Shown piece by piece: positions 1 to 64,000 of a stretch of 64,000 bases of DNA; position 1 is the first letter of the stretch, and each line of letters begins with the position of its first letter. Source of the DNA: Candidatus Thorarchaeota archaeon (lineage in GTDB: Archaea > Asgardarchaeota > Thorarchaeia > Thorarchaeales > Thorarchaeaceae). The stretch lies in contig JAGSHN010000023.1 of the NCBI GenBank assembly GCA_029855935.1, positions 1-64,000 on the forward strand. Direction: 5' to 3'. The position numbers and the translations under genes are program-made. The notes beneath the pieces are model-generated. The model was not told where the DNA came from and searched no databases. It saw only the letters and a list, made by a program, of their open reading frames with translations.

Positions 1-72
1 AGGTCCCCCGAGGACTGCTTGCAGATTCTGTCGCGTGGGTGACACCATCCCGTGGTCTGTGATTGTGACGAG

Positions 73-2427
73 CTAGGCGCCGCGGCGCTTTCTTAGTACG
101 AACACCACCACAAGAGCGACTGCCACTGCTGCAGCCCCAGCTGCTACAAGCAACAGGGCGCCTCCGCCGGCAGGCGAGATGGTTGTAGTACCGGTCTCAG
201 TGGTCGTCGTGGTGGTCGGAGGCGTGGTAGCGGTTGACGTTGTCGTGTTGGTGGTCGTCGTCGGGGTTGTGGCTGCCACGACCTGATACTGGAAGTAGTC
301 AGTGCCGTTGAGGAGTGTTGTGACCTTCCCGTAGCTGTCCTGCGCCGAGACGTAGAACTCGACGAGCGAGTCCAGCGGCTGGGCTGGTATGGAGGCAGTA
401 TATTCTGACTCAATCTCTACCATGGTGACGTTTGTCCACGCGCCACCATCGACCCTGTAGTGCAGCATCACGGTCTCCAGATTGGGATCGTACGCGGAGA
501 CGTTGACCCACACGGTGTTGTCGGGAGTGGGCCTCGAGGGATCGAATGTGAGGTTCTCAAGGGTCGGGGCGGGGTCCTCGTAGATGTACAGGTCATCCAG
601 CAGGAGCGTCACGTTTCCGTCAGAGTCGGAGTAGGCGGTCAGGTATATGCCGCTTATCGTTGTGTTAGGATCGGTACCAAAGACTGTCTTGTAGTCCTTG
701 TAGATGTCACGTTGGGCATTGTGCCATCCGTCAGTCATTCCGGCCGAGTCGACCATCAGGTAGCCATCGCAGCCGCCGGTACGCGCTGCATCGGAGCCAT
801 TGCCCATCACGTAGCCGAGAATGAACTCATCTGTGTAGACCGAGAGTATCACCACATCATCGGTGAGGTTGGTGAACTCCCACAGCCACCAGTTCCAGTC
901 TATGAACAGCTCGGTACGGTTGTTGAGCTCCAACTCACCGAAGGACTGCATCTCCGAGAACGAGTCGCCGCCTGTGACCGTGAGGTTGAGGGCCTTCTCA
1001 CCGCTCACAGACACATTCGTCACTGTGAGATGGGGATTCTGGAGAATGCTGCCCCCGCTCCAGGCGGTGGCCATCTCTCCGACGGGCGGCTGGTCCTCAA
1101 AGTCGGGGTCGTTGGTGGTGGGTGCCACGAGGGCTAGGTTGTCGATGAGCAGTACAATCCTCGCATTGTGCTGAATGGCGTAGGTCCTGAACTCTATCCT
1201 GCGGATGTACAGTTCCTCGGTGATGTTGAATCTTCTCAAGTCGTGGAAGAGATCAATCTGCACATAGTGCCACGCGCCGGTATGGTTGGCATTGTCGACG
1301 AACTGGCTGACAGCGCCCCCGCCGGGACCAGCCAGCGAATCACCATAGGCAAAGTAGTAGAACATCGTGAAGTCCTCGCCAGTGCGATTCTCGTACGTGA
1401 TCATCATATAGGCGCCGACCATTTTGGACACAGGCTGGTAGTCTTCCAGCCTCCAGTTGAGGGAGAGATACCCTGGATTCGTGTTGGTCAACAGTTTACC
1501 AGGATAGACGTTCCAATACGCCAGGCTGCTGTTTCCGTTGGACAGAGTCGTCAGATTCATACTCCAAGAGCCGCCTGCGCTCAGGCTGCTCTGCGAGATT
1601 GTGCTCGGATCCGAGTTGGACCAGTACCACGCAGAGCCGGTACCGCCCGGCTCAAAATCACCGAAGTTCTGTGAACCACCAATCTTCACAAGCGTGCCGT
1701 TCGCAAGGTACACGTCATCGATGAAACTTCTCACGTACGTGGCCGTCACGCCGACCAAGTAGATGTGGAACAAGCGGAACTCCGTCGACGGCTCACCAAA
1801 GACATCAATGTAGTCCTGAGTCACGTTCCTTGACATTGTAAGCCACTGACCAACAGGACTGTTGAGAACAATGTAGCCGTGGTACGTGTCGTTGGAGCTG
1901 CTTGTCGTTCCAGCAAGGTAATAGTACATAGTCCGATGCGGTGACCCCATCTCCACCTGCACGTATAGGGCGTCGCCGTCACCGGGTGCAGGAATCTGGT
2001 CGATATAGTAGTTCATCCTAAGAGTGACATTGGTCGCTCCTGACCAATATGCCCACGACTGTTGGGTGACTCTGAACTCCGCATGGCGCAGGGGATCCAG
2101 CGTACGCACCTGCATCCCCAGCGACTGGGTGCCGTTCTTCACTGGCCACGGAGACTTGGCATACCACCCAAACTTCTCCGTTGAGCGGTAGGCCAACCCA
2201 TCTGATGGGGTGTGAGCATTATCCCAGGACTCCATATCACCATACGGAATCTGGTTTGTCTGCCACGTGACCCTGTCAAGGTCGATCACAGCCGGCCTTG
2301 GGGTCGCCTCGGGATTGCCGTTCATTGGATGGGTCGCAGTCTGAGGCTGCACTGTGCCAAGAGGTTGTACGGCAAGAACGAGTGTCAGAAGAAACGCGAT
2401 AGCTATACGACGAACCACGGACGACAT
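73..2427 (-). CDS. Large membrane-anchored extracellular protein with ~3 repeated beta-sandwich (CBM-like) modules, Thr-rich linker, C-terminal TM and basic tail
   Basis: ORF 73..2493. The likely start is MSSVVRRIAIAFLLTLVLA (signal peptide) at 2427. Recurring DFE..W / W..xxRD / L.DD.YL units; TTPTTTTNTTT linker; LLLVAAGAAAVAVALVVVFVL-RKRR tail. Confidence 0.75.
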   Translation of the reverse strand: MSSVVRRIAIAFLLTLVLAVQPLGTVQPQTATHPMNGNPEATPRPAVIDLDRVTWQTNQIPYGDMESWDNAHTPSDGLAYRSTEKFGWYAKSPWPVKNGTQSLGMQVRTLDPLRHAEFRVTQQSWAYWSGATNVTLRMNYYIDQIPAPGDGDALYVQVEMGSPHRTMYYYLAGTTSSSNDTYHGYIVLNSPVGQWLTMSRNVTQDYIDVFGEPSTEFRLFHIYLVGVTATYVRSFIDDVYLANGTLVKIGGSQNFGDFEPGGTGSAWYWSNSDPSTISQSSLSAGGSWSMNLTTLSNGNSSLAYWNVYPGKLLTNTNPGYLSLNWRLEDYQPVSKMVGAYMMITYENRTGEDFTMFYYFAYGDSLAGPGGGAVSQFVDNANHTGAWHYVQIDLFHDLRRFNITEELYIRRIEFRTYAIQHNARIVLLIDNLALVAPTTNDPDFEDQPPVGEMATAWSGGSILQNPHLTVTNVSVSGEKALNLTVTGGDSFSEMQSFGELELNNRTELFIDWNWWLWEFTNLTDDVVILSVYTDEFILGYVMGNGSDAARTGGCDGYLMVDSAGMTDGWHNAQRDIYKDYKTVFGTDPNTTISGIYLTAYSDSDGNVTLLLDDLYIYEDPAPTLENLTFDPSRPTPDNTVWVNVSAYDPNLETVMLHYRVDGGAWTNVTMVEIESEYTASIPAQPLDSLVEFYVSAQDSYGKVTTLLNGTDYFQYQVVAATTPTTTTNTTTSTATTPPTTTTTTETGTTTISPAGGGALLLVAAGAAAVAVALVVVFVLRKRRGA

Positions 2428-2706
2428 CTGTCTCATCTCTCTGCTGTTCTCTCTTTGTTCGGGAAAGGCAAAGTGCGGATGTCTGGAGAACATAATAAGC
2501 TTGAGGTGTCACCTGAGAATCGTTGCATTTCGAGAGGCCGCACGACGTGAATGAACAGCTCAATCCGCGCAAGACCCAGAACTATTGTCGGCCAACACAA
2601 CTACCCGAGCTCCGCAGAATTCTTTATCAGAACTGCTCTCCCAATGTGGGTGTCCCAGTAGTTCCCTTGGCAGTGATGAGGATGGAGAAATGACGACTCT
2701 ACCCAC

Positions 2707-3714
2707 GTGGAGGAGGAAAGCTTGAGCCCGATAGAACAATGCGCGGAAGCTCTGCGCGCGTACCTGCGTGGGGAGCGAGTATGGACCTACGACGAGATCG
2801 ACCCAAGTCCCAGAGTGCTCTGCCTTGCACTGACGGCCCTCCTTCCCGTCAGCATTCTTGCTCTCCTCGTCTTCTCTATGACAGACATCGGACGCCCAGC
2901 GCCCCTCGTGCCCCTCGCAGTGTTCACAACTCCGTGGGTTGTGGCCATCACTGCTGTTGCGAGAAATGCGTATCGGAGCAGACAGATGGCGCTGTCGATG
3001 GGCGTGAGAGGCATTGACAGGCTCGGCCTGTCGGCAGTTCTGCAGTTCCTGGATATGCTGACCAACTGTGTTCCTCAAGTGGGAAGAATTGAGGGCCACC
3101 AGCCCCCCGAGACCCGGACGGGTACTGGTTTTGACACCATTGCCTTGTACGTCAGGCGGCTGCTCCCGGAACTGGGAGAGCAGTGGTACTCGGCAATCAT
3201 ATCAAGCATGTCCGGGATAGAGGGTAGGAGATCTGTGGTTGCCGGCGCGGCCCTCCTGGTGATTGCGGCGGTGGCAGGCGCCGTAGCGAGGCTGTTTCCT
3301 CTCATCATCACCACCTATCCCCTGCCCAGCGAGGTCTACATGTGGGTCGTCGTGGGCCTCTTTCTCGTGATGGTCATTGGGACATTGCTGCTGGTCTATG
3401 GCCTACGAAGACAGAAAGCACTCGAGACCCTGCAAGACGTTGAGACACGCCTCGCCTCACCGACTCTCGAGGAGATGAATCGATCCACAATACAGGCGGT
3501 CATCAACCTAGTTCGTGACGAGGCGCTATGCCCAGTCCGAGCGTTCCTGTTGGCTGAGTACCCGGGGACAGTCCGGACTCAGAAGACTCTTGTGACATCG
3601 AGGGGCTACATGCTGCACGAGACTCTGGTCATTCCGCGGAGCATGGAGGATGTTGCGGAGGTCGCCTTTGGCGCCCTAGGCGAACAGCTGGACCCGTTCA
3701 GGCAGCCGACCTAG
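2707..3714 (+). CDS. Hypothetical membrane protein (~4 TM)
   Basis: 335-aa ORF with two pairs of hydrophobic helices; no family motif recognised. Confidence 0.65.
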   Translation: MEEESLSPIEQCAEALRAYLRGERVWTYDEIDPSPRVLCLALTALLPVSILALLVFSMTDIGRPAPLVPLAVFTTPWVVAITAVARNAYRSRQMALSMGVRGIDRLGLSAVLQFLDMLTNCVPQVGRIEGHQPPETRTGTGFDTIALYVRRLLPELGEQWYSAIISSMSGIEGRRSVVAGAALLVIAAVAGAVARLFPLIITTYPLPSEVYMWVVVGLFLVMVIGTLLLVYGLRRQKALETLQDVETRLASPTLEEMNRSTIQAVINLVRDEALCPVRAFLLAEYPGTVRTQKTLVTSRGYMLHETLVIPRSMEDVAEVAFGALGEQLDPFRQPT

Positions 3715-3746
3715 ACACGCAAGGCGGCGTCGGGTCGCGTCAATGC

Positions 3747-5123
3747 CTACGCATAGATGCCTGAGGTGGCGATGATCAACCAAGACAGTAACAGCAACAT
3801 CAGGTGATATCCCACGATTGACTTGATGTCCCCTGCGCGGGTACTGGGGAACAGAGCCTGACTGTAGAACTCTACCTGATAGTCGTTGAAGAACCCTGAG
3901 TCCCTGAGCGCTGTCGGGAGGGTACGACGCATCTGTTCTTGTTGCACGAATCCCTTGTACCAGAGGACCGAGAATCCTGCGCTTGCGACCAAGGCAGCAG
4001 CCACGACAACGATGGCATTGTGGGCCGCGTAGGAGGTCATCACGGCAATGAGAGCGGCCAGACCGTAGATCCACGCCAAGAATGAGATTGTCCTCCACGC
4101 AAAGCTCAGGTCCCTGTAGAATGGCATCGAACGAGCAACGACCGTGGCAACGCCCAGACGGAACGCAGCAGGCTCGCTGATGTCGCACGATCGAATCTTC
4201 AGCGTCCGGTCTGTCACGTAATCGTAGAAGAGGCGATACTGTGGAAACTTCGTGCGACGGAACTTGACCTCAATGTCATCGAACTCGCCGTTCTCCTCGC
4301 TGAGTACCTCTCTGAACGGTGATGAGAAGAAGACCCTCCTGAACGCCTCCGTCAGAGCCTCAGATACCGCAGCGTATTTTCCACCGTGCAGTCCCCTAGT
4401 GCATTCGTTCTCACCCACCGGATAATGGGCTTTGCAGTAGAAGAACAGGCCTACTATAGCGACCACAAGAAACAACGTGACGGGAATCGTGTTGTCCGAC
4501 GGGGAGAGAAGCGCCACCAATGCTACTATGCCGATGCAGGTTGAGAAGATGATTATGAGCGACTGAACCCCCAGTCCGAGAGGAGATAATGCGTACTCAC
4601 TGGGATCGTACTCTGTCACGCAGTCGATGTCTGCCATCTCGCGGGCCAGGCGAAGGACCAGTCGAGGTCGCCGTGTGATGACAAGGTACCCAAGCACGAA
4701 CCCGAACAAGACGTCTAGGCCCTCGAAAAGAGAAGATAACTGCAGTGCCAGATCCCTGTTGACCAACCCGACGGGGAGAAGAACCAGAGGAAAGAACACA
4801 ACCAGCAACACTGCCATACTCACGTAGAGCCTCGGTCTTGTTGCTAGCAGCCAGTCTATGGATCTCCACGAGGGGCTGAGAAGATAGCGGCCCACGACTC
4901 TTCTCAGCTCTGCCTCGTTCCTGGCCAAGACCGTGAGATGATTCTCTGTCCCAGTGAGGTGTGCTGGCGTGTCAGCATCCGGGTCAAGTATGACCTCGAT
5001 GCGCTCCGGCGGAGGTACCCCTCTCTTATTGAAGGCCTTCTCGACAATCTCCGTTGCCTGCTCTGCGGTGATGGGCTCTGCAAGGACCCCCACAGTGTCA
5101 TCAGTGTCCAATTCAAGACTCAC
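3747..5123 (-). CDS. Hypothetical multi-pass membrane protein
   Basis: 458-aa ORF with ~7 hydrophobic segments, convergent with the previous gene. Confidence 0.7.
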   Translation of the reverse strand: MSLELDTDDTVGVLAEPITAEQATEIVEKAFNKRGVPPPERIEVILDPDADTPAHLTGTENHLTVLARNEAELRRVVGRYLLSPSWRSIDWLLATRPRLYVSMAVLLVVFFPLVLLPVGLVNRDLALQLSSLFEGLDVLFGFVLGYLVITRRPRLVLRLAREMADIDCVTEYDPSEYALSPLGLGVQSLIIIFSTCIGIVALVALLSPSDNTIPVTLFLVVAIVGLFFYCKAHYPVGENECTRGLHGGKYAAVSEALTEAFRRVFFSSPFREVLSEENGEFDDIEVKFRRTKFPQYRLFYDYVTDRTLKIRSCDISEPAAFRLGVATVVARSMPFYRDLSFAWRTISFLAWIYGLAALIAVMTSYAAHNAIVVVAAALVASAGFSVLWYKGFVQQEQMRRTLPTALRDSGFFNDYQVEFYSQALFPSTRAGDIKSIVGYHLMLLLLSWLIIATSGIYA

Positions 5124-5426
5124 TCCGAAGGCTCATGGATATGAGAACAGGGGGTGGACTCCAGATCACACTAGGCTGTGCCTTGGCAAGATATCTCTCC
5201 CCACGAGAACCCGTGTCATTCAGTAGAACACCGCTCCTTGAGACCATCCTCGTATCTTGGCTGATATATCTTGTCCTCATCACCGCCTTACGATAAGGAA
5301 CACCGCTGCCCAGCCGAAAGGAGAAACAGATTGACATGAGACTATCTCGCCACGGATCATCTCTTGTGCTTGCCACACCGAAACCAGATGCTCTGCAACA
5401 CGGCCTCTAGGGCCCACTTGGGAGGT

Positions 5427-6023
5427 TCAGTCACGGGGAATGGCATCAGCCAGTGACGGAGAGTCTGTGTCCTCGGCGGGGGCAGACGAACGGGCAGTTG
5501 TTGGAACTGACGGCCAGCTCTCGCACGCGCAGACTTTTCGCACTTCGAATTCCCATCCGTTCCTATCTGCAATCTCCCTCATCGCAGCCTTGTGGGCTGC
5601 GCCCATTACTAGGACGAAGGTGCCGTACTGAATGAATTTCAGGAGACGCTCCACTCTGCGCTCCCGCAGCCTGCTCCGCGTCTCATCGGTGAGTCCGACC
5701 CTGTTGAAGACCTCGTACTCTGCATCGGTGAGGTCCCATCCGAACATGTTCAGCACACACCTCTTCCCTCCCTCCTCCTGGAGCAGGTCCTCCATCAACC
5801 AGTTATAGGACTTGGCGAGGAAGACATCGTGCGGGTCTGGCTCCCTGCCAGCTCTATAGCTGTCCCTGAGGGGTCTAAGTCGTTCGTCGCTTATCTCCAG
5901 CAGTATCTTATGAGGACAAGTGACCAGCCAGTGAGCGACCATCGCATTGCAGTACTTCCCGTCTACGGGCTCGACGTTGTAATGGTCGTGCAGGGGGACG
6001 TAGATTATCCGGAGGTCAGGCAT
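5427..6023 (-). CDS. Hypothetical protein, possibly TraB/GumN(TIKI)/ChaN-like fold
   Basis: 198 aa; N-terminal strand ending in PLHDH, ILLE, and a C-terminal R...FVLVMGAAH resembling the vvvGaaH motif of that superfamily. Family assignment is weak. Confidence 0.5.
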   Translation of the reverse strand: MPDLRIIYVPLHDHYNVEPVDGKYCNAMVAHWLVTCPHKILLEISDERLRPLRDSYRAGREPDPHDVFLAKSYNWLMEDLLQEEGGKRCVLNMFGWDLTDAEYEVFNRVGLTDETRSRLRERRVERLLKFIQYGTFVLVMGAAHKAAMREIADRNGWEFEVRKVCACESWPSVPTTARSSAPAEDTDSPSLADAIPRD

Positions 6024-6065
6024 CGTCCTGCGTGAACTCTGAGGGACAACGCACTTTTGTCTTTC

Positions 6066-7136
6066 TCACACTATTGAGGCTGCTATCGACAGCGACCATT
6101 CTGATGACAGCCAGTCAACCCACAAGACTGGACTTGATCTCAGAGTACGGCCGGCGGCTGAAGGGCACACCTTGACACAGATCGTGCAGCCGTAGTTCTC
6201 AAGAAAGTAGGGAAAGCATCTGTTTCTGTCGATGTGTGTGACTCGGTCCCCGCTGACCACAGGCTCCTCAAGGATTGCCTCAACAGGACAGTCACGGATG
6301 CATCTCCCACAACGCTCGCAGTATTCTTGAATCCACCTGTGTCGACCATCGTCAGCGAATCGCAGGTCTTCCGCACTCGTGAACACTGTAGCCAGACGTA
6401 CGCGCGGTCCGAGCTCTGGGGTGATCAACAGTCCGTGGCGACCGACCCAACCCAGGCCAGCGAGCTGAGCAAAGGGCGGATACAGGACCAGACCGCCAAG
6501 GGGATGGCTCGCCTGGCCAGCGAGACCGTTGGAGCGAAGGAACTCAGCGAGCCTGTTTGCTGCAATACCGAGCCTGTCGTAGGTCTCAAGGATCATTCTT
6601 GCGGTCTCGGCACTCGGTGCCATCTCGATTCTCCCACGGTCCATCTCCATAGCCAGCACAATTGCGTTTGTGCACAGAACGCCCATTCCACGAAAGATGG
6701 GACGCCTCGGTAGCCTTGTGTGCCCCACAATCGTCACGCCGAACGACCGTAGGAGTCCCAACGTCCTCTGCTTGAGTTCCTCCGACATCTCGGTGACAGG
6801 ACTCTCGGGATTCGTGGCAATCGACTCGACCGCTATGCGCTTGTTCCTCAGCAGGGACATGAGTCGATGAAGTCCGAACGCTATACTGATTGTCAGGTCC
6901 GTTCGTGAAGAGGCCATCTCCGCCATACCGAGCGGAATGTCGAATCGTGATGGAGAGCTCTCAAGGGATGTGATGGCACCGGGAAGACGTGACGTGCTCA
7001 GGTCGAGCTCGACGGCACGTCTCATTCGCGGCATACCAACCCGGGCCAGCATTACCCGAAACAGCCTGTCCCGCAGCCTCACATTCGCCATCCGGCTGGG
7101 GAAGTTGCGCAGCCGGGTAAGGGCCGCATCACGCAA
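6066..7136 (-). CDS. Epoxyqueuosine reductase (QueG)/reductive dehalogenase-like 2x[4Fe-4S] protein; apparent 1-nt frameshift near the C-terminus
   Basis: AGLGWVGRHGLLITPELGPRVRLATVFT motif; CERCGRCIRDCP and C...CTICVKVCP ferredoxin motifs. Confidence 0.85.
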   Translation of the reverse strand: MRDAALTRLRNFPSRMANVRLRDRLFRVMLARVGMPRMRRAVELDLSTSRLPGAITSLESSPSRFDIPLGMAEMASSRTDLTISIAFGLHRLMSLLRNKRIAVESIATNPESPVTEMSEELKQRTLGLLRSFGVTIVGHTRLPRRPIFRGMGVLCTNAIVLAMEMDRGRIEMAPSAETARMILETYDRLGIAANRLAEFLRSNGLAGQASHPLGGLVLYPPFAQLAGLGWVGRHGLLITPELGPRVRLATVFTSAEDLRFADDGRHRWIQEYCERCGRCIRDCPVEAILEEPVVSGDRVTHIDRNRCFPYFLENYGCTICVKVCPSAAGRTLRSSPVLWVDWLSSEWSLSIAASIV

Positions 7137-7294
7137 TATCAGTCTTCAACAGACGGTTGCTGCGACACACCGAGCTGATTGACCCCGTGCCAGGCCTGAT
7201 GACCCAACTCGTTGGTGAGGCGGGGCGTGCAGTGCCTTGGCTGAGACAAGAACGGAGGCAGAGCATCTCAAGACGTGACTCAACCCGTTCAGGA

Positions 7295-8473
7295 CTAGTC
7301 CTTCCAAATCACAACCAGTTGCATCTCATTCAGGTCATACCATTCTTGAGTCTGTGAGATGACTATGACCGCAGGGCGTAGTTGCTCACCAGCCCGTATA
7401 CGCATCAATGCGGGAGAATGAGGGTCTTTGAGACCAGAGTAGAGCAGCTCACACGTTAGCTCACCTGTCTGATCATTGACCAGTACGAAGATCGAACCTC
7501 CCAGTGACGACAGTACTATGTCCTCATCCCCGTCTTCATCGAAGTCTCCTGAGGTCACTCCGGTCACGGCGAGGCCACCGTACTCAACTGACGTGACAGG
7601 CTCATCTGTTCCCGACACAACAGAGAAGAACACAAGTGCTCCTCTGTGATAGGCCTGATTTGATGCTACTCCAACGTCCTTGATGCCATCGCCATCAATG
7701 TCTGCCACCGTCAACCACGGGAATTCATTCGGTCCGACGTACTGAGAGACATTAGTCCAGAACCATAGTCCGCGAGTGGGCGATACCACGGTCAGATTGT
7801 CATCGTATTGCACAACTATTATCTCACTCCAACCGTCTCCGTCCAAGTCCTCTGTAATGGCACTGTGTGGAATCTCTGACAATGAATAGTGAACTGTAGG
7901 GACAAAGGCCCCGGTCTCATTCTGAGAGAGCACATCAATACTGTAGTCAGACGCGAGTCCAACACTGGTCACGGATGCGTTGCCGGAGTGGAATGGAAAT
8001 ATCCCGCGAGATCCCGGGAGGGACCACTCAGAGAAATTGTGGTATTCCCTATGAGCGAACCCACCGGCCCCATCGTTGAATGCGACAAACACTGGATTCA
8101 CACTCGCAGCACGTGCCGAGAACACGTCCACGAATCCGTCAGCATTGAAGTCCCCCAACACGAAACCCCTCCCGAAGTTGTCTTCTATGAAACCAGTGGC
8201 GATGACCTTTGGATTCTCAAACCCGCCTGTTCTGTTCTGGAATACAACCTCCAGTGTAGAGAACCCTGCAACGATGACATCGTCAAGGCCGTCCCCATTC
8301 AGGTCTGCAACATCAAGATCAGTATACACGAGTCCCCTCCCCAGAGGGACTGTATGACTCGGACGACGAGAGGCCGCAAAGTATGTGAGATATACCCAAC
8401 TAACCAGCGAAACGATGAGCACGGTACAGACTAACAGCGCCGCAACAGTTCGGGTTCTTCCGGTCACAAACAC
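7295..8473 (-). CDS. FG-GAP/VCBS-repeat beta-propeller protein with N-terminal membrane anchor
   Basis: Repeats DLNGDGLDD, DFNADGFVD, DLDGDGWSE, DIDGDGIKD, DFDEDGDED; N-terminal TM. Confidence 0.85.
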   Translation of the reverse strand: MFVTGRTRTVAALLVCTVLIVSLVSWVYLTYFAASRRPSHTVPLGRGLVYTDLDVADLNGDGLDDVIVAGFSTLEVVFQNRTGGFENPKVIATGFIEDNFGRGFVLGDFNADGFVDVFSARAASVNPVFVAFNDGAGGFAHREYHNFSEWSLPGSRGIFPFHSGNASVTSVGLASDYSIDVLSQNETGAFVPTVHYSLSEIPHSAITEDLDGDGWSEIIVVQYDDNLTVVSPTRGLWFWTNVSQYVGPNEFPWLTVADIDGDGIKDVGVASNQAYHRGALVFFSVVSGTDEPVTSVEYGGLAVTGVTSGDFDEDGDEDIVLSSLGGSIFVLVNDQTGELTCELLYSGLKDPHSPALMRIRAGEQLRPAVIVISQTQEWYDLNEMQLVVIWKD

Positions 8474-8733
8474 TCATACACCATCCTGTGCACATTGGTC
8501 CTCAGACATAAATTGGTGTCGTACATTCTTGCAGACAGTCGGCACCCACATTGTCAACAATTGCATCGTGAGTAGTAGAGTGTTCGCACACATTGGACAG
8601 GGTACCACTCACTTCGTGGCCAGCTGTTCGTCTCTCCGATAGCGGCAAGGTTAATAGCCACCTGATACACGATAGTCTCGAAAGGGAGGACAGGACGTGG
8701 TAGACAATAGATTCGAACAGAAGAGCAAGATAC

Positions 8734-9135
8734 ATGGTGAAACTTGCACACGCCCGTGACCGACTGAATCTTGCCCGTACCTGGCTTGAGGAACCAGACC
8801 TACTCGATGACCAAAGAACAATCCTGGCAATCGAGAAGGCGGCTCAAGAGGCGATAGAGTCTACAACCGACATTCTGTCAATGCTACTGAGAGACAGCTC
8901 ACAACCACCACTGGATGATCACACCAATATTGATAGAGCAGTAGAGTTGGGTGTCTTTGATTCCCAGGCAGGAAGAGCAATGCACGAGGCAAACGGGCTG
9001 AGAAACAGACTTGTCCATTCATACAACGGGATTGACGTGCCACTGATGCTTGAGAGTATCGGAAGACTGATTCCGGAGATTGAGAAGTGTCTGGAGATGA
9101 TAGAGAAGTGGTTGCGCCAGAGATCGATGATCTGA
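8734..9135 (+). CDS. hepT: HEPN/DUF86 ribonuclease toxin (HepT-like)
   Basis: RNRLVHSY matches the RX4HXY motif; adjacent to an MNT gene. Confidence 0.85.
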   Translation: MVKLAHARDRLNLARTWLEEPDLLDDQRTILAIEKAAQEAIESTTDILSMLLRDSSQPPLDDHTNIDRAVELGVFDSQAGRAMHEANGLRNRLVHSYNGIDVPLMLESIGRLIPEIEKCLEMIEKWLRQRSMI

Positions 9136-9488
9136 GAGCCGAACTGGGATGGATAATAGAGATTCCCGGTGTTGAAGCAGTTCTCCTCTTTGGCTCAAGA
9201 ACCAACGGCGCGAATAGCCCAGAGAGCGATATCGATGTGTGTGTAGTTGCCCCAAGAGTCACCGAACCAAAGGAGAAATCCACACTTCTGGGAAGACTTT
9301 GGCAACGACTCAATCCGGACATCTATGATGTGTGGCTGTTTGAAGAACTACCACTCTACATGAAGATGAGCGTGATAACAAGGCACGTCATTATTGCCTG
9401 TAGAGATGTTCCTGCTCTCTTTGAGTACTTCTACAGATTTCGCAAGATCTGGGCCGACCAAGCACACAGGCAGATTGTCACGTTCTAG
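9087..9488 (+). CDS. mntA: Minimal nucleotidyltransferase antitoxin (MntA-like)
   Basis: LFGS-RTNGANSPES-DID matches GSX10DXD; overlaps the HEPN gene. The true start may be slightly downstream. Confidence 0.85.
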   Translation: MSGDDREVVAPEIDDLRAELGWIIEIPGVEAVLLFGSRTNGANSPESDIDVCVVAPRVTEPKEKSTLLGRLWQRLNPDIYDVWLFEELPLYMKMSVITRHVIIACRDVPALFEYFYRFRKIWADQAHRQIVTF

Positions 9489-10275
9489 CTCACCGGGTCA
9501 CAGGCTCAGAACAGAGGTATCTGTACGGGATGCTCCTAGAGGGGACTCCATTACGTATCCCTTGAATACCAGTGACAGAGTCGGGGACCATGAGATCTCC
9601 ATAGCGCTGCGCTATGGTCGGATGTGCCCCCTCACGAAGAGTGATTCTATTCTTGTCTGGACCCCACAGCACAGAGACAACACATTGATTCTTCGGGATC
9701 CAATTTGCTCCTCCCCTGTGGTTCTGCCTGGTCGTTGGCAGTTCTAGAGGAGTTGGATGTTTCTGGACGAATCACCGTGGGCGGCTATGTGCTCCATCTC
9801 AGAACGATACTGAGGCAGCAAGAGGGAGAGTGGTGCTCATCCACATCTTCTCAAGACGATGGATGAAAAAGACCCAGGCGAGGTATTGTTTGGAGCCCTG
9901 CTGATAGCTCTTGTCGCCGGAATGCTACTGCTCAGTCCTCCCGAGCCTCGGCTCCATACTGACTAGGCAACCCTCGCGATGACCTTTGCCATAACAATCG
10001 GCGTCATACCCATTGCAAACGGGAAGAACAAGCGGAGACAGGCGAGAGATAGAGCCGAATACTCTGCGTGAACAGGCCAACGATGTGGCACGCAGTGTCT
10101 CTCCGCGTGGTGCGAATCGTAAGAATGGTTAGAGAGTTAACCCTTGGCGCACTGACGGTACGTCTGAGAGAATACGATTGCAGTACGCTAGCTGACTCAT
10201 CAAGTGGAATATGAGGAAAAAGAGAGGGAGGAGGACGCCCGATACCTCGGACGCCCTCGCCCATGGGCCGCAGAC

Positions 10276-13200
10276 TCACTCCGAGGCGCTGCTACCGCTA
10301 CGGCGCTTCTTGACTAGGATGACTATCACAACCACCAGAATGCCTGCGGCTGCCACGACTCCTACAATTACAACAGGATCGAGTCCTCCGGACGGAGGAG
10401 CCGTACTGGTCGTCGTGGTGCCTGTACTGGTGGTCCCCGTGGTTGTTCCCGTGGTGGTCCCCGTCGTCGTCGAGGTGGTCGTGGTGGTCGTAGTGGTGGT
10501 ACTCTCCTCTACGACATGAACGATTGTCGTGGCGGATGATGAATGTCCTGCCTGGTCGGTGACCACGATTGTGAAGTTGTAGACTCCGGCCGCGAGGCCC
10601 GACAGTGGCACCTGTACCGTCGTTGGCGAGAGGTAGGGCCCTTGACCAACAATTGTACCGTTCCGGTAGAGCGAGTAGGCGTCAGGGAAGACATCAGAGA
10701 GATCCCACGAGACATACTCGCTCGCACCCACAGTGACCGTCATCTCATCAACACCGGACACGGTCGGCGGGTGGTCATCCACACGAAACACATACCGGCT
10801 CATCGCCTCGTTGCCTGCGTCATCACTTGCGTAGACGAACAGGCTTCTCTCGCCATCGCCTGCCGGAACCGGGATGTCGTATGGCGGTGATATCGTGGTA
10901 TTGCTGCCATCAGTGTCCCATCTGAACTGCACAAGTGCCAGATGGTCATCCGTCACGGACAACGAAACAACGTCGGAGCTTGTGACAAACGTGTAGTTTG
11001 CCGGTGACACAAGAGCAATGGCTGGCGCGTCCGAGTCGATGTAGAACACAAAGGTCGAAGAGGCAGTGTTCCCGGCTGTGTCGTTGGCCGTGACAGACAG
11101 TGTGTGCTGCCCCGCGGATGACGGGATGACGGTGTCATACGGTGCCGACCAGACCTGAGATGCCGCTCCATCCCACGAGTAGAGAACGGTATCGACATCA
11201 CCGCCGCCGATACTCACGTCGACGGTCACGGGCTCGCTGTGAACAGAGGAGTTCGCGGGCGAGCTGAGCGTGATCGTCGGCGGAGTGGAGTCGGTGGTGA
11301 ACTGGTACGAGGCGGTCGCCCAGTTACCAGCACTGTCCTCAGCAAAGACGTCCAGCGTGTGCAGGCCCTCAGCCGTCGGGAATGTCAGGTCATACGGACT
11401 GCTCAGCGTCGCGTTGGAGCCACTGTCCCAAGCGTACAGCACCTCATAGACGCCAGTCTCGATGTCGCTCACTCCCAGGTCTATCACAGTCCCGGGTGTC
11501 CTCGTGCTGCCATCAGGTGGCGAGTTGAGGCTGATGCTCGGAGGCGTCCTATCCAGACCCACCTCGGCGATGAAGGCATCGTTGGAGCCACCGAGAGTGT
11601 CATCATATGGCCGACTCATCGGGAAGTCGCTCGACGCGGTCTCACCTGTGACTAGGGCCGTACCATTCGGATACGCGACTATGCCACGACCATATTCATT
11701 CTGTGAGCCGCCAAGGTAAGTTGCCATCATCATCCCGCCTGTGCTGTTGAAGTGCAGCACAGTGGTCTCCGAGTTCACGGCGACAGTGTCGAAGGCGTTG
11801 AACAGCGGCGCGCTGACGTCAGACAAGGTGCCGCTGACCAGCACGTCATCGTTGTCGGCACCAAAGCAGGCGTCGCCGCCGTATGCGCCAAAGGTCCCGC
11901 CGAAGTACGTGCTCCACAGAAGCGACGTATAGGAGCCTGTGTAGCGCGTGATGAACAGATCATAGTTCCCACCATTTGTGCTCTGGTAGGCATCGACGAC
12001 GGGGAAGTCACTAGAGGCGGTCCTGCCCGTTGCCACCACCGCACCAGCAATGTTCGCGGCCACGCCCGTGCCATACTCCACGCCGGATCCTCCAAGGTAT
12101 GTGGAGAACCGGATTGCTCCGGCACCAGTGAAACTTGCCACGAACGCATCCGACGAACCGCCAAGCGTGGTGTCGTTGGCGCTCTGGGTTGGGAAGTTCG
12201 AGGACCAGGTCGTTCCGACGACGTAGATGTTGCCGCTACCGTCCAACTCGACATCATTGGCCTCGTCCGAGTGCGCAAGGTCGGAAGACAGACCATTGCC
12301 GCCCAGATACGTCGAGAAGATCAGACCGTTGCCCGTGGAGTTGAATTTCGTCACAAAGGCGTCACTGTAGCCGCCTGACGTGCTCTGGTAGGCGTTTACA
12401 ACGGGAATCGTGTTCGTGACACCCACAATGACCGCCTGCCCTGAGGTGTCCACTGCGATAGCGTGGCCCTCAGTAGTGTCGTTGCCAAAGTACGTGGAGT
12501 AGATCAGACCGTTGCCGTTGGAGTTCAGCTTCAGCACGAAGGCATCGGGCGTGCCGCTTCCAGAGCCGGAGTAGGTCGAGTCATAGGCGTTCACGGTCGG
12601 AAAGTCACTTGAGTAGGTCAGTCCGGTGGCATAGACGTTGCCATCGCTGTCTACAAAGATGCCACGTCCGATATCGTCCCCGCTACCACCCACATAGGTG
12701 CTCCACACCACTGATGATGTGCGCGGGTCCAACTTGGTCACGAATACATCGAGTCCGCCATTGTGTGTAGTGTCGTACGCGTCCACAGGAAAGCCATTGC
12801 CCTGGGTGGAGCCGACGACGTAGGCATAACCGTACAGATCTACTGCAATGTCATAGCCTGAGTCACTGCTACCACCCCCCAGATAGGTGCTGAAGAGGAG
12901 GCCAAAGTCGACACGCACTCCGAACGCAAACACAGAGGCGGTCTCATGACCTGCTGCGTCGCTGGCATAGACGTAGAGATAGGCCCATCCCTCTGCGAAT
13001 GGTATTCGCGTCTCATAGGGCGACGTCCAAGAACTGTTCGAACTCTGTGTGGACCACCGATAGTAGGCGCTCGTCAGATGTGCGTCAGAGACTGAGACTT
13101 GGACGAGAGTCCCGGAATACTGAACCGTTCCATTCGTGGGCGATGTCAGACTGACAGCGGGCGGCGTGTCATCGCAGGTGAATGTGTAGCTTGTTGACGC

Positions 13201-15534
13201 CCAGTTGCCGGCAGTGTCATTGGCATAGACATAGAGCGTGTGTGGGCCATCGCCCGACATCATAAAGACGTTGTAGGGAGCGTATAGTGTGGAGTTTCCG
13301 TTGGAGTCCCAGTGATAGAGCGCCGTGTCAACGGCGACATTGTCCGTGATTGTGAGGTTGATCACAGTCCCGGATTTCAGAATGCTGCCGTCGGGTGGGG
13401 AGATCAGCTGAATGGTCGGCGCCTGTGTGTCGTTATAGAGATGCAGAACGTAGCCTTCCCAGCTACCGCCAGGTGTCGATTGGAAGCCGTCGACAATGGG
13501 CAGGTCGTCGGATGTTGTCTGGAACGTCGCAGTGATGTTGCCCGAACTGTCAACATCCAGCCCGACGACGTAGTCGTCGTAACTCCCACCGTAGTATGTG
13601 CTGAACAGCAGTGACTGGCCGTCGGAGGAGAAGCGGGTGATGACACCATCAGGACTGCCCTGTAGACTCATCAGCTCCTCACTGAGGGGATAGTCAGACG
13701 ATGAAGAGTATCCCACGACCACAGGCTCCGTGCCAAAGGCCAGATCAATGTCATACATAATCTCGTCGCCCGAGCCGCCGATATATGATGAGTAGGAGAG
13801 GGAGCCTCCACCAGAGGCGACCTTTGCTACAAATCCGTCCCGCGAACCCCCGAGCGAGGAGTCGTATGCATTGACAACGGGGAAGTCCGATGACTCAGTA
13901 TATCCGGTGACGTAGGCTGCACCCGCGGAGTCTACCACGATGGCTTTGACGTGGTCATCGTAGCCTCCTCCGACATACGATGAGTAGACGTATCCGGAGA
14001 AGTCAGACTTGATCTCAGTGACGAATCCCTCATCCCATGACGAACTCGTAGACGAGTCAAAGGCATTGAGGAGTGGAAAGTCGGTCGACAGAGTACGGCC
14101 TCCAACGTAGATGTTTCCACTGCTGTCAACATCCAGACAGTAGCCATTGTCCTCATTTGATCCGCCAAGATAGGTGGAGAAGACAAGGCCATTGCCTGTG
14201 CTGTTGAATACCGTCACAAAGGCATCACGTGATCCGTTCAAGGTGCTATCAATAGCGTTCTTCAGGTCAAAGTCAGAAGAGGCCGTTTCGCCAGTGACGA
14301 ACATTCGGCCAGTACTCCCAAGACGAATTCCCGTTGCCCAGTCGTCGCCGCTGCCGCCGAGATAGGTCGAGAACAGGATTGATGAGCCGTTGCTACTGAG
14401 CTTCACAACGACAACATCACTGCCGCCATCAAGACCTGCCTGATAGGGACTAGCTGTCGGAAAATCAGTGCTTGTTGACGAGCCGACCACGTAGACATTG
14501 CCACTGGAGTCGACAGTGATTGGTGAACCGACAGTAGCCACGTACTCGTTGCTGGAGCCTCCGATGGCCGTGCTGAACACGAGCTGGCCGTCGTATGTGA
14601 GCATTGTGACGACTATGTCCGACTGACTCACAGTCGAGTCATACGCGTTCTTGAAAGGAAAGTCGGTGGAGTACGTGTAGCCCACCGCGTATATCCCGTC
14701 ACTGGTGACGACTACGTCATTGATGTAGTCATTGGCGCTACCGCCGAGGTACGTGCTCATAGTCACAACCAGCGGATCAATCACAAGAGGCTTGTGAGGG
14801 TCGTAGTCACCCACGGCAAATCCGTACGAGTCGGCCGCAAGCTGGACAAAGTGGCTCTCGATGACGGTGGAGCCCTGCTGAACGAGCAGGCCTGACTCGC
14901 CATATGTGGGGACACCATCGCTCTCAAAGAGTATCTCATCGCCCCTGATGAGCGGATGCCCCTGACTTACCACGACCTCAATCTGAGTTGGGTCAGCACC
15001 AGGCCGGACATAGAACTCGCTCTTCAATCCGCGGTCCGTCATATAGTAGTAGAGATCGATACCATCGTAGATATTCCGATACACTATCTGGTCGAACGTG
15101 GGGATATCGGTGTACTGACGACTGCCAATGAAATAGTTGACACGATGCATCTTCTGACTCAGGCCCTCCGGCAGGGCTAGGTTGGCACCACGGAACGACA
15201 ACATCGTTGAGAACCTTCGTCCACTGTCGTCCATCCATACCAGCCGCACTGCCGACGGCAAGAATGCCACGCTGGCAGCCCGTCCCTCCAGATAATAGTA
15301 GATGTTGTCATCCGAGACCTGACCGATGTTCCTCACGAATCCACCGAATGGCAGATTGCCACCCTTGACCGACCGGACCACATCGGTCCTGACGGTGGGG
15401 CGCATCGGCATTGAGTCGACCGAGGCCGACAGGTCAGGACTAGATTCCGCAGCCGCAACACTCGCGGCTGGTGCTATTGCCATACTCGCACATAGCACGA
15501 TGACCATGAAGAGCAGAAAGAATCTGCGCAACAT
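10276..15534 (-). CDS. Giant SBBP-repeat (beta-propeller) surface protein with Ig-like repeats, Thr linker and C-terminal TM anchor
   Basis: 1752 aa. Signal peptide; FVRNIGQ...YRNIYDGIDLYY...PLVIDP N-terminal module; many STYLGGS..D / G.T.S.DFP repeats; D..PP.I.L.SP...A.D.AGN Ig-like repeats; poly-Thr; TM + KKRR. Confidence 0.9.
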   Translation of the reverse strand: MLRRFFLLFMVIVLCASMAIAPAASVAAAESSPDLSASVDSMPMRPTVRTDVVRSVKGGNLPFGGFVRNIGQVSDDNIYYYLEGRAASVAFLPSAVRLVWMDDSGRRFSTMLSFRGANLALPEGLSQKMHRVNYFIGSRQYTDIPTFDQIVYRNIYDGIDLYYYMTDRGLKSEFYVRPGADPTQIEVVVSQGHPLIRGDEILFESDGVPTYGESGLLVQQGSTVIESHFVQLAADSYGFAVGDYDPHKPLVIDPLVVTMSTYLGGSANDYINDVVVTSDGIYAVGYTYSTDFPFKNAYDSTVSQSDIVVTMLTYDGQLVFSTAIGGSSNEYVATVGSPITVDSSGNVYVVGSSTSTDFPTASPYQAGLDGGSDVVVVKLSSNGSSILFSTYLGGSGDDWATGIRLGSTGRMFVTGETASSDFDLKNAIDSTLNGSRDAFVTVFNSTGNGLVFSTYLGGSNEDNGYCLDVDSSGNIYVGGRTLSTDFPLLNAFDSSTSSSWDEGFVTEIKSDFSGYVYSSYVGGGYDDHVKAIVVDSAGAAYVTGYTESSDFPVVNAYDSSLGGSRDGFVAKVASGGGSLSYSSYIGGSGDEIMYDIDLAFGTEPVVVGYSSSSDYPLSEELMSLQGSPDGVITRFSSDGQSLLFSTYYGGSYDDYVVGLDVDSSGNITATFQTTSDDLPIVDGFQSTPGGSWEGYVLHLYNDTQAPTIQLISPPDGSILKSGTVINLTITDNVAVDTALYHWDSNGNSTLYAPYNVFMMSGDGPHTLYVYANDTAGNWASTSYTFTCDDTPPAVSLTSPTNGTVQYSGTLVQVSVSDAHLTSAYYRWSTQSSNSSWTSPYETRIPFAEGWAYLYVYASDAAGHETASVFAFGVRVDFGLLFSTYLGGGSSDSGYDIAVDLYGYAYVVGSTQGNGFPVDAYDTTHNGGLDVFVTKLDPRTSSVVWSTYVGGSGDDIGRGIFVDSDGNVYATGLTYSSDFPTVNAYDSTYSGSGSGTPDAFVLKLNSNGNGLIYSTYFGNDTTEGHAIAVDTSGQAVIVGVTNTIPVVNAYQSTSGGYSDAFVTKFNSTGNGLIFSTYLGGNGLSSDLAHSDEANDVELDGSGNIYVVGTTWSSNFPTQSANDTTLGGSSDAFVASFTGAGAIRFSTYLGGSGVEYGTGVAANIAGAVVATGRTASSDFPVVDAYQSTNGGNYDLFITRYTGSYTSLLWSTYFGGTFGAYGGDACFGADNDDVLVSGTLSDVSAPLFNAFDTVAVNSETTVLHFNSTGGMMMATYLGGSQNEYGRGIVAYPNGTALVTGETASSDFPMSRPYDDTLGGSNDAFIAEVGLDRTPPSISLNSPPDGSTRTPGTVIDLGVSDIETGVYEVLYAWDSGSNATLSSPYDLTFPTAEGLHTLDVFAEDSAGNWATASYQFTTDSTPPTITLSSPANSSVHSEPVTVDVSIGGGDVDTVLYSWDGAASQVWSAPYDTVIPSSAGQHTLSVTANDTAGNTASSTFVFYIDSDAPAIALVSPANYTFVTSSDVVSLSVTDDHLALVQFRWDTDGSNTTISPPYDIPVPAGDGERSLFVYASDDAGNEAMSRYVFRVDDHPPTVSGVDEMTVTVGASEYVSWDLSDVFPDAYSLYRNGTIVGQGPYLSPTTVQVPLSGLAAGVYNFTIVVTDQAGHSSSATTIVHVVEESTTTTTTTTTSTTTGTTTGTTTGTTSTGTTTTSTAPPSGGLDPVVIVGVVAAAGILVVVIVILVKKRRSGSSASE

Positions 15535-15719
15535 TTTCCAGCACTCTTCCTAGGTGGTGAAAAACTAGGAACGTGAGTGGTTTCGGCATCTAATAAGAGT
15601 TAGTTGTAGCAGCACTGGGACCGTTTGCGCGGTGCACTGGTCAAAGACAATCATCGCAATGCGTAGACATCGGAGAACGACTTATTGCGAAGAGGGTCGA
15701 TTGCCGGGCTAGGGGTCTG

Positions 15720-16604
15720 TTGGTGTCTGAGGAGAAAAGGCTCGACTACTTCTGCGGCGAGTGGGGTCCGTGCTGGGGGTTGATTGCGGCCCTGCTCTTT
15801 CTGTACCTGGTGACACCGGGAGTGATGACCCTCATACTGGGACTCTCGGTGCTCCTCTCGATCGTCTACCAATTCTATGGGGCGCTCGGCCTGATGGATC
15901 TCACCTTGAGAATGACGGGCCTAGAGAGAGTGACAGCGCGCACAGTGCTTCTGATCTGGTCAGTAGTCTGCCTCCTACCCCTCCTCGCACCATTGCTCAC
16001 GACTCCTGAAGGAACGACGGGGCAGTCGATACTTGCGGACCCAGTCATCGGACTGATCATAGACGCGATGCGGCTGGTGCTTGCAGCTGTACGGGCGGCG
16101 GCATTCCTCTACGGCGTTGGCTGCGTTGTAGCAATCAGCGCGGGCCTCGCAATACACAGGCTGGTGGTAGGCGTTCTGGGCGAAGACCTTGCTCAGGGAA
16201 CCAAGGCGTTCCTGTTGACATGCGCCGGCTACTTCATCCTGATGGAATTCTTGGCGCTGCGGACCACCGCACTCCTTGTCGCAGGAGTACTCACACCCAC
16301 CGTCGATGACATCATCGGCTCGGTCTGCGGCATCAGCCTGCTTCGAATCGTATGGGTCTGCTCCGCCGGACTCGCCCTAGGGCTCAGGGTGCGGATGGAG
16401 AACAGGCCGCTACCGGGCGAGGAGAGCATCAAGGCTATTCCATGGATTGTGCGTGCAGTGCTGGCAGCGGTTCTTGGTCTTCTGGTTGTTGTCAGCCTGA
16501 ATATGGTGATGACGCTCCAACTCACAGCAGTCCTCATTCTCTTGTGGCTCCTAGTGATATTCTACATCTACTTCCTGAATCCGGAGGATGACGAACAGGA
16601 CTGA
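15720..16604 (+). CDS. Hypothetical polytopic membrane protein
   Basis: 294 aa, ~8 hydrophobic segments, acidic C-terminus. Confidence 0.7.
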   Translation: MVSEEKRLDYFCGEWGPCWGLIAALLFLYLVTPGVMTLILGLSVLLSIVYQFYGALGLMDLTLRMTGLERVTARTVLLIWSVVCLLPLLAPLLTTPEGTTGQSILADPVIGLIIDAMRLVLAAVRAAAFLYGVGCVVAISAGLAIHRLVVGVLGEDLAQGTKAFLLTCAGYFILMEFLALRTTALLVAGVLTPTVDDIIGSVCGISLLRIVWVCSAGLALGLRVRMENRPLPGEESIKAIPWIVRAVLAAVLGLLVVVSLNMVMTLQLTAVLILLWLLVIFYIYFLNPEDDEQD

Positions 16605-16622
16605 CCGACAGTGTGCGGGCAC

Positions 16623-17534
16623 TCAGACTCTTCGCTCGGTGCGGGTCAGCTGGAATCGGCAGGTCTTGTCCCCGCGCGCTCTGCATGCAGTCTCCTTGAC
16701 CTCTACGCTGGGGTTCCCGATGGCACCCTCGATGAACCCGAGGAAGAAGTAACATAGCGGCTCGTCTGCGGTGATGCCCCGACACTCAGGACATATCGGG
16801 ATGTCGAAGAATTCCCTGTCCCTGTCATACCTGCACACAGAGATCTCGTTCAGCAGTCTCAGCGTGTCCTCGGGGGTCACCACGAAATCACCAAGGCGGT
16901 CGACCGCCACGTGAGATCCAAGGTATCTACCAAGCGTCTGCGCCACAAGATGCTGGACATCTGTCGCCTCTCCAAAGTAGAGAGGCAGTCTTCTGATGGC
17001 CGCGATGGTCCCCTCCGGGAAGCTCTTCGTCATATCTGTGCCGAGATTGGTTATCATATAGATGTAGTGCAGTGGGACGAACTCGGGCAGAAAGTCCAGT
17101 ACTCGCGGGAACTGCCTCTCGATCTGCTCCATCTGCTCGTACAGGTTTATGACGGTGAGGCGGAACGGACGGAAGAGGTCAGGGCGAACAAAGATGTCCT
17201 CATCGCGTATCACATCACCGAACTCCTGAAAGAACTCGTATTCCACCTGCCTGACAAGATAGTTGGCAAAGCGTTCGCTGTCGGTGTCGTTTGTGTAGGC
17301 GACAAAGATCACGGGGTCACGAAACGAGTACACAAGCAGTCCGTCCTCGACCGAGATGGACCTGAGCTCTCTGTGGCCCAGTTGCTGAATCAGAGTGTTC
17401 ACTGCGCTGATGAACCCGCCAAAGAGCTCATCAAATGACGGGATGCTCGACATGGAGCTGCCAGACAGCCCCACCGTCAGCAGCGGAATGCCGTCCCTGT
17501 GAATTATGTAGACCACTCCAATGTTCCGTTCCAT
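16623..17534 (-). CDS. Longin/roadblock-like N-terminal domain fused to a C-terminal V4R domain
   Basis: N-term VVYIIHRDGIPLL...LFGGFISAV...LRSISVED...IFVAYT (Asgard longin-like pattern); C-term CPECRG...PLCYFFLGFIEGA...KETACRARGDKTCRF (V4R Cys motif). Confidence 0.85.
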   Translation of the reverse strand: MERNIGVVYIIHRDGIPLLTVGLSGSSMSSIPSFDELFGGFISAVNTLIQQLGHRELRSISVEDGLLVYSFRDPVIFVAYTNDTDSERFANYLVRQVEYEFFQEFGDVIRDEDIFVRPDLFRPFRLTVINLYEQMEQIERQFPRVLDFLPEFVPLHYIYMITNLGTDMTKSFPEGTIAAIRRLPLYFGEATDVQHLVAQTLGRYLGSHVAVDRLGDFVVTPEDTLRLLNEISVCRYDRDREFFDIPICPECRGITADEPLCYFFLGFIEGAIGNPSVEVKETACRARGDKTCRFQLTRTERRV

Positions 17535-17921
17535 CTAATCTTCTCCAAAGAGCCGTTCTGAGAACCTGTAGAACCGCTCGAATGCGAACACCAAGATGAA
17601 TATGGCGATGAGGAACAGCCCGAGTCTGAGAGGTTTCCACACCTCATTGTAGAAGCTGCTCGGTGTGAACCAGAACCACTCGTCATAGGCGTCCATTGCC
17701 GTGCTGATCATTCCGAGTATCGCAAAGAGTATCAGCGGATAGAATGTGCTTCTCCGCTCCAGCACTGGATAGCGCCGCGCCGCGTGAATGATCACAAGCA
17801 GGAGGATCACGAACATCACGGCCGTTCCCACATCGAGAAATGCCTTCAGAATCTGAAGAGGATCAGTCGGCGGTCGAAACTCCACGGTCACTCCCTGCAT
17901 CATCGCCATCACACCCCCCAC
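17535..17921 (-). CDS. Small 3-TM membrane protein (operon with V4R gene)
   Basis: 128 aa, three hydrophobic helices; stop directly abuts the V4R gene start. Confidence 0.75.
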   Translation of the reverse strand: MGGVMAMMQGVTVEFRPPTDPLQILKAFLDVGTAVMFVILLLVIIHAARRYPVLERRSTFYPLILFAILGMISTAMDAYDEWFWFTPSSFYNEVWKPLRLGLFLIAIFILVFAFERFYRFSERLFGED

Positions 17922-18274
17922 TCCCCGGCACCCATCTCCGCTATCTGATAGATGCCTACCGCAAAGAGAAGCAGGCCCAACACGAAGGTCGTACCGTCGG
18001 CAAGATTCAGAAGATTCACCGTGAAGTCGTCAAGCTGCAACGTGTCAAGGACATCGAAGACACCGTGGGCAACCAAGAAGACAAGTCCCAGCACTATCAG
18101 CTGCCATCCTCCGTCCGCCAGACGCGCGTGCCTGCGGCCCACGAACACCGCAACAATGGTGGCAAGGACCAGGCCCGCGACTATGACTATCTCTGACGAT
18201 ATCAAGGGGATGTCGTTGGGGTCGAGTAGCACAGTCTGCATTTCAACACCATCACACGGGTGCGCATTCCACAC
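17909..18274 (-). CDS. Small 3-TM membrane protein (probable paralog of the neighbouring 3-TM gene)
   Basis: Three TM helices; overlaps the next gene. The true start is likely MQTVLLD. Confidence 0.75.
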   Translation of the reverse strand: MWNAHPCDGVEMQTVLLDPNDIPLISSEIVIVAGLVLATIVAVFVGRRHARLADGGWQLIVLGLVFLVAHGVFDVLDTLQLDDFTVNLLNLADGTTFVLGLLLFAVGIYQIAEMGAGEWGV

Positions 18275-18871
18275 AATAAACTACTCGGTAGTGAACAAAG
18301 GCCTCAGAGTGTAGGAATAAACGAACGGAGAAACACGCTCGAACCACATTGCACCTTGAGATCCACCCTGTCTGTAGGATCGTCCAGCCCTCCGGTCCAT
18401 CAGCCGAATGGTATTCCAACGGGGTGCGCCGCCGTGACGAGCAGAGACAGGAGGAAGTTGTGCGATGTCGTCTAGCGTGTCCGGAACGTAGGTCCGGCAG
18501 GTGTATTCGACCCTGTCGTTCGTGATCGACAAGAGGTTTCCGTTCCGCACCTATGTCCAAACACCCGCGATGCGCCGCACATCGGCCACTGTCAATACGA
18601 TGACCGCACCACGCGCCCTCGTTCCATGCGTCGTACCCAGCAGCACGTTCTCCACAGTCTTGATGAGGGCAGGCTGCAGCGACTGGATCTTCTCACGGCC
18701 GACTGATTGGTCCCCGGAGGTAGAACGTACAACTATGCACCACGCAGCAGGGTGGCACTCTGTTCTTGGCGTAAAGTCCCGCACTCTCGTGCCAACAATC
18801 GATCTCGTGGAGTAACAGATAAATTGAGGCCACAAATGACCGCCTCAAGCAACATCAAGGAGACTAGTCCA

Positions 18872-21343
18872 ATGACCCACCACCACAGACTACATGTACG
18901 GAGACTCGTCATCTTGACGCTGCTTGTGACTATACTCTCCTCGTTCCTTGTGACAACAAGACTCAGTACAGACCCGTCGCCATTGACGGTTGACCCGACC
19001 AATACCCCAACCCGGCGGGACGCCCGTGCGACTCAGGCGATTCCAGCCATCTCGTCGGCCTATGCCACACAAGACAGCATTCTTGAACCTCGTGAGGAAT
19101 GGTCGATTGACAGTGCGAGGCAATGGTACTGGCCCGTTGTTCACGACCTGAATGGAGATGGCAACGTGGAGCTCGTCGTAGAGACTAGTGACGGCATTCT
19201 ATGTGCCAATGCCAAGAGCGGGTCAACAATCTGGACATTTGACTTTGCGAGTAGCGGTGAGATCTTGAGCAGCGACATTGCAATGGCAGATGCCAACGGA
19301 GACGGCACCAGTGACGTGATTGTTGCAATCACGGATCAGCCGCAGGACAAGGACAGACTGGTATGTATTAATGGCGGAACAGGTGAACTGCTCTGGCAGA
19401 AGCAGAACGGCGATCAAATCACATTGGTCGCGGCCTACGACATCATGGGCGATGCAGACTACGAACTCCTGGTAGGATCCGGGAACCTCTCGTGTCTTGA
19501 CGTGTCAGACGGCTCAGTGCTATGGACGGCACTCAGCGGTGTGTGGTTGTACGGTAATCCCGTGATCAGCGATTTCAACGGCGACGGTTGGACCGAGATA
19601 TATGTCCCAACCGAGAACAATCTCTACTGTCTCGGATATGACGGCTCGGTGAAGTGGAGTGCTTCCGGTGGGGGCCATGTTCCGCAGGGTGTCTTTCTTG
19701 CCGACGGTGATGAGGATGGTGAACCTGAACTCTATATGTTGTCCGATGAGATTGAGGTCCGTAGACCCAGTAGCGGCGCACTGGTCTGGAGTATCGACTG
19801 TGAGGCCTCAGCAATTGTTCCCGGAGACGTGGATGGAGACGGCCATCTGGAGGTCATCGCCTCGTCGAGCAAGACTGTCTATTGCTACAACCTCGACGAC
19901 AGAGGTTCTCTTCTCTGGTCAAGAAGGCTAACGAACAAGGCCTCAGTACCCACAATCGTGGATGTGGATGGCGATGGCGATCTGGATGTCGTGGTGGCCG
20001 AGTCTGATGGAAGCCACGTTCGTGCCCTTGATGGCAGGTCGGGTGAGGTGCTGTGGGACCTGAATGACTACTTTGGAATTCCACGCTCCGTTGTAGTTGC
20101 CCCCCGCGGTCCCAGTGAGAACGAGGACTACTTCTACCTTCTGGCCCCAACGTCGTCAGACGGACTCGTCTGTCTGAATCCTGCAACATATGGCAGGCGT
20201 GTCTTCTGGCAGAATCCGGGTGGTGTGTTTGATTGTCTTCCACTCAGAGACACGAGCGCTATTGATGCAGATGGCGACATGATGTCGGCACGTAGCGAGG
20301 TGACATATGGCACTGACCTTCTCGATGCCGACACAGACGATGACGGGCTGCCAGATGGTTGGGAGGTCTCGAACCAACTTGACCCCCTGAATGCAAGCGA
20401 TGCTGGGGACGACCCGGACGGGGACGGACTCGCCAACATCTTTGAGTACGGCAACTGCACGGACCCCACTGACCCCGACACAGACAACGACGGAATGCCG
20501 GATGGCTGGGAACTCAGCAACCGCCTTGATCCACTTAACGCAGAAGACGCGAACGATGACAACGATGAGGACGAACTCACGAACCTTGAGGAGTACCAGC
20601 TAGGTACCAACCCCCACTCCTGGGACACAGACGGAGACCTCATGTCAGACAGCTGGGAGGTTGCAAACAATCTCAATCCTCTGGTCGACGACAGTACGGA
20701 CGATCCCGACAATGATGGCGCGACCAACGGGGATGAGTACATTGCAGGTACGGACCCGCACGATAGCGACACGGATGACGATGGTCTCCTTGATGGCTGG
20801 GAGATGCAGTACGTCGGTCTGGACCCGCTTCAGCCCGGACAGGGTGATGAGGACTCGGACTCTGACGGCCTGACGAACCTACAGGAGCAAGACGCGGGAA
20901 CGAATCCGAACAGACCAGACACCGACAACGACCACTGTCCGGATGGCTGGGAGATTGCCCACGACCTTGATCCACTCGACCCTGACGACGGCGCTGAGGA
21001 CACGGACTCAGACGGCCTGATCAATTCGCTCGAATACGACTATGGCACTGACCCGAGGGACGCCGACACCGACGGCGACACAATGCCTGATGGTTGGGAG
21101 GTCCAGTTTGGCCTAGACCCCACTGACCCCACAGTCGGCGATGCGGATGGTGATATGCTTGACGACAGTCAGGAGTTCGCTCTCGGCTCCTTGCCCAACT
21201 GTTCAGACACTGACGGCGATTTCGCTCCTGACGGTCTCGAGGCTATGATCTCTCTATCGCCCACCAACCCCAATGACTTCAGAATCGTCATGGGCATACT
21301 CGTTGTCGTAATGATTGGAGTTGTGTGGAAGAGAAGGCGGTGA
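18872..21343 (+). CDS. Surface protein: FG-GAP/PQQ-like propeller plus tandem acidic Ca-binding (TSP3-like DxDxDGxxDxWE) repeats, C-terminal TM + KRRR
   Basis: ORF 18707..21343; likely start MTHHHRLHVRRLVILTLL at 18872. DLNGDG/DANGDG/DVDGDG repeats, then many DTDxDGxPDGWE / GTxP repeats. Confidence 0.85.
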   Translation: MTHHHRLHVRRLVILTLLVTILSSFLVTTRLSTDPSPLTVDPTNTPTRRDARATQAIPAISSAYATQDSILEPREEWSIDSARQWYWPVVHDLNGDGNVELVVETSDGILCANAKSGSTIWTFDFASSGEILSSDIAMADANGDGTSDVIVAITDQPQDKDRLVCINGGTGELLWQKQNGDQITLVAAYDIMGDADYELLVGSGNLSCLDVSDGSVLWTALSGVWLYGNPVISDFNGDGWTEIYVPTENNLYCLGYDGSVKWSASGGGHVPQGVFLADGDEDGEPELYMLSDEIEVRRPSSGALVWSIDCEASAIVPGDVDGDGHLEVIASSSKTVYCYNLDDRGSLLWSRRLTNKASVPTIVDVDGDGDLDVVVAESDGSHVRALDGRSGEVLWDLNDYFGIPRSVVVAPRGPSENEDYFYLLAPTSSDGLVCLNPATYGRRVFWQNPGGVFDCLPLRDTSAIDADGDMMSARSEVTYGTDLLDADTDDDGLPDGWEVSNQLDPLNASDAGDDPDGDGLANIFEYGNCTDPTDPDTDNDGMPDGWELSNRLDPLNAEDANDDNDEDELTNLEEYQLGTNPHSWDTDGDLMSDSWEVANNLNPLVDDSTDDPDNDGATNGDEYIAGTDPHDSDTDDDGLLDGWEMQYVGLDPLQPGQGDEDSDSDGLTNLQEQDAGTNPNRPDTDNDHCPDGWEIAHDLDPLDPDDGAEDTDSDGLINSLEYDYGTDPRDADTDGDTMPDGWEVQFGLDPTDPTVGDADGDMLDDSQEFALGSLPNCSDTDGDFAPDGLEAMISLSPTNPNDFRIVMGILVVVMIGVVWKRRR
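20260..21270 (+). repeat. Intragenic tandem acidic DxDxDG..D.WE / ..TN.EEY..GTDP repeats
   Basis: Visible in the translation of 18872..21343. Confidence 0.8.
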
Positions 21344-21574
21344 CAGTACTCGGCACTCGTGCAGTTCACTAGCCCCACGACGGGTAGACCGGCAACAAGG
21401 TCAGGTCGGAACACAACATACAGACCTCAGACCGGATCTCGGGTCGAAGTACGGACTGCCGACAAGCATATGTCGCTCCAGATGGGTCGCTCGTGCCTCC
21501 GTTGGCTGAAGCAAGTGGGCCAGTGGCGCAGATGATGCAGCCACCGTAGGGAGGAGAGGTCTCCCCCGCCCAAC

Positions 21575-21730
21575 CTAGTTCCGTTATGCCCCGTTCTCAG
21601 CGGACGACGCCAGCAGATGACACCTGCTCCAACGCGCCACTCGGGACACAGGAACATGCTCCTGGGAGGCGTTATGAACGGCAGGCCGGGAGAGGGGCTA
21701 TCCACCGGCGTCATCCGGCCGAACTACTCA
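21575..21730 (-). ncRNA. Putative unannotated structured RNA (~150 nt)
   Basis: Arms 21601-21618 and 21700-21717 form an 18-bp helix whose 4 non-Watson-Crick positions are all G-U on the minus strand; internal hairpin CAGGA..TCCTG; TATA-like box ~25 nt upstream. Confidence 0.6.
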
Positions 21731-21734
21731 CGCA

Positions 21735-21777
21735 GCGTCGTCCCGGCTCTGTATATAAGGGGAACATGGGACGACGC
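21735..21777 (-). promoter_or_regulatory. TATA-like box (CTTATATA on minus) flanked by a perfect 10-bp inverted repeat GCGTCGTCCC-N23-GGGACGACGC
   Basis: Arms at 21735-21744 and 21768-21777; TATATAAG at 21752-21759 (plus). Confidence 0.55.
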
Positions 21778-21807
21778 CGAGGGTTCCAGAGTTTACTTCC
21801 CGCGGAC

Positions 21808-23280
21808 TCAGGCACCAAGACTGAGGATATCATTGGTGAGGAAGCTGTCGCGCAGGGAGAGGAGTCTGTCAACGATGAGCCCATTCTCGGTGTTGACCCG
21901 GAAAGACAGCGCGGATGAGGTCCTACGACTCTGCAGATAGAGTATCAGTCTCAGATTTCGGAGTGTCTCCAGAGTGGGTCCGGGGACGGGGTAGAGATCC
22001 GACCTCCTTACCCGCTCATATCGGCGCCGTGTACTCGCCACAAGATTCGAGGCCCCTCTCTCAATCTGGTTGGCCGTCCTAGCTCCCAGCAGCTCGTCGG
22101 CAATCCGATATCTCTGTGGGTCCATCTCCACAAGATAGTCATCACGAAGAAAGGCAAGCGCGAGGTAGTCGAGAACTGTGAGCATGGGGCCACCTATCTC
22201 AAGTTTGGCGGTATCAGAATGCCCCTGCCTGAAGTATGACGTTATCGCTCCCCGGAGATCTGGCGCCACATCAGCAAGGACAAGCACTTCTCTGACAGAC
22301 AGCGACTGAACAAAATCACGCACCTCTCTCTTGAGCTTCTTGAATCTCTCCAGCAGGCGTAGCCGATTGGCCACCTCAGAGTAGACGTGTCTCTGGTACG
22401 ATGAGGCAAGCGCATTCTCGTAGAAGTCTACCCGCACAGAATACTTGAGAGGATTGAGCGAATAATAGAGGGACTGAAGGAGATCACGGACCTTCACCAT
22501 AGACGAGTCCCCACTGGTGCGGAGAAGATTCCAGATGGCAGGAATGGAGTTCCTGTGAGCAAAGGCTAGTAAGGCCGCGTCAGTGACCCGTCTCTCAAAC
22601 TCTCGGGATATATGGGGTCGTATGACTATGCTCATAGTGTGCAGCCCCGGGAAGGACACCTCAATCTTTGAGAACGGCTCAGCCCCGGCCGCCACCTTGG
22701 TTCGATGGGCAAACACTTCGACTCTCTCGGTGGGAGAGAACCTCCGGCCTACTCTCAGACGCCCGACGAACAACAGTTTCTCAATGGATCGCTTGACCAG
22801 TCGAAGACGGGAGTTGAACTCACTATGCAGAGTTCCCAGCCAAGACTCATCCACCAGATACGGACCATTCGGAGAGATCTGGAGTCGGTACTCTGCGAAG
22901 AGGGAAGGATAGAGACGAACAGACCACACCAGATCAAAGTGCTCTGCGCCGACGGTGTCGTGTTGGATCTTCTTGGCCACGAGCGGCATCGGCATTCTAT
23001 ATGAGACATAGTAGTCATCACATATGACTCGGTAGTGAAGAGATCTGCACAGGTTTCGCCCTCGGAGAGGCCACCTCAGCCTCCCGACGCCGTGTACGAA
23101 TAGTCGCTCGTCGAGTCTGGCCGTGCCTCGAAGCACCCCTTCAAACTTCCTCCACAGTCGTTCCCGCCATCCGAGAAACGACAGCTCAGGCCGGAGACGT
23201 TCTCGCTCAAGGACCATCTCAGGCAATGCGATTGAGGCTGAGAGTACTACCCTCTGTCGATCCCTAGGGTCCAAAGTCAT
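21808..23280 (-). CDS. Hypothetical basic (Arg-rich) protein, 490 aa, no recognisable family
   Basis: Long ORF overlapping the upstream wHTH gene by 17 nt (translational coupling). Confidence 0.8.
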   Translation of the reverse strand: MTLDPRDRQRVVLSASIALPEMVLERERLRPELSFLGWRERLWRKFEGVLRGTARLDERLFVHGVGRLRWPLRGRNLCRSLHYRVICDDYYVSYRMPMPLVAKKIQHDTVGAEHFDLVWSVRLYPSLFAEYRLQISPNGPYLVDESWLGTLHSEFNSRLRLVKRSIEKLLFVGRLRVGRRFSPTERVEVFAHRTKVAAGAEPFSKIEVSFPGLHTMSIVIRPHISREFERRVTDAALLAFAHRNSIPAIWNLLRTSGDSSMVKVRDLLQSLYYSLNPLKYSVRVDFYENALASSYQRHVYSEVANRLRLLERFKKLKREVRDFVQSLSVREVLVLADVAPDLRGAITSYFRQGHSDTAKLEIGGPMLTVLDYLALAFLRDDYLVEMDPQRYRIADELLGARTANQIERGASNLVASTRRRYERVRRSDLYPVPGPTLETLRNLRLILYLQSRRTSSALSFRVNTENGLIVDRLLSLRDSFLTNDILSLGA

Positions 23281-24796
23281 CTGTCATCACACGCCACTTT
23301 CCCTCGTCTGCATCCCAACGGGAAACGGGCAGCTTCCATCCGAAGAGATGATAGCTTCCGTGATAGCTGAGCAGGCAGTCTTCTTCCTGAAACTTCATTC
23401 GCACGTCCTCAAATATCCATCTGGCATATTGGGCCGGGACCTTGGCGATGACCGTGCTGAGGCCGTTCGTTGCTCTCTGACAGTAGAGCTCAGGCAGGAA
23501 GGAGAGAGCCCGACAGATGCGCCGATAGAGTGAGACGTCGCTGTTGTGAATGACGAGGAAGAGCGAACCGGGAGCGTAGACGGTGGTAGCAACCACCCTC
23601 TCCCACAGGATACCCCTTGAGCGTAGGTCGGCCACGATTCCCAACACGGTATTATACTTCCGGCCGACCTTCCGCCTTATGTCCCTCACCGAGGTCAGAC
23701 CTTTGTTCAGGATGGCATCGATGACGGCCAGATAGCTCTCGTCCAGCACGAAGCCCTCAAGGTCGAGCTGGCGTCCAGTCAACTGCACAGGCGGCGGGTT
23801 CTCGAACGCGTCCTGTAGTCTCCTATGGAATGTCTCAAAGACCGCCCACTGCGAACCGTCAAACAGGTCATAGTCGATATTCGCCCAGCATAGGCTCTCG
23901 TCCCGCTCCCCCGCGGTGACTCTCACGACCCCCGGTGCGTCGGCAAGGCTCTCAAGCCACATCCTGCCCTCTCTGAACGGTGACCACCAGCGCGGTACAA
24001 CTATGTTCACAAGGGCAAAGCTCTCCCCGGTTGATGTCCGAAGGACGTTGTAGAGCCAGGGATTCTGTTTCCCTAGATATGGAGGCAGGCGCGTCGAGTG
24101 ATCCTCAAGCTCAAGAGCCATTATGACCGTCTTCAGCCCGATGCCCGCATACGAGACAGTCGGTATCGTCCACAGGACTCCCCGCCGTCGGAGGTTGTTC
24201 AGTACTCTTGAGACATAGCCCTTGGAGGTCCCGAGCCGAGCCGCAAGCCTCTGCGGCGAGACTGTCTGGTACGCGAGTGCGGTGCGAAATACCAGAAGGG
24301 TGCTCTGGGATAGTGTCGGAACGCGCTCAGACCGGAACTCAAACAGGTCTTGAATGAACAGTTCCCTGAAGGCAGGCCCAGCCTCCTCAATTCGCCTCTG
24401 ATACATCTCGCGCATCCTGTCGAACGCATCTCGAAATCCAAGGAGAGAACGATATACGAATGGTGGGCGATAGACGCGGCCATCGCCGTAGTCGCGTTCG
24501 CGAGAGGTCGCGGCCCACAGCTCCTCCCACCGACCAAGATCGCACTCGGGAAGTGCAAGCAACTCGGACAGCATCTGCTCAGTCCGGAAGCACACAAGAT
24601 CCCACGCAATGGTTCCCGGATACGCGCCCATCTCACGGGCGAGCTCACCTGCGGCCTCGGCGACCGCCTGAATCTCTAGCCGCTTCTCGGGCCAGATGTC
24701 GACAAGCGAGCTCACCATATCCTCAATGGCCATACGTTTGAACGGGGCCCCCGCACGAATCGGAATTCCCGTCCTTGGTTCGTCGCCAGCGGGCAT
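23264..24796 (-). CDS. Tandem Lrp/AsnC-like winged-helix regulator (two HTH + RAM-like modules)
   Basis: HTH1 SPQRLAARLGTSKGYVSRVLNNLRRRGVL followed by Lrp-type linker VSYAGIGL; HTH2 LDESYLAVIDAIL...SVRDIRRKVGRKYNTVLGIVADLRSRGIL. Confidence 0.75.
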   Translation of the reverse strand: MPAGDEPRTGIPIRAGAPFKRMAIEDMVSSLVDIWPEKRLEIQAVAEAAGELAREMGAYPGTIAWDLVCFRTEQMLSELLALPECDLGRWEELWAATSRERDYGDGRVYRPPFVYRSLLGFRDAFDRMREMYQRRIEEAGPAFRELFIQDLFEFRSERVPTLSQSTLLVFRTALAYQTVSPQRLAARLGTSKGYVSRVLNNLRRRGVLWTIPTVSYAGIGLKTVIMALELEDHSTRLPPYLGKQNPWLYNVLRTSTGESFALVNIVVPRWWSPFREGRMWLESLADAPGVVRVTAGERDESLCWANIDYDLFDGSQWAVFETFHRRLQDAFENPPPVQLTGRQLDLEGFVLDESYLAVIDAILNKGLTSVRDIRRKVGRKYNTVLGIVADLRSRGILWERVVATTVYAPGSLFLVIHNSDVSLYRRICRALSFLPELYCQRATNGLSTVIAKVPAQYARWIFEDVRMKFQEEDCLLSYHGSYHLFGWKLPVSRWDADEGKWRVMTDDFGP

Positions 24797-24926
24797 TTTC
24801 CTGTTCGTATTGTGGAAGGAGGGGCCTATTACATCTTCTGATTCTCGACGGACTAGCTAATCGAATTCCCGGGCCAGTGGTTGTCGGGCGACATTGGTCG
24901 TCCACAACAGAACGGAGGTGAATGGA

Positions 24927-24974
24927 GTGAATCCAGGAGATCCTTGGCCAATTCCTCCGTGGCGCCCGGCGTAA
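24927..24974 (+). CDS. Putative 15-aa Pro/Trp-rich peptide MNPGDPWPIPPWRPA
   Basis: Perfect SD GGAGGTGA (24914-24921), GTG start 5 nt later, TAA stop, then a hairpin + T12 terminator. Below the ORF-track cutoff. Confidence 0.5.
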   Translation: MNPGDPWPIPPWRPA

Positions 24975-24993
24975 GAACCGGCGTTGGCGGAGC

Positions 24994-25045
24994 GTCGAGG
25001 GACAGCACCCCGGCTGGCCCCGACATCTCTCTCTTTTTTTTTTTT
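24994..25045 (+). terminator. Hairpin + poly-T terminator
   Basis: GTCG-A-GGG-A-CAGC/GCTG-G-CCC-CGAC stem (24994-25024), followed by TCTCTCTC and 12 T (25034-25045). Confidence 0.65.
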
Positions 25046-25061
25046 CTGAGTCTCGGCGCAG

Positions 25062-25198
25062 GCGGAGACCAAGGTGGTGCCGAGGAGGCCCAGTTGAACC
25101 AGGCCTCTGCCCCCAGACATCCGGCTGCCCGGCCGCGGGGTTGATGCCCGCAGGGTCGCCAGACATGACAGGGGCAACACCATCTACCTAGTCTCCGC
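25062..25198 (-). ncRNA. Putative unannotated structured RNA (~137 nt, three-way junction)
   Basis: Closing helix 25062-25071/25189-25198, nested helices GCCCC/GGGGC, UCUGGC/GCCGGA, UGCGGG/CCCGCG and hairpin GAGGCCUGGU/ACUGGGCCUC; many G-U pairs only on the minus strand. Confidence 0.55.
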
Positions 25199-25319
25199 GC
25201 GCGTATTTCAGTATTGCGAGAACACCGATCCGAGGCCCTCCCTGCACCTCTTGCAAGTATGAATTGAGAATCGCCCTCAGTACGGCGGACGGAGAGTCCT
25301 AGGTGACCGGACCACTATG

Positions 25320-25782
25320 TCCGATCAAGTATCATCATCCCATTCGTGACCGTTACCAGATCAACACGTGGGATAGTTGGACTATTGCGACCGATGTAAG
25401 CAAGACCTTCGACAATCAAATTGGTACTGATGAAGCGACTCACATAGTCTCTGCAGGATGGGCAGCAGTTTTCGCAGCAATCGGAGCATCTATTGGAAAC
25501 CTGATCGAGCCAGGCGGAGGAGCGGTATTTGGTGCCTTTTCTGGACGGCGTACTTTGTGGTCTACTTGGCTGTGCAACTCAAGCCCAGCTCTATGATGAG
25601 GAGGGATGCATTTGGTGGTGTTGGGGCAAGGCATTTAGTGATTGGTTTTCTGCAACGCATGGTGGTTGGTACTTTGGCCACAGTATGGATTGCCAATTGC
25701 TGCTGCAGCATTTCTCGCGACGGACTACTTACAAATTGGTGACTGCACATCTATTGACGCACCAAGGTCGGGAAATCCATAG
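25320..25782 (+). pseudogene. Frameshifted C-terminal remnant of a glycine-zipper (bacteriocin/pore-former-like) protein
   Basis: Three frames join: ...GWAAVFAAIGASIGNLIEPGGGAVFGAF / LDGVLCGLLG...LYDEEGCIWWCW / NAWWLVLWPQYGLPIAAAAFLATDYLQIGDCTSIDAPRSGNP*. Confidence 0.55.
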
Positions 25783-25815
25783 TAAGATCAGAAGAAGAAC
25801 TGGAGTCGGGATCAA

Positions 25816-26235
25816 ATGGGTGTCAAAGAAAAGACAAAGATCATCTACATTCTGATGGGCAGGGTCTTCATGTTGATCGCTCTGGCATTGGAGATTGTCG
25901 TCTTTCTACTGCAGAGCACTCCGGACCATTCTACGGGATTCTGGGTGCCATATGTCATTTCTGTGCTAATTGACACGGGATGCATCACTTTGGCAAGTGA
26001 ATGCATATCTCGACATGGTCCTATCGACTCAAGAACTATTCTAGTTGTTCTAGCTGCATCCCTAACATTCGCGATTTTTGTGTTTCACTTTTCTAATGAG
26101 CTTCATGCGGTATTTTATCCCAGAACAATTCTTCCCGGTCTCCTGATGATTAATAGTGGAGGAGTCTTTCTGTTTGGAATAGGTTTGCTTATTTCTGGTA
26201 GAAGCTACGGAGAACGTATCTCAACAACCGCATAG
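25816..26235 (+). CDS. 4-TM membrane protein, immunity-like
   Basis: 139 aa, four TM, immediately downstream of the toxin-like remnant; lower GC. Confidence 0.7.
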   Translation: MGVKEKTKIIYILMGRVFMLIALALEIVVFLLQSTPDHSTGFWVPYVISVLIDTGCITLASECISRHGPIDSRTILVVLAASLTFAIFVFHFSNELHAVFYPRTILPGLLMINSGGVFLFGIGLLISGRSYGERISTTA

Positions 26236-26341
26236 AACCTAAAGCCGATGTTGCACAAGGGGGAAGATCAGCCCAGATGGTAGTTGATGCTGTGGCCACA
26301 GCTTGGAATGGTGATTGATGTCTGCGGAACTACTAGCTATA

Positions 26342-26397
26342 GGTAGCCTGCGAATCGGCAACAACAGATTTGATGCCCTCGTGCTATGAATCCCTAA
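26342..26397 (+). pseudogene. Second orphan C-terminal tip homologous to the end of the 25320-25782 remnant
   Basis: GSLRIGNNRFDAL-(1-nt slip)-AMNP* vs YLQIGDCTSIDAPRSGNP*. Confidence 0.45.
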
Positions 26398-26509
26398 GCG
26401 AAATCGGAGCGCTAGATTGATGGTTATTGGAGCACGATTCTATCGATAGGATACTTTACAGCTGGTGCTCGTACTTCCTGCAGAGTTGGGACAGAGAACT
26501 CGTAGAGCA

Positions 26510-26950
26510 ATGGTGGATGTGATGAACAAGAGAAGTATCAGTTTCTCCAGCAATGGTCGAAGGATTCTCTTGTGGACGGGACTGGTTTCTCTAGCACTTG
26601 TGGCAGCTGTGCATTGGTACATATCTACACTTCGGACCTCTGGTATTGGGTTTGGGACCATCTGCATTGTCTTGATACTTTCACTAGGTTGGTCCGTCTT
26701 TCTTCCATTGGCACACGTCTCGAATAGGGAAGATGTTACCAGATTGGCACTGGCCCTTATCCTGATCGGAACAATCTTCATGGTGGGGGGACTCTGGTCT
26801 CATAGCGCTCTGGAGATCTATCTGGCGCCCTACGACCTGCTGGCGACTTTTCTTGTCCTTGACAGTATGTTTGTGGTCCTCTCTGGTGTTCTCTTGCTTG
26901 AATTCAGGCACGGGAGAGATCATCTACTAGATAAGGAACAATGCTGCTGA
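26510..26950 (+). CDS. 4-TM membrane protein, probable paralog of 25816..26235
   Basis: ORF 26465..26950 (likely start MVDVMNK). The C-terminal pattern P.xLL..FLVLDS..V.LSGVLLL matches P.xIL..LLMINS..VFLFGIGLL. Confidence 0.7.
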   Translation: MVDVMNKRSISFSSNGRRILLWTGLVSLALVAAVHWYISTLRTSGIGFGTICIVLILSLGWSVFLPLAHVSNREDVTRLALALILIGTIFMVGGLWSHSALEIYLAPYDLLATFLVLDSMFVVLSGVLLLEFRHGRDHLLDKEQCC

Positions 26951-27496
26951 GACAAAGGTTCCGAGGGATAGAGCCCATCGACCACTCCGAAGCGGCTGTC
27001 AGTGAGAGAGTCTACCCCGACTATGACGGCTACTTTGGCAAGATGGAGCAGTAGCATTTTGCAGTGGAGATTCAGTCAAGCGGCACCGAGGAGGGAGACG
27101 TCCTGACAATCACCGTCTTCTTCGAGGACCACCGAGTGCTGAGCAGATCCTCTACGGACGTGATGCTAACAATCTGAGAGCACACTTGGATCTTCGAGAA
27201 ACAGGCCTGCCGTGTCACAATCTACCCCAAGAGTTCAGTTAGTGTAGACTCCTCATTGATTGGCGATGCAGGGCTATAGGTGTCAGTGTCGGGCGACATC
27301 GGTCGTTCATTATTGGCCACAGGCGAGCGGAGAGAATTCAGGCAGTTCTTAGCCTAGGCCTCTGGCGTCTGGTGTCGAATCTAGCATTGGCGAAACAAAG
27401 GACGGCGTGCCGGCCTCTGTGATGGCTGATGACCTTTGTTCAATCACAGGGACCTCGGGGCATAGTCTAGCTTGGGTTCTTCCCATCAGAATTGTT

Positions 27497-27703
27497 GTGG
27501 CGACCACGACTACAATCAAGAAGGACGCAAATGAAGTGCTCCGGACTCTGGAAGGTGACAAGGACTGGGATAGATTCCTCAAAGAACTTGCGGAGAGCTA
27601 TTTGACAACAAGAAGAGAGAGAACGAGGGAGAAGTTGAAGGGGCCTTTGGCTGGGGAATTTGAAGACGTAAGGGTGAAGAGGTGGACGAAGGAGTATTGG
27701 TAG
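27497..27703 (+). CDS. VapB-like antitoxin
   Basis: Short ORF (M)ATTTTIKKDANEVLRTLEGDKDWDRFLKELAE..., overlapping a PIN-domain start. Confidence 0.55.
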   Translation: MATTTTIKKDANEVLRTLEGDKDWDRFLKELAESYLTTRRERTREKLKGPLAGEFEDVRVKRWTKEYW

Positions 27704-27725
27704 ATACTGATGTCTTGACAGACAA
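27682..27725 (+). pseudogene. Truncated VapC/PIN toxin N-terminus
   Basis: GTG-DEGVLVDTDVLTD is a PIN first-strand motif; similarity is lost where the convergent MNT-HEPN gene ends. Confidence 0.5.
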
Positions 27726-27739
27726 CACGGCCGCGAGAC

Positions 27740-28603
27740 TCACCCTTCATTCATGTCTGCAAGATCAATGACTGCATTCACGAATCTCGATATGTCATCG
27801 AGTTCCTCATCGATGAGCTTGAACACAAGGGCATTGTCAATCCTCGAATACAGGTGCACAAGCCTGTGACGAAAGCGAACCATCGACATCATTCTTCGTG
27901 CCAAGTCCTCGTCAATCAGTCCTCTGTCGCGAAGAATCTGAAAGATATCAACATAGCTTGTTGGTCTGCCCAGCTTCCTTGCTGACACCAAGTGGCCCGC
28001 CATATCGATGCACGACTCTATTGCGAGATGAAGAGCTCGCTCTGCCATCAACCGGGTCTCCAGTGAGGCGAAGTACGCATTCAAACCCCCCTCCCTGACG
28101 CGCGTGAGTACGTCCAGTGCCTGCTCTGTGATGGAGATTCCTGAAACCAGCATATCTGGATCAATCATCCTTCGCAGCCGCCCAGCAAAGCGTCGGACCA
28201 TATGCCTATCGTACATCATCCAGATGCGCTGCATCTCATCATACTCGTCCCACGTACGACGCTCGAATTCTGCTCTCAACATAGGATCCCGGTCAAGAAA
28301 GAGGATGCCACGTCTCACGACGTTGTTTCTGAGCGCCACGTCGGCGTGGTTCAGACACACGACGTCAATCCGCGAAGAGCCGAGGGCCTCTGATATGCGG
28401 ATTGTGAGTTCCCTTGTCATCTGCAGGCAGACATCTGGAGAAGAGTCGTTCAGGAGAATGGCGACGTCTATGTCACTCATCGGTGTTGCTTCGCCGGACG
28501 CAACCGACCCGAACAGATAGGCCGCCGTCACTCTCTCCTCGCGCCCAAGCACCCTCTTGATAACAGCGAGTATCCATTCTACCTCCGATAGCATCACTAG
28601 CAA
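27740..28603 (-). CDS. Fused MNT nucleotidyltransferase - HEPN/DUF86 protein
   Basis: N-half LFGS-VASGEATPMS-DID; C-half ERALHLAIESCIDM...RHRLVHLY, in one 287-aa frame. Confidence 0.85.
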   Translation of the reverse strand: MLVMLSEVEWILAVIKRVLGREERVTAAYLFGSVASGEATPMSDIDVAILLNDSSPDVCLQMTRELTIRISEALGSSRIDVVCLNHADVALRNNVVRRGILFLDRDPMLRAEFERRTWDEYDEMQRIWMMYDRHMVRRFAGRLRRMIDPDMLVSGISITEQALDVLTRVREGGLNAYFASLETRLMAERALHLAIESCIDMAGHLVSARKLGRPTSYVDIFQILRDRGLIDEDLARRMMSMVRFRHRLVHLYSRIDNALVFKLIDEELDDISRFVNAVIDLADMNEG

Positions 28604-29225
28604 GCGATATCACGGGCGCATCCCCTTTTCGCCTTTGCGATGGACAGAGAACGGACAGCTCCGGAAACAAGCGCCACAGGGCTCTAGTCTATCGTTCTAG
28701 TGTCGCACTACTTCCAAGAAACTAGGTCATAGTCTGACGCGTATCTCAGGGGGATGCAACCGTTGGATGGAAGCGGAGATCCTGCCCCCGAGGAGCCCCC
28801 GCGGAAAAGCACTTCACGCTGGATGGGAAACACGCCCGGCCCTAGAGAGTTCTCTGAAGAAGCGTACGAGAAAGGATACAAGCTTTCTGTTTACCCAGCT
28901 GACTCTACATGGGAGTACAAGAGGTACGTCCACCGTGTCGGAACCGACTATGTGGCGTTGCCCGACAGACCCGATGGAACAAAGTCGTCATTTCTTTTGG
29001 GATGACTTCGCATGTCAAGATATGCAGTGCTTTTCGCACGGGTACTTGCAGCAACCCGGCCCATATCCTAGAAGTCCCGAGTGTGTAGACTGCATTGCAC
29101 GCTGTGCAATGCTTAACTTCCACGACCCCCGTCCGAAGATGATGTCGTGCGCAGCTGTCGTGGAGGTACGAACTACTGGTATCCCCCTCACATCTCTCGG
29201 GCCCGTCGAGGTGAACAAAGGGGAG

Positions 29226-30377
29226 TCACTCACTACGGTGTCGCAGCAGGGCGTTCATCTGCTTCTGCGTCAGCTTCCCAAAGTATGTCAATCGGGTTCC
29301 TGTGAGGTGCCTGTACTCCTTCGGGGTGACAGGGTGCGAGAAGTGCCTCAGGTCCTCGATAAAGACTAGGGCCACCTCTACTGGTGTGCCCTCAGTAACC
29401 CGTTTCTTCCGACGGCCCTTCTTGCCCCCGAGCCCACGCACCCAGTCCGAAACAAGTTTGTACACCTCGTCCTGAGTCATCCCCTCAATCTGGAACAGAG
29501 TCTTTGCATGCTGCTTCCAGAGGCCCTCAAAGTCGCCGTTCTTGATACCGTCCACTTGGGCATAGGCAGCCACTCCCTCTCGGTGAGTCCAGAAGAACAT
29601 GTGCCAGTCAGCGTAGGACGACGGAGTTTCGATAGGGCCCGGTGCAAACACTCCCTTGAGTCCTTGTTCATGGTATTCCAGTTGCCTGTTCGATACTTGG
29701 AGCACCAGTGCCCGGATCGTCTTCTGCAGCCTCTTATAGCGCTCCTCAAATAGACGCCCCATTCGGTCACGAATTCTTCCGTCCGGGCGTTGGTTCTGAC
29801 ATTCAGCTAGCACGTCTCTAACGAAGGGCACCAAGGCCCCCGCGGCGTGCATTTCTCTGACCTTTTGCTCCGTGATGGGGTCAACGTTCTCTTCCTCTGC
29901 GGCCATGTCAGCCTCTTCCATAGCAGACTCTTCGACCTCCCATACTACTTCTGCTATGGCGACGGTGTCGATGGCCTGTTTCAATTGACGGGGCAGGTAT
30001 AGCCGAAAGGGCTCTGTCCTTGCCACTGTAACACGTTTCGTCACCGACACGAGCGTGTCATGGCCGACGTCTCTGTTTCTGACCTCATCCTCGCTGACAT
30101 AGTGTATCAGGCGCTTCGTGGAGTGCATTGGCCTCCCATCGCCTATCTTCGCACGAACCGTGGGGGTATCGTCGAGGACATCAGGGTCGAAGACCTCTTC
30201 CAATTGGTGCCCAATACCCTCTATCAATGGATCCCAAGTTTCTCTTGCGAACCTACGCATCCTCCACCGATGAACCGGATAGGATAAGACACGATGAGCA
30301 TCGAACTCGAAACATCCCGCAACTATCGTGAGAATGACCAATACCGCTGCTATGAGAAGTCCTATCTCTCCCCCCAT
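29226..30377 (-). CDS. Hypothetical protein with N-terminal TM anchor
   Basis: 383-aa ORF, co-oriented just downstream of 30408..30785. Confidence 0.7.
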   Translation of the reverse strand: MGGEIGLLIAAVLVILTIVAGCFEFDAHRVLSYPVHRWRMRRFARETWDPLIEGIGHQLEEVFDPDVLDDTPTVRAKIGDGRPMHSTKRLIHYVSEDEVRNRDVGHDTLVSVTKRVTVARTEPFRLYLPRQLKQAIDTVAIAEVVWEVEESAMEEADMAAEEENVDPITEQKVREMHAAGALVPFVRDVLAECQNQRPDGRIRDRMGRLFEERYKRLQKTIRALVLQVSNRQLEYHEQGLKGVFAPGPIETPSSYADWHMFFWTHREGVAAYAQVDGIKNGDFEGLWKQHAKTLFQIEGMTQDEVYKLVSDWVRGLGGKKGRRKKRVTEGTPVEVALVFIEDLRHFSHPVTPKEYRHLTGTRLTYFGKLTQKQMNALLRHRSE

Positions 30378-30407
30378 CTGGTAGTCCTCCCGACGCGGCG
30401 ACTACGA

Positions 30408-30785
30408 CTAGATGGGGTCTGCAGTCCTGTCTAGGGCCCGTTCCTCGACTTCGGCAATATATCGGCTCAGGCACACGGGCTTCCGACAGATCAAATCGAT
30501 GTCACCCGTTGACTCGTCCTCCGCAATCGTCCCTAGGTTCGCGAATGTCACTGGACTGCGGCATATCACGCACTGAAGGCCTCCTGACCTAAAGAGCTCC
30601 CAGAGACCTCTCCTCTTGAGGAGGCCCTCCACATCATAGGAGTCTGCAGGGTGTATCCCGTATCTCTCTCGGAGGTACATGGCCCCACGTACCGCGCCCG
30701 TTGCTGTCACAATTGAGCCAACGATAATCAGGAGTGCGCTCCACAATGTCCGACAACCCCGTTCTTCTCTCTTTCTCTGGCGCAT
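30408..30785 (-). CDS. Small membrane-anchored Zn-finger-like protein
   Basis: N-terminal TM; CVIC...NLGTI...ICRKPVC. Confidence 0.65.
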   Translation of the reverse strand: MRQRKREERGCRTLWSALLIIVGSIVTATGAVRGAMYLRERYGIHPADSYDVEGLLKRRGLWELFRSGGLQCVICRSPVTFANLGTIAEDESTGDIDLICRKPVCLSRYIAEVEERALDRTADPI

Positions 30786-31545
30786 GACTGGATCTTGTGC
30801 GGCTGATTACTTCGACTATCCGGCATTCTGGGATTTAAGTCGTTCTGGTGCGGCATCATCTTCAATGCAGACGCCTCTTGCACCAGTGCTGGGTACCTCC
30901 GCAATGCCACACTTGAGAATCGTGATGCATAGCCAGTAGTCTTGGAGCCCGCTGACTATATGACATATCAATCACGACTCTCCCGGGGGCGTTGTTGTCG
31001 GACGTCTACCCAGTGCGTAAGGTAGCGGCCTCGGCCCGGCAGACGACACAGGTCTCGCCCTGTTCTTTCAACTTGTGGCGAGCTGCCCATCTTCTTTGCG
31101 GCCATTCGTCTTGACGAGTGAGGACCACTTCTTGAACACTATGATTGGAGCCCTCCTGACTCAGCTAGTCGGTGCGCTATGGCTCAGTCTACTTGGAGAC
31201 TCATTGTCCCGCGATGCGACTATTTTCACAGTGGCTAGTGGGCCTGTTCTGCCTGCCAGATTGGCCTACATAGCAAACTGTGCCTCAAAGATGAGTGAAC
31301 GGTACGAACTATCGGCATACATCTAAGCCAGGGATAGCAGAAACTAATGTGATGTAGGCACTCCCTCTTCACCTTTGCGCTGAACTGAGAACCCTGCCAG
31401 AAACAGACGGTTCAGTGTTCGATTCGAACATTGCGGTGTCGTGCTGCTACGAGTTTCGCGAGAGATTGCAAAAACGGTAGTGTGACTATTGCCCTTGAGC
31501 TCTCTTAGAACATCTTCTTATCCGAATTCTGTTTCCTGCAGAGCT

Positions 31546-32817
31546 ATGGGGAAACGGGATATCAAGAGAGCGACCACAGAATGGCGCAACAAGAGGTTCG
31601 AGGGCATCAGACGCGACATTCCCTATCATCTCATAGAGGAGATCACGACCTTGGTCGGACCGCGGCGGGCCGGGAAGACGTACTTCATGCTCCAGATCTC
31701 AAATGACCTCTTGCGTAAGTTCGGAAAGGAAGATATGGTGTATGTGGACTTTGAGGACCCTCTGTGTCGAGTGAGCTATCCTGAGTTTCTTGACGTACTC
31801 GATGATCTCATTCCCCATCGTGGTGTCCTGTTCCTTGATGAGATACAGTCAATCGATGACTGGCCCTCCTGGTTGCGGGGACTACACAATATGCGTCGCT
31901 TTCACATCTTCGTGTCCGGTTCGAGTTCAAGACTATTGAGCCGTGAGATCGCTACCAGTCTGCGGGGACGTAGCATCACAAGGGTGGTCTTCCCGTTCAG
32001 CCCCGGTGAGATACTCCATCACGAGGGGGCGACCGGACGACGTGCACTCGCAGCCCTTCACCGGTACCTTGAGTGGGGAGGCTTCCCACGTGTCTATCTC
32101 TCCTCGGACTCTCCGAACAGGAAAGATCTGCTGGAGTCGTATGTGGATGCCATCTTCTTCCGGGATGTGGTTGAGCGCCACCGAGTTCGTGACATCGAAG
32201 GGGCGCGCATATTCCGAAACCTGGTAATGAAGAATCTTGCCCAGATATTCTCGGTCACAAAGGCAGCAAGATTTCTCAAGAGCATAGGTATCAGCAAGAG
32301 CAAGAAGACACTCATGGAACTGCTTGAGCTGTTCCAAGAGGCCTTCCTCATCTTCGCCCTGCCGCGCTACTCAAGATCCGCTAGGGGGATTCTCCAGATG
32401 CCCAAGAAGGTCTATCCCGTCGATGTTGGTCTGTTTCAGCCCTTCACCAGTTTTGGGGAATCCATGACTCGAAGACTGGAGTCCGTCGTTGCGATACATC
32501 TCTACAAGCAACACCTCCGCACCGGACGCCGAATATACTACTGGCAAGACCACCGGCAGAACGAGGTGGACTTCGTTGTTGAGAGCCGCAAGGGCATCGA
32601 GGAACTCATCCAGGTCTCCTATGACGTGAGTGATGAGAGGACCAGAGAGCGAGAAGAACGCTCGCTGATCAAGGCCTCAAGGGAACTCGGCTGCAAGAAC
32701 CTCACGGTTGTCACTTGGGACCACACGGACACATCCGAGAGGGACGGTAGAACAATACAGTTCATCAGGCTTCTCGACTGGATAGTTGCGACGAAAGGCC
32801 CCAATCCGGATGCCTGA
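31546..32817 (+). CDS. AAA_14 ATPase with C-terminal DUF4143 (PD-(D/E)XK-like) domain
   Basis: GPRRAGKT, LFLDEIQ, VSGSS, LRGR, YLEWGGFP, KKVYPVDVG, EVDFV...IQVS. The ORF track starts at 31489. Confidence 0.9.
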   Translation: MGKRDIKRATTEWRNKRFEGIRRDIPYHLIEEITTLVGPRRAGKTYFMLQISNDLLRKFGKEDMVYVDFEDPLCRVSYPEFLDVLDDLIPHRGVLFLDEIQSIDDWPSWLRGLHNMRRFHIFVSGSSSRLLSREIATSLRGRSITRVVFPFSPGEILHHEGATGRRALAALHRYLEWGGFPRVYLSSDSPNRKDLLESYVDAIFFRDVVERHRVRDIEGARIFRNLVMKNLAQIFSVTKAARFLKSIGISKSKKTLMELLELFQEAFLIFALPRYSRSARGILQMPKKVYPVDVGLFQPFTSFGESMTRRLESVVAIHLYKQHLRTGRRIYYWQDHRQNEVDFVVESRKGIEELIQVSYDVSDERTREREERSLIKASRELGCKNLTVVTWDHTDTSERDGRTIQFIRLLDWIVATKGPNPDA

Positions 32818-33822
32818 GGAGTCCGTCATATTTGCCAGATCGCACTCACCCAGGCGTTCGCCTTCTCAACCCGTCCGCCCTGTAGCAAAAGCGATCCGGA
32901 CAGCACTATCACAGGCGCCACACCTTGCCTACCGACCTACCACCACCGAGTTGACGATTTTTCGAAAAGCCGATGTCCCGAGGGTCTTTGATTTTCAATC
33001 ATTCTATTTTTTCTTCATTTCATTTCCTAAAGTGAATCTACTACAAATCTTCCGCTGCTCGGTCCTCTGCCTACCATTCCACGGCCCTCTCTTATTGTCC
33101 CTCTTTTCACAAACGTCTATTCCAGTTATGGCTCCCTAAGTGCCCCTTGGTGAGATGCACCATGCGATCAGCTGACCTCTGTCACCAGCGAGAGAGTCAA
33201 ATCTGCGGCATACCCACATACCGTGTTATAGGGTCTGCGAGATCAGAAAGTGGTGAAATAAGGGGGATTGACCTCGCCCGAAGCTAGCAGTACACACATC
33301 GCGAGTATGGAAGAGCGCGTGTCCCCCAGACTCGCCCCCCATCCATATTCAAGAACCGAATACAGACAAATGGATTCCATCTACTCAGAACAGGAAAAAT
33401 CTAATGCGACCGTAATATGATAGATTCGGGCCACGCTATGTGACGTATGACGCAAATACAAGTTCCTCGAATGCCGCAACTGTATGGGGACCATGAGGCA
33501 AGTCTATCAATCTACGGTTTCATAAAATACTGTATTAAGGAAGGTGTGCGGGAAAACTGTTGTCGAAAAATCGAAAGGATGTGAGTGATAGAATGATCAT
33601 CAAGTAGCAAGGAATGGACCATAGACAAGTGAATAGCAACCGTAACGTGTGAGAGTACACTTTCTCACTAGTGATAATCGAACGCCTGAAATACGCATTG
33701 AGAAGATGCGTATAGCCACGGGCTCGGTGAAATTTCCGAGGCCTAGGGAGGAACGGGAAATAGACTATGACTAGACGTGGCACACGACTTAGCATCGGCG
33801 ATCAGAAACCAAAGAAATCCAT

Positions 33823-34574
33823 ATGGAAGTCTATTGTGACGAAATCATAGGAAGTAAGGACAAAGGAACTTGGGGCGAATGGATATATCCAGGAGCGCTA
33901 CTTGTACCGGTTGACATAAGAAAAACGCTGTTACAAGAATTGCTGAATCGGCGATGTATGTGATTCAAATCGTGGAATCGTACCGAGGAATCATGTCCTC
34001 ACAAATGTGGATATTCTCCCTGACCATTCATCAGTTGTCATAGATACAATCTATCACGACAGGGGTAGTCAACAATCACACAAACACTTTCCATGGCATA
34101 CTCCACAAAAGTTGGATAATTTCGAAATTGGAATATTGGTTACAACAAAGAAGATATAGTACTTGTTGACTCGGATCATTGAAAATACAACGTCGGTGAC
34201 ATAGAAGATTTGCATGAACAATCTCAATTCATCCAATTTGTTGATTTAGTCCTTGGTTCCGGTGATACCTGTTTGCTTGCCTTATCTACTCGACGAGAAA
34301 AACCGAACTCGCTCAGATAATTTTGCCGTTGCTACAGGAAATGATGAGAGCCCCTAGAGATAAACACAGCAGATTTCACTATTATGGCCGACAACAAATA
34401 CAATTCATCCCAAAAGGACAATATCAAGCAACTGAAAATGAGTGGGTTCAGACAACAATTGATGGGAACATTAGTGAAAAACAACCTTCCCAAAGTCAAT
34501 TCTACTCAAATCGGCCAATTCTACTGAAAGCAGACGTGAAACAACATCCTCCCGACTTCTTGAGTAAAGAATAG
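33823..34574 (+). pseudogene. Degraded DUF3800-like (RNase H-fold) gene
   Basis: MEVYCDE N-terminal motif at 33823, in-frame TGA at 33961, later fragment SQFIQFVDLVLG (QxxD motif); AT-rich. Confidence 0.6.
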
Positions 34575-34582
34575 TCACATAC

Positions 34583-35266
34583 TCATCGTGGTGTAATTAC
34601 GCAGAATATACTCGACCTGTCAACTTCTACAATGCTGACATCGGCGTCAAGATCACGAGTCAGCGAGCGAAACATTGCAGGCGTCACGGTTGTAGCAACA
34701 AAACCATCTCTACACACAATCGTACCATTAGAGGTCCGCGTGTGGTCGATCTCCCCCAGCAGTCCCTCTTCTGACTGTCGCTCAAACCATTCGAGTCGAT
34801 GTTCCCAGAACTCGTCGGAATAGCTTGAGAACAAGACGGTCCCGCCGGATCGCGTGACTCGCACAGCCTCCTTGATGAGTCGTTGCCGACAGACTCCAAA
34901 GGCAGAGATCCCGTTCTGGATACAGGCAGTAATGTCAAAACATCCGTCTGGAAACGCAAGAGAGAGCGCGTCCATTGCGGCAACATCACAAGCGGGGGTG
35001 TGAATCGTTGGAACGTACCGTCTTGCAAGTTCGAGGCTCGGCAGAGAAATGTCGATACCTACGACTCTTGCATGGGATTGAACAAGTTCTGCAAGCACAC
35101 GACCATAGCCGCAGCCAAGTTCGAGGATCGTGTCACCAGAACGTACGTACGACTTGACGTGGTTAATCTCACTCTGAAGGTATCGTTGCACCCGTGGAGA
35201 GGCGATCTCATAGCAACGCCTGAGTCTTGCTCCCGACAGATTATCGACATAGTATTCTCCGCTCAA
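34583..35266 (-). CDS. Class I SAM-dependent methyltransferase
   Basis: ILELGCGYG, VVGIDIS, MDA..LAFPDGCFD, RVTRSGG. Confidence 0.9.
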   Translation of the reverse strand: MSGEYYVDNLSGARLRRCYEIASPRVQRYLQSEINHVKSYVRSGDTILELGCGYGRVLAELVQSHARVVGIDISLPSLELARRYVPTIHTPACDVAAMDALSLAFPDGCFDITACIQNGISAFGVCRQRLIKEAVRVTRSGGTVLFSSYSDEFWEHRLEWFERQSEEGLLGEIDHTRTSNGTIVCRDGFVATTVTPAMFRSLTRDLDADVSIVEVDRSSIFCVITPR

Positions 35267-35894
35267 TAGGCCTGCACCTCATTGATCATAATCTTATGTC
35301 ATCAACTAAAAACTATGTGAAGCCATATTTGCGTCGCCAAGACACATCAGGAGCGAATCGAGTTGTCCTGCAGGGCTTGAATGAAAGTCCATATCAGATC
35401 AATACCGGAAGCAGTCTGTGCTCTTTCAGCGTCACTCGCCATCACGTGTGTGTTAGAAACGATCCTGCAGATTGGTGGATGTATTTGGTAGAAAAGGCAG
35501 GAGTTCGTGTCTGTAAGTCGCAGGATAGAGCACCAGGTACCTCAAATGTCGCGTACTCGTTTCAACACTCTTCGAGTCAGTAGGTAGAGCAAGCCCAATG
35601 AGCACATACACTCGGAAATCTGCATAGAGGTCAATCTTCGCAACTCTGCCAACTTGAAGAAAGCCGTTGAAACGACAGTCTCAAACACCCACATAACAAT
35701 GTCAATCAAAACAGAATGGGGGATGTCTATGGTAGACACTGGATAACATAGGATGATGTAGCTAACTTAATCCCTTCGGCCCTCCTTTGAAAGACGTGCA
35801 ATACTACAGCCGTGGTGCTCCTGACCTGGTCACTTCGACGTATGTATGGCTTTAGACCAATGGGCCTAAGGGAATTCCTACCTGCCAAGTAACA

Positions 35895-37010
35895 CTATCC
35901 TCCAACACCTACGCGTCTGCGCCCGAGATATTCATCGCAGTTTCCTTGTTCGCATTCAGAGTGTTGTTGACAACTGAGCAATTGATTCTGCTGCTCTTGC
36001 GACCTGTACTCAATTTGCCAACGATCCTGCTCGAACTTGAGAAATGTCAGCACATCTATGACTTCTGGTCTGTCGGAAGGTTCTTCAAACAAGCCCACAA
36101 CAACATAGCCTATAACCTTCCTGAGCACGCATTCTACTCTGTGTATGCTAACTCCTTCTAGTTTGACCGCCTTGATTATGCGTATTGCGAATTCAGCAAG
36201 CAACCGAACCAACCTTCTTGAGGAGCCTTCTTGGCGACCACGGTCAAACGACATTCTGCCGTCAGAAATACACTCTACTGCCATTCTGTGTGAACGGTTG
36301 TCCGAACCGATCTCTGTGGAATGGTGCAACATTCTTTCATCGACTGAAGAACATAGGTCGTGCTGCCAGCCACATTCAACAATCGAGGATTTGCTGGGCA
36401 CGGTCAGCTGTCTGATATCACTTTCGGAAGAGTGTCTAGACTTGTTCCCAATGGAAACGCCTACCATCGCAGCGCTTCTACAGTCATCAGCTGGAGGAGG
36501 AATCTCGCCAGCATCGTCTATCCACTGGGCAAGAAAGACCAGCAACAAGACAAGAGCTACTGCAACCCTCAGAGCCGTTTCGCCGCCTTCTTGTTGCATT
36601 CGCCATAGAAACTCATTGGTCAAGGCGACTATCTCGTCCTTCGACGGAATATGCCCGATCTGACATGCCTCCACCGCGTCCGCAGCCAATCGAGCTAGCG
36701 AGCTTTGATTCATTGAACGAAGAAATTCCACTACGTCTTGGGGGGTGCGGAGGGTCGGCACCGTGTCAACGGTGTCCGGGGAGAAAAAGAAATGTTGAAT
36801 AAGACCACTGTCAGGTTGGCAACCTTCATCCAGCAGATGCAATATGTGTGTAGCAATGCGACGCACTTGTTCCGGACGCATACCCTTGAGCGGGATGGGA
36901 AAGTTCTGTGGATGCACCTCTCTCAGGAGTTGCTCGGCTATTTCAAAGACAGCCATCGCCTCAGAAGAAATCTCTGGTAGAGAGCTTGTTTCGTCCTTGA
37001 ATATACTCAC
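35895..37010 (-). CDS. Hypothetical protein (helical N-half plausible, C-half doubtful)
   Basis: 371-aa ORF with a TATA-like TATATATA ~50 nt upstream; no motif recognised. Confidence 0.4.
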   Translation of the reverse strand: MSIFKDETSSLPEISSEAMAVFEIAEQLLREVHPQNFPIPLKGMRPEQVRRIATHILHLLDEGCQPDSGLIQHFFFSPDTVDTVPTLRTPQDVVEFLRSMNQSSLARLAADAVEACQIGHIPSKDEIVALTNEFLWRMQQEGGETALRVAVALVLLLVFLAQWIDDAGEIPPPADDCRSAAMVGVSIGNKSRHSSESDIRQLTVPSKSSIVECGWQHDLCSSVDERMLHHSTEIGSDNRSHRMAVECISDGRMSFDRGRQEGSSRRLVRLLAEFAIRIIKAVKLEGVSIHRVECVLRKVIGYVVVGLFEEPSDRPEVIDVLTFLKFEQDRWQIEYRSQEQQNQLLSCQQHSECEQGNCDEYLGRRRVGVGG

Positions 37011-37817
37011 TAGGAACTACTCCTCTGTCTTTTACTACTATCCTCATAATGGCTGAACTATATATACCCCGTCAGGAGCAGAGCAGAAGATCTATGCTCA
37101 TTCATCTGGGGCCTCGGGGGGAGATTGCTACTGTATTTGGCTGTTCATCTCTTCATATCACGCTCGGGGCAATGACTTGATTTGTGCGCGTATTCATTAT
37201 CGGCTCTGGCAATTGAGAGTTCGTACTGTCTGCGCATACGCCTCTGCAATGCCCTACGATGAGAACATAGCGACAATTTTCATCTCAAGTCGACGGATGA
37301 ATCTCTTATAGAAAGGAGGCTAATTCCCCCAGATTGGGGCAACTCGAGCCTTGACTCCTTGATAGCTAGCTACTAGATAGCCCAACAAGAGTCCGGAGGC
37401 GTGGGACTATATCCCTCATCCTATGTTCATCTCCGCTGACCGAATGTATGACACCGTGGACCTCAAATCGCCATCCGCGCTCGCCCAGCGGGATGGCCCA
37501 GCACAGCTCTTCAGAATATGAGATCGACAAGCCAGAGACGAATGACTATCTCAAGTTGAGCCTCCAAGGGCTATGCTCTTCTGATGCTGACCGAACAGAA
37601 TCGTGACCATATCCACAAGAGGACAAGAGCTAATGAGCCTTGCAGTCCAATCTCTCAGCCTTGATAGTCACAATGGTAGTAGTGGCTCTTGAAGGCGCGT
37701 GAATGTTACCAGTTCGTCGAGAGGAGTAGGCCAAATATCTTGTTCGGACGTGTCTTCGAACGAGTACCCGTGAGGAAAGAAGAGAGAATACGCAAAGAGG
37801 AACAATCCATTGCGGCC

Positions 37818-38342
37818 CTAGGAGTTGCGGGAAGATCTCAACAGACTCACTGACTCAAGCACCTTTCTAATCCATTGCTTCGAGTACTTTTGTTTGAGTG
37901 CTGCTACTATGTCAACAATCGTGTCAAAGTCGCGTTCGTTGAACACTCTCTTCACAAACAGCGCTGTGGCAATCACTGACAGCTGTGTTGCGGTATATGA
38001 TCCAAACTCCTCGACTAGCGTATCAATCACCTTCATTTCATTTTCGGCTAGGAAACTAGCGAGCTCGGCTTCTCTCTTAGGAGAAATGAAATACCCCTTG
38101 TCAGAGTCCCACAAGATCCTAAGCCATCCCATTGCCTGAGCCAAGTTGGTAAAACTTGTCACCTTCGGAGAGTATGGTCCGTAGTGATACAGCGAATACC
38201 CAAGGTCCGTGCCGCCCTTCGCATCAAACAAGTACATTAGTTTCTGGATTTTTGTTCTCCCTATTTGCTTGTCAGGATGTCTTGCATATAATTTCCTTAC
38301 GAGATAGTAGACCAGAGCAGGACCCTTTAGCAGACTCTTCAT
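37818..38342 (-). CDS. YwgA/DUF4065(Panacea)-like winged-helix protein
   Basis: GRTKIQKLMYL...YSLYHYGPYS...LSVIATALFV; likely start MKSLLK at 38342, just after the HD gene. Confidence 0.75.
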   Translation of the reverse strand: MKSLLKGPALVYYLVRKLYARHPDKQIGRTKIQKLMYLFDAKGGTDLGYSLYHYGPYSPKVTSFTNLAQAMGWLRILWDSDKGYFISPKREAELASFLAENEMKVIDTLVEEFGSYTATQLSVIATALFVKRVFNERDFDTIVDIVAALKQKYSKQWIRKVLESVSLLRSSRNS

Positions 38343-38346
38343 CTCT

Positions 38347-39603
38347 TCACAGACCTCCAGTATCCCTTGCTCGTTCCAGATCAGACGCATTGACATAGAT
38401 TCTCGTCTTTGCATATTTGCCTTGTAGTGCTTCCACTATGGGGGAATACGTTGAGAGAGGATAAATACGCCCCTCTTCTTTCTGAATGACCTGAATCTCT
38501 TCATTCTCAAGCCCATACCAAGTATTCATCTCTCTAAGACTATCCTCCCAGTACCATATTCCGTTTGCGGAGAGCTTTGACTTCAGCCTGCTCAGCCTAT
38601 CCTGTTCTTCTGATTGTATGCAAAGACCCCTTGTTTCATATAGAACTCGGGGGTGGTCTCTATTAATGATTCTTGTTAGTTCATCTTGCGCCTCTTGTCT
38701 CATGAGCTCCCACGCTGAGTAGTCATCAATCATCAGGAAGTCTTGGATGTCCTTTGGCGATGGAAGTTGGACTATTGCTTGTTTCAGTGCCTGTTGAAGA
38801 AGGTAGTCATATGCTCGTCGAGTTTTGTGACAATACACTTGGGTGAACATATGGTACCTAGAAATAAGCAATGACTCCGCAATGTGCCATCCACCCTTCC
38901 TTACGCCAAGAACAACATCGCCGGTCTCAGGATCGACACCAAGTCCAAGAGTAACAACTAGTCGCTCCAAGTCATAGATGCCATACTTGACTCCTGCGTG
39001 CAGAGAGTCTCTCAGGAGGTAGTCACATCGGTCGGCATCAAGCTGACTTGATATCAGAACCTTCCAAAATAGTCTTCCCTTGAGCCTCTTGGGGTTCCCG
39101 ATTATCAAGTCTGCTATTTCTTCAGATTGGATTCCGTAGTTCTGGTTCAAGGGATGGTCTTCGATGACTTGCTTCAGTGGTCCATTGATGATTGAGACAG
39201 TATAGTCTTCGTGCTTATACTGCCTTCCAGTGGTCGGATTCGTTTGCATCAGTTCCTCGGACGCGTGAGAGAATGGCGGATGCCCCAGATCGTGAAGAAG
39301 CCCAGCAAGACGAACAATCTGGCGGTCCCTCTTGAAGCCAGCCTCCTCGTAGTCTAGATTGTCCCGAAGTATTCTCCTATTTTCTTCGTTTCCTATAATC
39401 GAGTCATACATTCGCGTTATCAGACGCATGACCCCGAGTGAATGTTCAAACCTAGTATGAGTTGCACCAGGATACACCATGTCCGTCAGACCAAGCTGGC
39501 GTATTCTCCTAAGTCGCTGAATAGATGGGTGTGCTATGATCTCCTTTTCCCACTCATTGAACTTCACGAAGCCGTATACTGGGTCTCGAACCTCGAACTT
39601 CAT
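38347..39603 (-). CDS. HD-superfamily phosphohydrolase (YwfO/SAMHD1-like dNTPase family)
   Basis: RDPVYG, QRLRRIRQLG...YPGATHTRFEHSLG, LLHDLGHPPFSH, LDADRCDYLLRD, VYCHKT. Confidence 0.92.
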   Translation of the reverse strand: MKFEVRDPVYGFVKFNEWEKEIIAHPSIQRLRRIRQLGLTDMVYPGATHTRFEHSLGVMRLITRMYDSIIGNEENRRILRDNLDYEEAGFKRDRQIVRLAGLLHDLGHPPFSHASEELMQTNPTTGRQYKHEDYTVSIINGPLKQVIEDHPLNQNYGIQSEEIADLIIGNPKRLKGRLFWKVLISSQLDADRCDYLLRDSLHAGVKYGIYDLERLVVTLGLGVDPETGDVVLGVRKGGWHIAESLLISRYHMFTQVYCHKTRRAYDYLLQQALKQAIVQLPSPKDIQDFLMIDDYSAWELMRQEAQDELTRIINRDHPRVLYETRGLCIQSEEQDRLSRLKSKLSANGIWYWEDSLREMNTWYGLENEEIQVIQKEEGRIYPLSTYSPIVEALQGKYAKTRIYVNASDLERARDTGGL

Positions 39604-40825
39604 CACGATATCCACACCCCAGCGCCACACTTCTTCACGTTGCGATATGTGCCCCGATTGCAATACGGAATAAATGAGGATGAAATTCCAGACAAACAGA
39701 GAACAAGATCAGAATCACTTCTTGAGCCCTGACGTTCGCAAGATGGTCGTATTCCAATCCAATTCCAAAACGTGAAACTCACAGGTGATGTATGGCCCTC
39801 TCTTTTGGCAGCCCGTTCGGCTACGCCAGTTCGTACGAGCACCGTATTCTTCGTGATTGACGTCATGGTCACTGTTCGCATACTCCCCAAGATTCGTTGT
39901 CAGCCCACTTTCCCGCTCGAATGAGCAGAATACAGGGTACGAACACCATATGAATACTTGTGCGATCCTGGCAGCCAGTTGAGGGAATCCGCAACTCTTC
40001 TATTTCAATCCACTGTCAAGAAAACGGCTGGGGCTACAATGACACGGTCCCGACCACGAACCGCAGTCAAGCCCTCCATTGCCTGAGGGCCTAATAGTGA
40101 CTCCGAAATTGATGCTGCGCACAACAAGATGACTGACCAAACAATCTCCCAGAGGGGGTATCGTTGCCTGTGGTCCGAGGAGCAAAGTTGCTATCACAAC
40201 GAAAGCTCAGTGTGGCTGTAGCTGAGCTACTCAACCCGATCTACCTTACGAATCGTATGCACACGGGCATTGCCATATCCTTCCTAGACCGAGCGTTCCG
40301 CCTAGCAGATTTCGGTAGCGGGTCGAAGTACCTCTCGGCTACTCCAAGCGTATCGGGGAGCAAACGTGCATAACCACCGGACTTCGTTCATTCCTGTTCA
40401 AGCGCAGCAATGGTGTCATCGTCAAACTCTTTGACATCATCGGAGAACCCAAGAAGGCTGCAAGCCTAGCGCTCCCAGCTTCCACAACGTGTTTCTTCCT
40501 GCTTGAGCCAACCGTTCACGTAGGCAGTTCAATTATTGACGAGAGTAAGCAACAGCACCGCCTGCCCACAGGTCAACAGAGTTGAAAAGTAGCTGGATAG
40601 CAAAGACATCCGAGCGCTTTGATAGGCTCAGCCCACATAGGGGCTTGAGAAGAATGCCCGTATTGCCAGAAATCACCAAGCCCCTGGGAATTGGATAGAC
40701 ACAGACGCTCGACTGCTAGCCAAGTCACATCAACTGCAAGACAGCCAAGGAATGGGTGAAGGCGCAGGTAGAACTATGGGAGTTTTGTCACCATAGGCGA
40801 GACATCAGAAACAAACGTTGATTGT

Positions 40826-41305
40826 CTAGCCAATCAACGTGAATCCGTCAAAGATACTGCAGCCGCAAGGTACTATCCGCAAAGGGAAACTAGGCGTTCC
40901 CAGAATCCTCTTTACCAGAGACAAGTTATTCGCAACAAAATCGCATATGTTCTGTGGGAGAACCAATATGTGACGGTAGTTGGGATTTCTCACGCCCATG
41001 CAGTCCAGCAACCCACCAAGAAATCCTTCAGTTTCCTTGAACTTGCTATCAAGACTGCGGATGGCTTCAGAAAAGGTTGATTCCTCAGCAATGTTCTTGA
41101 GTTCCACCAGGAATGCGGTGCATTTGTCATCCTCGAACATAACGTAGACTACATCGCAATGGGCCAAGTGCATTCTCCCAAGTTCCGCGTACTTCTCGAA
41201 GTTGAGAACCAGAAAGGGCAGACCGCCCTTGAGGATGATTTTGCAGTCATTCTCTTCATACTCGGCTTCCATTCTCGGCCCATTCGTCGTCCCCGGCACG
41301 TTCAT
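40826..41305 (-). CDS. Small putative PD-(D/E)XK-type nuclease, partner of the upstream ATPase
   Basis: HCDVVYV...FLVELKN pattern; overlaps the ATPase stop. Confidence 0.6.
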   Translation of the reverse strand: MNVPGTTNGPRMEAEYEENDCKIILKGGLPFLVLNFEKYAELGRMHLAHCDVVYVMFEDDKCTAFLVELKNIAEESTFSEAIRSLDSKFKETEGFLGGLLDCMGVRNPNYRHILVLPQNICDFVANNLSLVKRILGTPSFPLRIVPCGCSIFDGFTLIG

Positions 41306-42989
41306 CGTCTCCTAAGCCTAGCGCCCACTCCAGCAGAATATCTATGACATCCGTCAGACTGGGAATGTGCTTTGTTAGCTCATCTGCGGGAACTTCTGAT
41401 ACTTCAACTCCTTCCTTCTCAGGCTTGTAGTAGTAGAACCGGATGTCAAGATCCCCTGCTCGCGCAGCGTATTCTGACAGAAGCTCAAGAGGACCGCCCT
41501 CAACAGGCACCCTCTGCATCTCCAGGAGCCTCTCTATCAGCTCACGGATCTTCTCGCTGCTGGGTCGGTGTATCTTTATGTATGCTAGGATAAGAACGAT
41601 GAGGTCACTGTGGGTACTGAAAACCACTTGGTGCTCGTACTTGCTTGCAAGCGCCGCCAGAGTCAACCCCATCAGCAATTGAGCGGCATAGTGTAGTTGA
41701 GCCTCGGGCTCCTCTATGATGATCCTTGATCTTGGACGCGTCGAGAGAACTGGCAACAGAATTCCCGCAACTTCTCCGGCCAGGGCCGAGGCCGAGTTCA
41801 TTGGCACGGCGCACGCACCCGTGGAATAGAATAGACCCTTCGCCCTTTCGTAGGTAAGTCTGCCTTGAAGAACCGGAAGAAATAGCTCAATTGCTTCCTT
41901 GTCGTAGGAACCGTCGGCAATCTTGGATCTGCCCAGGCTCAGCCACGATATGTAGGAATGCAGAACGACATCTGACTCATACAGTGTGCTGTAGCCACGT
42001 CTGTCTCTTCGAATCGGTTCTTGCGAGAGGAGTTCTAGCTGGTTGATGACGAGGCTTCGTCCGAATGGAATGAAACGTACTTCCTCTAGACCGTATGACT
42101 CAGCATACGCAGCCCTGAGCGGTTGACATATTGACTCGTCTACGAATTCCAGAAGCACGTCATCCAGCCACAATTGGATACGGTGGGGAAGGAAGGAACC
42201 TAGGACATAGCCAGGCCTGCTGGCCCTCTGGAGAATCTGACTGACTGTGGCCTCCGGACTCTTTGCCGACGAAGCAATCTTCTTCAGTTCGTCCAGCACG
42301 TTCTTCGAGAAGACCCTCTCAACCGCCCTACTGCTGGCCCTCATCGAGAATCTGAGCTCCAAAGCAATTGCAACTACTCCTTCGGGTTTCAGGTCAAATG
42401 AAACGTTCGCTTGACAGATCGTATTCCTCCTCAGGTCACCAAATTTCTCAGCATAACTACGTGGCTCCGTAGAACTCTCAGCAATCAAGTCAAGGAACTC
42501 CGGCATTGATACCGAACTATCCAGTTTCGAGTCATCTCTCACCAAGACGATATCCCGATAGAAGTCTAGATTGGGCCGCAGCAAACTATCGACAGGAATG
42601 ACGCCAGAGGCCTCTATGGTAAAGTTGAGAGTGCCATCTTCGGAGCGCCAGCGAACGTTTTCCGCACCAGTCTGTTCTCTGAAAACCTCAGCGAGATTCG
42701 GTACTTGACTCTCTAAGCCTTCAAGGCCCAACGCGTACAACGCTACCAGCGCGTACAAAGCCCTCAGCGAGTTTCGCAGATTCAGAGGCGGATAGTCCAC
42801 ATCATACGTACTTAGTAGGTTACGGAACTCAAACTCGCGTGCGTGCTCATCGAGCATTAGAGTCGAAGCATACAAGGCTCTGAGGGTATACGACTTCCCC
42901 GTATTAGGCGGCCCGAACACGACAGTTATGTCGCCAATCTCTATATCCGCCGATCGTATCGGGCCCAAGTTCTCTATGTGGAATCCCAC
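41256..42989 (-). CDS. ABC-type (AAA_15/AAA_21) ATPase
   Basis: IENLGPI, GPPNTGKS, ASA signature, IIIEEPEAQLH, STHSD. Confidence 0.88.
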   Translation of the reverse strand: MGFHIENLGPIRSADIEIGDITVVFGPPNTGKSYTLRALYASTLMLDEHAREFEFRNLLSTYDVDYPPLNLRNSLRALYALVALYALGLEGLESQVPNLAEVFREQTGAENVRWRSEDGTLNFTIEASGVIPVDSLLRPNLDFYRDIVLVRDDSKLDSSVSMPEFLDLIAESSTEPRSYAEKFGDLRRNTICQANVSFDLKPEGVVAIALELRFSMRASSRAVERVFSKNVLDELKKIASSAKSPEATVSQILQRASRPGYVLGSFLPHRIQLWLDDVLLEFVDESICQPLRAAYAESYGLEEVRFIPFGRSLVINQLELLSQEPIRRDRRGYSTLYESDVVLHSYISWLSLGRSKIADGSYDKEAIELFLPVLQGRLTYERAKGLFYSTGACAVPMNSASALAGEVAGILLPVLSTRPRSRIIIEEPEAQLHYAAQLLMGLTLAALASKYEHQVVFSTHSDLIVLILAYIKIHRPSSEKIRELIERLLEMQRVPVEGGPLELLSEYAARAGDLDIRFYYYKPEKEGVEVSEVPADELTKHIPSLTDVIDILLEWALGLGDDERAGDDEWAENGSRV

Positions 42990-43802
42990 GGGGAGCTCCC
43001 TCGGTGGGGACGTGCTCGTTCTCCGAACAATAAGGCTTTCGATAGAGGGCTGCAGGAGACTATGTCACGAGCGGACTGGGCGGCACGTAAGAAACCGGTT
43101 TTCTCATTAGAACGGCATTCCCGAAGACCAAGGCATCGCACGCCCCTGAGCCGCCCCTTTGCTTAGCTACATTGTCACGAAAATGCAAACTCTGTGCACA
43201 GATGTGCAACGAGAGAGCAAGCGTCGACACATCAGGTACAGCAGTATGAGGGCCAGACAGTTGACCAACGCCAGTGCGGGCCACGTCCTCAAGAGAAAAG
43301 ATACTCAAACTCATTGAACGGACACACTTGACGGTCTACATCTAGAACGTGAAAGTGCCCGCGGCTGCCACCGGGTACACGCGGTAGAAGTGGAAGAGTA
43401 GTCAAACTCCGGGACCAATTCCAAATGTGACAGTTCAACAGCAAGCGCGCCTGCAAACACAAGGTGAAAGACATAGTCATCGCTCGGAGAAGATCTCTCC
43501 CCGTACGATGTGCAGCTCCAGAATCTGCCCTATTCTACGACTCTTCAGGCATTCGTTCCGTCTTCTCGTGGCGGGGATAGACGCAGGACCTGATTGTACC
43601 AACAAGCACGGGCGGAGACCCCGACTCGACCCGGTCACGAGTACAGCGTTAGAAACAGCCTTGGTCGAAGAATCGACTATGGCATTGGAACTCCATCATC
43701 AAATCAGCCCGCTAAATTCAGGTTTCCGCTGTCCCTGGAGTGCTCTTCTCCAAAGAAACGACTCGCTGTTGGCCAGCCATCGGGTTTCGCAGACGCCTGT
43801 CA

Positions 43803-44468
43803 CTAACCCAGAGATCTCCGAAGAAGGACCCTATTCAGACCTCTTTTTCCTCTCTTTTTCCTGATTGAGGAGCGCTTGACTACCTTCCACTTGCCTAGGT
43901 CGAAAAACAACACGTCTATCCGGTGTCCATCCTTTTGTCGGTCGTCTAGTTGTTGCACGTCATCTATCGCTTTCTCCAAGGGATTCTGATCTCGTCCCCC
44001 TCTAGAAGTTGGGACCAAAAGAATGACCTCTATCAGGTGACGGTAGCTCAACTTGTTCTTGAATTCCACCAGCTTCTCAAAGTCCTCTCCATAGCCTCTC
44101 GGGTTTGTTGTTAACTTGAACTCCACCACTGCAAGATTCAGTTGATCTTTTCCCTTGACGTGGATGATGAAGTCCGGTATTCGTCCAGTATCGAAAATGT
44201 GTTGGTAACCTTTGTTCACTTCTCCCTGCACAATAGCACCGCCAAAATCCACAACTCGCTGTTCAATCAGACACCGGAGCTGATGGTAGAACTCGTATGC
44301 GATAGGGCGTTCAAGGAATTTCAACTCTGCAGCACTATTCTGCCCTTTAGTAGACGATATCTGCTGATAGTCATAGTGAGATAGTTGACAATACTCTTGG
44401 TCCATTCTTTCAAGCGCACAGCAAACAGCATCAAGAACACCCGAACACTTGGCTTCAACTTTGTCCAT
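43803..44468 (-). CDS. PD-(D/E)XK restriction-endonuclease-like protein
   Basis: ERPIAYEFYHQLR...GEVNK...IPDFIIH...NLAVVEFK...DFEKL. Confidence 0.75.
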   Translation of the reverse strand: MDKVEAKCSGVLDAVCCALERMDQEYCQLSHYDYQQISSTKGQNSAAELKFLERPIAYEFYHQLRCLIEQRVVDFGGAIVQGEVNKGYQHIFDTGRIPDFIIHVKGKDQLNLAVVEFKLTTNPRGYGEDFEKLVEFKNKLSYRHLIEVILLVPTSRGGRDQNPLEKAIDDVQQLDDRQKDGHRIDVLFFDLGKWKVVKRSSIRKKRGKRGLNRVLLRRSLG

Positions 44469-45014
44469 TCATGTCCACCTACCTGTCCCGTTTCAAACCC
44501 GTAGCAATCAGATTGCTAATTGCGGGGTTTGCTCGCTCAAATATGAAACCTAGCTAGTCTGATATTATGACCAGAAAGACGGCCGCCGCCCGTATTTCAA
44601 TCTGTCGGCTACACAGCAGTTGCCGAGGTGGTTCTCAGGGGAACATCGTGCAAGTTCAAACAAGCTCGCAGAATGCTTCCCAAGATGCGGTTTCAGAAAG
44701 AGCATCACAAGACGGACGGACGACAAGATACCAGCTGAAACATTGTGTCATTTCGGACTTGCTGGCCAACCGACATAGGCCGAAGCAAAAGGGGCCCGAA
44801 AGAACGACTCATCGTTCCGATGGAAGGCGACGAAGTGAATTCGGAGCAACCGTTGGGAAACTATGTTCAATGCGCGACAAGCTGTGCCCCTTGAAGCAGT
44901 TTGAAACCTATTGACCGCCTACAGGCACCACTCCGGAAGAGCCTACCATCGAAGGACAAATAATATCAGGCAGAGCAACGTCACAATGCTTGCTCAGTAG
45001 GAGGGCTGCATGCA

Positions 45015-46934
45015 GTGAAACTCAAATCAGTCCACGTGAAGCACTTTCGATGCATCCGGGACCAGACCCTGAATTGCGAGGACCTCACAATACTCGTTGG
45101 TCCGAACGGCTCTGGAAAGTCTTCCTTTCTCAGGGCCCTCGACCTGTTCTATTCCACTTCGCCAAGTTATGCACAGGATGACTTCTACGGCCGAGACACG
45201 GACACACCCATAACGATCACGGTCACATTCTCGGAGCTGGACGATGACGAGCTAGAGCTATACAAGAGATACGTGCACAACAACGAGCTATCCATAACTC
45301 GAAAACTGGAATGGCCTCCCAGGAGAGGCTCGGCGAAATACCACGGGCTTCACAAATGCAATCCCGACTTTGATGGATTTCGTAGGGCAAGTGGGTCGGA
45401 TCTGCGCCGCGAGTACAATGCGCTACGTCAGGGCAAATATAGAGAACTCCCTCCGTACTCCAACAAGGATGCTGCTGAAGGAGCGCTCAAGGATTGGGAG
45501 GATAGGAATCCGGACAGATGTGAGATTAGGGAGGACGATGGCCAGTTCTTCGGATATACCGCAGTAGGCAAGTGGGTCCTGGAGAAAGGAACACGATTCT
45601 TTCTTGTGCCGGCCGTGAGGGACGCAGCCCTTGACGCTAGAGAAGGCAAAGGAAGTCCGTTCTCGGAGATAATGGACATAGTCGTGAGAAGTACTCTGAA
45701 AGATGCCCCCAGCTGGCAAGATCTTCAGAATCTCGTAAGAGAAGAGTATCGCAAGGTAATTGGTCCCATCCGGGAGGAGAAGCTGGAACAGATAAAATCC
45801 GAACTGATGGAGATTCTGCAGACATACGTGCCAAGCGGGAGCGTAGAGATAGACTGGGACGTTGAAACAGATCCGGAGATTCCAGCACCAAGAGCTACCG
45901 TAAGGCTTGCAGAAGACGAGTTCTATTCTCCTGCGGAGCTTTGCGGTCACGGCCTACAGAGGGCACTGACCCTGGCGATGCTCCAGCTCCTTGCCAGAAT
46001 TCGTACTCGGCTCGGATCAGACGAAACGCCGAACGAACCAACCTTCATCATCGCAATTGAAGAGCCTGAGGCATATCAGCATCCCAACAGGCAGCGCCAT
46101 CTGGCAAGAGTCCTCGTCGATCTTGCAGAAAATGGGCTTCCTGGTGCTGCTGAGAGAATCCAGATTATCTGTACAACACACTCGCCTCTATTCGTAGATA
46201 TGGCAAACTGCCACAGAGTTCGCAAGCTGAGAAAGATCAAGACACAGACCAACGCACCTCCCGAAACAGTGGTTGTTTCGACCAATCTTGACACTCTGGC
46301 CCGTGAGTTAGAGCAGATTGACGGCAAGGCTCAGGGAACGTATAGTGAGAAATCAGTATTGTCGCGGCTGAGAGCAGTGATGACCCCTCAATTGAACGAG
46401 GGATTCTTTGCTGATGTAGTGGTCCTCGTGGAGGGAGAAACTGATCGGGCGGCTATCCTTGCAGTGGCAAGGATGCTGGGTCACGATCTTGAGGCATTGG
46501 GCATATCTGTGCTCCCGTGCTCAGGGAAAGGGAGCCTAGTCGGTCCTGCCGTTGTCTTCAGGAGTCTCGACATACCAATATACCTTGTCTGGGATGCCGA
46601 CACGCAGTCCGGGGGCTCCGGACAGGACGATCCTCACAACAGAAAGCTCTTCCGCCTGATGACTGGCACAGCCAATGGCTCCCCGGGCACAATTGCTTCG
46701 ACGTATGCCTGTCTGCAAACCAACCTTGAGGAAACCATTAGGACGGAGATTGGTGGTGACGTATTCGATCCCATAGTGGAGCGGTGGCGCAAGGAGCACG
46801 GAATGAAGAGAAACGCCGCAGTCAAGCGAGCTGCTGCAATTGAGGAGATTCTCAATCAGGCCGCACAACAGGGAAGAAGATGCCAGACAATCGAGGAGAT
46901 TGTCACACAGATAGTCAAGCTTGTTGAACAATAG
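45015..46934 (+). CDS. OLD-family ATP-dependent nuclease (ABC ATPase + TOPRIM; GajA-like architecture)
   Basis: GPNGSGKS, GHGLQR, IAIEEPE..QHP, TTHSP, FFADVVVLVEGETD, WDAD. Confidence 0.92.
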   Translation: MKLKSVHVKHFRCIRDQTLNCEDLTILVGPNGSGKSSFLRALDLFYSTSPSYAQDDFYGRDTDTPITITVTFSELDDDELELYKRYVHNNELSITRKLEWPPRRGSAKYHGLHKCNPDFDGFRRASGSDLRREYNALRQGKYRELPPYSNKDAAEGALKDWEDRNPDRCEIREDDGQFFGYTAVGKWVLEKGTRFFLVPAVRDAALDAREGKGSPFSEIMDIVVRSTLKDAPSWQDLQNLVREEYRKVIGPIREEKLEQIKSELMEILQTYVPSGSVEIDWDVETDPEIPAPRATVRLAEDEFYSPAELCGHGLQRALTLAMLQLLARIRTRLGSDETPNEPTFIIAIEEPEAYQHPNRQRHLARVLVDLAENGLPGAAERIQIICTTHSPLFVDMANCHRVRKLRKIKTQTNAPPETVVVSTNLDTLARELEQIDGKAQGTYSEKSVLSRLRAVMTPQLNEGFFADVVVLVEGETDRAAILAVARMLGHDLEALGISVLPCSGKGSLVGPAVVFRSLDIPIYLVWDADTQSGGSGQDDPHNRKLFRLMTGTANGSPGTIASTYACLQTNLEETIRTEIGGDVFDPIVERWRKEHGMKRNAAVKRAAAIEEILNQAAQQGRRCQTIEEIVTQIVKLVEQ

Positions 46935-47132
46935 GTTCGTCTAGTCACGCCAAGATGCGAAGTCCTTTCGACTACGACTCTCAGAAACCTCAGAGTATGT
47001 CCGGATAGACAGTACCTCTCTCGTATGCCGAGAGGTTCCCAGCGGTGACAATCCGCCGACGATGGACGCGACACGGGCAATAGCCCCGAGATTCCCATAG
47101 ACGTAGGACAGGCTATGTGCCAAAACCTCTAA

Positions 47133-48221
47133 ATGCCCCTTGGGCACACAATCGTTGAGGGGTCATCTCTGAGGGTACTCCACACGTCGGATCTCCATCT
47201 CAGTGCGGGCAACCCGCGCACACTCGAAGCCCTCGAACACATTCTAGATGTGGCAAGGCAAGAGAACGCAGATATCGTCACCATTGCTGGTGATATGTTT
47301 GACTCTGCCAGAGATGCAAACGAACTGCGGCCACAGCTAAGAGATCTGCTATCCGAAAACGGCTTTGAGATCCTTGTCCTCCCCGGGAACCACGACGCCA
47401 CGGCCTTTACCCAGAATACATTCTACGGCAATGATGTGTTCCCGCTGATCGATAAGCCTGTTACTGTCAGAGAATATGAAGACCTCCTCATCGCGGGCGT
47501 GCCATTCCGCGAGAGGCTGGACGATGATGTAGCACTCCGAATTCGAGAAGTTTCGGACTTCACAGGCACGAAGATCCTCTTGCTGCACTGCACCCTCGAT
47601 ATCGGCCTCGGGAGCGGTGGCTTCGGCGAAGAAGAGGCGATTCGCTACATGCCTGTGTCTTCAGCCAAGCTGGCCGGGCTCGGTTTCGACTACATCCTGG
47701 CTGGCCATTTTCACTCTTCGCTGCACGAACAGAAGCTTGCAAGCGGAGGACTGTTCGTCTACCCGGGGTCACCAGTCTCTCTGACAAGGAAGGAGCGAGG
47801 GCGGCGATCCGCCTATCTCATTGACACTGAGAGCAAGAAGACGCAGGCCATAGAGCTCTCTACGTTCTACTGTGATGAGCTCGAGGTCACAATCTCGCCG
47901 GGTACAGAGAAGGCGTGGGTCGAACAAATCGAACAATGGGCCAAGCATCACAAAGGAAAGAACTGTGACGTCAGGGTCATCGCGAAGGGGTTCACCGAGA
48001 TGCCAGAGGCTGAGCTGAAACAACAGATTGAGGCTGCAGCCGGGGGAATTCACGTTGACTTTCGCGTCCGTGGCATTGAGAACATCCTCCGATACCCCAT
48101 ATATCAGAGATTCAAGCAGCGACTTCTTAATGATGATGGGATCGACGACAAGGAGAGGGTAGATATGATGATGCTCACGGTCGTGTCTCGACTGGCGGAA
48201 GAGGGGGAGCTTGACCTATGA
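47133..48221 (+). CDS. Mre11/SbcD(YhaO)-like metallophosphoesterase nuclease
   Basis: HTSDLHL, AGDMFD, PGNHD, LLLH, LAGHFH, YPGSP. Confidence 0.9.
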   Translation: MPLGHTIVEGSSLRVLHTSDLHLSAGNPRTLEALEHILDVARQENADIVTIAGDMFDSARDANELRPQLRDLLSENGFEILVLPGNHDATAFTQNTFYGNDVFPLIDKPVTVREYEDLLIAGVPFRERLDDDVALRIREVSDFTGTKILLLHCTLDIGLGSGGFGEEEAIRYMPVSSAKLAGLGFDYILAGHFHSSLHEQKLASGGLFVYPGSPVSLTRKERGRRSAYLIDTESKKTQAIELSTFYCDELEVTISPGTEKAWVEQIEQWAKHHKGKNCDVRVIAKGFTEMPEAELKQQIEAAAGGIHVDFRVRGIENILRYPIYQRFKQRLLNDDGIDDKERVDMMMLTVVSRLAEEGELDL

Positions 48222-50221
48222 GGTTGAAAGAGCTCAACATCATCCGATATGGACCCGTGAGGGACCGCAGGCTCACGTTTGAGGAGAGCGTCAATCTCAT
48301 CTACGGCCCGAACGAGTCCGGCAAGACACTCTCAATAGATGCCCTGATCAAGCTCCTCCTTGGACGGGAGAGAATCCAGAGATGGGACATCGACCGTGTC
48401 GAGTCAAAGCCCAACGGGTACGCAATCATAGAGATTGGGGGCGAAGAAATAGAGCTCACCGGCTCCAAGTCATTGATTGACGTAATCGAGATGGATGACA
48501 CCGAACTTGCAGTAGACGACCTGAGAAACGTGTTCATCATTCGAGACTCGGACCTTCGAACTCACGATTCCCCCAGGTATTTCGAAACGCTTGTGGATCG
48601 GGTATCGGGAGCACGACTTGCGGAGATCGAGAAGATAATAGAAGAACTCGAGAGAGAGGGACGCATAACACCGAAAGGTCAACTCACGGATCGTCAAGAC
48701 ACGGGAAAGCTCGCAACTCGTGTCCGAGATGCCCGCAAACTGTTGAACGCGATTGAGGAGTTTTTCCAAAGACCGGAAACGCATGAATATGAGGAATTGG
48801 AATGGGAGTTTGTCAGGAAAAAGACCCGACTAGAAATCTTGAAACAACACTGGGAGCGACTTGAGCAAGCCAAAGAGCTGTACGAAGCTGTTGAGATTCG
48901 AAACAGTATCAGTGTCATTGAGGGACTCTTGAAGGAACGACAGCGATACGACAGGAGCCAAATCAGCAATCTAAGGACAAAGGCAGAACAGGCTAGGGCT
49001 GAGTGTGAGTTCATTGAGGCGAGCAAAGAAAAGATTGAATTCTTGTCCAGAACGGTACTCGTCTTTGCATTTCTGTCGATGATTGCCCTGGTTCTGGCAG
49101 TGCTTGTGAATCCGTTGGCTCTAGCAGGTCTAGTTGTGTTCGCAGTCCTGACAACGCTTCACGTGGGAAGAATTCTGTCAATCAAGGACGACGAAGCCAA
49201 GTTTAGGTCCAAGGCTCACACTCTTCTGATGGAGGCTAGGGCTGTTGGTATCAAATGCGATGACGTGGATGCACTATGCGAGAAACTCCGAAGCGTCTTG
49301 GACCGCGCGGACGAGGTCCATAACAAACTGATAGGACATTGGTCGGTCTTGGCAGACAAGTTCAACTTGCCAATGGATGCAAACCCCGAGGACCATCTCC
49401 CTTCGATAAGAAACGATATCGAAATGAGACTCATGGCACACAAAGGTATTGATGCTGACAACTTCGATTCAGAAGAGTACGAGAGAGTTAGGCAAGAAAT
49501 GCGCGAACTCGGCGAAGAGATTGAGGGATATGAGAAGAAACTTGAGTACTACCGGGATAAGCTTCAGGAATTTGAGCGCACAACGAACCATGTACTAAGA
49601 GCTGATTTTTCCGGCAGTGATGGGGGCTTGGAAATAGGCTCTCTTGAAGCACTGAGGGCAGCTCGGTCGAAACTAGAAGAGTTCATAGATCGGGTCGAGA
49701 CCCGTGCCGATACCGCTAGAGAGGCAATCAAGATACTCAAGGAGGTGCGCAATGAAGAGAGAAGCTCAATAGGCAATCTCTTCAAACCCGATGGACCTGC
49801 AACCCGCACCTTCGCAAGAATCACGAAGGGGGCGTATTCGGAGGTGCTGGTGAACAGGGACGGGTCAGCAATCCACGTCCGTCGGGCCGGAGGAGAGCTC
49901 ATTCCCCTTGAGAAGCTGAGCAGGGGAGCAACCGACCAGCTCTATCTGTCAGTACGGATTACGCTTGCGAAAGAGATTCTGGGAGAAGAGCCGGGGTTCT
50001 TCGTCATGGATGATCCCTTCTTGGCCTCAGATATGGGTAGGCTACGTGAGCAGGTAAGCATATTGAAGGAGCTGGCCCAAGAGGGATGGCAGATCATCTA
50101 CTTCACCTCCAAGGAGGAAGTGGTGACCGCGTTCAGGGAGATGGTGGGCGTTAAAGCGAAGTCATTGAATACGCTTCAGGGCCTGATACCGCCAGAGGAA
50201 GTTTCCCAAGCGGAGCCGTGA
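48218..50221 (+). CDS. Rad50/SbcC(YhaN, AAA_27)-like coiled-coil ATPase with a central hydrophobic hairpin
   Basis: GPNESGKT, long coiled coil, two TM-like segments, LSRGATDQLYLSVR, FVMDDPF; 4-nt overlap with the nuclease gene. Confidence 0.9.
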   Translation: MRLKELNIIRYGPVRDRRLTFEESVNLIYGPNESGKTLSIDALIKLLLGRERIQRWDIDRVESKPNGYAIIEIGGEEIELTGSKSLIDVIEMDDTELAVDDLRNVFIIRDSDLRTHDSPRYFETLVDRVSGARLAEIEKIIEELEREGRITPKGQLTDRQDTGKLATRVRDARKLLNAIEEFFQRPETHEYEELEWEFVRKKTRLEILKQHWERLEQAKELYEAVEIRNSISVIEGLLKERQRYDRSQISNLRTKAEQARAECEFIEASKEKIEFLSRTVLVFAFLSMIALVLAVLVNPLALAGLVVFAVLTTLHVGRILSIKDDEAKFRSKAHTLLMEARAVGIKCDDVDALCEKLRSVLDRADEVHNKLIGHWSVLADKFNLPMDANPEDHLPSIRNDIEMRLMAHKGIDADNFDSEEYERVRQEMRELGEEIEGYEKKLEYYRDKLQEFERTTNHVLRADFSGSDGGLEIGSLEALRAARSKLEEFIDRVETRADTAREAIKILKEVRNEERSSIGNLFKPDGPATRTFARITKGAYSEVLVNRDGSAIHVRRAGGELIPLEKLSRGATDQLYLSVRITLAKEILGEEPGFFVMDDPFLASDMGRLREQVSILKELAQEGWQIIYFTSKEEVVTAFREMVGVKAKSLNTLQGLIPPEEVSQAEP

Positions 50222-50405
50222 CATCTCGGCAATGCGATGCGAAGCGAAGGGGCTGTGCCGAACAAGGCTGCAGAGCGTTCAGCCAGTAGGCGAATGAAAG
50301 CAGTCCAATACCTGGGCCTGCCCGAATGCGTGTCCGGTAAGGCGGAACAGGGGCTAGCACAAGTTCCAGTCAGCGCTGACGCGTCGCCTGAACCAAACGC
50401 TCCCA

Positions 50406-51164
50406 CTACTCGTATATCTCCGAGATACTCGCAATCTCTCTCATCAGAAGCGTGATCTCGTCTAATAGCTCTTCACCCTCGTCGGGGTCCTGGGTCCGTA
50501 TGAGCTTGTCCTCATACATCCGGATAAGTCGCACCAGCTTCCTGTATCGCGGTAGAGGGAACTGTTCGGGGATCTCACCGAAGATGTAGCCCCGTTGTGG
50601 GGACAGATGTTCCTCGGCCGCTATATTTGCAATTTGAGTGATGGGAACCCAGATCTCCGCCAGAGTCCCGTCGTCATCTTCACTCGCCTTAAAGTAGGCC
50701 CCAATCTCGACGTCGTACTCGCCAAGGGTGCCTCGCAGTATGCTATCTGCGCGGACGTATCTCCATCCTCTTGCCCGTTTCTTCTTTCGGAGGGCAACAA
50801 CTATCTCAACCTCACCGTCCTCACGGTTTTCGCGAATGTACTCGCGGTCATCCTCACTGAGGCGGCAGGTCGGCGGTATTCCCCCAAAGTCGGTGTGAGA
50901 ATGAAACTCGCCGACTATGAAGTCCCAAGACAGAAACGCCAAGACCTCCTCAATACGGGCATATCTGCGGAAATTCGGCTCCACTGATGTGTATCGTCGC
51001 TCGGAGGACTGGAGAGCCACAACTGAGTTGACCACAACTTTGCCCGCCGAACCGAAGATGTCGCCCATCAATACACCTGTACATTCGCGCTTGTAGACCT
51101 CAATCGCATACCCGAGCATCTGTGCAAAGGCAGGTGCCCGGACGAAGACTGTTTCAATCTCCAA
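50406..51164 (-). CDS. JAB/MPN+ (JAMM) metalloprotease with C-terminal extension
   Basis: ECTGVLMG...IVGEFHSHT...LSEDD matches E-HxH-S-D. Confidence 0.85.
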   Translation of the reverse strand: MEIETVFVRAPAFAQMLGYAIEVYKRECTGVLMGDIFGSAGKVVVNSVVALQSSERRYTSVEPNFRRYARIEEVLAFLSWDFIVGEFHSHTDFGGIPPTCRLSEDDREYIRENREDGEVEIVVALRKKKRARGWRYVRADSILRGTLGEYDVEIGAYFKASEDDDGTLAEIWVPITQIANIAAEEHLSPQRGYIFGEIPEQFPLPRYRKLVRLIRMYEDKLIRTQDPDEGEELLDEITLLMREIASISEIYE

Positions 51165-51687
51165 TAGGTACTTTCACCCTGTTCCCTTTCCACGGAGTTC
51201 TTGTTTCCCCGCACTAAAGACTTGCGCTGGGTATTTGACAAGCTGCTCCAAGGTCCCTAAGCAATGTGGCCCAATCTCAAACGCCAAACCAGACTCTCGG
51301 AGGGTGCTCGGTCATTTGTTTCAGTGATCGACCCCAAGAGTGTGAACAGGCCGGCACTGAGGATGACTGGAGAACTGCGTGATGTATACTCAGTGAGGCA
51401 GGTTAGGCGCCAAGCCTCTCTCGATAGGCCAAGAGTGGCGACAAGCTTGGCGGGTCAGATGTGATTTCGGGCAGGCTGAATCTGCCAGTACACTAGCCTG
51501 GGCAGGAAGAAACTGAGCATCGGGGCAATGAAGGCGCTGGTACACCCGGAGCTTACACAGTCCCTTGGCGGCGTCCCCTCTGAACAGGCATTCATCGGGC
51601 TTTCAGCGGCATATGAGCACAGCATCCGCGTGACGACTCGTCGAACTGCGCTGAGAGAGAACTGGCATCGCCCCTTGAGGAGAATCA

Positions 51688-52215
51688 TCACAAGAATTTT
51701 CTCACGAAGTACCTGAAAGATTCACTTCTACGTTGTGCAAGCGAGGGGTCGAATCTCTCGATGATTCTATTCATAAATACCGAACGCGGTATCGACTGCG
51801 GTATTATGATATTGAACCACTGTTTTGTGACACGTGGCGGAATCGCGAGCCTCCTGACACCAGCAATCTGCCGAAGAATTTCTCTCTCAATTCCCGCGAC
51901 ATACCACGCCTCTATCTCGGGTATGACAACTACTATGCGCTGCTCGTCCCCAATCCCATATCGTCCGGCTATTTGGTTTCTCAGTGCCGTCACACAGGGA
52001 TAGCGATCCAGATCCCGAACAAGGACATACTCAGTACTCTTCCGTTCCAAGGTATGAATGAATTTCCGAATTTTCCTTTTCTCCATCTGAGCGTACTTGA
52101 CGATTTGAACACGATCATAGTGTTTCTCAAGACGTGAACAAAGGATTCTCCTGAAGAAGCGTTCGTCGTCATCCCCTTCGACGAAGACATAGAAAGACGA
52201 CATTTCTTTCGACAC
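51688..52215 (-). CDS. TOPRIM-like DUF4276/DUF4435-type protein
   Basis: FVEGDDD, VRDLD, EIEAW, SESFRYF; 2 nt from the ATPase stop. Confidence 0.8.
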   Translation of the reverse strand: MSKEMSSFYVFVEGDDDERFFRRILCSRLEKHYDRVQIVKYAQMEKRKIRKFIHTLERKSTEYVLVRDLDRYPCVTALRNQIAGRYGIGDEQRIVVVIPEIEAWYVAGIEREILRQIAGVRRLAIPPRVTKQWFNIIIPQSIPRSVFMNRIIERFDPSLAQRRSESFRYFVRKFL

Positions 52216-52217
52216 CG

Positions 52218-53516
52218 CTACTGCAGAATGCCCTGCACGAATAGGTCATCCACACCGAGATCGTTCTCCAGAAACGCCATTACCTCCTCGTCATTTCTTG
52301 GACGCGTGACCTGCGAATATCCATCCTCGTCCCGCGTAACAAGGAGAAGGTTATCAATACCAGCGTGCTTGACCACTTCGGGGTTGTGCGTTGTAATTAT
52401 CACCTGTTTGTTCATTCGGCTCGAGACCTCTTTCATCATATTCACAATCTTCGAGATGAGTAGAGGGTGAATGTTTCGCTCGGGCTCCTCTATGATAACG
52501 AGAGGGTTCTTTTCGAAATACAATGCGATTACCAACGTTGTGACATTCACCGTACCATCTGAGATCAGAAAGGCTGGCAGGAACCGTTTCTGTGAATAGA
52601 TCTCTCTGATGCTGGCGAGAAGCGATTTGTCCGGAAGTCTCTCTACCGTGAAGTCCTCTACGAGTGGCAGGACATCCTTCACTAATGACGAGATCAGGTC
52701 CCGGTCTCGCTTATTATCCAAGATGCGCTTCAGAATCAGGGGCAGATTGCTACCGTCTGGCTCAAGCTCGGTCTTGCCAGTGACGGGAGTTGCACGTTTC
52801 ATAAGTCGCGGATCAAAATCGTAGATAGAGATGTTACGCAGATAGTGTGCCAAGCTCGAATAGAACGGTGAAAGAAGGACTGGATCTTCAATGGAGAGTC
52901 TTCGTGGGCGCGGACGGGCAGCATATCTCATATCTCGCGCTAGAGACAGGTAGAAGAAGCGTTCTATGCGTGTGTCCGAGAGGGAATCAGACATTTCCAT
53001 CGTCACTCTGCGACCATCATTGATAGTAGTGATAGTGCCTTTGCGAACTTCTCCACGGAGCGCATCACCACCGTTCGGCCGGCGAGTCCCGTATTCACAC
53101 ACTGCCGTGAGTTTGTCCGACACTCCCGAGTAGTCCAGTTTGCGTTTGTAGAACCTGATTGAGAGTTCGTAATCGTACCGACTGACGGAGAGATAGGCAT
53201 CTCGAGATATCCGCAAGATGTCTCTTGCTTCGAGTGAGAGTTGGATGGACAGGTCACGCAAAGAACCTATGGCAAGATTGCGTAAGTAGGCCACTCCACC
53301 TTGCATCGAAATAGCGTTCTCCAACCCCATCGTGGTGATATCCTTGAGGAACCGGAACAGGGCGATAAGATTGGATTTTCCTGAGGCGTTCGGTCCGACT
53401 ATCACGTTGAAGTCGCCCAACTCAATCTCCGTTTCATTGAAGGTCCTGAAATTGCTCACCCTTATTCTTCGGATCCTCGTTGTGTCCTTCGGTCGCATAG
53501 GTTGGGAACCTCCCAA
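52218..53516 (-). CDS. AAA_21 (ABC-type) ATPase
   Basis: VSNFRTF, GPNASGKS, DGSNL, ISDGT, IIEEPERNIHP, TTHNP. Confidence 0.92.
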   Translation of the reverse strand: MGGSQPMRPKDTTRIRRIRVSNFRTFNETEIELGDFNVIVGPNASGKSNLIALFRFLKDITTMGLENAISMQGGVAYLRNLAIGSLRDLSIQLSLEARDILRISRDAYLSVSRYDYELSIRFYKRKLDYSGVSDKLTAVCEYGTRRPNGGDALRGEVRKGTITTINDGRRVTMEMSDSLSDTRIERFFYLSLARDMRYAARPRPRRLSIEDPVLLSPFYSSLAHYLRNISIYDFDPRLMKRATPVTGKTELEPDGSNLPLILKRILDNKRDRDLISSLVKDVLPLVEDFTVERLPDKSLLASIREIYSQKRFLPAFLISDGTVNVTTLVIALYFEKNPLVIIEEPERNIHPLLISKIVNMMKEVSSRMNKQVIITTHNPEVVKHAGIDNLLLVTRDEDGYSQVTRPRNDEEVMAFLENDLGVDDLFVQGILQ

Positions 53517-53967
53517 CTTGTTTCGGAGAATTTGGCGCGTGTTGAGGTACTATCTCGGGAACGTATAAGGATTTGGAATGAACTGCTGGCTGAACTGCGG
53601 AGCTGGTTCGCCAGTCCTATGGATGCTTCGAACTGGCCTGTGCTTGCGCCAGCGAATCGGGGAAACGCCCTCCAAGACAACGCCCACCCTGTAGCGTGCT
53701 GTCGTTTCTCAGTTTCTGAGAGTTGGCTCCTTCGAATTCTTGTCCTCTACTACCTCCAGCAATGTGATGTGCTACTGTCTATGGTGTCGACTCCGCTGGC
53801 ATGCGCCAACACTCGCGGGAGAGGGCTTGTCCGGCGGAAACAGAGGATGCCCCAGGGGATTGTCCTGTTGGAACAGCAGCTGCGCTGGGCTCAGCTCTCA
53901 AATGATTCTAGAGTCGGCAGCCGATAGGCATATGCTGCCCGTTGGTGGAAGATAGCACTCGAGGAGC

Positions 53968-54981
53968 TTGAAGTATACAGCCGAAGACGAGGAGAGGAAT
54001 CGCACCTACTATGTCGCGTTGAACAAATCGCGCAATGATCTATTCCACCCGTACAACAACAAGGGCGGAGGCACACTGGAGTGGGACAACGATTTCAGGG
54101 ACAGGGTTCGCGAGGCCAAGGCCTTGCGGAGGACCAATGGATTGATTGAAGAGTTGGATTCGCCACCCAAGGCCCGGAAGTCGCTACCCACAAGGTCATT
54201 GAGGGTGATATACCGTCGGGACCCTGTCTTGGAGTCGATCGCGAGCAGATTCCTGCCCCGAGTCATCGATGCCACTCATATCTACGGTCTTCTGTTGTGT
54301 CCGCGCCGACACCAGTACGGTACACTGATGGGCGCAGCCGGGATGAAGTGCGACGAGGTTGAACGCAGCGAGTTCTCGCCGGCCTTCGGCTCTGTCCTAC
54401 ACAGTATGATCGCAGAGTTTGACTATGCCACGGGCTCCACTGAGAGCGCTCTCACCGTGCTCCATCAGGCTGAGTTCCTCACCGGCCCCGACAAGAAGAG
54501 GCTCCAGAATGCGATCACCTCGTACTCGGAGTTCACAGAAGAGATAGGTCTGAGGTCATCAGAGGGAGATCGAGTGTTGTCAGAGAGGGAGATCTACGGA
54601 ACCATAGATGTGGACGGGCAAGTCATCGAGCTCCGCGGGGTCATCGACATAGCAGTTGTCCGATCCGACGGTAAGATCGACGTCTACGACGTCAAGACCA
54701 ACTATCTGCCCCCTAGTGGCACTTCTGAAGAGAGGCTCAAGCGTGAGTTCCTGCGGAAACACCACGAACGTCAGCTCCTGACATACAAGTCAATGCTCGA
54801 ACAACAGGGACACACTGTTGAAGGTGTCTACGTTGTGGCTGTATCAAAGAAGAGTGCAACCCAAGTCAAGTGGAACCTAGTTCAAGTTGACGATGCAGAC
54901 TGGTCATTGCAAGAACTTTGTGAGATGCTGCCGATAACGGTCGAAGAAGAGGGACTCAGAAAGACTGAGAACAAGTACTGA
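53968..54981 (+). CDS. RecB/AddA-like PD-(D/E)XK nuclease domain, 5'-truncated remnant of a UvrD helicase-nuclease
   Basis: Starts with EDEERNRTYYVALNKSRNDL (UvrD motif VI-like); then CPR, GSVLH, E...GVID...YDVKT, QLLTY. Confidence 0.75.
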   Translation: MKYTAEDEERNRTYYVALNKSRNDLFHPYNNKGGGTLEWDNDFRDRVREAKALRRTNGLIEELDSPPKARKSLPTRSLRVIYRRDPVLESIASRFLPRVIDATHIYGLLLCPRRHQYGTLMGAAGMKCDEVERSEFSPAFGSVLHSMIAEFDYATGSTESALTVLHQAEFLTGPDKKRLQNAITSYSEFTEEIGLRSSEGDRVLSEREIYGTIDVDGQVIELRGVIDIAVVRSDGKIDVYDVKTNYLPPSGTSEERLKREFLRKHHERQLLTYKSMLEQQGHTVEGVYVVAVSKKSATQVKWNLVQVDDADWSLQELCEMLPITVEEEGLRKTENKY

Positions 54982-55474
54982 AGGATCTGTGAGTTCAGAG
55001 GAATGTGCAACTAGGCGGAACAACGTCACCAAGACTGACGCTCTCGCTGACTCTCTCGACGACCATAGTATCTGCAACATTTCGCCAGCCTGGCCTCTCT
55101 ACGAGCAGGCCGCCTTTCCCAGTGGGGTGCGGTTTTGAAGAGTCGAAACGGCGTGTTCCTCCCCAGAATAGGAGGAGGTTCCACGGAGAGACCAATGGGA
55201 CGCGCAGTAGATATGTGGCCATAGTCACGCGGCCTCGTTTGATGCTCCAACGGAGGCAGAAGGCTGCACAGCCCCCTCGCAGGCTTGCATCTGGCTGCAC
55301 CAGTATCGCGTTATGTCGACATCGGGTACAGATTGGCTTGCTATGCCACATCGCCCGGTAGAGTTACGGTAACGGTTCTCCCTGACAGCTAGCTCGAATC
55401 GGCCGAGCGAGGCCCTAAAATAGCATGATGTTTCAGTATCGTCATGTCGGCAAAGTACAGAGGGGTTTGAGATT

Positions 55475-55918
55475 ATGGAACACTACACGGTACTGTGGAG
55501 AGGGCCCTTCACGTATGATGAGGTCATTGAGGAGGAGGGCTACGACGACGATGAGGACCTCTATGCCATCGCACACATACCACCAAGACGTGGTCCAAGA
55601 ACGCTCTACGTGGGACATTCGTTCCGCCAGTATGTTGCGGACAGGTTGAAACAGCAGCCAGCGATCGATGCCATCTACGAGAAATATGGTGAGAGATCGG
55701 TTCGGTACTATCTTGGAAGAATCAAACTGAAACCTGGACAGCGCAGATCTGAGAAGCGTGTTGCAGATATCGAGGCTGCAATAATCTGCAACCACGGCGA
55801 CGAATTGGAGTTCAACTATGTGAATACTGTAACGTACTCGGGTCGGGACCTCTCAGTATCTCACAGGGGGTCGGTACCACCGCGCCTTAGGGACTTCAAG
55901 ACCAGCGACTGGGACTGA
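55475..55918 (+). CDS. GIY-YIG-like nuclease
   Basis: LYAI...LYVGHS...RLKQ...IEAAII...FN. Confidence 0.7.
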   Translation: MEHYTVLWRGPFTYDEVIEEEGYDDDEDLYAIAHIPPRRGPRTLYVGHSFRQYVADRLKQQPAIDAIYEKYGERSVRYYLGRIKLKPGQRRSEKRVADIEAAIICNHGDELEFNYVNTVTYSGRDLSVSHRGSVPPRLRDFKTSDWD

Positions 55919-55988
55919 GGTGTGCAGTGGTGGCAATGCCGACGCCATCTCCATCCACGCCAAGGCCAGAACAAGAGATTAATACGGA

Positions 55989-57389
55989 GTGAAAGAACCT
56001 GCGAAACGAATGAGATCTTCTATGCGCAGGGCTGCCTGTATCTCATTGGTCCTGGTTGTAGTCGTGGCATGGTACGGCGTCGTGATTCTTGGGGAGTACG
56101 ATTCCAACATCACAGAGACGACTTCTGACCTCAAGTTGCCCGCCCCAGTGATTACAATGTTCAAGAACGACAAGAGGTACGCACTGTTAGTGTCGTGGGA
56201 TGATGGTGTGAATGATATGGACTTCTCGTTCCTCGAAGACGAACTGGGCATCAAACACACCTCTTTCGTCGTGACTAGCAGAATAGCCGACAAGAAGTTC
56301 TGGGGCCTGGACATAATGTTCAGGGGCCACGATATCCAGTCTCACACAAGAGAGCACAAGGCAACCGGTCTCGCCAACCTCTCCTACTGTGAATATCTGA
56401 TCTCCCGGAGCATAGTCGACATCGAACGCACTTATGGATTCACGCCGATAGTCCTAGCATATCCGTACGGTTCAACAAATGCCATTACCAGTGAGATCGC
56501 ACTGAGATATGTCGACGTGGCGCGTGGTACGATACCGGAGGGGATTCTCAGACTGGGAACGTGGCCCATAAAGCACAGGGGCAACGCAAGACATTCCACC
56601 TTCGACCTCAACGGCCTCAGTTCGGAGAATATGGACAGACTAGCGGAGAGGTTCTACGAGATGACCAAGCTTGAGGGCAATCGCGCATTCAAGATCTACG
56701 GCCATACCGACCTAGCCACATTCAACCTGACCGAACGCGCTATGCTGTTTGATGAGCTGAAGAAGATCGCATTCCGAAACGACACGTGGTACGCCTCGTG
56801 GGGCGAGGCAATCGCATACGACATCCTGAGGACGAACACCACGATAGAGGATTTCTCATACGATGATAGCGAAGTGATGTTCAGAACGGTGACGAGCGCG
56901 AACGTCACCAGATACCCAGTTCAACTGACATACAGGGTGGAGATTCCAAAAGAGTGGGATTCGATAGTAGTCTACGATGACGGCAGAATCAGCAGCGACT
57001 TCACCCTGACCAATGGAACCCTGCTAATCAATTCAAAGCCAAGAAACCAGACAATAAGAATAGTGAGAACTCAAGACACTATGATTGACACCGAAGGGCC
57101 TGTGATAGGGGGAGTGACCATAGCAACGGGCACTGAGGGCCTGTTGATCACATTCGAGGTCACCGACGTCCTGGGCTTCGTCACCGACGTGAACATGACT
57201 GTCTCGGTTGGAAACAATACTTTCTTCTTCAATAGGATCGTGAACCCGATCTTCTGGGACAATAGCACGTACGGCCGGGCAATCTTCGCAGACGATATTC
57301 AGTCATCCGACGGGATTGACATAACGATCTGCGCCCAGGACAGCAGTGGAAATCTGTCTTCTCTCTCCTATCAATACCAAGGATGCTAA
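55989..57389 (+). CDS. Membrane-anchored polysaccharide deacetylase (NodB/CE4) with C-terminal Ig-like domains
   Basis: N-terminal TM; SWDDG, HDIQSHTREH, AYPYG, YGH motifs. Confidence 0.85.
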   Translation: MKEPAKRMRSSMRRAACISLVLVVVVAWYGVVILGEYDSNITETTSDLKLPAPVITMFKNDKRYALLVSWDDGVNDMDFSFLEDELGIKHTSFVVTSRIADKKFWGLDIMFRGHDIQSHTREHKATGLANLSYCEYLISRSIVDIERTYGFTPIVLAYPYGSTNAITSEIALRYVDVARGTIPEGILRLGTWPIKHRGNARHSTFDLNGLSSENMDRLAERFYEMTKLEGNRAFKIYGHTDLATFNLTERAMLFDELKKIAFRNDTWYASWGEAIAYDILRTNTTIEDFSYDDSEVMFRTVTSANVTRYPVQLTYRVEIPKEWDSIVVYDDGRISSDFTLTNGTLLINSKPRNQTIRIVRTQDTMIDTEGPVIGGVTIATGTEGLLITFEVTDVLGFVTDVNMTVSVGNNTFFFNRIVNPIFWDNSTYGRAIFADDIQSSDGIDITICAQDSSGNLSSLSYQYQGC

Positions 57390-58067
57390 TTGACCAAAGA
57401 AACCGCCTAAGAGGTCACGTCCGTCATCCCAGACGTAACGGACTCTCCACGACCATAATGGACAAACGTGACCTAGGTCACCGTGTGGATGTGACAGGAA
57501 GGCCGACGGGCTGCCGACAAGAAGCGCAACGCAGATACCGTGTTGGTTCTTTCTATAGACAGGCTGGCCTCAATGTGGAGTCATCCCTGGGAAAATCCAC
57601 TACTGTGAGCTATCGAAAGGATTCCGTCGGAGAAAGATCCCATTCTCACAATCAGTTTCTATGTCTCCCCTATGGCTTGAACACACCGCATAGATTTAGG
57701 GAACAGGCAAGACCAAAGTGGATCCCGCGTTTGACCTCAAAGGAAAACGTATCGTCCCAGGTTGAACTTCATCCCAATTCACCAGATTGCAGAGACCAAG
57801 AGTTCTCTCTGATCGCACGTCGTTCTTCCCAGTTTTCCTGGCTCGACCACCTGCCCACGTCAGATCCTCACAACCCACCTTCAGGAGCAGCCCTATTTCT
57901 GTTCCAATTGGACAGGCTACGTTGACGTTGCGGGGTACCCGAGCATATTTCACCATTCCACCGAGGTTTATTTTTATGCACGAGTCAACGTGTTGCAGGC
58001 GGGAATCGGCTAGTCTGCTTGGTCTGTAGCAATCCCAAAGAACAACTCGCGTATTGAGGCGATCACC

Positions 58068-59846
58068 ATGAGCGAGTCACTAAACTCACGTTTCCTGCGC
58101 ATCCAGCACATCCTAGAACGGGTTCACGAAGGCGACTACGTCCTTCCGGAGTTCCAGAGGAGCTTCGTATGGTCGAACTCCGACATCAAGGATCTTCTCG
58201 TTTCATGTCTGAACGGGTATTTCATTGGGACGTTCCTCCTTCTTAGGGGTGATGCGGCAAAGAGCTTTAAGACACGGTATTTCGAGGGAGTTCCCGAGGC
58301 CAATCCGCAAATCCCACGAGAGCCAGATGACAGGACTGTCGATCGAATTGTCTTGGACGGGCAACAAAGGATAACTGCGGCATACTATGCCCTCTATGCG
58401 CCACCTGGTATCACACCCAAAGGGGCGTCATATCCCAGACGCTATCTCCTGAGGATTGAGAACTGTCACGTCGGCGACATCGACTGGGAGGATCTCATAG
58501 AAGACTGGTCCGAGAACGAGAGCAGTCGAAAAGTCCCTCACTCGTCAGGTGCAGCTAGACTTAGAGAACTCATTCAGAAACATGATTTTGTCAACCTTCT
58601 GAACGATTCAGAGTTCCGCAAATACCTCTTCGAGAATCATCTTCTGCCGTTCGCGGTTCTGAAATCAGACTCAGATTTCTCAAGGTGGTTGGACGATTAC
58701 GCGGACTACCTTGAGGAGAAGGGCATAGAAAAGGCTCAGGTGAGAGAACGGAAACAAGCCCTCCGAGAAAGACTGAAAAACGTGCTGAATTTCCAAGTTG
58801 CGGTTCTAGAGTTGGAGGAGAGGGACCTCGTCAAAGTCGTCGACCTCTTTGAGCGAATCAACCGAACAGGTGTTGCTCTCTCTGTGTTTGCACTAGCTAC
58901 CGCAGTCTACATGAAGGGAGGAGTAAACCTCCGCAGACTGTGGAGGGAGTTCTATGCAGCATCTCCTACAATTCAGCAGTTCTGTCAAGAGGATGATGAA
59001 ACATATCCCAAATACGTTCTCCAAGTGATGGCTCTTCTCCAAGGCAAGGAGGTCAAGAAGAAAGTCCTGATTGACTCCAGACAGTTGAGTGTTACATCTG
59101 ACCGATGGTCACAAGCCACGGAACTGCTCGAAAAGGCGCTCGACCGTGCAACAAGCACGAGAAACGGTTATGGAGCAATCAAGTCAAATCTCCTACCTTA
59201 TCGGTCGGCAATTGTCACTCTCGCTGCTCTTCTGGCCAAGTGCGGAACTGCTAGTGACTTTGACAAGCTGGACGCTTGGTACTGGAGTTCCGTCTTCACA
59301 GCAAGGTATGCTGGGGCCAGCGAAACAGCGATCAAGCAAGACTATGACCAAGTATGTCGATGGCTGAAGGATGGTACCCAAGAACCAAGTGTTGTCACTG
59401 AAGCGGCGAATCGTGTTTCGAGTCACAAGCTCGAGAACATCAGAACTGGCGGTACCTACAAAGCCATACTTTGCCTCATCTCATTGGCTGGTGCAAAGGA
59501 CTTCCTAACCGGACAGAGTCCCGAGCTAGGCTTGCTCAATGACCATCATATCTTTCCGAAATCATTGTATCGAGATAGACGCTCAGTTGATTCAATACTC
59601 AACCGGACACTCATTACCGACACGACAAATAGAGATATCTCGAATAAACGCCCGTCCGAGTATGTTCGGGAGATCATAAAGGCTCTTGGCGGGGAGGAGG
59701 ACGATGCGAGAGATATGCTGAAGAGTCATCTGATAGACGATGAATGTTTCGAGGCAATGAAACAAGATGACTATTCGCGCTTTATGGCCCGCCGGGCTGA
59801 GCTGATTCGTAGTGAGATGATTCGTCGAATCCGGTACGGGTCTTGA
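58068..59846 (+). CDS. GmrSD-type (DUF262 + HNH/DUF1524-like) modification-dependent restriction protein
   Basis: LPEFQRSFVW, LDGQQR, FERIN; C-terminal DHHIFP...ILNRT...TN...ISNKRPSEY. Confidence 0.9.
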   Translation: MSESLNSRFLRIQHILERVHEGDYVLPEFQRSFVWSNSDIKDLLVSCLNGYFIGTFLLLRGDAAKSFKTRYFEGVPEANPQIPREPDDRTVDRIVLDGQQRITAAYYALYAPPGITPKGASYPRRYLLRIENCHVGDIDWEDLIEDWSENESSRKVPHSSGAARLRELIQKHDFVNLLNDSEFRKYLFENHLLPFAVLKSDSDFSRWLDDYADYLEEKGIEKAQVRERKQALRERLKNVLNFQVAVLELEERDLVKVVDLFERINRTGVALSVFALATAVYMKGGVNLRRLWREFYAASPTIQQFCQEDDETYPKYVLQVMALLQGKEVKKKVLIDSRQLSVTSDRWSQATELLEKALDRATSTRNGYGAIKSNLLPYRSAIVTLAALLAKCGTASDFDKLDAWYWSSVFTARYAGASETAIKQDYDQVCRWLKDGTQEPSVVTEAANRVSSHKLENIRTGGTYKAILCLISLAGAKDFLTGQSPELGLLNDHHIFPKSLYRDRRSVDSILNRTLITDTTNRDISNKRPSEYVREIIKALGGEEDDARDMLKSHLIDDECFEAMKQDDYSRFMARRAELIRSEMIRRIRYGS

Positions 59847-60378
59847 CATTGCGGTTCTCGTGGTTGGTCGGTGGCACGATGGTCGTTCTAGGCAGTTCGC
59901 TGCCCAATCCACTTCGCTGACAGATAGCTCGGGCCGTGGTCTTCGTGTGCAAGTCGAGGTTGCAGACTGCCTTCGTCGGCGCCGATGACTTCGACCGTAC
60001 AGTAGAGATGCTGTCGCAGATTGTAATCTCAGACGGTGGGGGGAGATCCAAGGTCCCCTACGATGAAACGCCGCCTAGGCGGTCTCTTCATCTCCGGCTG
60101 GTGGGCTATCACACGTGATTCTCGGCGAAGGATGCTCACAGGGTTTGGTCGGTCGAGGTCTCAATGGCCGATCACGAGAGTATGACCAGGCTGGCGTTGA
60201 TGAAGCGGGTCGAGAGAACTGTGTGATATGCACTCAGTGGGGCAAGTTGAGAGCCAGACCTCTCTGGACAACTCACCGTTTCGCCGGGCGTCACCCTGAA
60301 CGTCGTCACGGCCGGTTCCCTGAGAACGGTGTCGACAGATGCAGTGACCTCGATGGCATTGCTCTCTTCCGGGCCGAT

Positions 60379-61662
60379 TCATAGAGACGGGTTGGGCCGT
60401 CTATAACGATTCGTGATCTCTGGAACAAGGACTTGCCATCCGACTAGATGACCTGAACTCTCAGACTCCAGCAGATCATCAAGTGCAAGATGCAGCGCAC
60501 TGGTCGACGGAAGATTCGCCTCGTTCTCCGGATGGAGCCTCGAGCGGATGAAGTACTTCACTGCGGAGTCTGAGAAGGTTGTTGGGTACGTCTCGTTGCT
60601 GAACTCTATCCGGAGATGAGGACGAGAGTCCGAGGTATAGACCTCATATATCCCGTAGATTGTCTGTGGGAAGTTGGGATCGAATCTCGTGAAGCGGAGC
60701 CGGATCCTGTGAGGGGTGACAGAGGTGTCTATGTCATACTCAGCCTCCCACGTCTCGGATCCACCACTAGCCGTTCGCTGGTAGTAGACGGCGTGTTGAA
60801 CTCTCCCAAAGTATTGTGTGTCTGCGTGGATGAAGGTGAGAATCTCAGGAGGACCGCCGGCGTCCCACAGGCCGCTGTAGACCCACACTCCTGCAATGTC
60901 GTCCTCACCCTCCCGCACAGGAAAGACCGGGTTGACAAGTCGGTGTTCCGCCTTGCTCATACGGGGGACATCTATTCCGTCCAGGAAAGGTTGTAGCATA
61001 CTGTCGTTGAAGATCTGTTCGACCTGCAACCTCTCTGACTCGCTGAGATAGGAGAAGGGCGGAACGAAGCTACCCTCGGTCTCAGGGTCTGTTGAGAACC
61101 AGGGGAACATAGGCCCAGTCTTGTTGTTGAAGTCGACAAGCCCCCAGTCGACCATCGAATACGATGCGTACGACCTCGAATACCCGATGACCTGCCCCTT
61201 TGTCACATAGTCGTCCTTCGCGACGAGCAACTGGCCAAGGTGGTCAAACCAGCTTGCCATTGTGTAGTTGTGGAATATCACGATCCTGATATCGTCGCTC
61301 CCCACGTATTCGACGCTCTCAACCACACCGTCATCGGGAGCATAGACGGGACTCGTGTCATGAAACTTGAACGCAGTGTGGTCGAATCCCTCTGGGTGAC
61401 CGCCACCATGATAGCCCCACGTACCAATTGGACCCAATTCAGGAGAGTCCGTGGCCAGACTGTCGAGATCCACGGGGAGCGATATGCTGGCAGTCCTATT
61501 GAGTCGGGGGTCGCTGAGGAGTCCGTGTTCAGACCCATCCTCGTCCTCCGAGGGGGACTCGTTCTCAAGATGGCCAATCATGAACGCGACCGATCCCAGG
61601 GCAATCGCGAGAACTACGATCAAAGCCAGAATCTTGGCCCTTGTGGAGTGCATAGGGAACAC
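60379..61662 (-). CDS. Membrane-anchored M23/LytM-like peptidase-domain protein
   Basis: N-terminal TM; HPEGFD, VYAPDDGVV, IVIFH...FDHL...VTKGQVIG; the final HxH is not conserved. Confidence 0.7.
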   Translation of the reverse strand: MFPMHSTRAKILALIVVLAIALGSVAFMIGHLENESPSEDEDGSEHGLLSDPRLNRTASISLPVDLDSLATDSPELGPIGTWGYHGGGHPEGFDHTAFKFHDTSPVYAPDDGVVESVEYVGSDDIRIVIFHNYTMASWFDHLGQLLVAKDDYVTKGQVIGYSRSYASYSMVDWGLVDFNNKTGPMFPWFSTDPETEGSFVPPFSYLSESERLQVEQIFNDSMLQPFLDGIDVPRMSKAEHRLVNPVFPVREGEDDIAGVWVYSGLWDAGGPPEILTFIHADTQYFGRVQHAVYYQRTASGGSETWEAEYDIDTSVTPHRIRLRFTRFDPNFPQTIYGIYEVYTSDSRPHLRIEFSNETYPTTFSDSAVKYFIRSRLHPENEANLPSTSALHLALDDLLESESSGHLVGWQVLVPEITNRYRRPNPSL

Positions 61663-62147
61663 CTCGACGAATGGACTTGTCAGGTCAGTCCTCCAATTCC
61701 GGAGCGATTCTCGAGCTTCAATCGTGAGGCGAAACGCCTGCGCGGCGAGTACTAGTCCAGCCAGGGAATTTATGCATTACTTGATTCAATTCATCCCTCG
61801 GGTCAAGTCTCTGGAATCTCGAGTCTCCAGTCGACGGGACACTGAATGGTGTGAGATCTGGCCGGCTTGAGAGGGACGATGAGGAACTTGAGAGAGCACA
61901 GGGGCTCTGTTCAAGACTTGGCCACTGGGTCAAGAAGCTCGAGCAGGACCACTCACAAGACATCGCCCCTTCTCCCGTTTCGAGACACCTCAGTACCTTG
62001 CCACAGCGAGCCTTCAACAAGAAACAAAAGAACAGGAGACAAATCAACAACTCGGATAGGTACGGGCTCAATACGAGAGTGCGTGAGTACCAGCGTCATC
62101 ATTGAAGGGTGTAGCGGCTATTGCGGGAAAGTGAAACGGGGGTCCTG

Positions 62148-64000
62148 ATGGACAAGCATGGCCCTCGGGCCGATGCCAGCGGATCAGAAGGACACGATGC
62201 TAGGCGACAGCTCCTCCGTTCCTCCGGACACAGCCAGGTGCCACGACGACGCTCCCCAACCGTGAAGAGCGCCGTGGGATGGGAGCCAGAGGAATACTCC
62301 GATTCTTCCGCACCTGGGGCGCGTCAAATTGCCACCCGGTCCCCTATACTCGTGACAGCCGTCTCGAGGTCCTCGGTGACGCCTCTGTTCGTGCTTCTGC
62401 TCCTGCTTGGAGGCACGCTCAGACTTCCCGTCTCGTCGGTTCCCCTATCCCTGTCTCATCCATCATCCGTCCCGTCCCCGCCCTTTCCTGTCCCGTCGTC
62501 AGATGTGAGCGGCCACTATCTTGATGGACCTGTGCAGGCGGTACGTGACAGGACGCGCCTTGCAGTTCCTGTCACCACGTCTCTGAGGTTGTACCCCTCA
62601 TCACAGACTCAACTCGACATTGCAGAGCCGCTCGTCTGGTCCACACTCTTGGGCACTCCCGAACACGAGTGGTGCGGTGACATTGCACTATTCTCCAACG
62701 GGTCAATAGTGGTATCGGGATCGACTATGGGCGTTGACTTTCCGGACCCTGAGGCACCAGACATATATCGGGACCCAATTGGCTTCGTTGTGTCGTTCTC
62801 GCGCCCGTGCGAGCCACCGATGCGCTCGTGGCTCATCGGCAACGAAGATTCGTACAGCTATAATGACTGCATGGCCGTCGACGAGCACGGACGGATCTTC
62901 GTCGCTGGGTACGTCTGGGGTCAGAATTTTCCGCGGGTGAATGCCAACGAGACATGGCTGCCGGGCACAAATGACAACGTATACGTCGTGGTCTACTCGC
63001 CCGATGGACAGATGTTATTCTCGACGCTCATTGGTGGTTCGGGCTACGACTACCCCTACTCAATCGTGCTGGGTCCTGATGGCATTCTGTACGTGGTGGG
63101 TAGCACCAGCTCAGTGGACTTCCCCGTGACGAGTACTCACTGGGGCTATCGCGCTGGCCCCTCTGACGTCTTTGTCATGGCCATCGACTGTCTGAACGAC
63201 CGACTGGTCTTCTCACGATGTCTTGGTGGTGAGGGGCGCGACTCCGGCAAGGCGGTGACGATGGACGCAGATGGGGCAATATGGGTGACAGGCTGGACCG
63301 ATTCCGAGTTCTTCGAGAGCACGCTCGACGGATGGGGGTCGTGCGGCGGCACAGACGTCTTCGTTGCCCGGCTGGACAGATCAGGAGTGCTTGATGGCCT
63401 TCTCGTGCTGGGCGGTGGCGGAGAGGAGAACGCCCTCGGCATCGCAGTCACCGATGACAATAGTGTGATCATTGCCGGATGGAGCAACTCGACAGACCTG
63501 CCTGCCCCGGTTGATGATGCCGAAGAGGAGCCGCCCATCAATCAGGGCGGCCACGATGTACTCTTACTCAGGATGGGCATGTCAGAAGAGGATGCTGAAA
63601 CCACCCTCGACAGGGCTGTGGAGGTAAGGCAGGTGGTCCTGATTGGTGGTTCTGATGACGACTATGCGTCAGCCATTGCTCTTGGCCAGGACGGGAGTGT
63701 GTACATTGCTGGCTGGTCCGACTCTGAGGACTTTCCAGTGGCCGGGACCTTCACCCTTCCTCATACACATTCGAGTCACAGCGACTGTCTGGTGATGAAG
63801 ATGTCTCCGGACCTGAGTCGGGTGCTCTACGCGTCCTGTCTTGGAGGTCCCTACCCCGATGAGGCGTACTCGCTGGTGGTGAACGGCACCGGGACGGTCT
63901 TTGTTGCAGGCACTGGACTTGATGGGATGCCGTTACGCGGTGCCTTTGACAACACGACTGGTTTCCGGGATGATGTCGTAGTGTTTGCACTTCTTGATCA
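62148..64000 (+). CDS. SBBP-repeat surface protein (runs off the window end)
   Basis: Open frame from ATG 62148 (alternative GTG 62352 before a hydrophobic signal segment); PLVWSTLLG, FSTLIGGSGYD, VVGSTSSVDFP, AGWSDSEDFP repeats. Absent from the ORF track because there is no stop in the window. Confidence 0.85.
   Translation, partial: MDKHGPRADASGSEGHDARRQLLRSSGHSQVPRRRSPTVKSAVGWEPEEYSDSSAPGARQIATRSPILVTAVSRSSVTPLFVLLLLLGGTLRLPVSSVPLSLSHPSSVPSPPFPVPSSDVSGHYLDGPVQAVRDRTRLAVPVTTSLRLYPSSQTQLDIAEPLVWSTLLGTPEHEWCGDIALFSNGSIVVSGSTMGVDFPDPEAPDIYRDPIGFVVSFSRPCEPPMRSWLIGNEDSYSYNDCMAVDEHGRIFVAGYVWGQNFPRVNANETWLPGTNDNVYVVVYSPDGQMLFSTLIGGSGYDYPYSIVLGPDGILYVVGSTSSVDFPVTSTHWGYRAGPSDVFVMAIDCLNDRLVFSRCLGGEGRDSGKAVTMDADGAIWVTGWTDSEFFESTLDGWGSCGGTDVFVARLDRSGVLDGLLVLGGGGEENALGIAVTDDNSVIIAGWSNSTDLPAPVDDAEEEPPINQGGHDVLLLRMGMSEEDAETTLDRAVEVRQVVLIGGSDDDYASAIALGQDGSVYIAGWSDSEDFPVAGTFTLPHTHSSHSDCLVMKMSPDLSRVLYASCLGGPYPDEAYSLVVNGTGTVFVAGTGLDGMPLRGAFDNTTGFRDDVVVFALLD

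Follow-up and report, generated by a model that had tools for sequence, protein, structure and literature searches.

The unit identified in this stretch of DNA is a three-part cassette, composed of a putative small RNA with a micro-ORF, a divergent gene for a 510-aa protein and an overlapping gene for a 490-aa protein. The sequence analysed (the window) spans positions 1–64,000 of the forward strand of contig JAGSHN010000023.1 (assembly GCA_029855935.1, Candidatus Thorarchaeota archaeon), with the locus at 21575–26950. The trio occurs in 16 loci from Thorarchaeota and Heimdallarchaeaceae; in two more, from one genus, the micro-ORF sits away from the start of the 490-like gene. So far, the cassette appears to be restricted to Asgard archaea. 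Protein identity across these loci falls to ca. 15–25 %, with the peptide core and the GGAGGTGA site kept and synonymous changes in third positions. We propose, with a probability of about 40 %, that the cassette is a ribosome-stalling small RNA analogous to the CreT "proline-codon toxins", in which two proteins would replace the CreA guide as the means of control. The other elements of the locus (RNA A, RNA B and the membrane ORFs) are unrelated neighbours outside the cassette. The features are as follows.

21575–21807, minus strand: RNA A, GC-rich structured stretch directly after the 490 stop codon (folding z −2.6 on the minus and −1.0 on the plus strand)
21808–23280, minus strand: gene for the 490-aa protein, overlapping the 510 gene by 17 nt
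23264–24796, minus strand: gene for the 510-aa protein, divergent from the micro-ORF
24797–24913: shared divergent control region, 117 nt, with putative promoter and operator roles
24880–24908, plus strand: 5′ hairpin of the putative small RNA (G002 has a hairpin of different sequence at the same position)
24914–24921, plus strand: perfect 8-nt Shine-Dalgarno (SD) sequence GGAGGTGA, 5 nt before GTG
24927–24974, plus strand: micro-ORF of 15 codons plus TAA, GTG start, MNPGDPWPIPPWRPA, with homologues in related loci
24975–25045, plus strand: 3′ hairpins and T12 run (25034–25045), likely end of the small RNA
25048–25302, minus strand: RNA B, GC-rich structured stretch, tail-to-tail with the small RNA (folding z −3.45 on the minus and −1.45 on the plus strand)
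25303–26950, plus strand: neighbouring low-GC stretch (0.41–0.50) with a frameshifted Gly-rich ORF and two 4-TM ORFs
25816–26235 and 26465–26950, plus strand: two orphan ORFs, with four hydrophobic segments each

Conservation of the micro-ORF

The original prediction had described a succession of hairpin, SD, 15-aa ORF and terminator, which is indeed present on the plus strand, and homologous micro-ORFs of 12–24 codons adjoin 510-like genes in 15 other loci. The peptide core P-G-D-P-x-P-I-P-P-W is conserved, and it takes the form acidic-Pro-x-Pro-aromatic/Ile-Pro-Pro across loci, ending in PPW or PP-stop. A search with the pattern P[GD]DPxP[IV]PPW found one match in each of six out of 400 Asgard genomes, all of them at 114–161 nt from the start of a 510-like gene; the reversed control pattern gave no matches. 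Manual inspection added G010, the G001-like contig L066 and a metagenome contig (31 % GC) whose 510-like protein is only 26 % identical. All six Heimdallarchaeaceae loci with a 510-like gene have an SD-led ORF 134–185 nt upstream (MFYPPEDPDEPEFWPP, MKGPIEFPPDDPEPWPP and similar). No 510-like gene was detected in G052, where the micro-ORF lies upstream of the 490-like gene, nor in G028 and G048, which keep the 490-like gene and a micro-ORF situated elsewhere, at the locus edge. The divergent SD-led Pro/Trp micro-ORF, whose recurrence in the flanks had been set as a test of the original prediction, is a conserved partner of the gene pair, found in all loci with readable DNA upstream of the first gene of the pair, which is the 510-like gene or, in G052, the 490-like gene.

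The third position varies in all nine non-variable codons of the micro-ORF alignment. Pairwise codon differences were 168 synonymous vs. 39 non-synonymous, counts in which first and second positions are largely fixed by the search pattern that found most of the sequences. This substitution pattern is of the coding type.

The peptides are acidic (pI 4–5.6) and 33–46 % proline, and that of the micro-ORF contains no leader or export signal. At least one PPW, PPD, PPG, PPN, PPE, PPP or Pro-Pro-stop ending is present in every one of the 18 peptides, all of which, by motif, are nascent chains of a type known to slow bond formation or termination. The ORFs consist almost wholly of stretches that are poorly translated, and among PPX tripeptides PPW, PPD, PPN and PPG score highest for pausing (PMC13602936). 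The ORF extends 3–9 codons beyond PPW in the window and in G002, so that a stop right after Pro-Pro is not universal.

A type I toxin-antitoxin system was also considered and rejected: the peptides are acidic and Pro-rich, none has a hydrophobic stretch, and a search of 85 family genomes found no conserved antisense element for the micro-ORF RNA.

The putative small RNA and its control region

The candidate small RNA is predicted to span roughly 170 nt (ca. 24880–25045, plus strand), starting near 24880 and ending at the T12 run. In all loci examined, GGAGGTGA or a near-perfect variant (GGAGGTG, GAGGTGA) occurs 3–10 nt before the start codon, with GGTGA only in L074. Just 27 of the 154 GGAGGTGA sites in the window's own genome precede an ORF of at least 60 aa; the SD, a point in favour of a stalling RNA, is strong and conserved in all loci although rare before genes in this genome. 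Of 15 loci, only about four have the SD-occluding sequence CCUCC inside the ORF. At 27287–27375 there is a decayed copy of the region that comprises the hairpin and the ORF (69 % over 91 nt, E 0.03).

Nearly all related loci with downstream sequence available show a structured 3′ end followed by a T-run, the exceptions being G028 and G048 (a T-run with little or no hairpin) and G069 (a structured 3′ region with no T-run within 130 nt). The hairpins begin 28–104 nt after the micro-ORF stop in the loci compared. Two 3′ hairpins are homologous among the four type I-D-linked loci, with compensatory double changes in 6 of 15 pairs, and the window's own 3′ hairpins could not be aligned to them.

The spacing from the 510 start to the SD is 114–185 nt in all loci. 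In the window, the sequence CCTATTA (24825–24831), ca. 30 nt before the 510 start, suggests that the 510 mRNA is leaderless, and a TAGCTAATCGAATTCCCGGG block within 24797–24913 precedes the small RNA. The motif CCTATTAT/C is also present in G002 and G014, and AATTAGCT..GGGAGTTTC is found again in five loci.

The 510- and 490-aa proteins

The AF2 model of the 510-aa protein shows an N-terminal helical domain (residues ca. 24–158) followed by two modules, each with a wHTH and an alpha/beta RAM-like domain of beta-alpha-beta-beta-alpha-beta order (residues 164–307 and 353–479; pLDDT 84). Its best Foldseek match was the fused siroheme decarboxylase NirDL (4ch7, E 1.5e-8, probability 1.0), and each half matched archaeal structures of single Lrp/AsnC proteins, with more than 15 Lrp/AsnC structures matched. 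The tandem Lrp-like assignment made originally is borne out by this model and these matches, and we regard the protein as a predicted fused tandem Lrp/AsnC-like pseudo-dimer. Sequence identity to the structural matches is ca. 10–19 %. The protein adopts the Lrp/AsnC fold in the model but falls outside the corresponding sequence profiles: Pfam returned only MarR_2, TrmB and HTH_24, at or around the cut-offs, and no match to AsnC_trans_reg or an AsnC/Lrp ligand domain. As in NirDL/AhbAB (4ch7), two wHTH and RAM-like modules are joined in a single chain; unlike NirDL and Lrp proteins, it has an extra 150-residue N-terminal helical domain and a non-metabolic genomic context. The second wHTH is weakly similar to that of CasR/Csa3 (E 7e-5 to 2e-4). 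Homologues were found in Thor- and Heimdall-archaea, and the invariant aromatic residues of the family include W65, F70, W94, Y109, Y115 and W317.

The 490-aa protein has a pI of 10.1, and its family is always basic (pI 9.3–10.1). Residues 352–484 form a winged helix and residues 1–350 had no match to any solved fold. Although it had been taken for an orphan, a profile search identified 44 cluster representatives in 1.84 billion proteins and matches in 24 of 400 Asgard genomes. With winged helices in both and a basic pI throughout the 490 family, the two proteins are probably of the DNA-binding type. Neither matched a known RiPP enzyme, and the 510/490 pair, in which residues 1–350 of the 490-aa protein are left without an assigned fold, is all that is conserved beside the micro-ORF.

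A released acidic, Pro-rich peptide of 12–24 aa could bind to the 490-aa or the 510-aa protein, or to both of them, and close a feedback loop by serving as ligand, co-repressor, anti-repressor or third subunit, which we consider unlikely. Such a role would fit the conservation at the amino acid level with synonymous drift, the strict co-occurrence with a 490-like gene even without a 510-like gene, and the complementarity between acidic peptides and a basic partner. Proline-peptide binding sites are typically lined by aromatic residues, and the 510 family contains many invariant Trp, Tyr and Phe; likewise, the RAM domains of the Lrp/AsnC family are ligand-binding modules. However, the conserved features of the peptide are, without exception, known determinants of stalling as well, it lacks a leader or export signal, Lrp-type pockets take amino acids rather than peptides, and some loci can do without the Lrp-like protein. 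A bound micropeptide is the nearest surviving form of the initial idea that a peptide is sensed by the Lrp ligand domains, an idea weakened by G052 and the rearranged G028 and G048, which retain the micro-ORF and the 490-like gene with no detectable 510-like gene.

Linkage to CRISPR-Cas

About half of the classifiable loci adjoin CRISPR-Cas genes; in 7–8 loci the cassette is flanked by a CRISPR array on one side and by cas genes of type I-D or I-B on the other. This adjacency to arrays and cas operons was absent from the original prediction. In G014, G012, G015 and G010 the cassette is directly upstream of cas10d-csc2-csc1-cas3′-cas6, with arrays on the other side; type I-B genes and arrays lie beside it in G051, G052 and G028, and an array in G048. 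Cas genes are not adjacent in seven loci, including the window, on whose contig the closest CRISPR array and cas genes, first of type III-D and then of type I-B, are found from ca. 80 kb away. Among relatives, the 490-like gene is followed, after ca. 95 nt, by cas10d, or else by unrelated genes. Type I-D loci are known to carry toxin-antitoxin and regulator "cargo" ahead of cas10d (10.1101/2023.03.03.530964). The cassette proteins resemble Csa3/CasR and the type I-D cargo regulators in being wHTH proteins at the head of a cas operon, but they lack a CARF domain, have another architecture, are accompanied by a micro-ORF and occur also away from cas genes.

What lies downstream of the micro-ORF is relevant to a further reading, doubtful but possible, in which it would be a cis-acting leader peptide and the two proteins ordinary regulators of divergent promoters. 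The length of the pause would report aIF5A activity, Pro-tRNA supply or translation health (e.g., virus infection), and would set either read-through past the hairpin and T-run, into the CRISPR leader and array or into cas6-cas8b, or the half-life of the RNA. CRISPR repeats end in ATTGAAA[GC], on which the array orientation assumed as transcribed is based. The micro-ORF is aimed at the array in G014, G015 and G010, and in G051 the ORF, hairpins and T-run precede cas6-cas8b-cas7 by ca. 140 nt in the same orientation, both of which would suit a leader peptide. Sequence-specific conservation of the peptide is also typical of arrest peptides, and upstream context modulates poly-Pro stalling, as indicated in PMC4176338. 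Bacteria provide a precedent in poly-Pro leader peptides coupled to terminators (PMC5021804). The cassette shares with the arrest and poly-Pro leader peptides (SecM, TnaC, ErmBL; EF-P-dependent, PMC5021804) a short conserved PPX-rich ORF followed by hairpin(s) and a T-run; it differs in having no conserved downstream gene and in being coupled to two genes of a divergent operon instead of a cistron downstream. Indeed, the downstream content is not conserved: the array is convergent with the micro-ORF in G012, and neither a cas gene nor an array lies downstream of it in the window, G002 and four g36 Heimdall loci. Moreover, the hairpins are too distant from the stop for a stalled ribosome to melt them, and the first repeat is ca. 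490–1040 nt past the T-run, so that the arrays probably have their own leader promoter.

Neighbouring RNAs and membrane ORFs

RNA A and RNA B had been proposed as structured RNAs, and on the minus strand, but not on the plus strand, both are more stably folded than dinucleotide shuffles; they do not, however, recur with the gene pair. RNA A had no homologue in its own genome or in 85 family genomes, and RNA B gave only chance-level matches in these 85 genomes, so that the support for both comes from single-sequence folding. No CRISPR-repeat-like sequence was found in RNA B which, if transcribed past 25048, would be antisense to the micro-ORF RNA. For RNA A, the simplest explanation is a 3′ UTR or a terminator at the junction of convergent genes.

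It is very improbable that the two structured stretches act as partner RNAs, in an RNP with the 490-aa protein or as antisense RNAs, of a module governing the glycine-zipper/4-TM "toxin-immunity" genes. The strand-specific folding of both RNAs, the tail-to-tail position of RNA B, without a T-run of its own there, and the basic nature of the 490 family would be compatible with this wider circuit. Against it, no RNA or membrane ORF recurs in the 17 other loci, the 85 family genomes or the window's own genome, the membrane-ORF stretch is of foreign, low GC, and RNA A occupies a 3′ UTR position between convergent genes. This lack of conservation largely refutes it already. Between the two 4-TM proteins there is no relationship (E 0.57), the "glycine zipper" corresponds to a single weak PSM-beta match (E 0.04), and a bacteriocin/immunity cassette finds no support, the 4-TM ORFs being orphan, mutually unrelated and absent from all related loci. 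As the original prediction had allowed, the right-hand part is an unrelated neighbour.

Proposed mechanism and significance

Under the favoured model of a stalling small RNA, we infer that the RNA is transcribed and that its strong SD would load it heavily with ribosomes. These would stall on the Pro-rich nascent chain (PPD, PPG, PPN or PPE, then PPW or Pro-Pro-stop) or at termination, and the transcript would thereby act as a growth-arresting small RNA. The 510- and 490-aa proteins, from a translationally coupled operon, would bind the shared promoter region of 114–185 bp and repress the small RNA, taking the place of the CreA-Cascade repressor; in addition, they would regulate their own expression and, in loci where cas10d or cas8b is the next gene, form the head of the cas operon. 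The cassette would then be a toxin-antitoxin-like addiction or abortive module, often guarding CRISPR-cas and able to live alone, as in this genome. Since the toxin and repressor genes would be lost together, an addiction effect would need a difference in stability.

CreT RNAs are built from an SD, a mini-ORF and a hairpin, and those of haloarchaea sequester tRNA (PMC8501985). In the CreT of P. aeruginosa (type I-F), two Pro codons directly before the stop are required, and the hairpin merely stabilises the RNA, regardless of spacing (bioRxiv 10.64898/2026.06.02.729485). At the sequence level, an initiation signal, a mini-ORF and a stable hairpin occur together in the window and in 17 related loci, and the likeness extends to a strong SD, a very short ORF, a variable spacing between ORF and downstream hairpin, consecutive Pro codons at or near the stop and, in CRISPR-cas loci, a position between the array and the effector genes. 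In contrast, the cassette ORF has 12–24 codons instead of the 5–6 of CreT, and its amino acid sequence is conserved, whereas the CreT toxins described have no conserved peptide sequence. The cassette also lacks a nearby CreA, having a protein pair as its conserved partner, around half of its loci are not beside cas genes, and its host is an Asgard archaeon. A degenerate CRISPR repeat adjacent to the micro-ORF was absent from the six loci inspected, with the best local-repeat matches at shuffle level (16–21 of 37) and the first repeat of the G014 array as the only real match.

The absence of this repeat, and hence of the regulator that defines CreTA, argues against the stalling toxin, as do the Pro-Pro-stop ending that is missing from the window and G002, and the seven loci, window included, that are not beside cas genes. 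Besides, Asp, Ile/Val and Trp/Phe are conserved across loci whose proteins share only ca. 15–25 % identity, a pattern that suits a sequence-specific arrest peptide, or a peptide with a function of its own, no less well, and the nearest structural relative of the proposed repressor, NirDL, is an enzyme and not a regulator. We also contemplated, as quite unlikely, a new archaeal device in which an arrest peptide would report translation status (aIF5A, proline supply, viral shut-off) and two proteins of new families would read it out, one of them recognising the nascent or released peptide, switching CRISPR-Cas or dormancy. No description of an arrest peptide in archaea was found in the literature searched.

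The cassette demonstrates that comparative genomics alone is enough to validate a 15-codon ORF spotted by eye, and provides a compact, testable three-gene Asgard unit from sequences all annotated as "hypothetical". Two protein families with no entry in Pfam, NCBIfam or PADLOC are added as well; both recur at the start of cas operons of types I-D and I-B, and one contains a 350-residue domain whose fold is not recognisable. If the stalling-RNA model is true, proline-codon RNA toxins guarding CRISPR-Cas would extend from Pseudomonas to archaea, with protein regulators replacing the CRISPR-like guide; alternatively, the micro-ORF would apparently be the first candidate for a ribosome-arrest peptide in archaea, whose translation apparatus, with aIF5A, is eukaryote-like.

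Organization of the cassette

The micro-ORF lying divergent to the 510-aa and 490-aa genes is a conserved third part of their cassette, which has the following features in the window:

21808-23280, minus strand: 490-aa ORF
23264-24796, minus strand: 510-aa ORF, overlapping the 490-aa ORF by 17 nt
24880-24908, plus strand: 5' hairpin, upstream of the 510-aa gene and on the opposite strand
24914-24921, plus strand: perfect Shine-Dalgarno (SD) sequence, GGAGGTGA
24927-24974, plus strand: micro-ORF with a GTG start, 15 codons, product MNPGDPWPIPPWRPA
25034-25045, plus strand: T12 run, preceded by two further hairpins

The fold of this putative small RNA was not significantly more stable than those of shuffled sequences (z -1.67), and its 3' hairpins are unlike those of related loci in sequence. 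There were no Rfam matches across 20500-28000 at E values up to 1 and no tRNAs in the window. Throughout the genome, 27 of the 154 occurrences of GGAGGTGA precede an ORF of at least 60 aa. The sole public sequencing run containing this DNA is a hydrothermal-vent metagenome, the probable source of the assembly.

The 510-aa and 490-aa proteins

Pfam returned two weak winged helix-turn-helix (wHTH) matches for the 510-aa protein and none for the 490-aa protein. From alignments of their relatives, AlphaFold2 gave confident models of both proteins, each with a pLDDT of 84 and with pTM values of 0.79 and 0.76. In the 510-aa model, two wHTH plus alpha/beta modules come after an N-terminal helical domain. 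Its best structural match was NirDL, a fused siroheme decarboxylase (4ch7, E 1.5e-8, probability 1.0), and next came numerous single Lrp/AsnC regulators that align to each half; the description of this protein as tandem Lrp-like in the original prediction is therefore right at the level of the predicted fold. In the 490-aa protein, the first 350 residues had no convincing match in Foldseek PDB and VIA-wide searches, an ESM-Atlas shape search, BFVD, an Atlas feature search or a PDB sequence-profile search, which does not imply a new fold. The two proteins are not paralogues (hhalign probability 0.3 %).

A single-sequence word-indexed search with the 490-aa protein returned only the protein itself. 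Of 40 relatives searched as whole genomes, 7 have a 490-like gene, and a profile retrieved 44 cluster representatives among 1.84 billion proteins and matches in 24 of 400 Asgard genomes, so that the protein is not the orphan it had been taken for. Most of the matches belong to two families, that of the window itself (Thor family, 8 of 86 genomes) and one with members named Heimdallarchaeaceae (13 of 31). In the Thor family a 490-like gene invariably comes after a 510-like gene, the two overlapping or abutting, and the same arrangement occurs in 10 Heimdall loci. Among the Heimdall loci viewed in detail (G060, G072, G074, G059, G069 and G051), the 510-like protein shares only 21-26 % identity with whichever Thor query matches it best.

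Conservation of the micro-ORF

The first trace of conservation was a weak blastn match between the window and the congeneric genome G002, situated exactly on the micro-ORF, in which the peptide core is identical and the codons differ. A search with a degenerate DNA pattern for P[GD]DPxP[IV]PPW found one match in each of 6 of 400 Asgard genomes, all adjoining a 510-like gene, and none with the reversed pattern used as control. Among the Thor-type loci, the pattern missed a single one, in G010, where the peptide is MYRPPDDPSPIPPF and W is replaced by F. In a collection of 185,579 species the pattern occurred at 29 places, five of them Thor loci already known; the others, in bacterial and mostly GC-rich genomes, were judged to be chance matches, and none adjoins a 510-like gene. 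Bacterial and high-GC metagenome matches were likewise rejected as cassettes and judged to be due to chance, as they lie mostly within longer high-GC reading frames; none joins a short ORF, an SD sequence and a neighboring 510-like gene. The metagenome scan added one contig similar to that of genome G001 and another of 31 % GC, whose 510-like protein is only 26 % identical, yet MWPPEDPNPIPPW is still encoded. The pattern revealed no cassette in viruses, its one match there, within a 2137-aa ORF, being taken as chance.

For the Heimdall loci we searched for short ORFs led by an SD sequence, and one was found 134-185 nt upstream of every 510-like start. The encoded peptides are MFYPPEDPDEPEFWPP and three variants thereof, MKGPIEFPPDDPEPWPP and MKKDYYLPPPEDDEPNDPEPFPFP; in the Heimdall set, all but one end in Pro-Pro-stop, the exception being G051, with FPFP-stop. 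Genome G052 has a 490-like gene and no detectable 510-like gene, and encodes MLAPDLPDDPDPFPP in the equivalent divergent position, whereas in G028 and G048 the peptide (..PPVWPPNDP[EA]PWPP) is sited elsewhere, at the edge of the locus. In total there are 18 loci, and the micro-ORF is missing from none with readable upstream DNA.

In the metagenome contig L066, the first 117 aa of the 510-like protein are identical to those of G001. Its micro-ORF has CTG at the position of the start codon, versus GTG in G002, and there is an in-frame GTG within the SD sequence instead, which points either to the use of an unusual start or to impairment of this copy.

Coding signal and structure across loci

Among nine Thor-type sequences, the third position varies in all nine conserved codons, the first in one and the second in two. 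Pairwise codon differences amount to 168 synonymous versus 39 non-synonymous, a count that is partly ascertained in that six of the nine sequences were found with a pattern fixing positions 1 and 2. Since the peptide sequence is itself conserved, two explanations stay alive beside the one we favor, that of a ribosome-stalling small RNA. The ORF might encode an arrest peptide acting as a sensor or attenuator, which we regard as less likely. Somewhat more doubtful is a released peptide that binds the 490-aa or 510-aa protein; loci in which the ORF persists and the Lrp-like gene is absent count against the version originally proposed, with the peptide sensed by the Lrp-like protein.

In all loci the start is preceded, at 3-10 nt, by GGAGGTGA or a near-perfect variant, reduced to GGTGA only in locus L074. 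Occlusion of the SD sequence by a CCUCC motif inside the ORF was rejected, because the proline codons drift and the motif is not conserved. In nearly all related loci with available downstream sequence (the contig of G340 ends just past the ORF), the ORF is followed by structured sequence and a T-run. In G028 and G048 the T-run is present and the hairpin is slight or absent, and in G069 there is no T-run within 130 nt after the ORF. Two hairpins could be aligned among the four loci linked to type I-D CRISPR-cas genes, where double changes preserve pairing in 6 of 15 predicted pairs, which is suggestive of covariation, although with four sequences not in a statistical sense.

Linkage to CRISPR-cas loci

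In four genomes (G014, G012, G015 and G010), the genes cas10d, csc2, csc1, cas3' and cas6 lie downstream of the 490-like gene on the same strand, and a CRISPR array lies beyond the micro-ORF. A constant 91-102 nt separates the 490-like stop from the start of cas10d (L013, 7484-7582; L014, 7659-7760; L015, 4143-4237; L016, 9432-9522), and this gap could hold a conserved promoter or small element. The micro-ORF is directed at the array in three of these loci and the array is convergent in G012, the transcribed orientation being deduced from the repeat end ATTGAAA[GC], which we take to mark it. Type I-B genes also occur: the order in G051 is array, 490, 510, divergent micro-ORF and cas6-cas8b-cas7-cas5; the 490-like gene of G052 heads a cas8b-like/cas7/cas5/cas3 operon next to a type III-A locus; and G028 has a type I-B locus with three arrays. 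The 490-like protein was rejected as a substitute for Cas6, which is already present in the type I-D loci and in the type I-B loci of G028 and G051. No cas genes adjoin seven loci (the window, G001, G002 and, within a single genus, four Heimdall loci), all these counts being drawn from fragmented MAGs and related genomes that are not independent samples.

A tblastn search found no cas remnants beside the pair in the window, and no type I-D genes were found in its genome (csc2 and cas10d were not found; the assembly is 97 % complete). The arrays and cas genes on the same contig (C29) are at least 80 kb from the cassette: at 106.6-135.5 kb (L127/L128), arrays from about 106.7 kb are followed by type III-D-like genes and then by a type I-B locus (cas6-cas8b1-cas7-cas5-cas3, with cas1 nearby). 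Contigs C20 and C28 of this genome contain arrays with repeats resembling those of type I-D in G015.

Surroundings of the cassette

The region around the cassette is a hypervariable island, without synteny to congeneric genomes from which to place insertion borders, and its defense-like genes include an MNT-HEPN fusion and a PDC-S01-type ATPase:

10276-15534, minus strand: giant surface protein(s), beta-propeller/SBBP and Ig-like domains, flanking the island
18707-21343, plus strand: giant surface protein, PQQ/FG-GAP propeller, bacterial TSP3 repeats and C-terminal TM anchor, flanking the island
25303-26950: low-GC stretch with a frameshifted Gly-rich ORF and two 4-TM ORFs
27740-28603, minus strand: single-chain fusion of a nucleotidyltransferase (MNT) and a HepT-like HEPN RNase
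31489-32817, plus strand: AAA_14 + DUF4143 ATPase, PADLOC candidate defense family PDC-S01 (E 1.6e-91)
37818-42989, minus strand: SocA/Panacea antitoxin-domain protein overlapping an HD + HD_assoc_2 protein, and an AAA_15/AAA_21 (AbiEii-type) ATPase; defense-island-like

In G001 and G002, MNT and HEPN are separate genes (33-35 % identical) located close to the copies of the pair in those genomes. The PDC-S01-type ATPase is among the few stretches of the 14-33 kb region with a DNA-level match in congeneric genomes, and the sole one matched in all four.

Two structured stretches, RNA A (21575-21807) and RNA B (25048-25302), were more stable than shuffled sequences on the minus strand only, so the strand-specific pairing originally noticed holds. 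Their proposed role as parts of the module was not borne out, with no homologs in their own genome, in related loci or in 85 genomes of the family; RNA A occupies the expected 3' UTR/terminator site of the operon, between convergent genes. The low-GC stretch is outside the conserved unit. Its ORFs are mutually unrelated and without paralogs, and the 161-aa ORF, the only one searched, had no homolog among 5.8 billion proteins; the results speak neither for nor against a role as toxin/immunity genes. At 27287-27375 lies a second, decayed copy of the region with the 5' hairpin and micro-ORF (69 % over 91 nt, E 0.03), in which the SD sequence is lost and the reading frame is interrupted by a stop. 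This copy and the intact one (24882-24972) bracket the GC-rich RNA B and the low-GC orphan ORFs, and could mark an old insertion or duplication.

Likeness to CreT and a possible mechanism

Among the closest known systems is CreTA, a CRISPR-regulated toxin-antitoxin. An SD sequence, a mini-ORF and a hairpin are the defining architecture of its CreT RNA toxins (PMC8501985), and all three are present in the putative cassette RNA. For one CreT, toxicity requires two proline codons just before the stop, the hairpin merely stabilizing the RNA (2026 preprint, bioRxiv 10.64898/2026.06.02.729485). Toxin-antitoxin and regulator 'cargo' upstream of cas10d is moreover a noted feature of type I-D loci (10.1101/2023.03.03.530964). 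The cassette was nevertheless rejected as a member of CreTA, as it lacks a repeat-like creA and, unlike CreT, which has no such requirement, conserves the sequence of the peptide itself. Because of the CreT architecture, the precedent of Pro-Pro-stop and the cargo upstream of cas10d, we favor, at a probability of about 0.4, a small RNA that would stall ribosomes and be held in check by the two divergently encoded proteins of DNA-binding type. By analogy, the cassette would be a CreTA-like guard in which proteins replace the CreA guide, and which could also stand alone.

Follow-up and report, generated by a model that had tools for sequence, protein, structure and literature searches.

A candidate hairpin RNA behind a predicted promoter related to cas10d promoters in a Candidatus Thorarchaeota genome

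The candidate structured RNA described here, RNA A, lies in a 64-kb stretch of the genome of a Candidatus Thorarchaeota archaeon (64,000 nucleotides, hereafter the window). It occupies part of a 464-nt non-coding spacer between the convergent ends of a gene for an 878-aa PQQ/FG-GAP surface protein and a gene for a 490-aa protein. The features of the locus are the following.

23264 to 24796, minus strand: 510-aa tandem winged-helix gene, one half of a regulator pair, with its last 17 nt shared with the 490-aa gene.
21808 to 23280, minus strand: 490-aa gene, the other half of the pair, with a C-terminal winged-helix domain in its predicted fold.
21784 to 21796, minus strand: putative conserved regulator half-site GTAAACTCTGGAA, 11 nt past the stop codon of the 490-aa gene.
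21735 to 21744 and 21768 to 21777, no strand assigned: perfect 10-bp inverted repeat GCGTCGTCCC / GGGACGACGC, from a repeat search.
21752 to 21758, minus strand: TATA box TTATATA, at +39 from the start of the half-site.
21723 to 21731, minus strand: predicted transcription start zone, the best guess being G21729 after T21730.
21596 to 21723, minus strand: long imperfect hairpin, the predicted core of RNA A, from the folds and their pair list, with the apical loop at 21659-21654.
21700 to 21717, minus strand: 5' arm of an 18-bp helix, holding a one-mismatch copy of a repeated core (GGATGACGCC) at 21716-21707.
21601 to 21618, minus strand: 3' arm of the 18-bp helix, holding core copy "a" (GGCGTCGTCC) at 21611-21602.
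21344 to 21595, minus strand: remaining non-coding spacer, with more minus-strand hairpins and no T-run terminator.

A preliminary description of this DNA had singled out two arms that pair imperfectly and whose mismatches all become G-U pairs in a minus-strand RNA. Both arms are where it had placed them, at 21601-21618 and 21700-21717. They contain 14 Watson-Crick pairs and 4 mismatches in 18 positions, and all four mismatches are A-C or C-A on the plus strand and G-U or U-G on the minus strand. In the MFE fold of the minus strand, these two 18-nt arms are the base of a hairpin of 128 nt and 51 bp that runs from 21723 to 21596, with 27 G-C, 11 A-U, and 13 G-U predicted pairs. The hairpin is kept in both the MFE and the centroid structures when 156, 300, or 464 nt of the minus strand are folded, and it does not form in the fold of the plus strand. 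A covariance model made from the single sequence scored that same sequence at 168.8 bits on the minus strand versus 27.1 bits on the plus strand. As for the finer details proposed earlier, the apical AGGA/UCCU stem is present in the MFE fold, but the outer UAGUUC/GAACUA extension is not, its place being taken by UUCGGC/GCUGAG.

The strand asymmetry of the mismatches was explored by aligning the 5' arm of the hairpin to the reverse complement of its 3' arm, with scoring blind to mismatch type. Besides 36 Watson-Crick pairs, the alignment has 13 positions that would be G-U in a minus-strand RNA, 2 that would be G-U in a plus-strand RNA, 7 other mismatches, and 6 gap positions. With arm boundaries that were themselves taken from the minus-strand fold, the 13:2 split toward the minus strand has a one-sided binomial p of 0.004, or of 0.012 when the T/A skew of the flanks is used. 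Outside the 18 bp first described, the split is 9:2 (p of 0.03). Selection on an RNA helix, which had been proposed from the first four G-U pairs, gains from the continuation of the bias past those pairs, but the thermodynamic signal is modest and no RNA homolog was found.

Helices of 18 bp with no more than 4 G-U pairs and with 3 to 120 nt in the loop were counted to judge how far this one exceeds chance. There is one in the window and there are five in the 2.97-Mb genome, and first-order Markov genomes give 2.6 ± 1.65. The expectation is approximately 0.06 to 0.1 such helices per 64-kb window, and the helix by itself is therefore marginal. Folding of both strands against shuffled sequences, a check put forward in the preliminary description, gave −67.5 kcal/mol for the minus strand (z of −2.46; 3 of 200 shuffles equally good) and −57.6 kcal/mol for the plus strand (z of −1.2). 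The minus strand fares better, but the significance is modest and the gap between strands is ordinary, ranking 635 of 2,457. After GC correction, the fold energy of the candidate ranks 93rd among 4,914 real 156-nt windows (z of −2.0). The whole 464-nt spacer on the minus strand has a z of −2.58 and folds better than each of 100 shuffles. By itself, the strand-specific G-U argument cannot separate a functional RNA from the long-helix background of a genome with 56% GC.

Several other parts of the window have noteworthy folds. The interval 21503-21658 (minus), just 3' of the hairpin, ranks 7th of the 4,914 for GC-corrected fold energy; it holds short G-rich and C-rich hairpins and may share the transcript of RNA A. 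The most stable 156-nt fold of the whole window falls at 11155-11360 (plus), with −85.5 kcal/mol, 5 standard deviations under the GC trend, and sits within a 1,752-aa open reading frame (ORF) of the opposite strand. A second candidate of the preliminary description, "RNA B," at 25039-25220 (minus), is among the top dozen GC-corrected fold energies (about −2.8 standard deviations), and no sequence is shared between RNA A and the region of "RNA B" (24797-25450).

No terminator-like site was found on either strand in 21000-22200, and the hairpin is followed neither by a run of five T nor by another oligo-T tract. The sequence defines no 3' end for RNA A, and the length of ~150 nt given in the preliminary description is a guess.

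The assignment of RNA A to no known RNA family stands. Searches with Rfam 15 gave no match at the gathering score in the whole window, which also contains no tRNA. When matches at E up to 10 were admitted for 21300-21850, the sole one was to a plant-virus hairpin, at 14 bits, and is attributable to chance. BLAST found the element as a single copy in the 2.97-Mb assembly and no nucleotide homolog in 60 relatives, and the single-sequence covariance model found no structural relative in its own genome or in 100 relatives. Exact-word scans gave 20 matches in metagenome contigs, none adjoining a homolog of either winged-helix protein; at least 118 in genome contigs, all by chance, the pattern being too loose; and one chance match of 17 nt in viral contigs. 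With no relative of RNA A in sequence or structure in any of these collections, there is no covariation on which to draw.

Three other identities were considered and rejected. A repeated mobile element (MITE or IS end) is ruled out by the single copy, and the flanking hexamers TAGTTC and GAACTA, being inverted and not direct, are not a target-site duplication. A remnant of cas10d is ruled out because tblastn found no Cas10d similarity in the spacer. A small protein gene, the 95-aa ORF at 21714-21427 (minus), is ruled out by codon usage, second-position GC content (GC2), and the lack of homologs. Its codon score of −0.116 per codon is like that of spurious ORFs (mean of −0.107) and below the 1st percentile of pieces of real genes (−0.046); its GC2 is 0.62, compared with 0.43 in the genes of the genome; and a search of 5.8 billion cluster representatives, limited to a length band, found no homolog at E up to 0.01.

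The genes upstream of the spacer place it in a wider context. The 510-aa protein matches the Pfam families MarR_2, TrmB, and HTH_24, with weak similarity of its second winged-helix domain to helix-turn-helix domains of the Csa3/CasR type. An AlphaFold2 model of the 490-aa protein has a mean pLDDT of 87.7, and in this model residues 355 to 486 resemble winged helices of the MarR/ORC type (Z of 8 to 9.3). In comparison with the PDB, matches are confined to this C-terminal winged helix. A Foldseek search with the whole model, and thus with the N-terminal 350 residues as part of it, gave no match at E up to 0.001. Neither protein contains a WYL or CARF domain detectable with Pfam, NCBIfam, or PADLOC.

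The 490-aa gene had been taken for an orphan, a view that does not hold, since there are about 15 homologs. HMMER with the 490-aa protein retrieved 18 proteins at E up to 0.001, its own entry included, 12 of them at E up to 1e−30, and genome searches added further homologs; a search for related loci with the 510-aa protein alone found nothing. A partner of the 510-aa type adjoins every 490-aa homolog. In 12 loci (L012 to L017, L179 to L181, L177, L023, and L024), the pair is directly upstream of cas10d-csc2-csc1-cas3, the interference module of type I-D CRISPR-Cas systems, although two of these are on short contigs that end within the downstream gene, so that its identity as cas10d is a presumption. 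No CRISPR array was found on the retrieved contigs of these I-D-linked relatives. A more solid by-product of this analysis is that the pair is a conserved and undescribed winged-helix module associated with type I-D systems and having a recognizable operator.

Looking behind the homologs of the 490-aa gene, as had been suggested, uncovered a shared promoter but no homolog of RNA A, even in the other spacers that lack cas genes. A GTAAACTYTGGAA-like site is found just past the stop codon of the 480- to 490-aa gene in 13 of 13 scored loci, with 9 to 13 of its 13 positions matching; in the window, 12 of the 13 match the consensus. The TATA box follows at +37 to +40 from the start of this half-site in all 12 scorable loci, TTATATAC being at +39 in the window. 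In nine I-D-linked loci, the ATG of cas10d is at +66 to +74 from the start of the half-site, which fits a leaderless mRNA. In the window, this interval maps to 21731-21723, 27 to 35 nt past the start of the TATA box, and 21723 is the first paired position of the hairpin. There is no start codon at the position equivalent to that of cas10d. A minus-strand start near 21730, as first proposed, is supported because the promoter elements align at a fixed spacing with the cas10d promoters of the relatives, and it remains a prediction from that alignment.

In the I-D-linked loci, the GTAAACTYTGGAA-like site is the right half of a palindrome, a putative operator in which a TTCC..GTTTAC half, located at the stop codon, is followed after 15 to 17 nt by GTAAAC..GGAA. 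No second inverted half-site was found in the window, where the left half reaches at best 7 of 13 positions, read by eye. Exact copies of the half-site in the 2.97-Mb genome number one, the copy described here, and no near copy was found by the operon's own promoter. The window promoter is without the purine-rich stretch that the I-D-linked promoters carry directly upstream of the TATA box, and it is GC-rich at −14 to −1. By what is generally known of archaeal promoters, both features count against the reading of RNA A favored below, and a GC-rich region from −14 to −1 is unfavorable for melting. The window promoter may therefore be weak or tightly repressed.

The window is not alone in having no cas10d behind this promoter. 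The same holds for two genomes of the same genus (G001 and G002) and for a metagenomic lineage (L010/L011), and in all of these Cas-less loci the 300 to 400 nt past the promoter hold no credible gene. The four Cas-less proteins group together as a single clade (support of 100/99), with internal paths of 1.5 to 2.2 substitutions per site, in a maximum-likelihood tree of 16 homologs, and with midpoint rooting this clade nests among the I-D-linked proteins. One old separation from the cas genes is the simplest history, with the reservation that midpoint rooting leaves the direction of change not established. The half-site is 7 to 14 nt past the stop codon in the Cas-less clade, compared with 30 to 44 nt in the I-D-linked loci; with so little room, the palindrome is without its left half.

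When the Cas-less spacers of the window, G001/G002, and L010 were compared, only the promoter could be aligned. The conservation of the half-site and TATA box next to unalignable sequence argues that the promoter is under selection without the cas genes. The spacer of G001 folds at a z of −2.3 and that of L010 at +0.18, which is unstructured, and neither shares a common architecture with RNA A. Between G001 and G002, the transcribed part of the spacer differs by approximately 2% substitutions, and third codon positions of the flanking genes differ by 6.6 to 18.6%. The low divergence lends weak, independent support to constraint on such spacers. In L010, the spacer is followed by a co-directional 110-aa ORF (5335-5667) that is strongly hydrophobic, like a multi-pass membrane protein, and this ORF may be what the promoter actually serves in that lineage.

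The genome that contains the window has no Csc2. It has cas genes of other types, I-B-like and III, at a distance of 100 kb. On this same contig (C29, 120000-135515, locus L031), a type I-B-like cas6-cas8b-cas7-cas5-cas3-cas4-cas1 cluster is accompanied by two RAMP genes (type III-like) and by a short CRISPR array whose repeat begins GTTTGAATCGGACTAG and ends GGGTTGAAAC. Several more arrays are found on contigs C18, C20, C24, and C28. RNA A has no similarity to the genome's own CRISPR repeat. Within the window, a gene for a fused nucleotidyltransferase-HepT protein, resembling MNT-HepT toxin-antitoxin systems, is present at 27740-28603 (minus), and a HepT gene is also found near the homologous regulator pair of G001 (L029, 4975-5397). 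The presence of HepT genes near both pairs suggests that these loci sit in defense or variable islands. No nucleotide-level synteny with the same-genus genomes was found from which the borders of an insertion could be drawn.

We tentatively favor, at a little less than an even chance, the reading that RNA A forms the 5' stem-loop of a non-coding transcript that is specific to the lineage, under the control of a regulator, and made from a predicted orphan promoter. The minus-strand start of this transcript would be at about 21729, which leaves 6 nt ahead of the hairpin, and its promoter appears homologous to those that drive cas10d in the type I-D operons of related archaea. Control of this promoter presumably falls to the winged-helix pair (510 aa and 490 aa), acting through the GTAAACTYTGGAA site approximately 65 nt upstream of the start. 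The cas operon would no longer be behind the promoter, either here or in the nearest relatives of the proteins, its place being taken by 300 to 400 nt of non-coding DNA. The first 128 nt are predicted to fold into the 51-bp hairpin, in which mismatches would be tolerated mostly as G-U pairs (13:2) of a minus-sense RNA. The helix with its strand asymmetry, the repeated core, the conserved half-site with its spacing to the TATA box, the absence of coding potential, and the single Cas-less clade are observed; we infer the activity of the promoter, its start site, the binding of the half-site by the pair, and the role of the hairpin. A plausible role is that of a stable 5' structure or a protein-binding helix in a regulator-controlled RNA. 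Against this reading, a quarter of the pairs are G-U and internal loops are many, as in a decaying inverted duplication, and the z values of about −2 to −2.5, the 0.06 to 0.1 helices expected per window, the ordinary energy difference between the strands, the lack of relatives, and the lack of an oligo-T terminator also count against it.

The same observations can be read as those of a neutral relic, in which the promoter and the pair have outlived the cas operon, the hairpin is a decaying inverted duplication or the product of template switching, and transcription is incidental. We consider this rather unlikely. RNA A is a singleton without conservation, the three Cas-less lineages carry unrelated spacers, of which that of L010 is unstructured, and the five helices in the genome are close to the simulated number. 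The many G-U pairs and internal loops are likewise as expected, and the locus lies in a variable island without synteny in the same-genus genomes. However, a neutral inverted repeat should decay symmetrically, yet the wobble-type mismatches are split 13:2, and the promoter elements have outlasted the 1.5 to 2.2 substitutions per site that separate members of the Cas-less clade.

A short repeated core also stands against a neutral relic. The 9-mer GCGTCGTCC has three exact copies in the 64-kb window, all inside 21602-21777, and a fourth with one mismatch (as a 10-mer, at 21707-21716) brings the total to four in 176 nt. A simulated genome contains approximately 6.4 triples of any 9-mer within 200 nt, which amounts to 0.14 per window, and we estimate that demanding a fourth near-copy makes this roughly a hundredfold rarer. 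In the minus-strand direction, a first core is followed by the TATA box, an inverted core, the predicted start, a second inverted core carrying one transition, and, after approximately 90 nt, a last core. The first two copies are the perfect 10-bp inverted repeat that brackets the TATA box, and the last two are the base of the hairpin.

This arrangement allows for an array of DNA operators, in which the core (GGACGACGC/GCGTCGTCC) binds a protein, possibly either of the winged-helix neighbors, and the RNA fold is a by-product of inverted sites. The sites, at about −49, −14, +13, and +118 from the predicted start, would cage the TATA box and the start and so repress the promoter; archaeal repressor sites usually lie over −14 to −5. 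The clustering of the copies speaks for such an array, as do the perfect inverted repeat around the TATA box, which is upstream of the predicted start and thus outside RNA A, and the winged-helix proteins encoded by both neighboring genes. It is nonetheless unlikely. The complementarity of 51 pairs far exceeds a 10-bp site, and the G-U asymmetry is not predicted. Moreover, the homologous promoters in the relatives lack the core but conserve the GTAAAC... half-site, the likely site of the regulators, and no exact copy of the core is found at the own promoter of the 510/490-aa operon.

A broader reading, which we regard as decidedly doubtful, takes the Cas-less clade as an exapted CRISPR regulator module. 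Type I-D effectors would have been lost once, long ago, with the promoter kept and a lineage-specific structured RNA as its sole output, which would be RNA A in the window and other RNAs in G001/G002 and in L010. A sensor derived from defense would then control an RNA effector or an antisense regulator of the convergent neighbor gene.

Least probable is that both hairpins belong to the 3' untranslated region of the 510/490-aa operon and, after read-through past the stop codon at 21808, stabilize or process the mRNA 3' end: the strand is that of the operon, the first hairpin (10 bp, around the TATA box) starts 30 nt past the stop codon, both hairpins share the core helix sequence and form in the fold of the whole spacer, and no terminator separates them from the gene, but an independent start is favored by the conserved half-site and the TATA box, which are spaced as for a leaderless mRNA, the corresponding interval of the I-D-linked loci serves as a promoter and not as a 3' end, and neither hairpin is followed by an oligo-T tract.

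If RNA A is real, it would be a rare case of an archaeal small-RNA promoter with a traceable origin, a cas10d promoter that has survived the loss of its cas operon. It would also offer direct access to an uncharacterized regulator pair found upstream of type I-D CRISPR-Cas systems in one archaeal family, since the predicted target promoters of the pair in this genome number only one. If RNA A is not real, its context remains, in that the gene for the 490-aa protein, a supposed orphan, belongs to a conserved two-gene module that is linked to CRISPR systems and has a recognizable operator.

Small non-coding RNAs of archaeal intergenic regions have been found by RNA-seq in Haloferax, Sulfolobus, and Methanosarcina. 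RNA A resembles these in being intergenic, structured, lineage-specific, and without an Rfam family, and in having a predicted TATA-type promoter of its own. It differs in that a single, near-continuous 51-bp hairpin from +7 is unusually long, and in that it is known from sequence alone. With box C/D sRNAs, the hairpin shares a GGAUGA close to its 5' end and a CUGA close to its 3' end. However, the C box matches at 5 of 7 positions only, the boxes are approximately 115 nt apart in a regular helix without a K-turn, and Rfam snoRNA models gave no match to the hairpin even at E up to 10.

Small non-coding elements located by cas promoters have been described as regulating or safeguarding cas genes, namely the cr-like RNAs and CreTA (10.1101/2023.03.03.530964; PMC10120712). 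These consist of direct repeat-spacer units processed by Cas proteins (PMC10120712), whereas the element at the I-D-linked loci is palindromic, which suggests an operator for a protein.

The known regulators of type I-D systems are of the WYL or CARF type, such as the WYL-wHTH protein Sll7009 of Synechocystis and Csa3 of Sulfolobus islandicus (PMC10212523). Compared with these (PMC10212523), the pair described here consists of two large proteins rather than one small one, and WYL or CARF domains were not detected. Like the promoters of that work (PMC10212523), those of the 12 relatives' loci are dedicated to cas10d, with a regulator gene adjoining the I-D interference genes. The window differs from them (PMC10212523) in what the promoter faces, with no I-D gene next to it and a non-coding hairpin region in its place.

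Follow-up and report, generated by a model that had tools for sequence, protein, structure and literature searches.

The 15-codon Pro/Trp reading frame described here is, to judge from its codon pattern in eight genomes, a real and conserved small gene of Thor-type Asgard archaea. It adjoins CRISPR-cas genes in five relatives of its own subfamily (type I-D in four, type III in one) and in five loci of a second subfamily, an adjacency that is absent in the window and its genus-mates. As to how such a gene might act, the reading that we favour, with somewhat less than even confidence, is that of a stalling RNA, dependent on translation, under the control of the regulator beside it and similar in kind to the CreT RNAs of CRISPR-Cas loci; its main rival holds that the peptide itself is the product.

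Anatomy of the micro-gene

Within the window, by which we mean the whole 64,000-nt stretch of DNA analysed here, the micro-gene is situated in a 506-bp spacer and runs divergently from a two-gene operon, fam0-fam1 (Table 1). The genome is an archaeal metagenome-assembled one with a non-acidic proteome. A sequence-only reading of this DNA had proposed a self-contained mini-transcript made up of a 5' hairpin, a Shine-Dalgarno sequence (SD), a GTG...TAA frame, a 3' hairpin and a run of 12 T; all five elements are present as listed in Table 1, and the proposal is supported both by this anatomy and by conservation of the reading frame in relatives. Taken as a whole, the 181-nt stretch has a fold barely more stable than those of its shuffles (z -1.6). 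The T12 tract is the longest homopolymer of the 2.97-Mb genome, in which only nine runs of at least 8 occur, and it probably serves as a terminator, because oligo-T termination is established in archaea. The perfect 8-mer SD has 154 copies on both strands, and since only 24 of these precede an ORF of at least 100 aa (11-19 for control words), it is rare at real starts in this genome, whose 16S rRNA 3' end has the matching CCUCC tail. At L016 (G000:C23), around positions 1255-1290, the 16S rRNA 3' end apparently carries a ~30-nt insertion, …GGATGGA-AGCCCACAAGGGCACCTTGCGGGCCATCA-ATCACCTCCT, which separates the conserved GGATGGA/helix-45 region from the anti-SD tail. The 5' hairpin probably lies at the 5' end of the transcript. 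On the side of the operon, CCTATTAT/C is found in all three loci compared (window, L031 and L032), about 30 nt before the start of fam0. A search of sequencing runs for the stretch matched no RNA run, its sole match being a hydrothermal-vent DNA run.

Table 1. Features of the window and micro-gene peptides of both subfamilies (positions without a locus name refer to the window)
Feature	Position	Strand	Description
fam1	21808-23280	-	orphan protein of 490 aa, basic (pI 10); encoded second in the operon
fam0	23264-24796	-	510-aa regulator; N-terminal helical domain and two Lrp/AsnC-like units (wHTH plus RAM-type beta-alpha-beta domain)
TATA-like box, fam0 operon	24825-24832	-	CCTATTAC (minus-strand GTAATAGG); likely, putative promoter element
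Promoter/operator-like motif of the micro-gene	24852-24870	+	ACTAGCTAATCGAATTCCC, family consensus AATTAGCTAAGGGAGTT; putative function
5' hairpin	24880-24908	+	12 pairs, -15.8 kcal/mol; 0/300 shuffles equally stable
SD	24914-24921	+	GGAGGTGA, 8 nt, 5 nt before GTG; perfect complement of 16S 3' end
Micro-ORF	24927-24974	+	GTG start, TAA stop, 15 codons, (M)NPGDPWPIPPWRPA
3' hairpin	24994-25024	+	-17.9 kcal/mol; 0.3% of shuffles equally stable; ends 9 nt before T12
T12 oligo-T tract	25034-25045	+	putative archaeal-type terminator
Subfamily 1 peptide	G002		MTANPGDPYPIPPWVPDGPRA
Subfamily 1 peptide	G014		MHNPPGDPSPVPPWC
Subfamily 1 peptide	G010		MYRPPDDPSPIPPF
Subfamily 1 peptide	G012		MQRPPDDPFPIPPWD
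Subfamily 1 peptide	G015		TTG start, YHPPDDPHPIPPW
Subfamily 1 peptide	G043		MALSSPPGDPHPIPPW
Subfamily 1 peptide	G019		MVSCPPNDPMPIPPW
Subfamily 2 peptide	L149:4219-4263	+	MVTLHPPEDPEWPW
Subfamily 2 peptide	~L150:16258-16329	-	M(TM)FAVVFDPEDPDWPW
Subfamily 2 peptide	~L152:2570-2627	+	MIESSWPPEDPDWPWSPF
Subfamily 2 peptide	~L154:14535-14606	-	MYVVVFDPEDPDWPW
Subfamily 2 peptide	~L155:11150-11200	-	MFAQVWPPQEPEWPW

Conservation of the reading frame

When the intergenic DNA was compared by blastn with 40 relatives, no homologue was found, homology being visible only at the level of the peptide and its motifs; relatives of the spacer were hence sought upstream of fam0 homologues (28-45% identical). 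Every fam0 locus with enough sequence has the same cassette, consisting of a promoter-like motif, GGAGGTGA, a frame of 13-21 codons, one or more hairpins and a T-run, and this cassette recurs in seven other Thorarchaeota genomes with the peptide core P-P-x-D-P-x-P-[IV]-P-P-W. Short Pro/Trp-rich frames that follow an SD and diverge from homologous regulators, for which the sequence-only reading had suggested a search, are thus found in relatives. The SD, start and stop of the micro-ORF are preserved in all eight genomes, with an SD of 7-8 nt lying 4-7 nt before the start in seven of the eight loci (1-4 nt in G019). Within the core, Asp, Ile/Val and Trp are conserved alongside Pro, and the residues around it, 2-6 at the N-terminus and 0, 1, 3 or 7 after the Trp, vary.

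The frame is judged to be coding because third codon positions vary across the eight genomes and first and second positions are mostly kept: of the 11 codons of the core, 4, 4 and 11 have variable columns at positions 1, 2 and 3, respectively. Pairwise codon differences, the check proposed at the outset, are likewise of the coding type, with 147 synonymous vs 71 non-synonymous in frame, compared with 8-20 vs ~200 in most other frames, and the choice among synonymous Pro codons drifts freely. The antisense Gly-rich frame, the only one to share the wobble positions, was rejected on account of stops in four loci. It had also been allowed that homologous regions might retain the base-pairing and lose the frame, or retain neither; what is conserved is the reading frame itself.

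The family is narrowly distributed. A degenerate DNA pattern for D-P-x-P-[IV]-P-P-W gave a single match per genome in 7 of the 86 family genomes and none in a sample of 314 further genomes of the phylum; reversed controls likewise gave none. In a scan of all GTDB species representatives, the form with an SD and a short ORF occurred only at the Thorarchaeota loci, the rest being chance matches in bacteria, and exact-pattern scans yielded no new family members among metagenome contigs and no copies with an SD and a short ORF among viral contigs. Bacterial matches of the type DPxPVPPWEWRK were rejected as relatives, their likeness having been selected by the search pattern. Small bacterial frames ending in ..DPxPVPPWEWR[KR].. 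(L131:1539-2117, L057, L102, L115 and L136) resemble the C-terminal motif of one locus's staphylococcal-nuclease (SNase) homologue, or remnants of genes of this kind.

RNA elements and pairing of the Shine-Dalgarno sequence

Two hairpins after the stop codon are common to five relatives and show compensatory changes in 8 of 15 pairs. A covariance model of this 3' element, run against the 86 genomes, matched no more than once in any genome, and exclusively at the five loci used to build it. The window and its genus-mate G002 (L031) have different 3' hairpins, together with an extra 5' hairpin between promoter and SD; where the window has its 5' hairpin, L031 has a different one, and the relatives with short leaders have none. 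CTCTC and a T-run follow the ORF in all relatives whose contig reaches far enough. Upstream, each of five relatives has one copy of the consensus AATTAGCTAAGGGAGTT (at most 4 mismatches) at its locus. Counted from the start codon, this copy lies at -47 to -50, or at -78 if a 5' hairpin has been inserted; the window copy is too diverged for a scan at this threshold and was positioned by alignment. Such spacing would fit an archaeal promoter or operator with the transcript starting just before the hairpin. Hairpin 2 of the 3' element was considered as a degenerate CRISPR repeat and rejected, since from locus to locus it shows no covariation with the cognate repeat. Rfam covariance models found no match in the window region at E values up to 1 and, in six relatives, only a sub-threshold DUF805b elsewhere. 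About 200 nt beyond T12, at 25243-25280, the window contains a 38-nt non-coding motif, TCTTGCAAGTAT..ATTGAGAATCGCCC, which is 87% identical to the apparently intergenic L002:1501-1538 of another genus (G009).

Is the SD designed to be occluded, as had been claimed from the complementarity of ACGGAGG (24912-24918) to CCTCCGT (24954-24960) inside the ORF? The complementarity is exact, and in all seven homologues the SD is predicted to be mostly paired (probability of being unpaired 0.13-0.27). However, shuffled flanks give the same values, the pairing partner varies from locus to locus, the ACGGAGG/CCTCCGT pairing is not conserved among homologues, and in the fold predicted for the window the main partner of the SD is the CUCUCU tract. 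Because the partner differs, shuffled flanks do equally well and the composition of Pro codons (CCN CCN) itself resembles an anti-SD, the pairing is not evidence of design, and this part of the sequence-only reading falls. It also bears on the view that the locus yields a non-coding RNA whose open frame is incidental, or a hydrophobic type I toxin controlled by an antisense RNA, which could draw on the conserved hairpins and on the SD-ORF complementarity in the window. We regard this view as hardly credible: the codon-position pattern, being that of a protein-coding gene with its SD, start and stop kept throughout, largely refutes it, the SD pairing is not above chance, and the Pro/Asp/Trp-rich peptide is without the hydrophobic stretch of the type I toxin that had been suggested.

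The partner operon

The micro-gene is divergent from a ~500-aa fam0 gene, followed by a ~490-aa fam1 gene, in seven of the eight loci; fam1 adjoins fam0 in seven loci, and the micro-gene of G019 has neither beside it. In fam0, Pfam matches to MarR_2/TrmB/HVO_A0114 cover residues 161-207 and 350-409, and the wHTH resembles that of Csa3/CasR. Its AF2 model (pLDDT 79) has as best Foldseek match NirDL, a fused Lrp/AsnC pair (E 4.6e-8), followed by many further Lrp/AsnC regulators at a probability of 1.0. A search for related loci with fam0 in metagenome and genome collections found nothing. Its partner is an orphan: fam1 has no Pfam, NCBIfam or PADLOC match and only 38 clusters among 1.84 billion representatives, its AF2 model (pLDDT 74) shows neither a fold match nor a recognisable catalytic fold, and a search for homologous proteins returned only fam1 itself. 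The Protein Atlas gave no usable match. Elsewhere in the window, positions 27740-28603 (minus strand) encode one polypeptide that, according to Pfam, combines a nucleotidyltransferase (Polbeta/NTP_transf_2) with a HEPN RNase domain of the HepT-like kind, i.e. a fused MNT-HEPN toxin-antitoxin-like gene.

CRISPR-Cas context

The sequence-only reading had missed both the partnership with the regulator and the CRISPR-Cas setting. In G014, G010, G012 and G015, the first two genes of a complete type I-D operon are fam0 and fam1, ahead of Cas10d, Csc2, Csc1, Cas3', Cas6 and then Cas4-Cas2-Cas1, and a CRISPR array in either orientation lies 0.3-1.2 kb beyond the micro-gene. In G019, it is a type III operon (Cas10/Cmr2, RAMPs) that runs divergently from the micro-gene and its 3' element. 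In the window, G001 and G002, which represent three species of one genus, fam0 and fam1 are kept with no cas genes after fam1; the micro-gene is present in the window and in G002, and the G001 contig ends before its position. The stable partner of the micro-gene is the regulator operon, the CRISPR link being frequent and not obligatory, and the persistence of fam0, fam1 and the micro-gene without adjacent cas genes fits a repressor-toxin addiction pair. Neither Csc2 nor Cas10d was detected in the window's 97%-complete assembly; Csc2 is found in 15 of the 86 family genomes. Elsewhere in this assembly, beyond the window, one contig end carries a large CRISPR array (G000:C20:34-5962) whose type I-D-style repeat, …GCCTCAGCTAAGAGGATTGAAAG, is identical to that of G014; either its effector genes failed to assemble or it is an orphan array.

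The nearby arrays invite the thought that the micro-ORF is a cis-acting leader or attenuator, in which ribosome pausing would control read-through into the downstream DNA, for example the CRISPR array. A stall-type motif followed by hairpins and a T-run, with arrays 0.3-1.2 kb downstream in relatives, is what such a device might look like. Similarly, arrest peptides (TnaC, SecM, MifM), and polyproline stalling relieved by EF-P/aIF5A, share with the micro-ORF a short frame with a conserved C-proximal Pro/Trp/Asp motif and variable sequence before and after it. Arrest peptides, however, regulate a downstream gene in cis, whereas the micro-ORF is followed by its own terminator and by content that is variable or inverted, with no consistent gene. 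The array is inverted relative to the micro-gene in two loci and its distance varies four-fold, the window has no array after the micro-gene, and hairpin 1 begins 27-104 nt after the stop codon, outside the footprint of a stalled ribosome, all of which makes this explanation very improbable.

Another explanation is a canonical CreTA module, in which the CreT promoter would be silenced by Cascade together with a crRNA-like CreA encoded by a nearby degenerate mini-array. The micro-gene has a CreT-like build, it lies in cas loci in several relatives, and in two relatives, G002 and G019, mini-arrays of two repeats with one spacer each (L031:7069-7164 and L033:10404-10498, respectively) are located 0.27-1 kb downstream of it. 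The match of the L031 and L033 spacers to the promoter is at chance level, however, with 846/1000 and 895/1000 shuffles doing as well, and in L032, L034, L035 and L036 no 14-nt repeat tail was found between fam0 and the array start at up to 4 mismatches, a threshold that highly degenerate repeats could escape. Moreover, the gene is intact in the window genome, where Csc2 and Cas10d were not found. We consider this canonical form improbable.

A second subfamily beside Csa3-like regulators

Five other type I-D loci, with the gene order array-cas1-2-4-cas10d-csc2-csc1-cas3'-cas6-csa1, contain a related frame with the consensus ..[PD]PEDP[DE]WPW (one reads PPQEPEWPW). Each is divergent from a gene for a Csa3-like CARF-wHTH protein, after which comes a distant fam0-like gene, and each is followed by a T-run, with a hairpin before the T-run evident in at least three loci. 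An obvious SD is missing in four of the five copies, and most of these ORFs may be leaderless.

Is it, then, the peptide that acts? As the main rival to a stalling RNA, we consider that the acidic Pro/Trp micropeptide might bind the neighbouring regulators or a Cas complex and tune cas expression as an intracellular co-regulator, its candidate targets being the RAM-type ligand domains of fam0, fam1 and the CARF domain of the Csa3-like protein. This is a possibility of some substance, if a doubtful one. It could explain why residues other than Pro (D, I/V, W) are conserved in two subfamilies, why the micro-gene is strictly paired head to head with ligand-type regulators (the tandem Lrp/AsnC-like fam0 and, in subfamily 2, CARF-wHTH proteins), and why the trio of micro-gene, fam0 and fam1 persists without adjacent cas genes. 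Yet the known ligands of Lrp/AsnC RAM domains are single amino acids and those of CARF domains are cyclic oligoadenylates, neither of them peptides, and the G019 copy stands without an adjoining fam0 or fam1. There is also a formal likeness to Rgg/SHP and other RRNPP quorum systems, where a tiny peptide gene is divergent from its presumed cognate transcription factor; unlike in those systems, the peptide here is neither hydrophobic nor secreted and has no exporter, and the partner is Lrp/AsnC-like or Csa3-like rather than a TPR-type regulator.

The same juxtaposition of a small Pro/Trp peptide with a regulator and an uncharacterised protein could suggest a secreted signal or RiPP precursor that is modified (perhaps by fam1), exported and sensed. 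The sequence-only reading had listed a signalling peptide or RiPP-like precursor, and here it finds little to build on, as no modifying enzyme, exporter or signal sequence is apparent (Pfam) in fam0, fam1 or the short ORFs downstream. The peptide has only 13-21 residues and no signal or leader segment, Pfam families of modifying enzymes, proteases or transporters are absent from the neighbours scanned, the AF2 model of fam1 reveals no catalytic fold that could be recognised (it might still be a new enzyme), and the partner gene differs between the subfamilies (fam1 vs a Csa3-like gene). This, too, strikes us as improbable.

A proposed CreT-like stalling RNA

According to the stalling-RNA reading, the micro-gene would be expressed as an independent plus-strand transcript of ~170 nt, from about 24877 to 25046, which would combine a very strong ribosome-binding site, the 15-codon frame, in which ..DP.PIPPW contains two proline-stall motifs, a hairpin for stability and a terminator of the oligo-T type. 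The divergent regulator, presumably fam0 given its position, would control the shared intergenic promoter. Upon de-repression, the heavily translated Pro-Pro-Trp frame may stall ribosomes or tie up aIF5A or tRNA and so slow growth, which is where any toxicity would lie. PPW and PPG/PPD are known EF-P/aIF5A-dependent motifs, and the conserved core is a run of such motifs (PP[GDN]D, PPW). That they are conserved between variable N-termini and tails is what would be predicted for a nascent-chain arrest motif; the conserved Asp, Ile/Val and Trp also fit a functional peptide, and the four subfamily 2 copies without an obvious SD count against stalling. The suggestion of a stalling or small-toxin gene contained in the sequence-only reading is in this respect its best-fitting part, as distinct from the type I toxin and the cis-acting leader, which fit poorly.

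In Pseudomonas aeruginosa, the 'proline-codon' CreT of the type I-F CreTA1/2 modules blocks translation and requires two Pro codons before the stop, an SD and a hairpin (bioRxiv 10.64898/2026.06.02.729485). As in that case, the micro-gene is a small RNA gene, situated in CRISPR-cas loci in several relatives, whose mini-ORF is preceded by a canonical SD and followed by a hairpin for stability, and the key codons are consecutive prolines near the stop (bioRxiv 10.64898/2026.06.02.729485); the full creT-type anatomy, critical codons of the mini-ORF included, is thus present. By analogy of build, CreT of this type is the closest known thing to the micro-gene. The differences are nevertheless considerable. 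Whereas the P. aeruginosa mini-ORF has 15 nt, the archaeal frame has 13-21 codons and an 11-residue conserved core, which includes Asp, Ile/Val and Trp and exceeds the needs of a mechanism based on two Pro codons. Unlike P. aeruginosa CreT, moreover, the micro-gene is paired with a protein regulator operon, a CreA guide or Cascade target site not having been found, the cas loci to which it is linked, in Asgard archaea, are of types I-D and III rather than I-F, and it is retained where no adjacent cas genes remain. An archaeal precedent is provided by haloarchaeal type I-B CreTA, whose tRNA-sequestering CreT has consecutive rare Arg or Ile codons and is flanked by a degenerate mini-CRISPR (PMC8501985, PMC9458426); it, too, is an RNA with an SD, a mini-ORF and a hairpin, and it is carried inside cas loci, but in the micro-gene synonymous Pro codons drift freely and no matching mini-CRISPR accompanies it. 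Because no CreA half was found and the gene is intact where no Cascade genes were found, we propose a version of the CreT-like 'proline-codon' RNA in which a protein repressor would take the place of the CreA/Cascade guide.

Both main readings could meet in a broader scheme, which we put forward as speculative and rather doubtful at present. The micropeptide, or the act of translating it, might switch cas operons or trigger dormancy together with Lrp/AsnC-like and Csa3-like regulators, its translation serving perhaps as a read-out of aIF5A, proline or translation status; the Thor lineage of Asgard archaea would then possess a peptide-based CRISPR-Cas circuit built on an undescribed class of genes.

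Implications

No Rfam or Pfam family and no description of this gene in the literature was found. Genes of such size escape gene callers, which is why the family is absent from cas-gene catalogues, even though its linkage to CRISPR regulators is as tight as that of many named accessory genes. If the micro-gene is a stalling RNA under a protein repressor, it would carry the CreT idea, that of tiny toxic RNAs by which immunity guards itself, into the Asgard archaea, into systems of types I-D and III and into a mode of control that needs no guide. If, instead, the peptide acts as a ligand, CRISPR-Cas would have its first micropeptide regulator. On either reading, fam0 and fam1, two uncharacterised proteins of Asgard archaea, become approachable through a gene that is short and easy to synthesise and to mutate.
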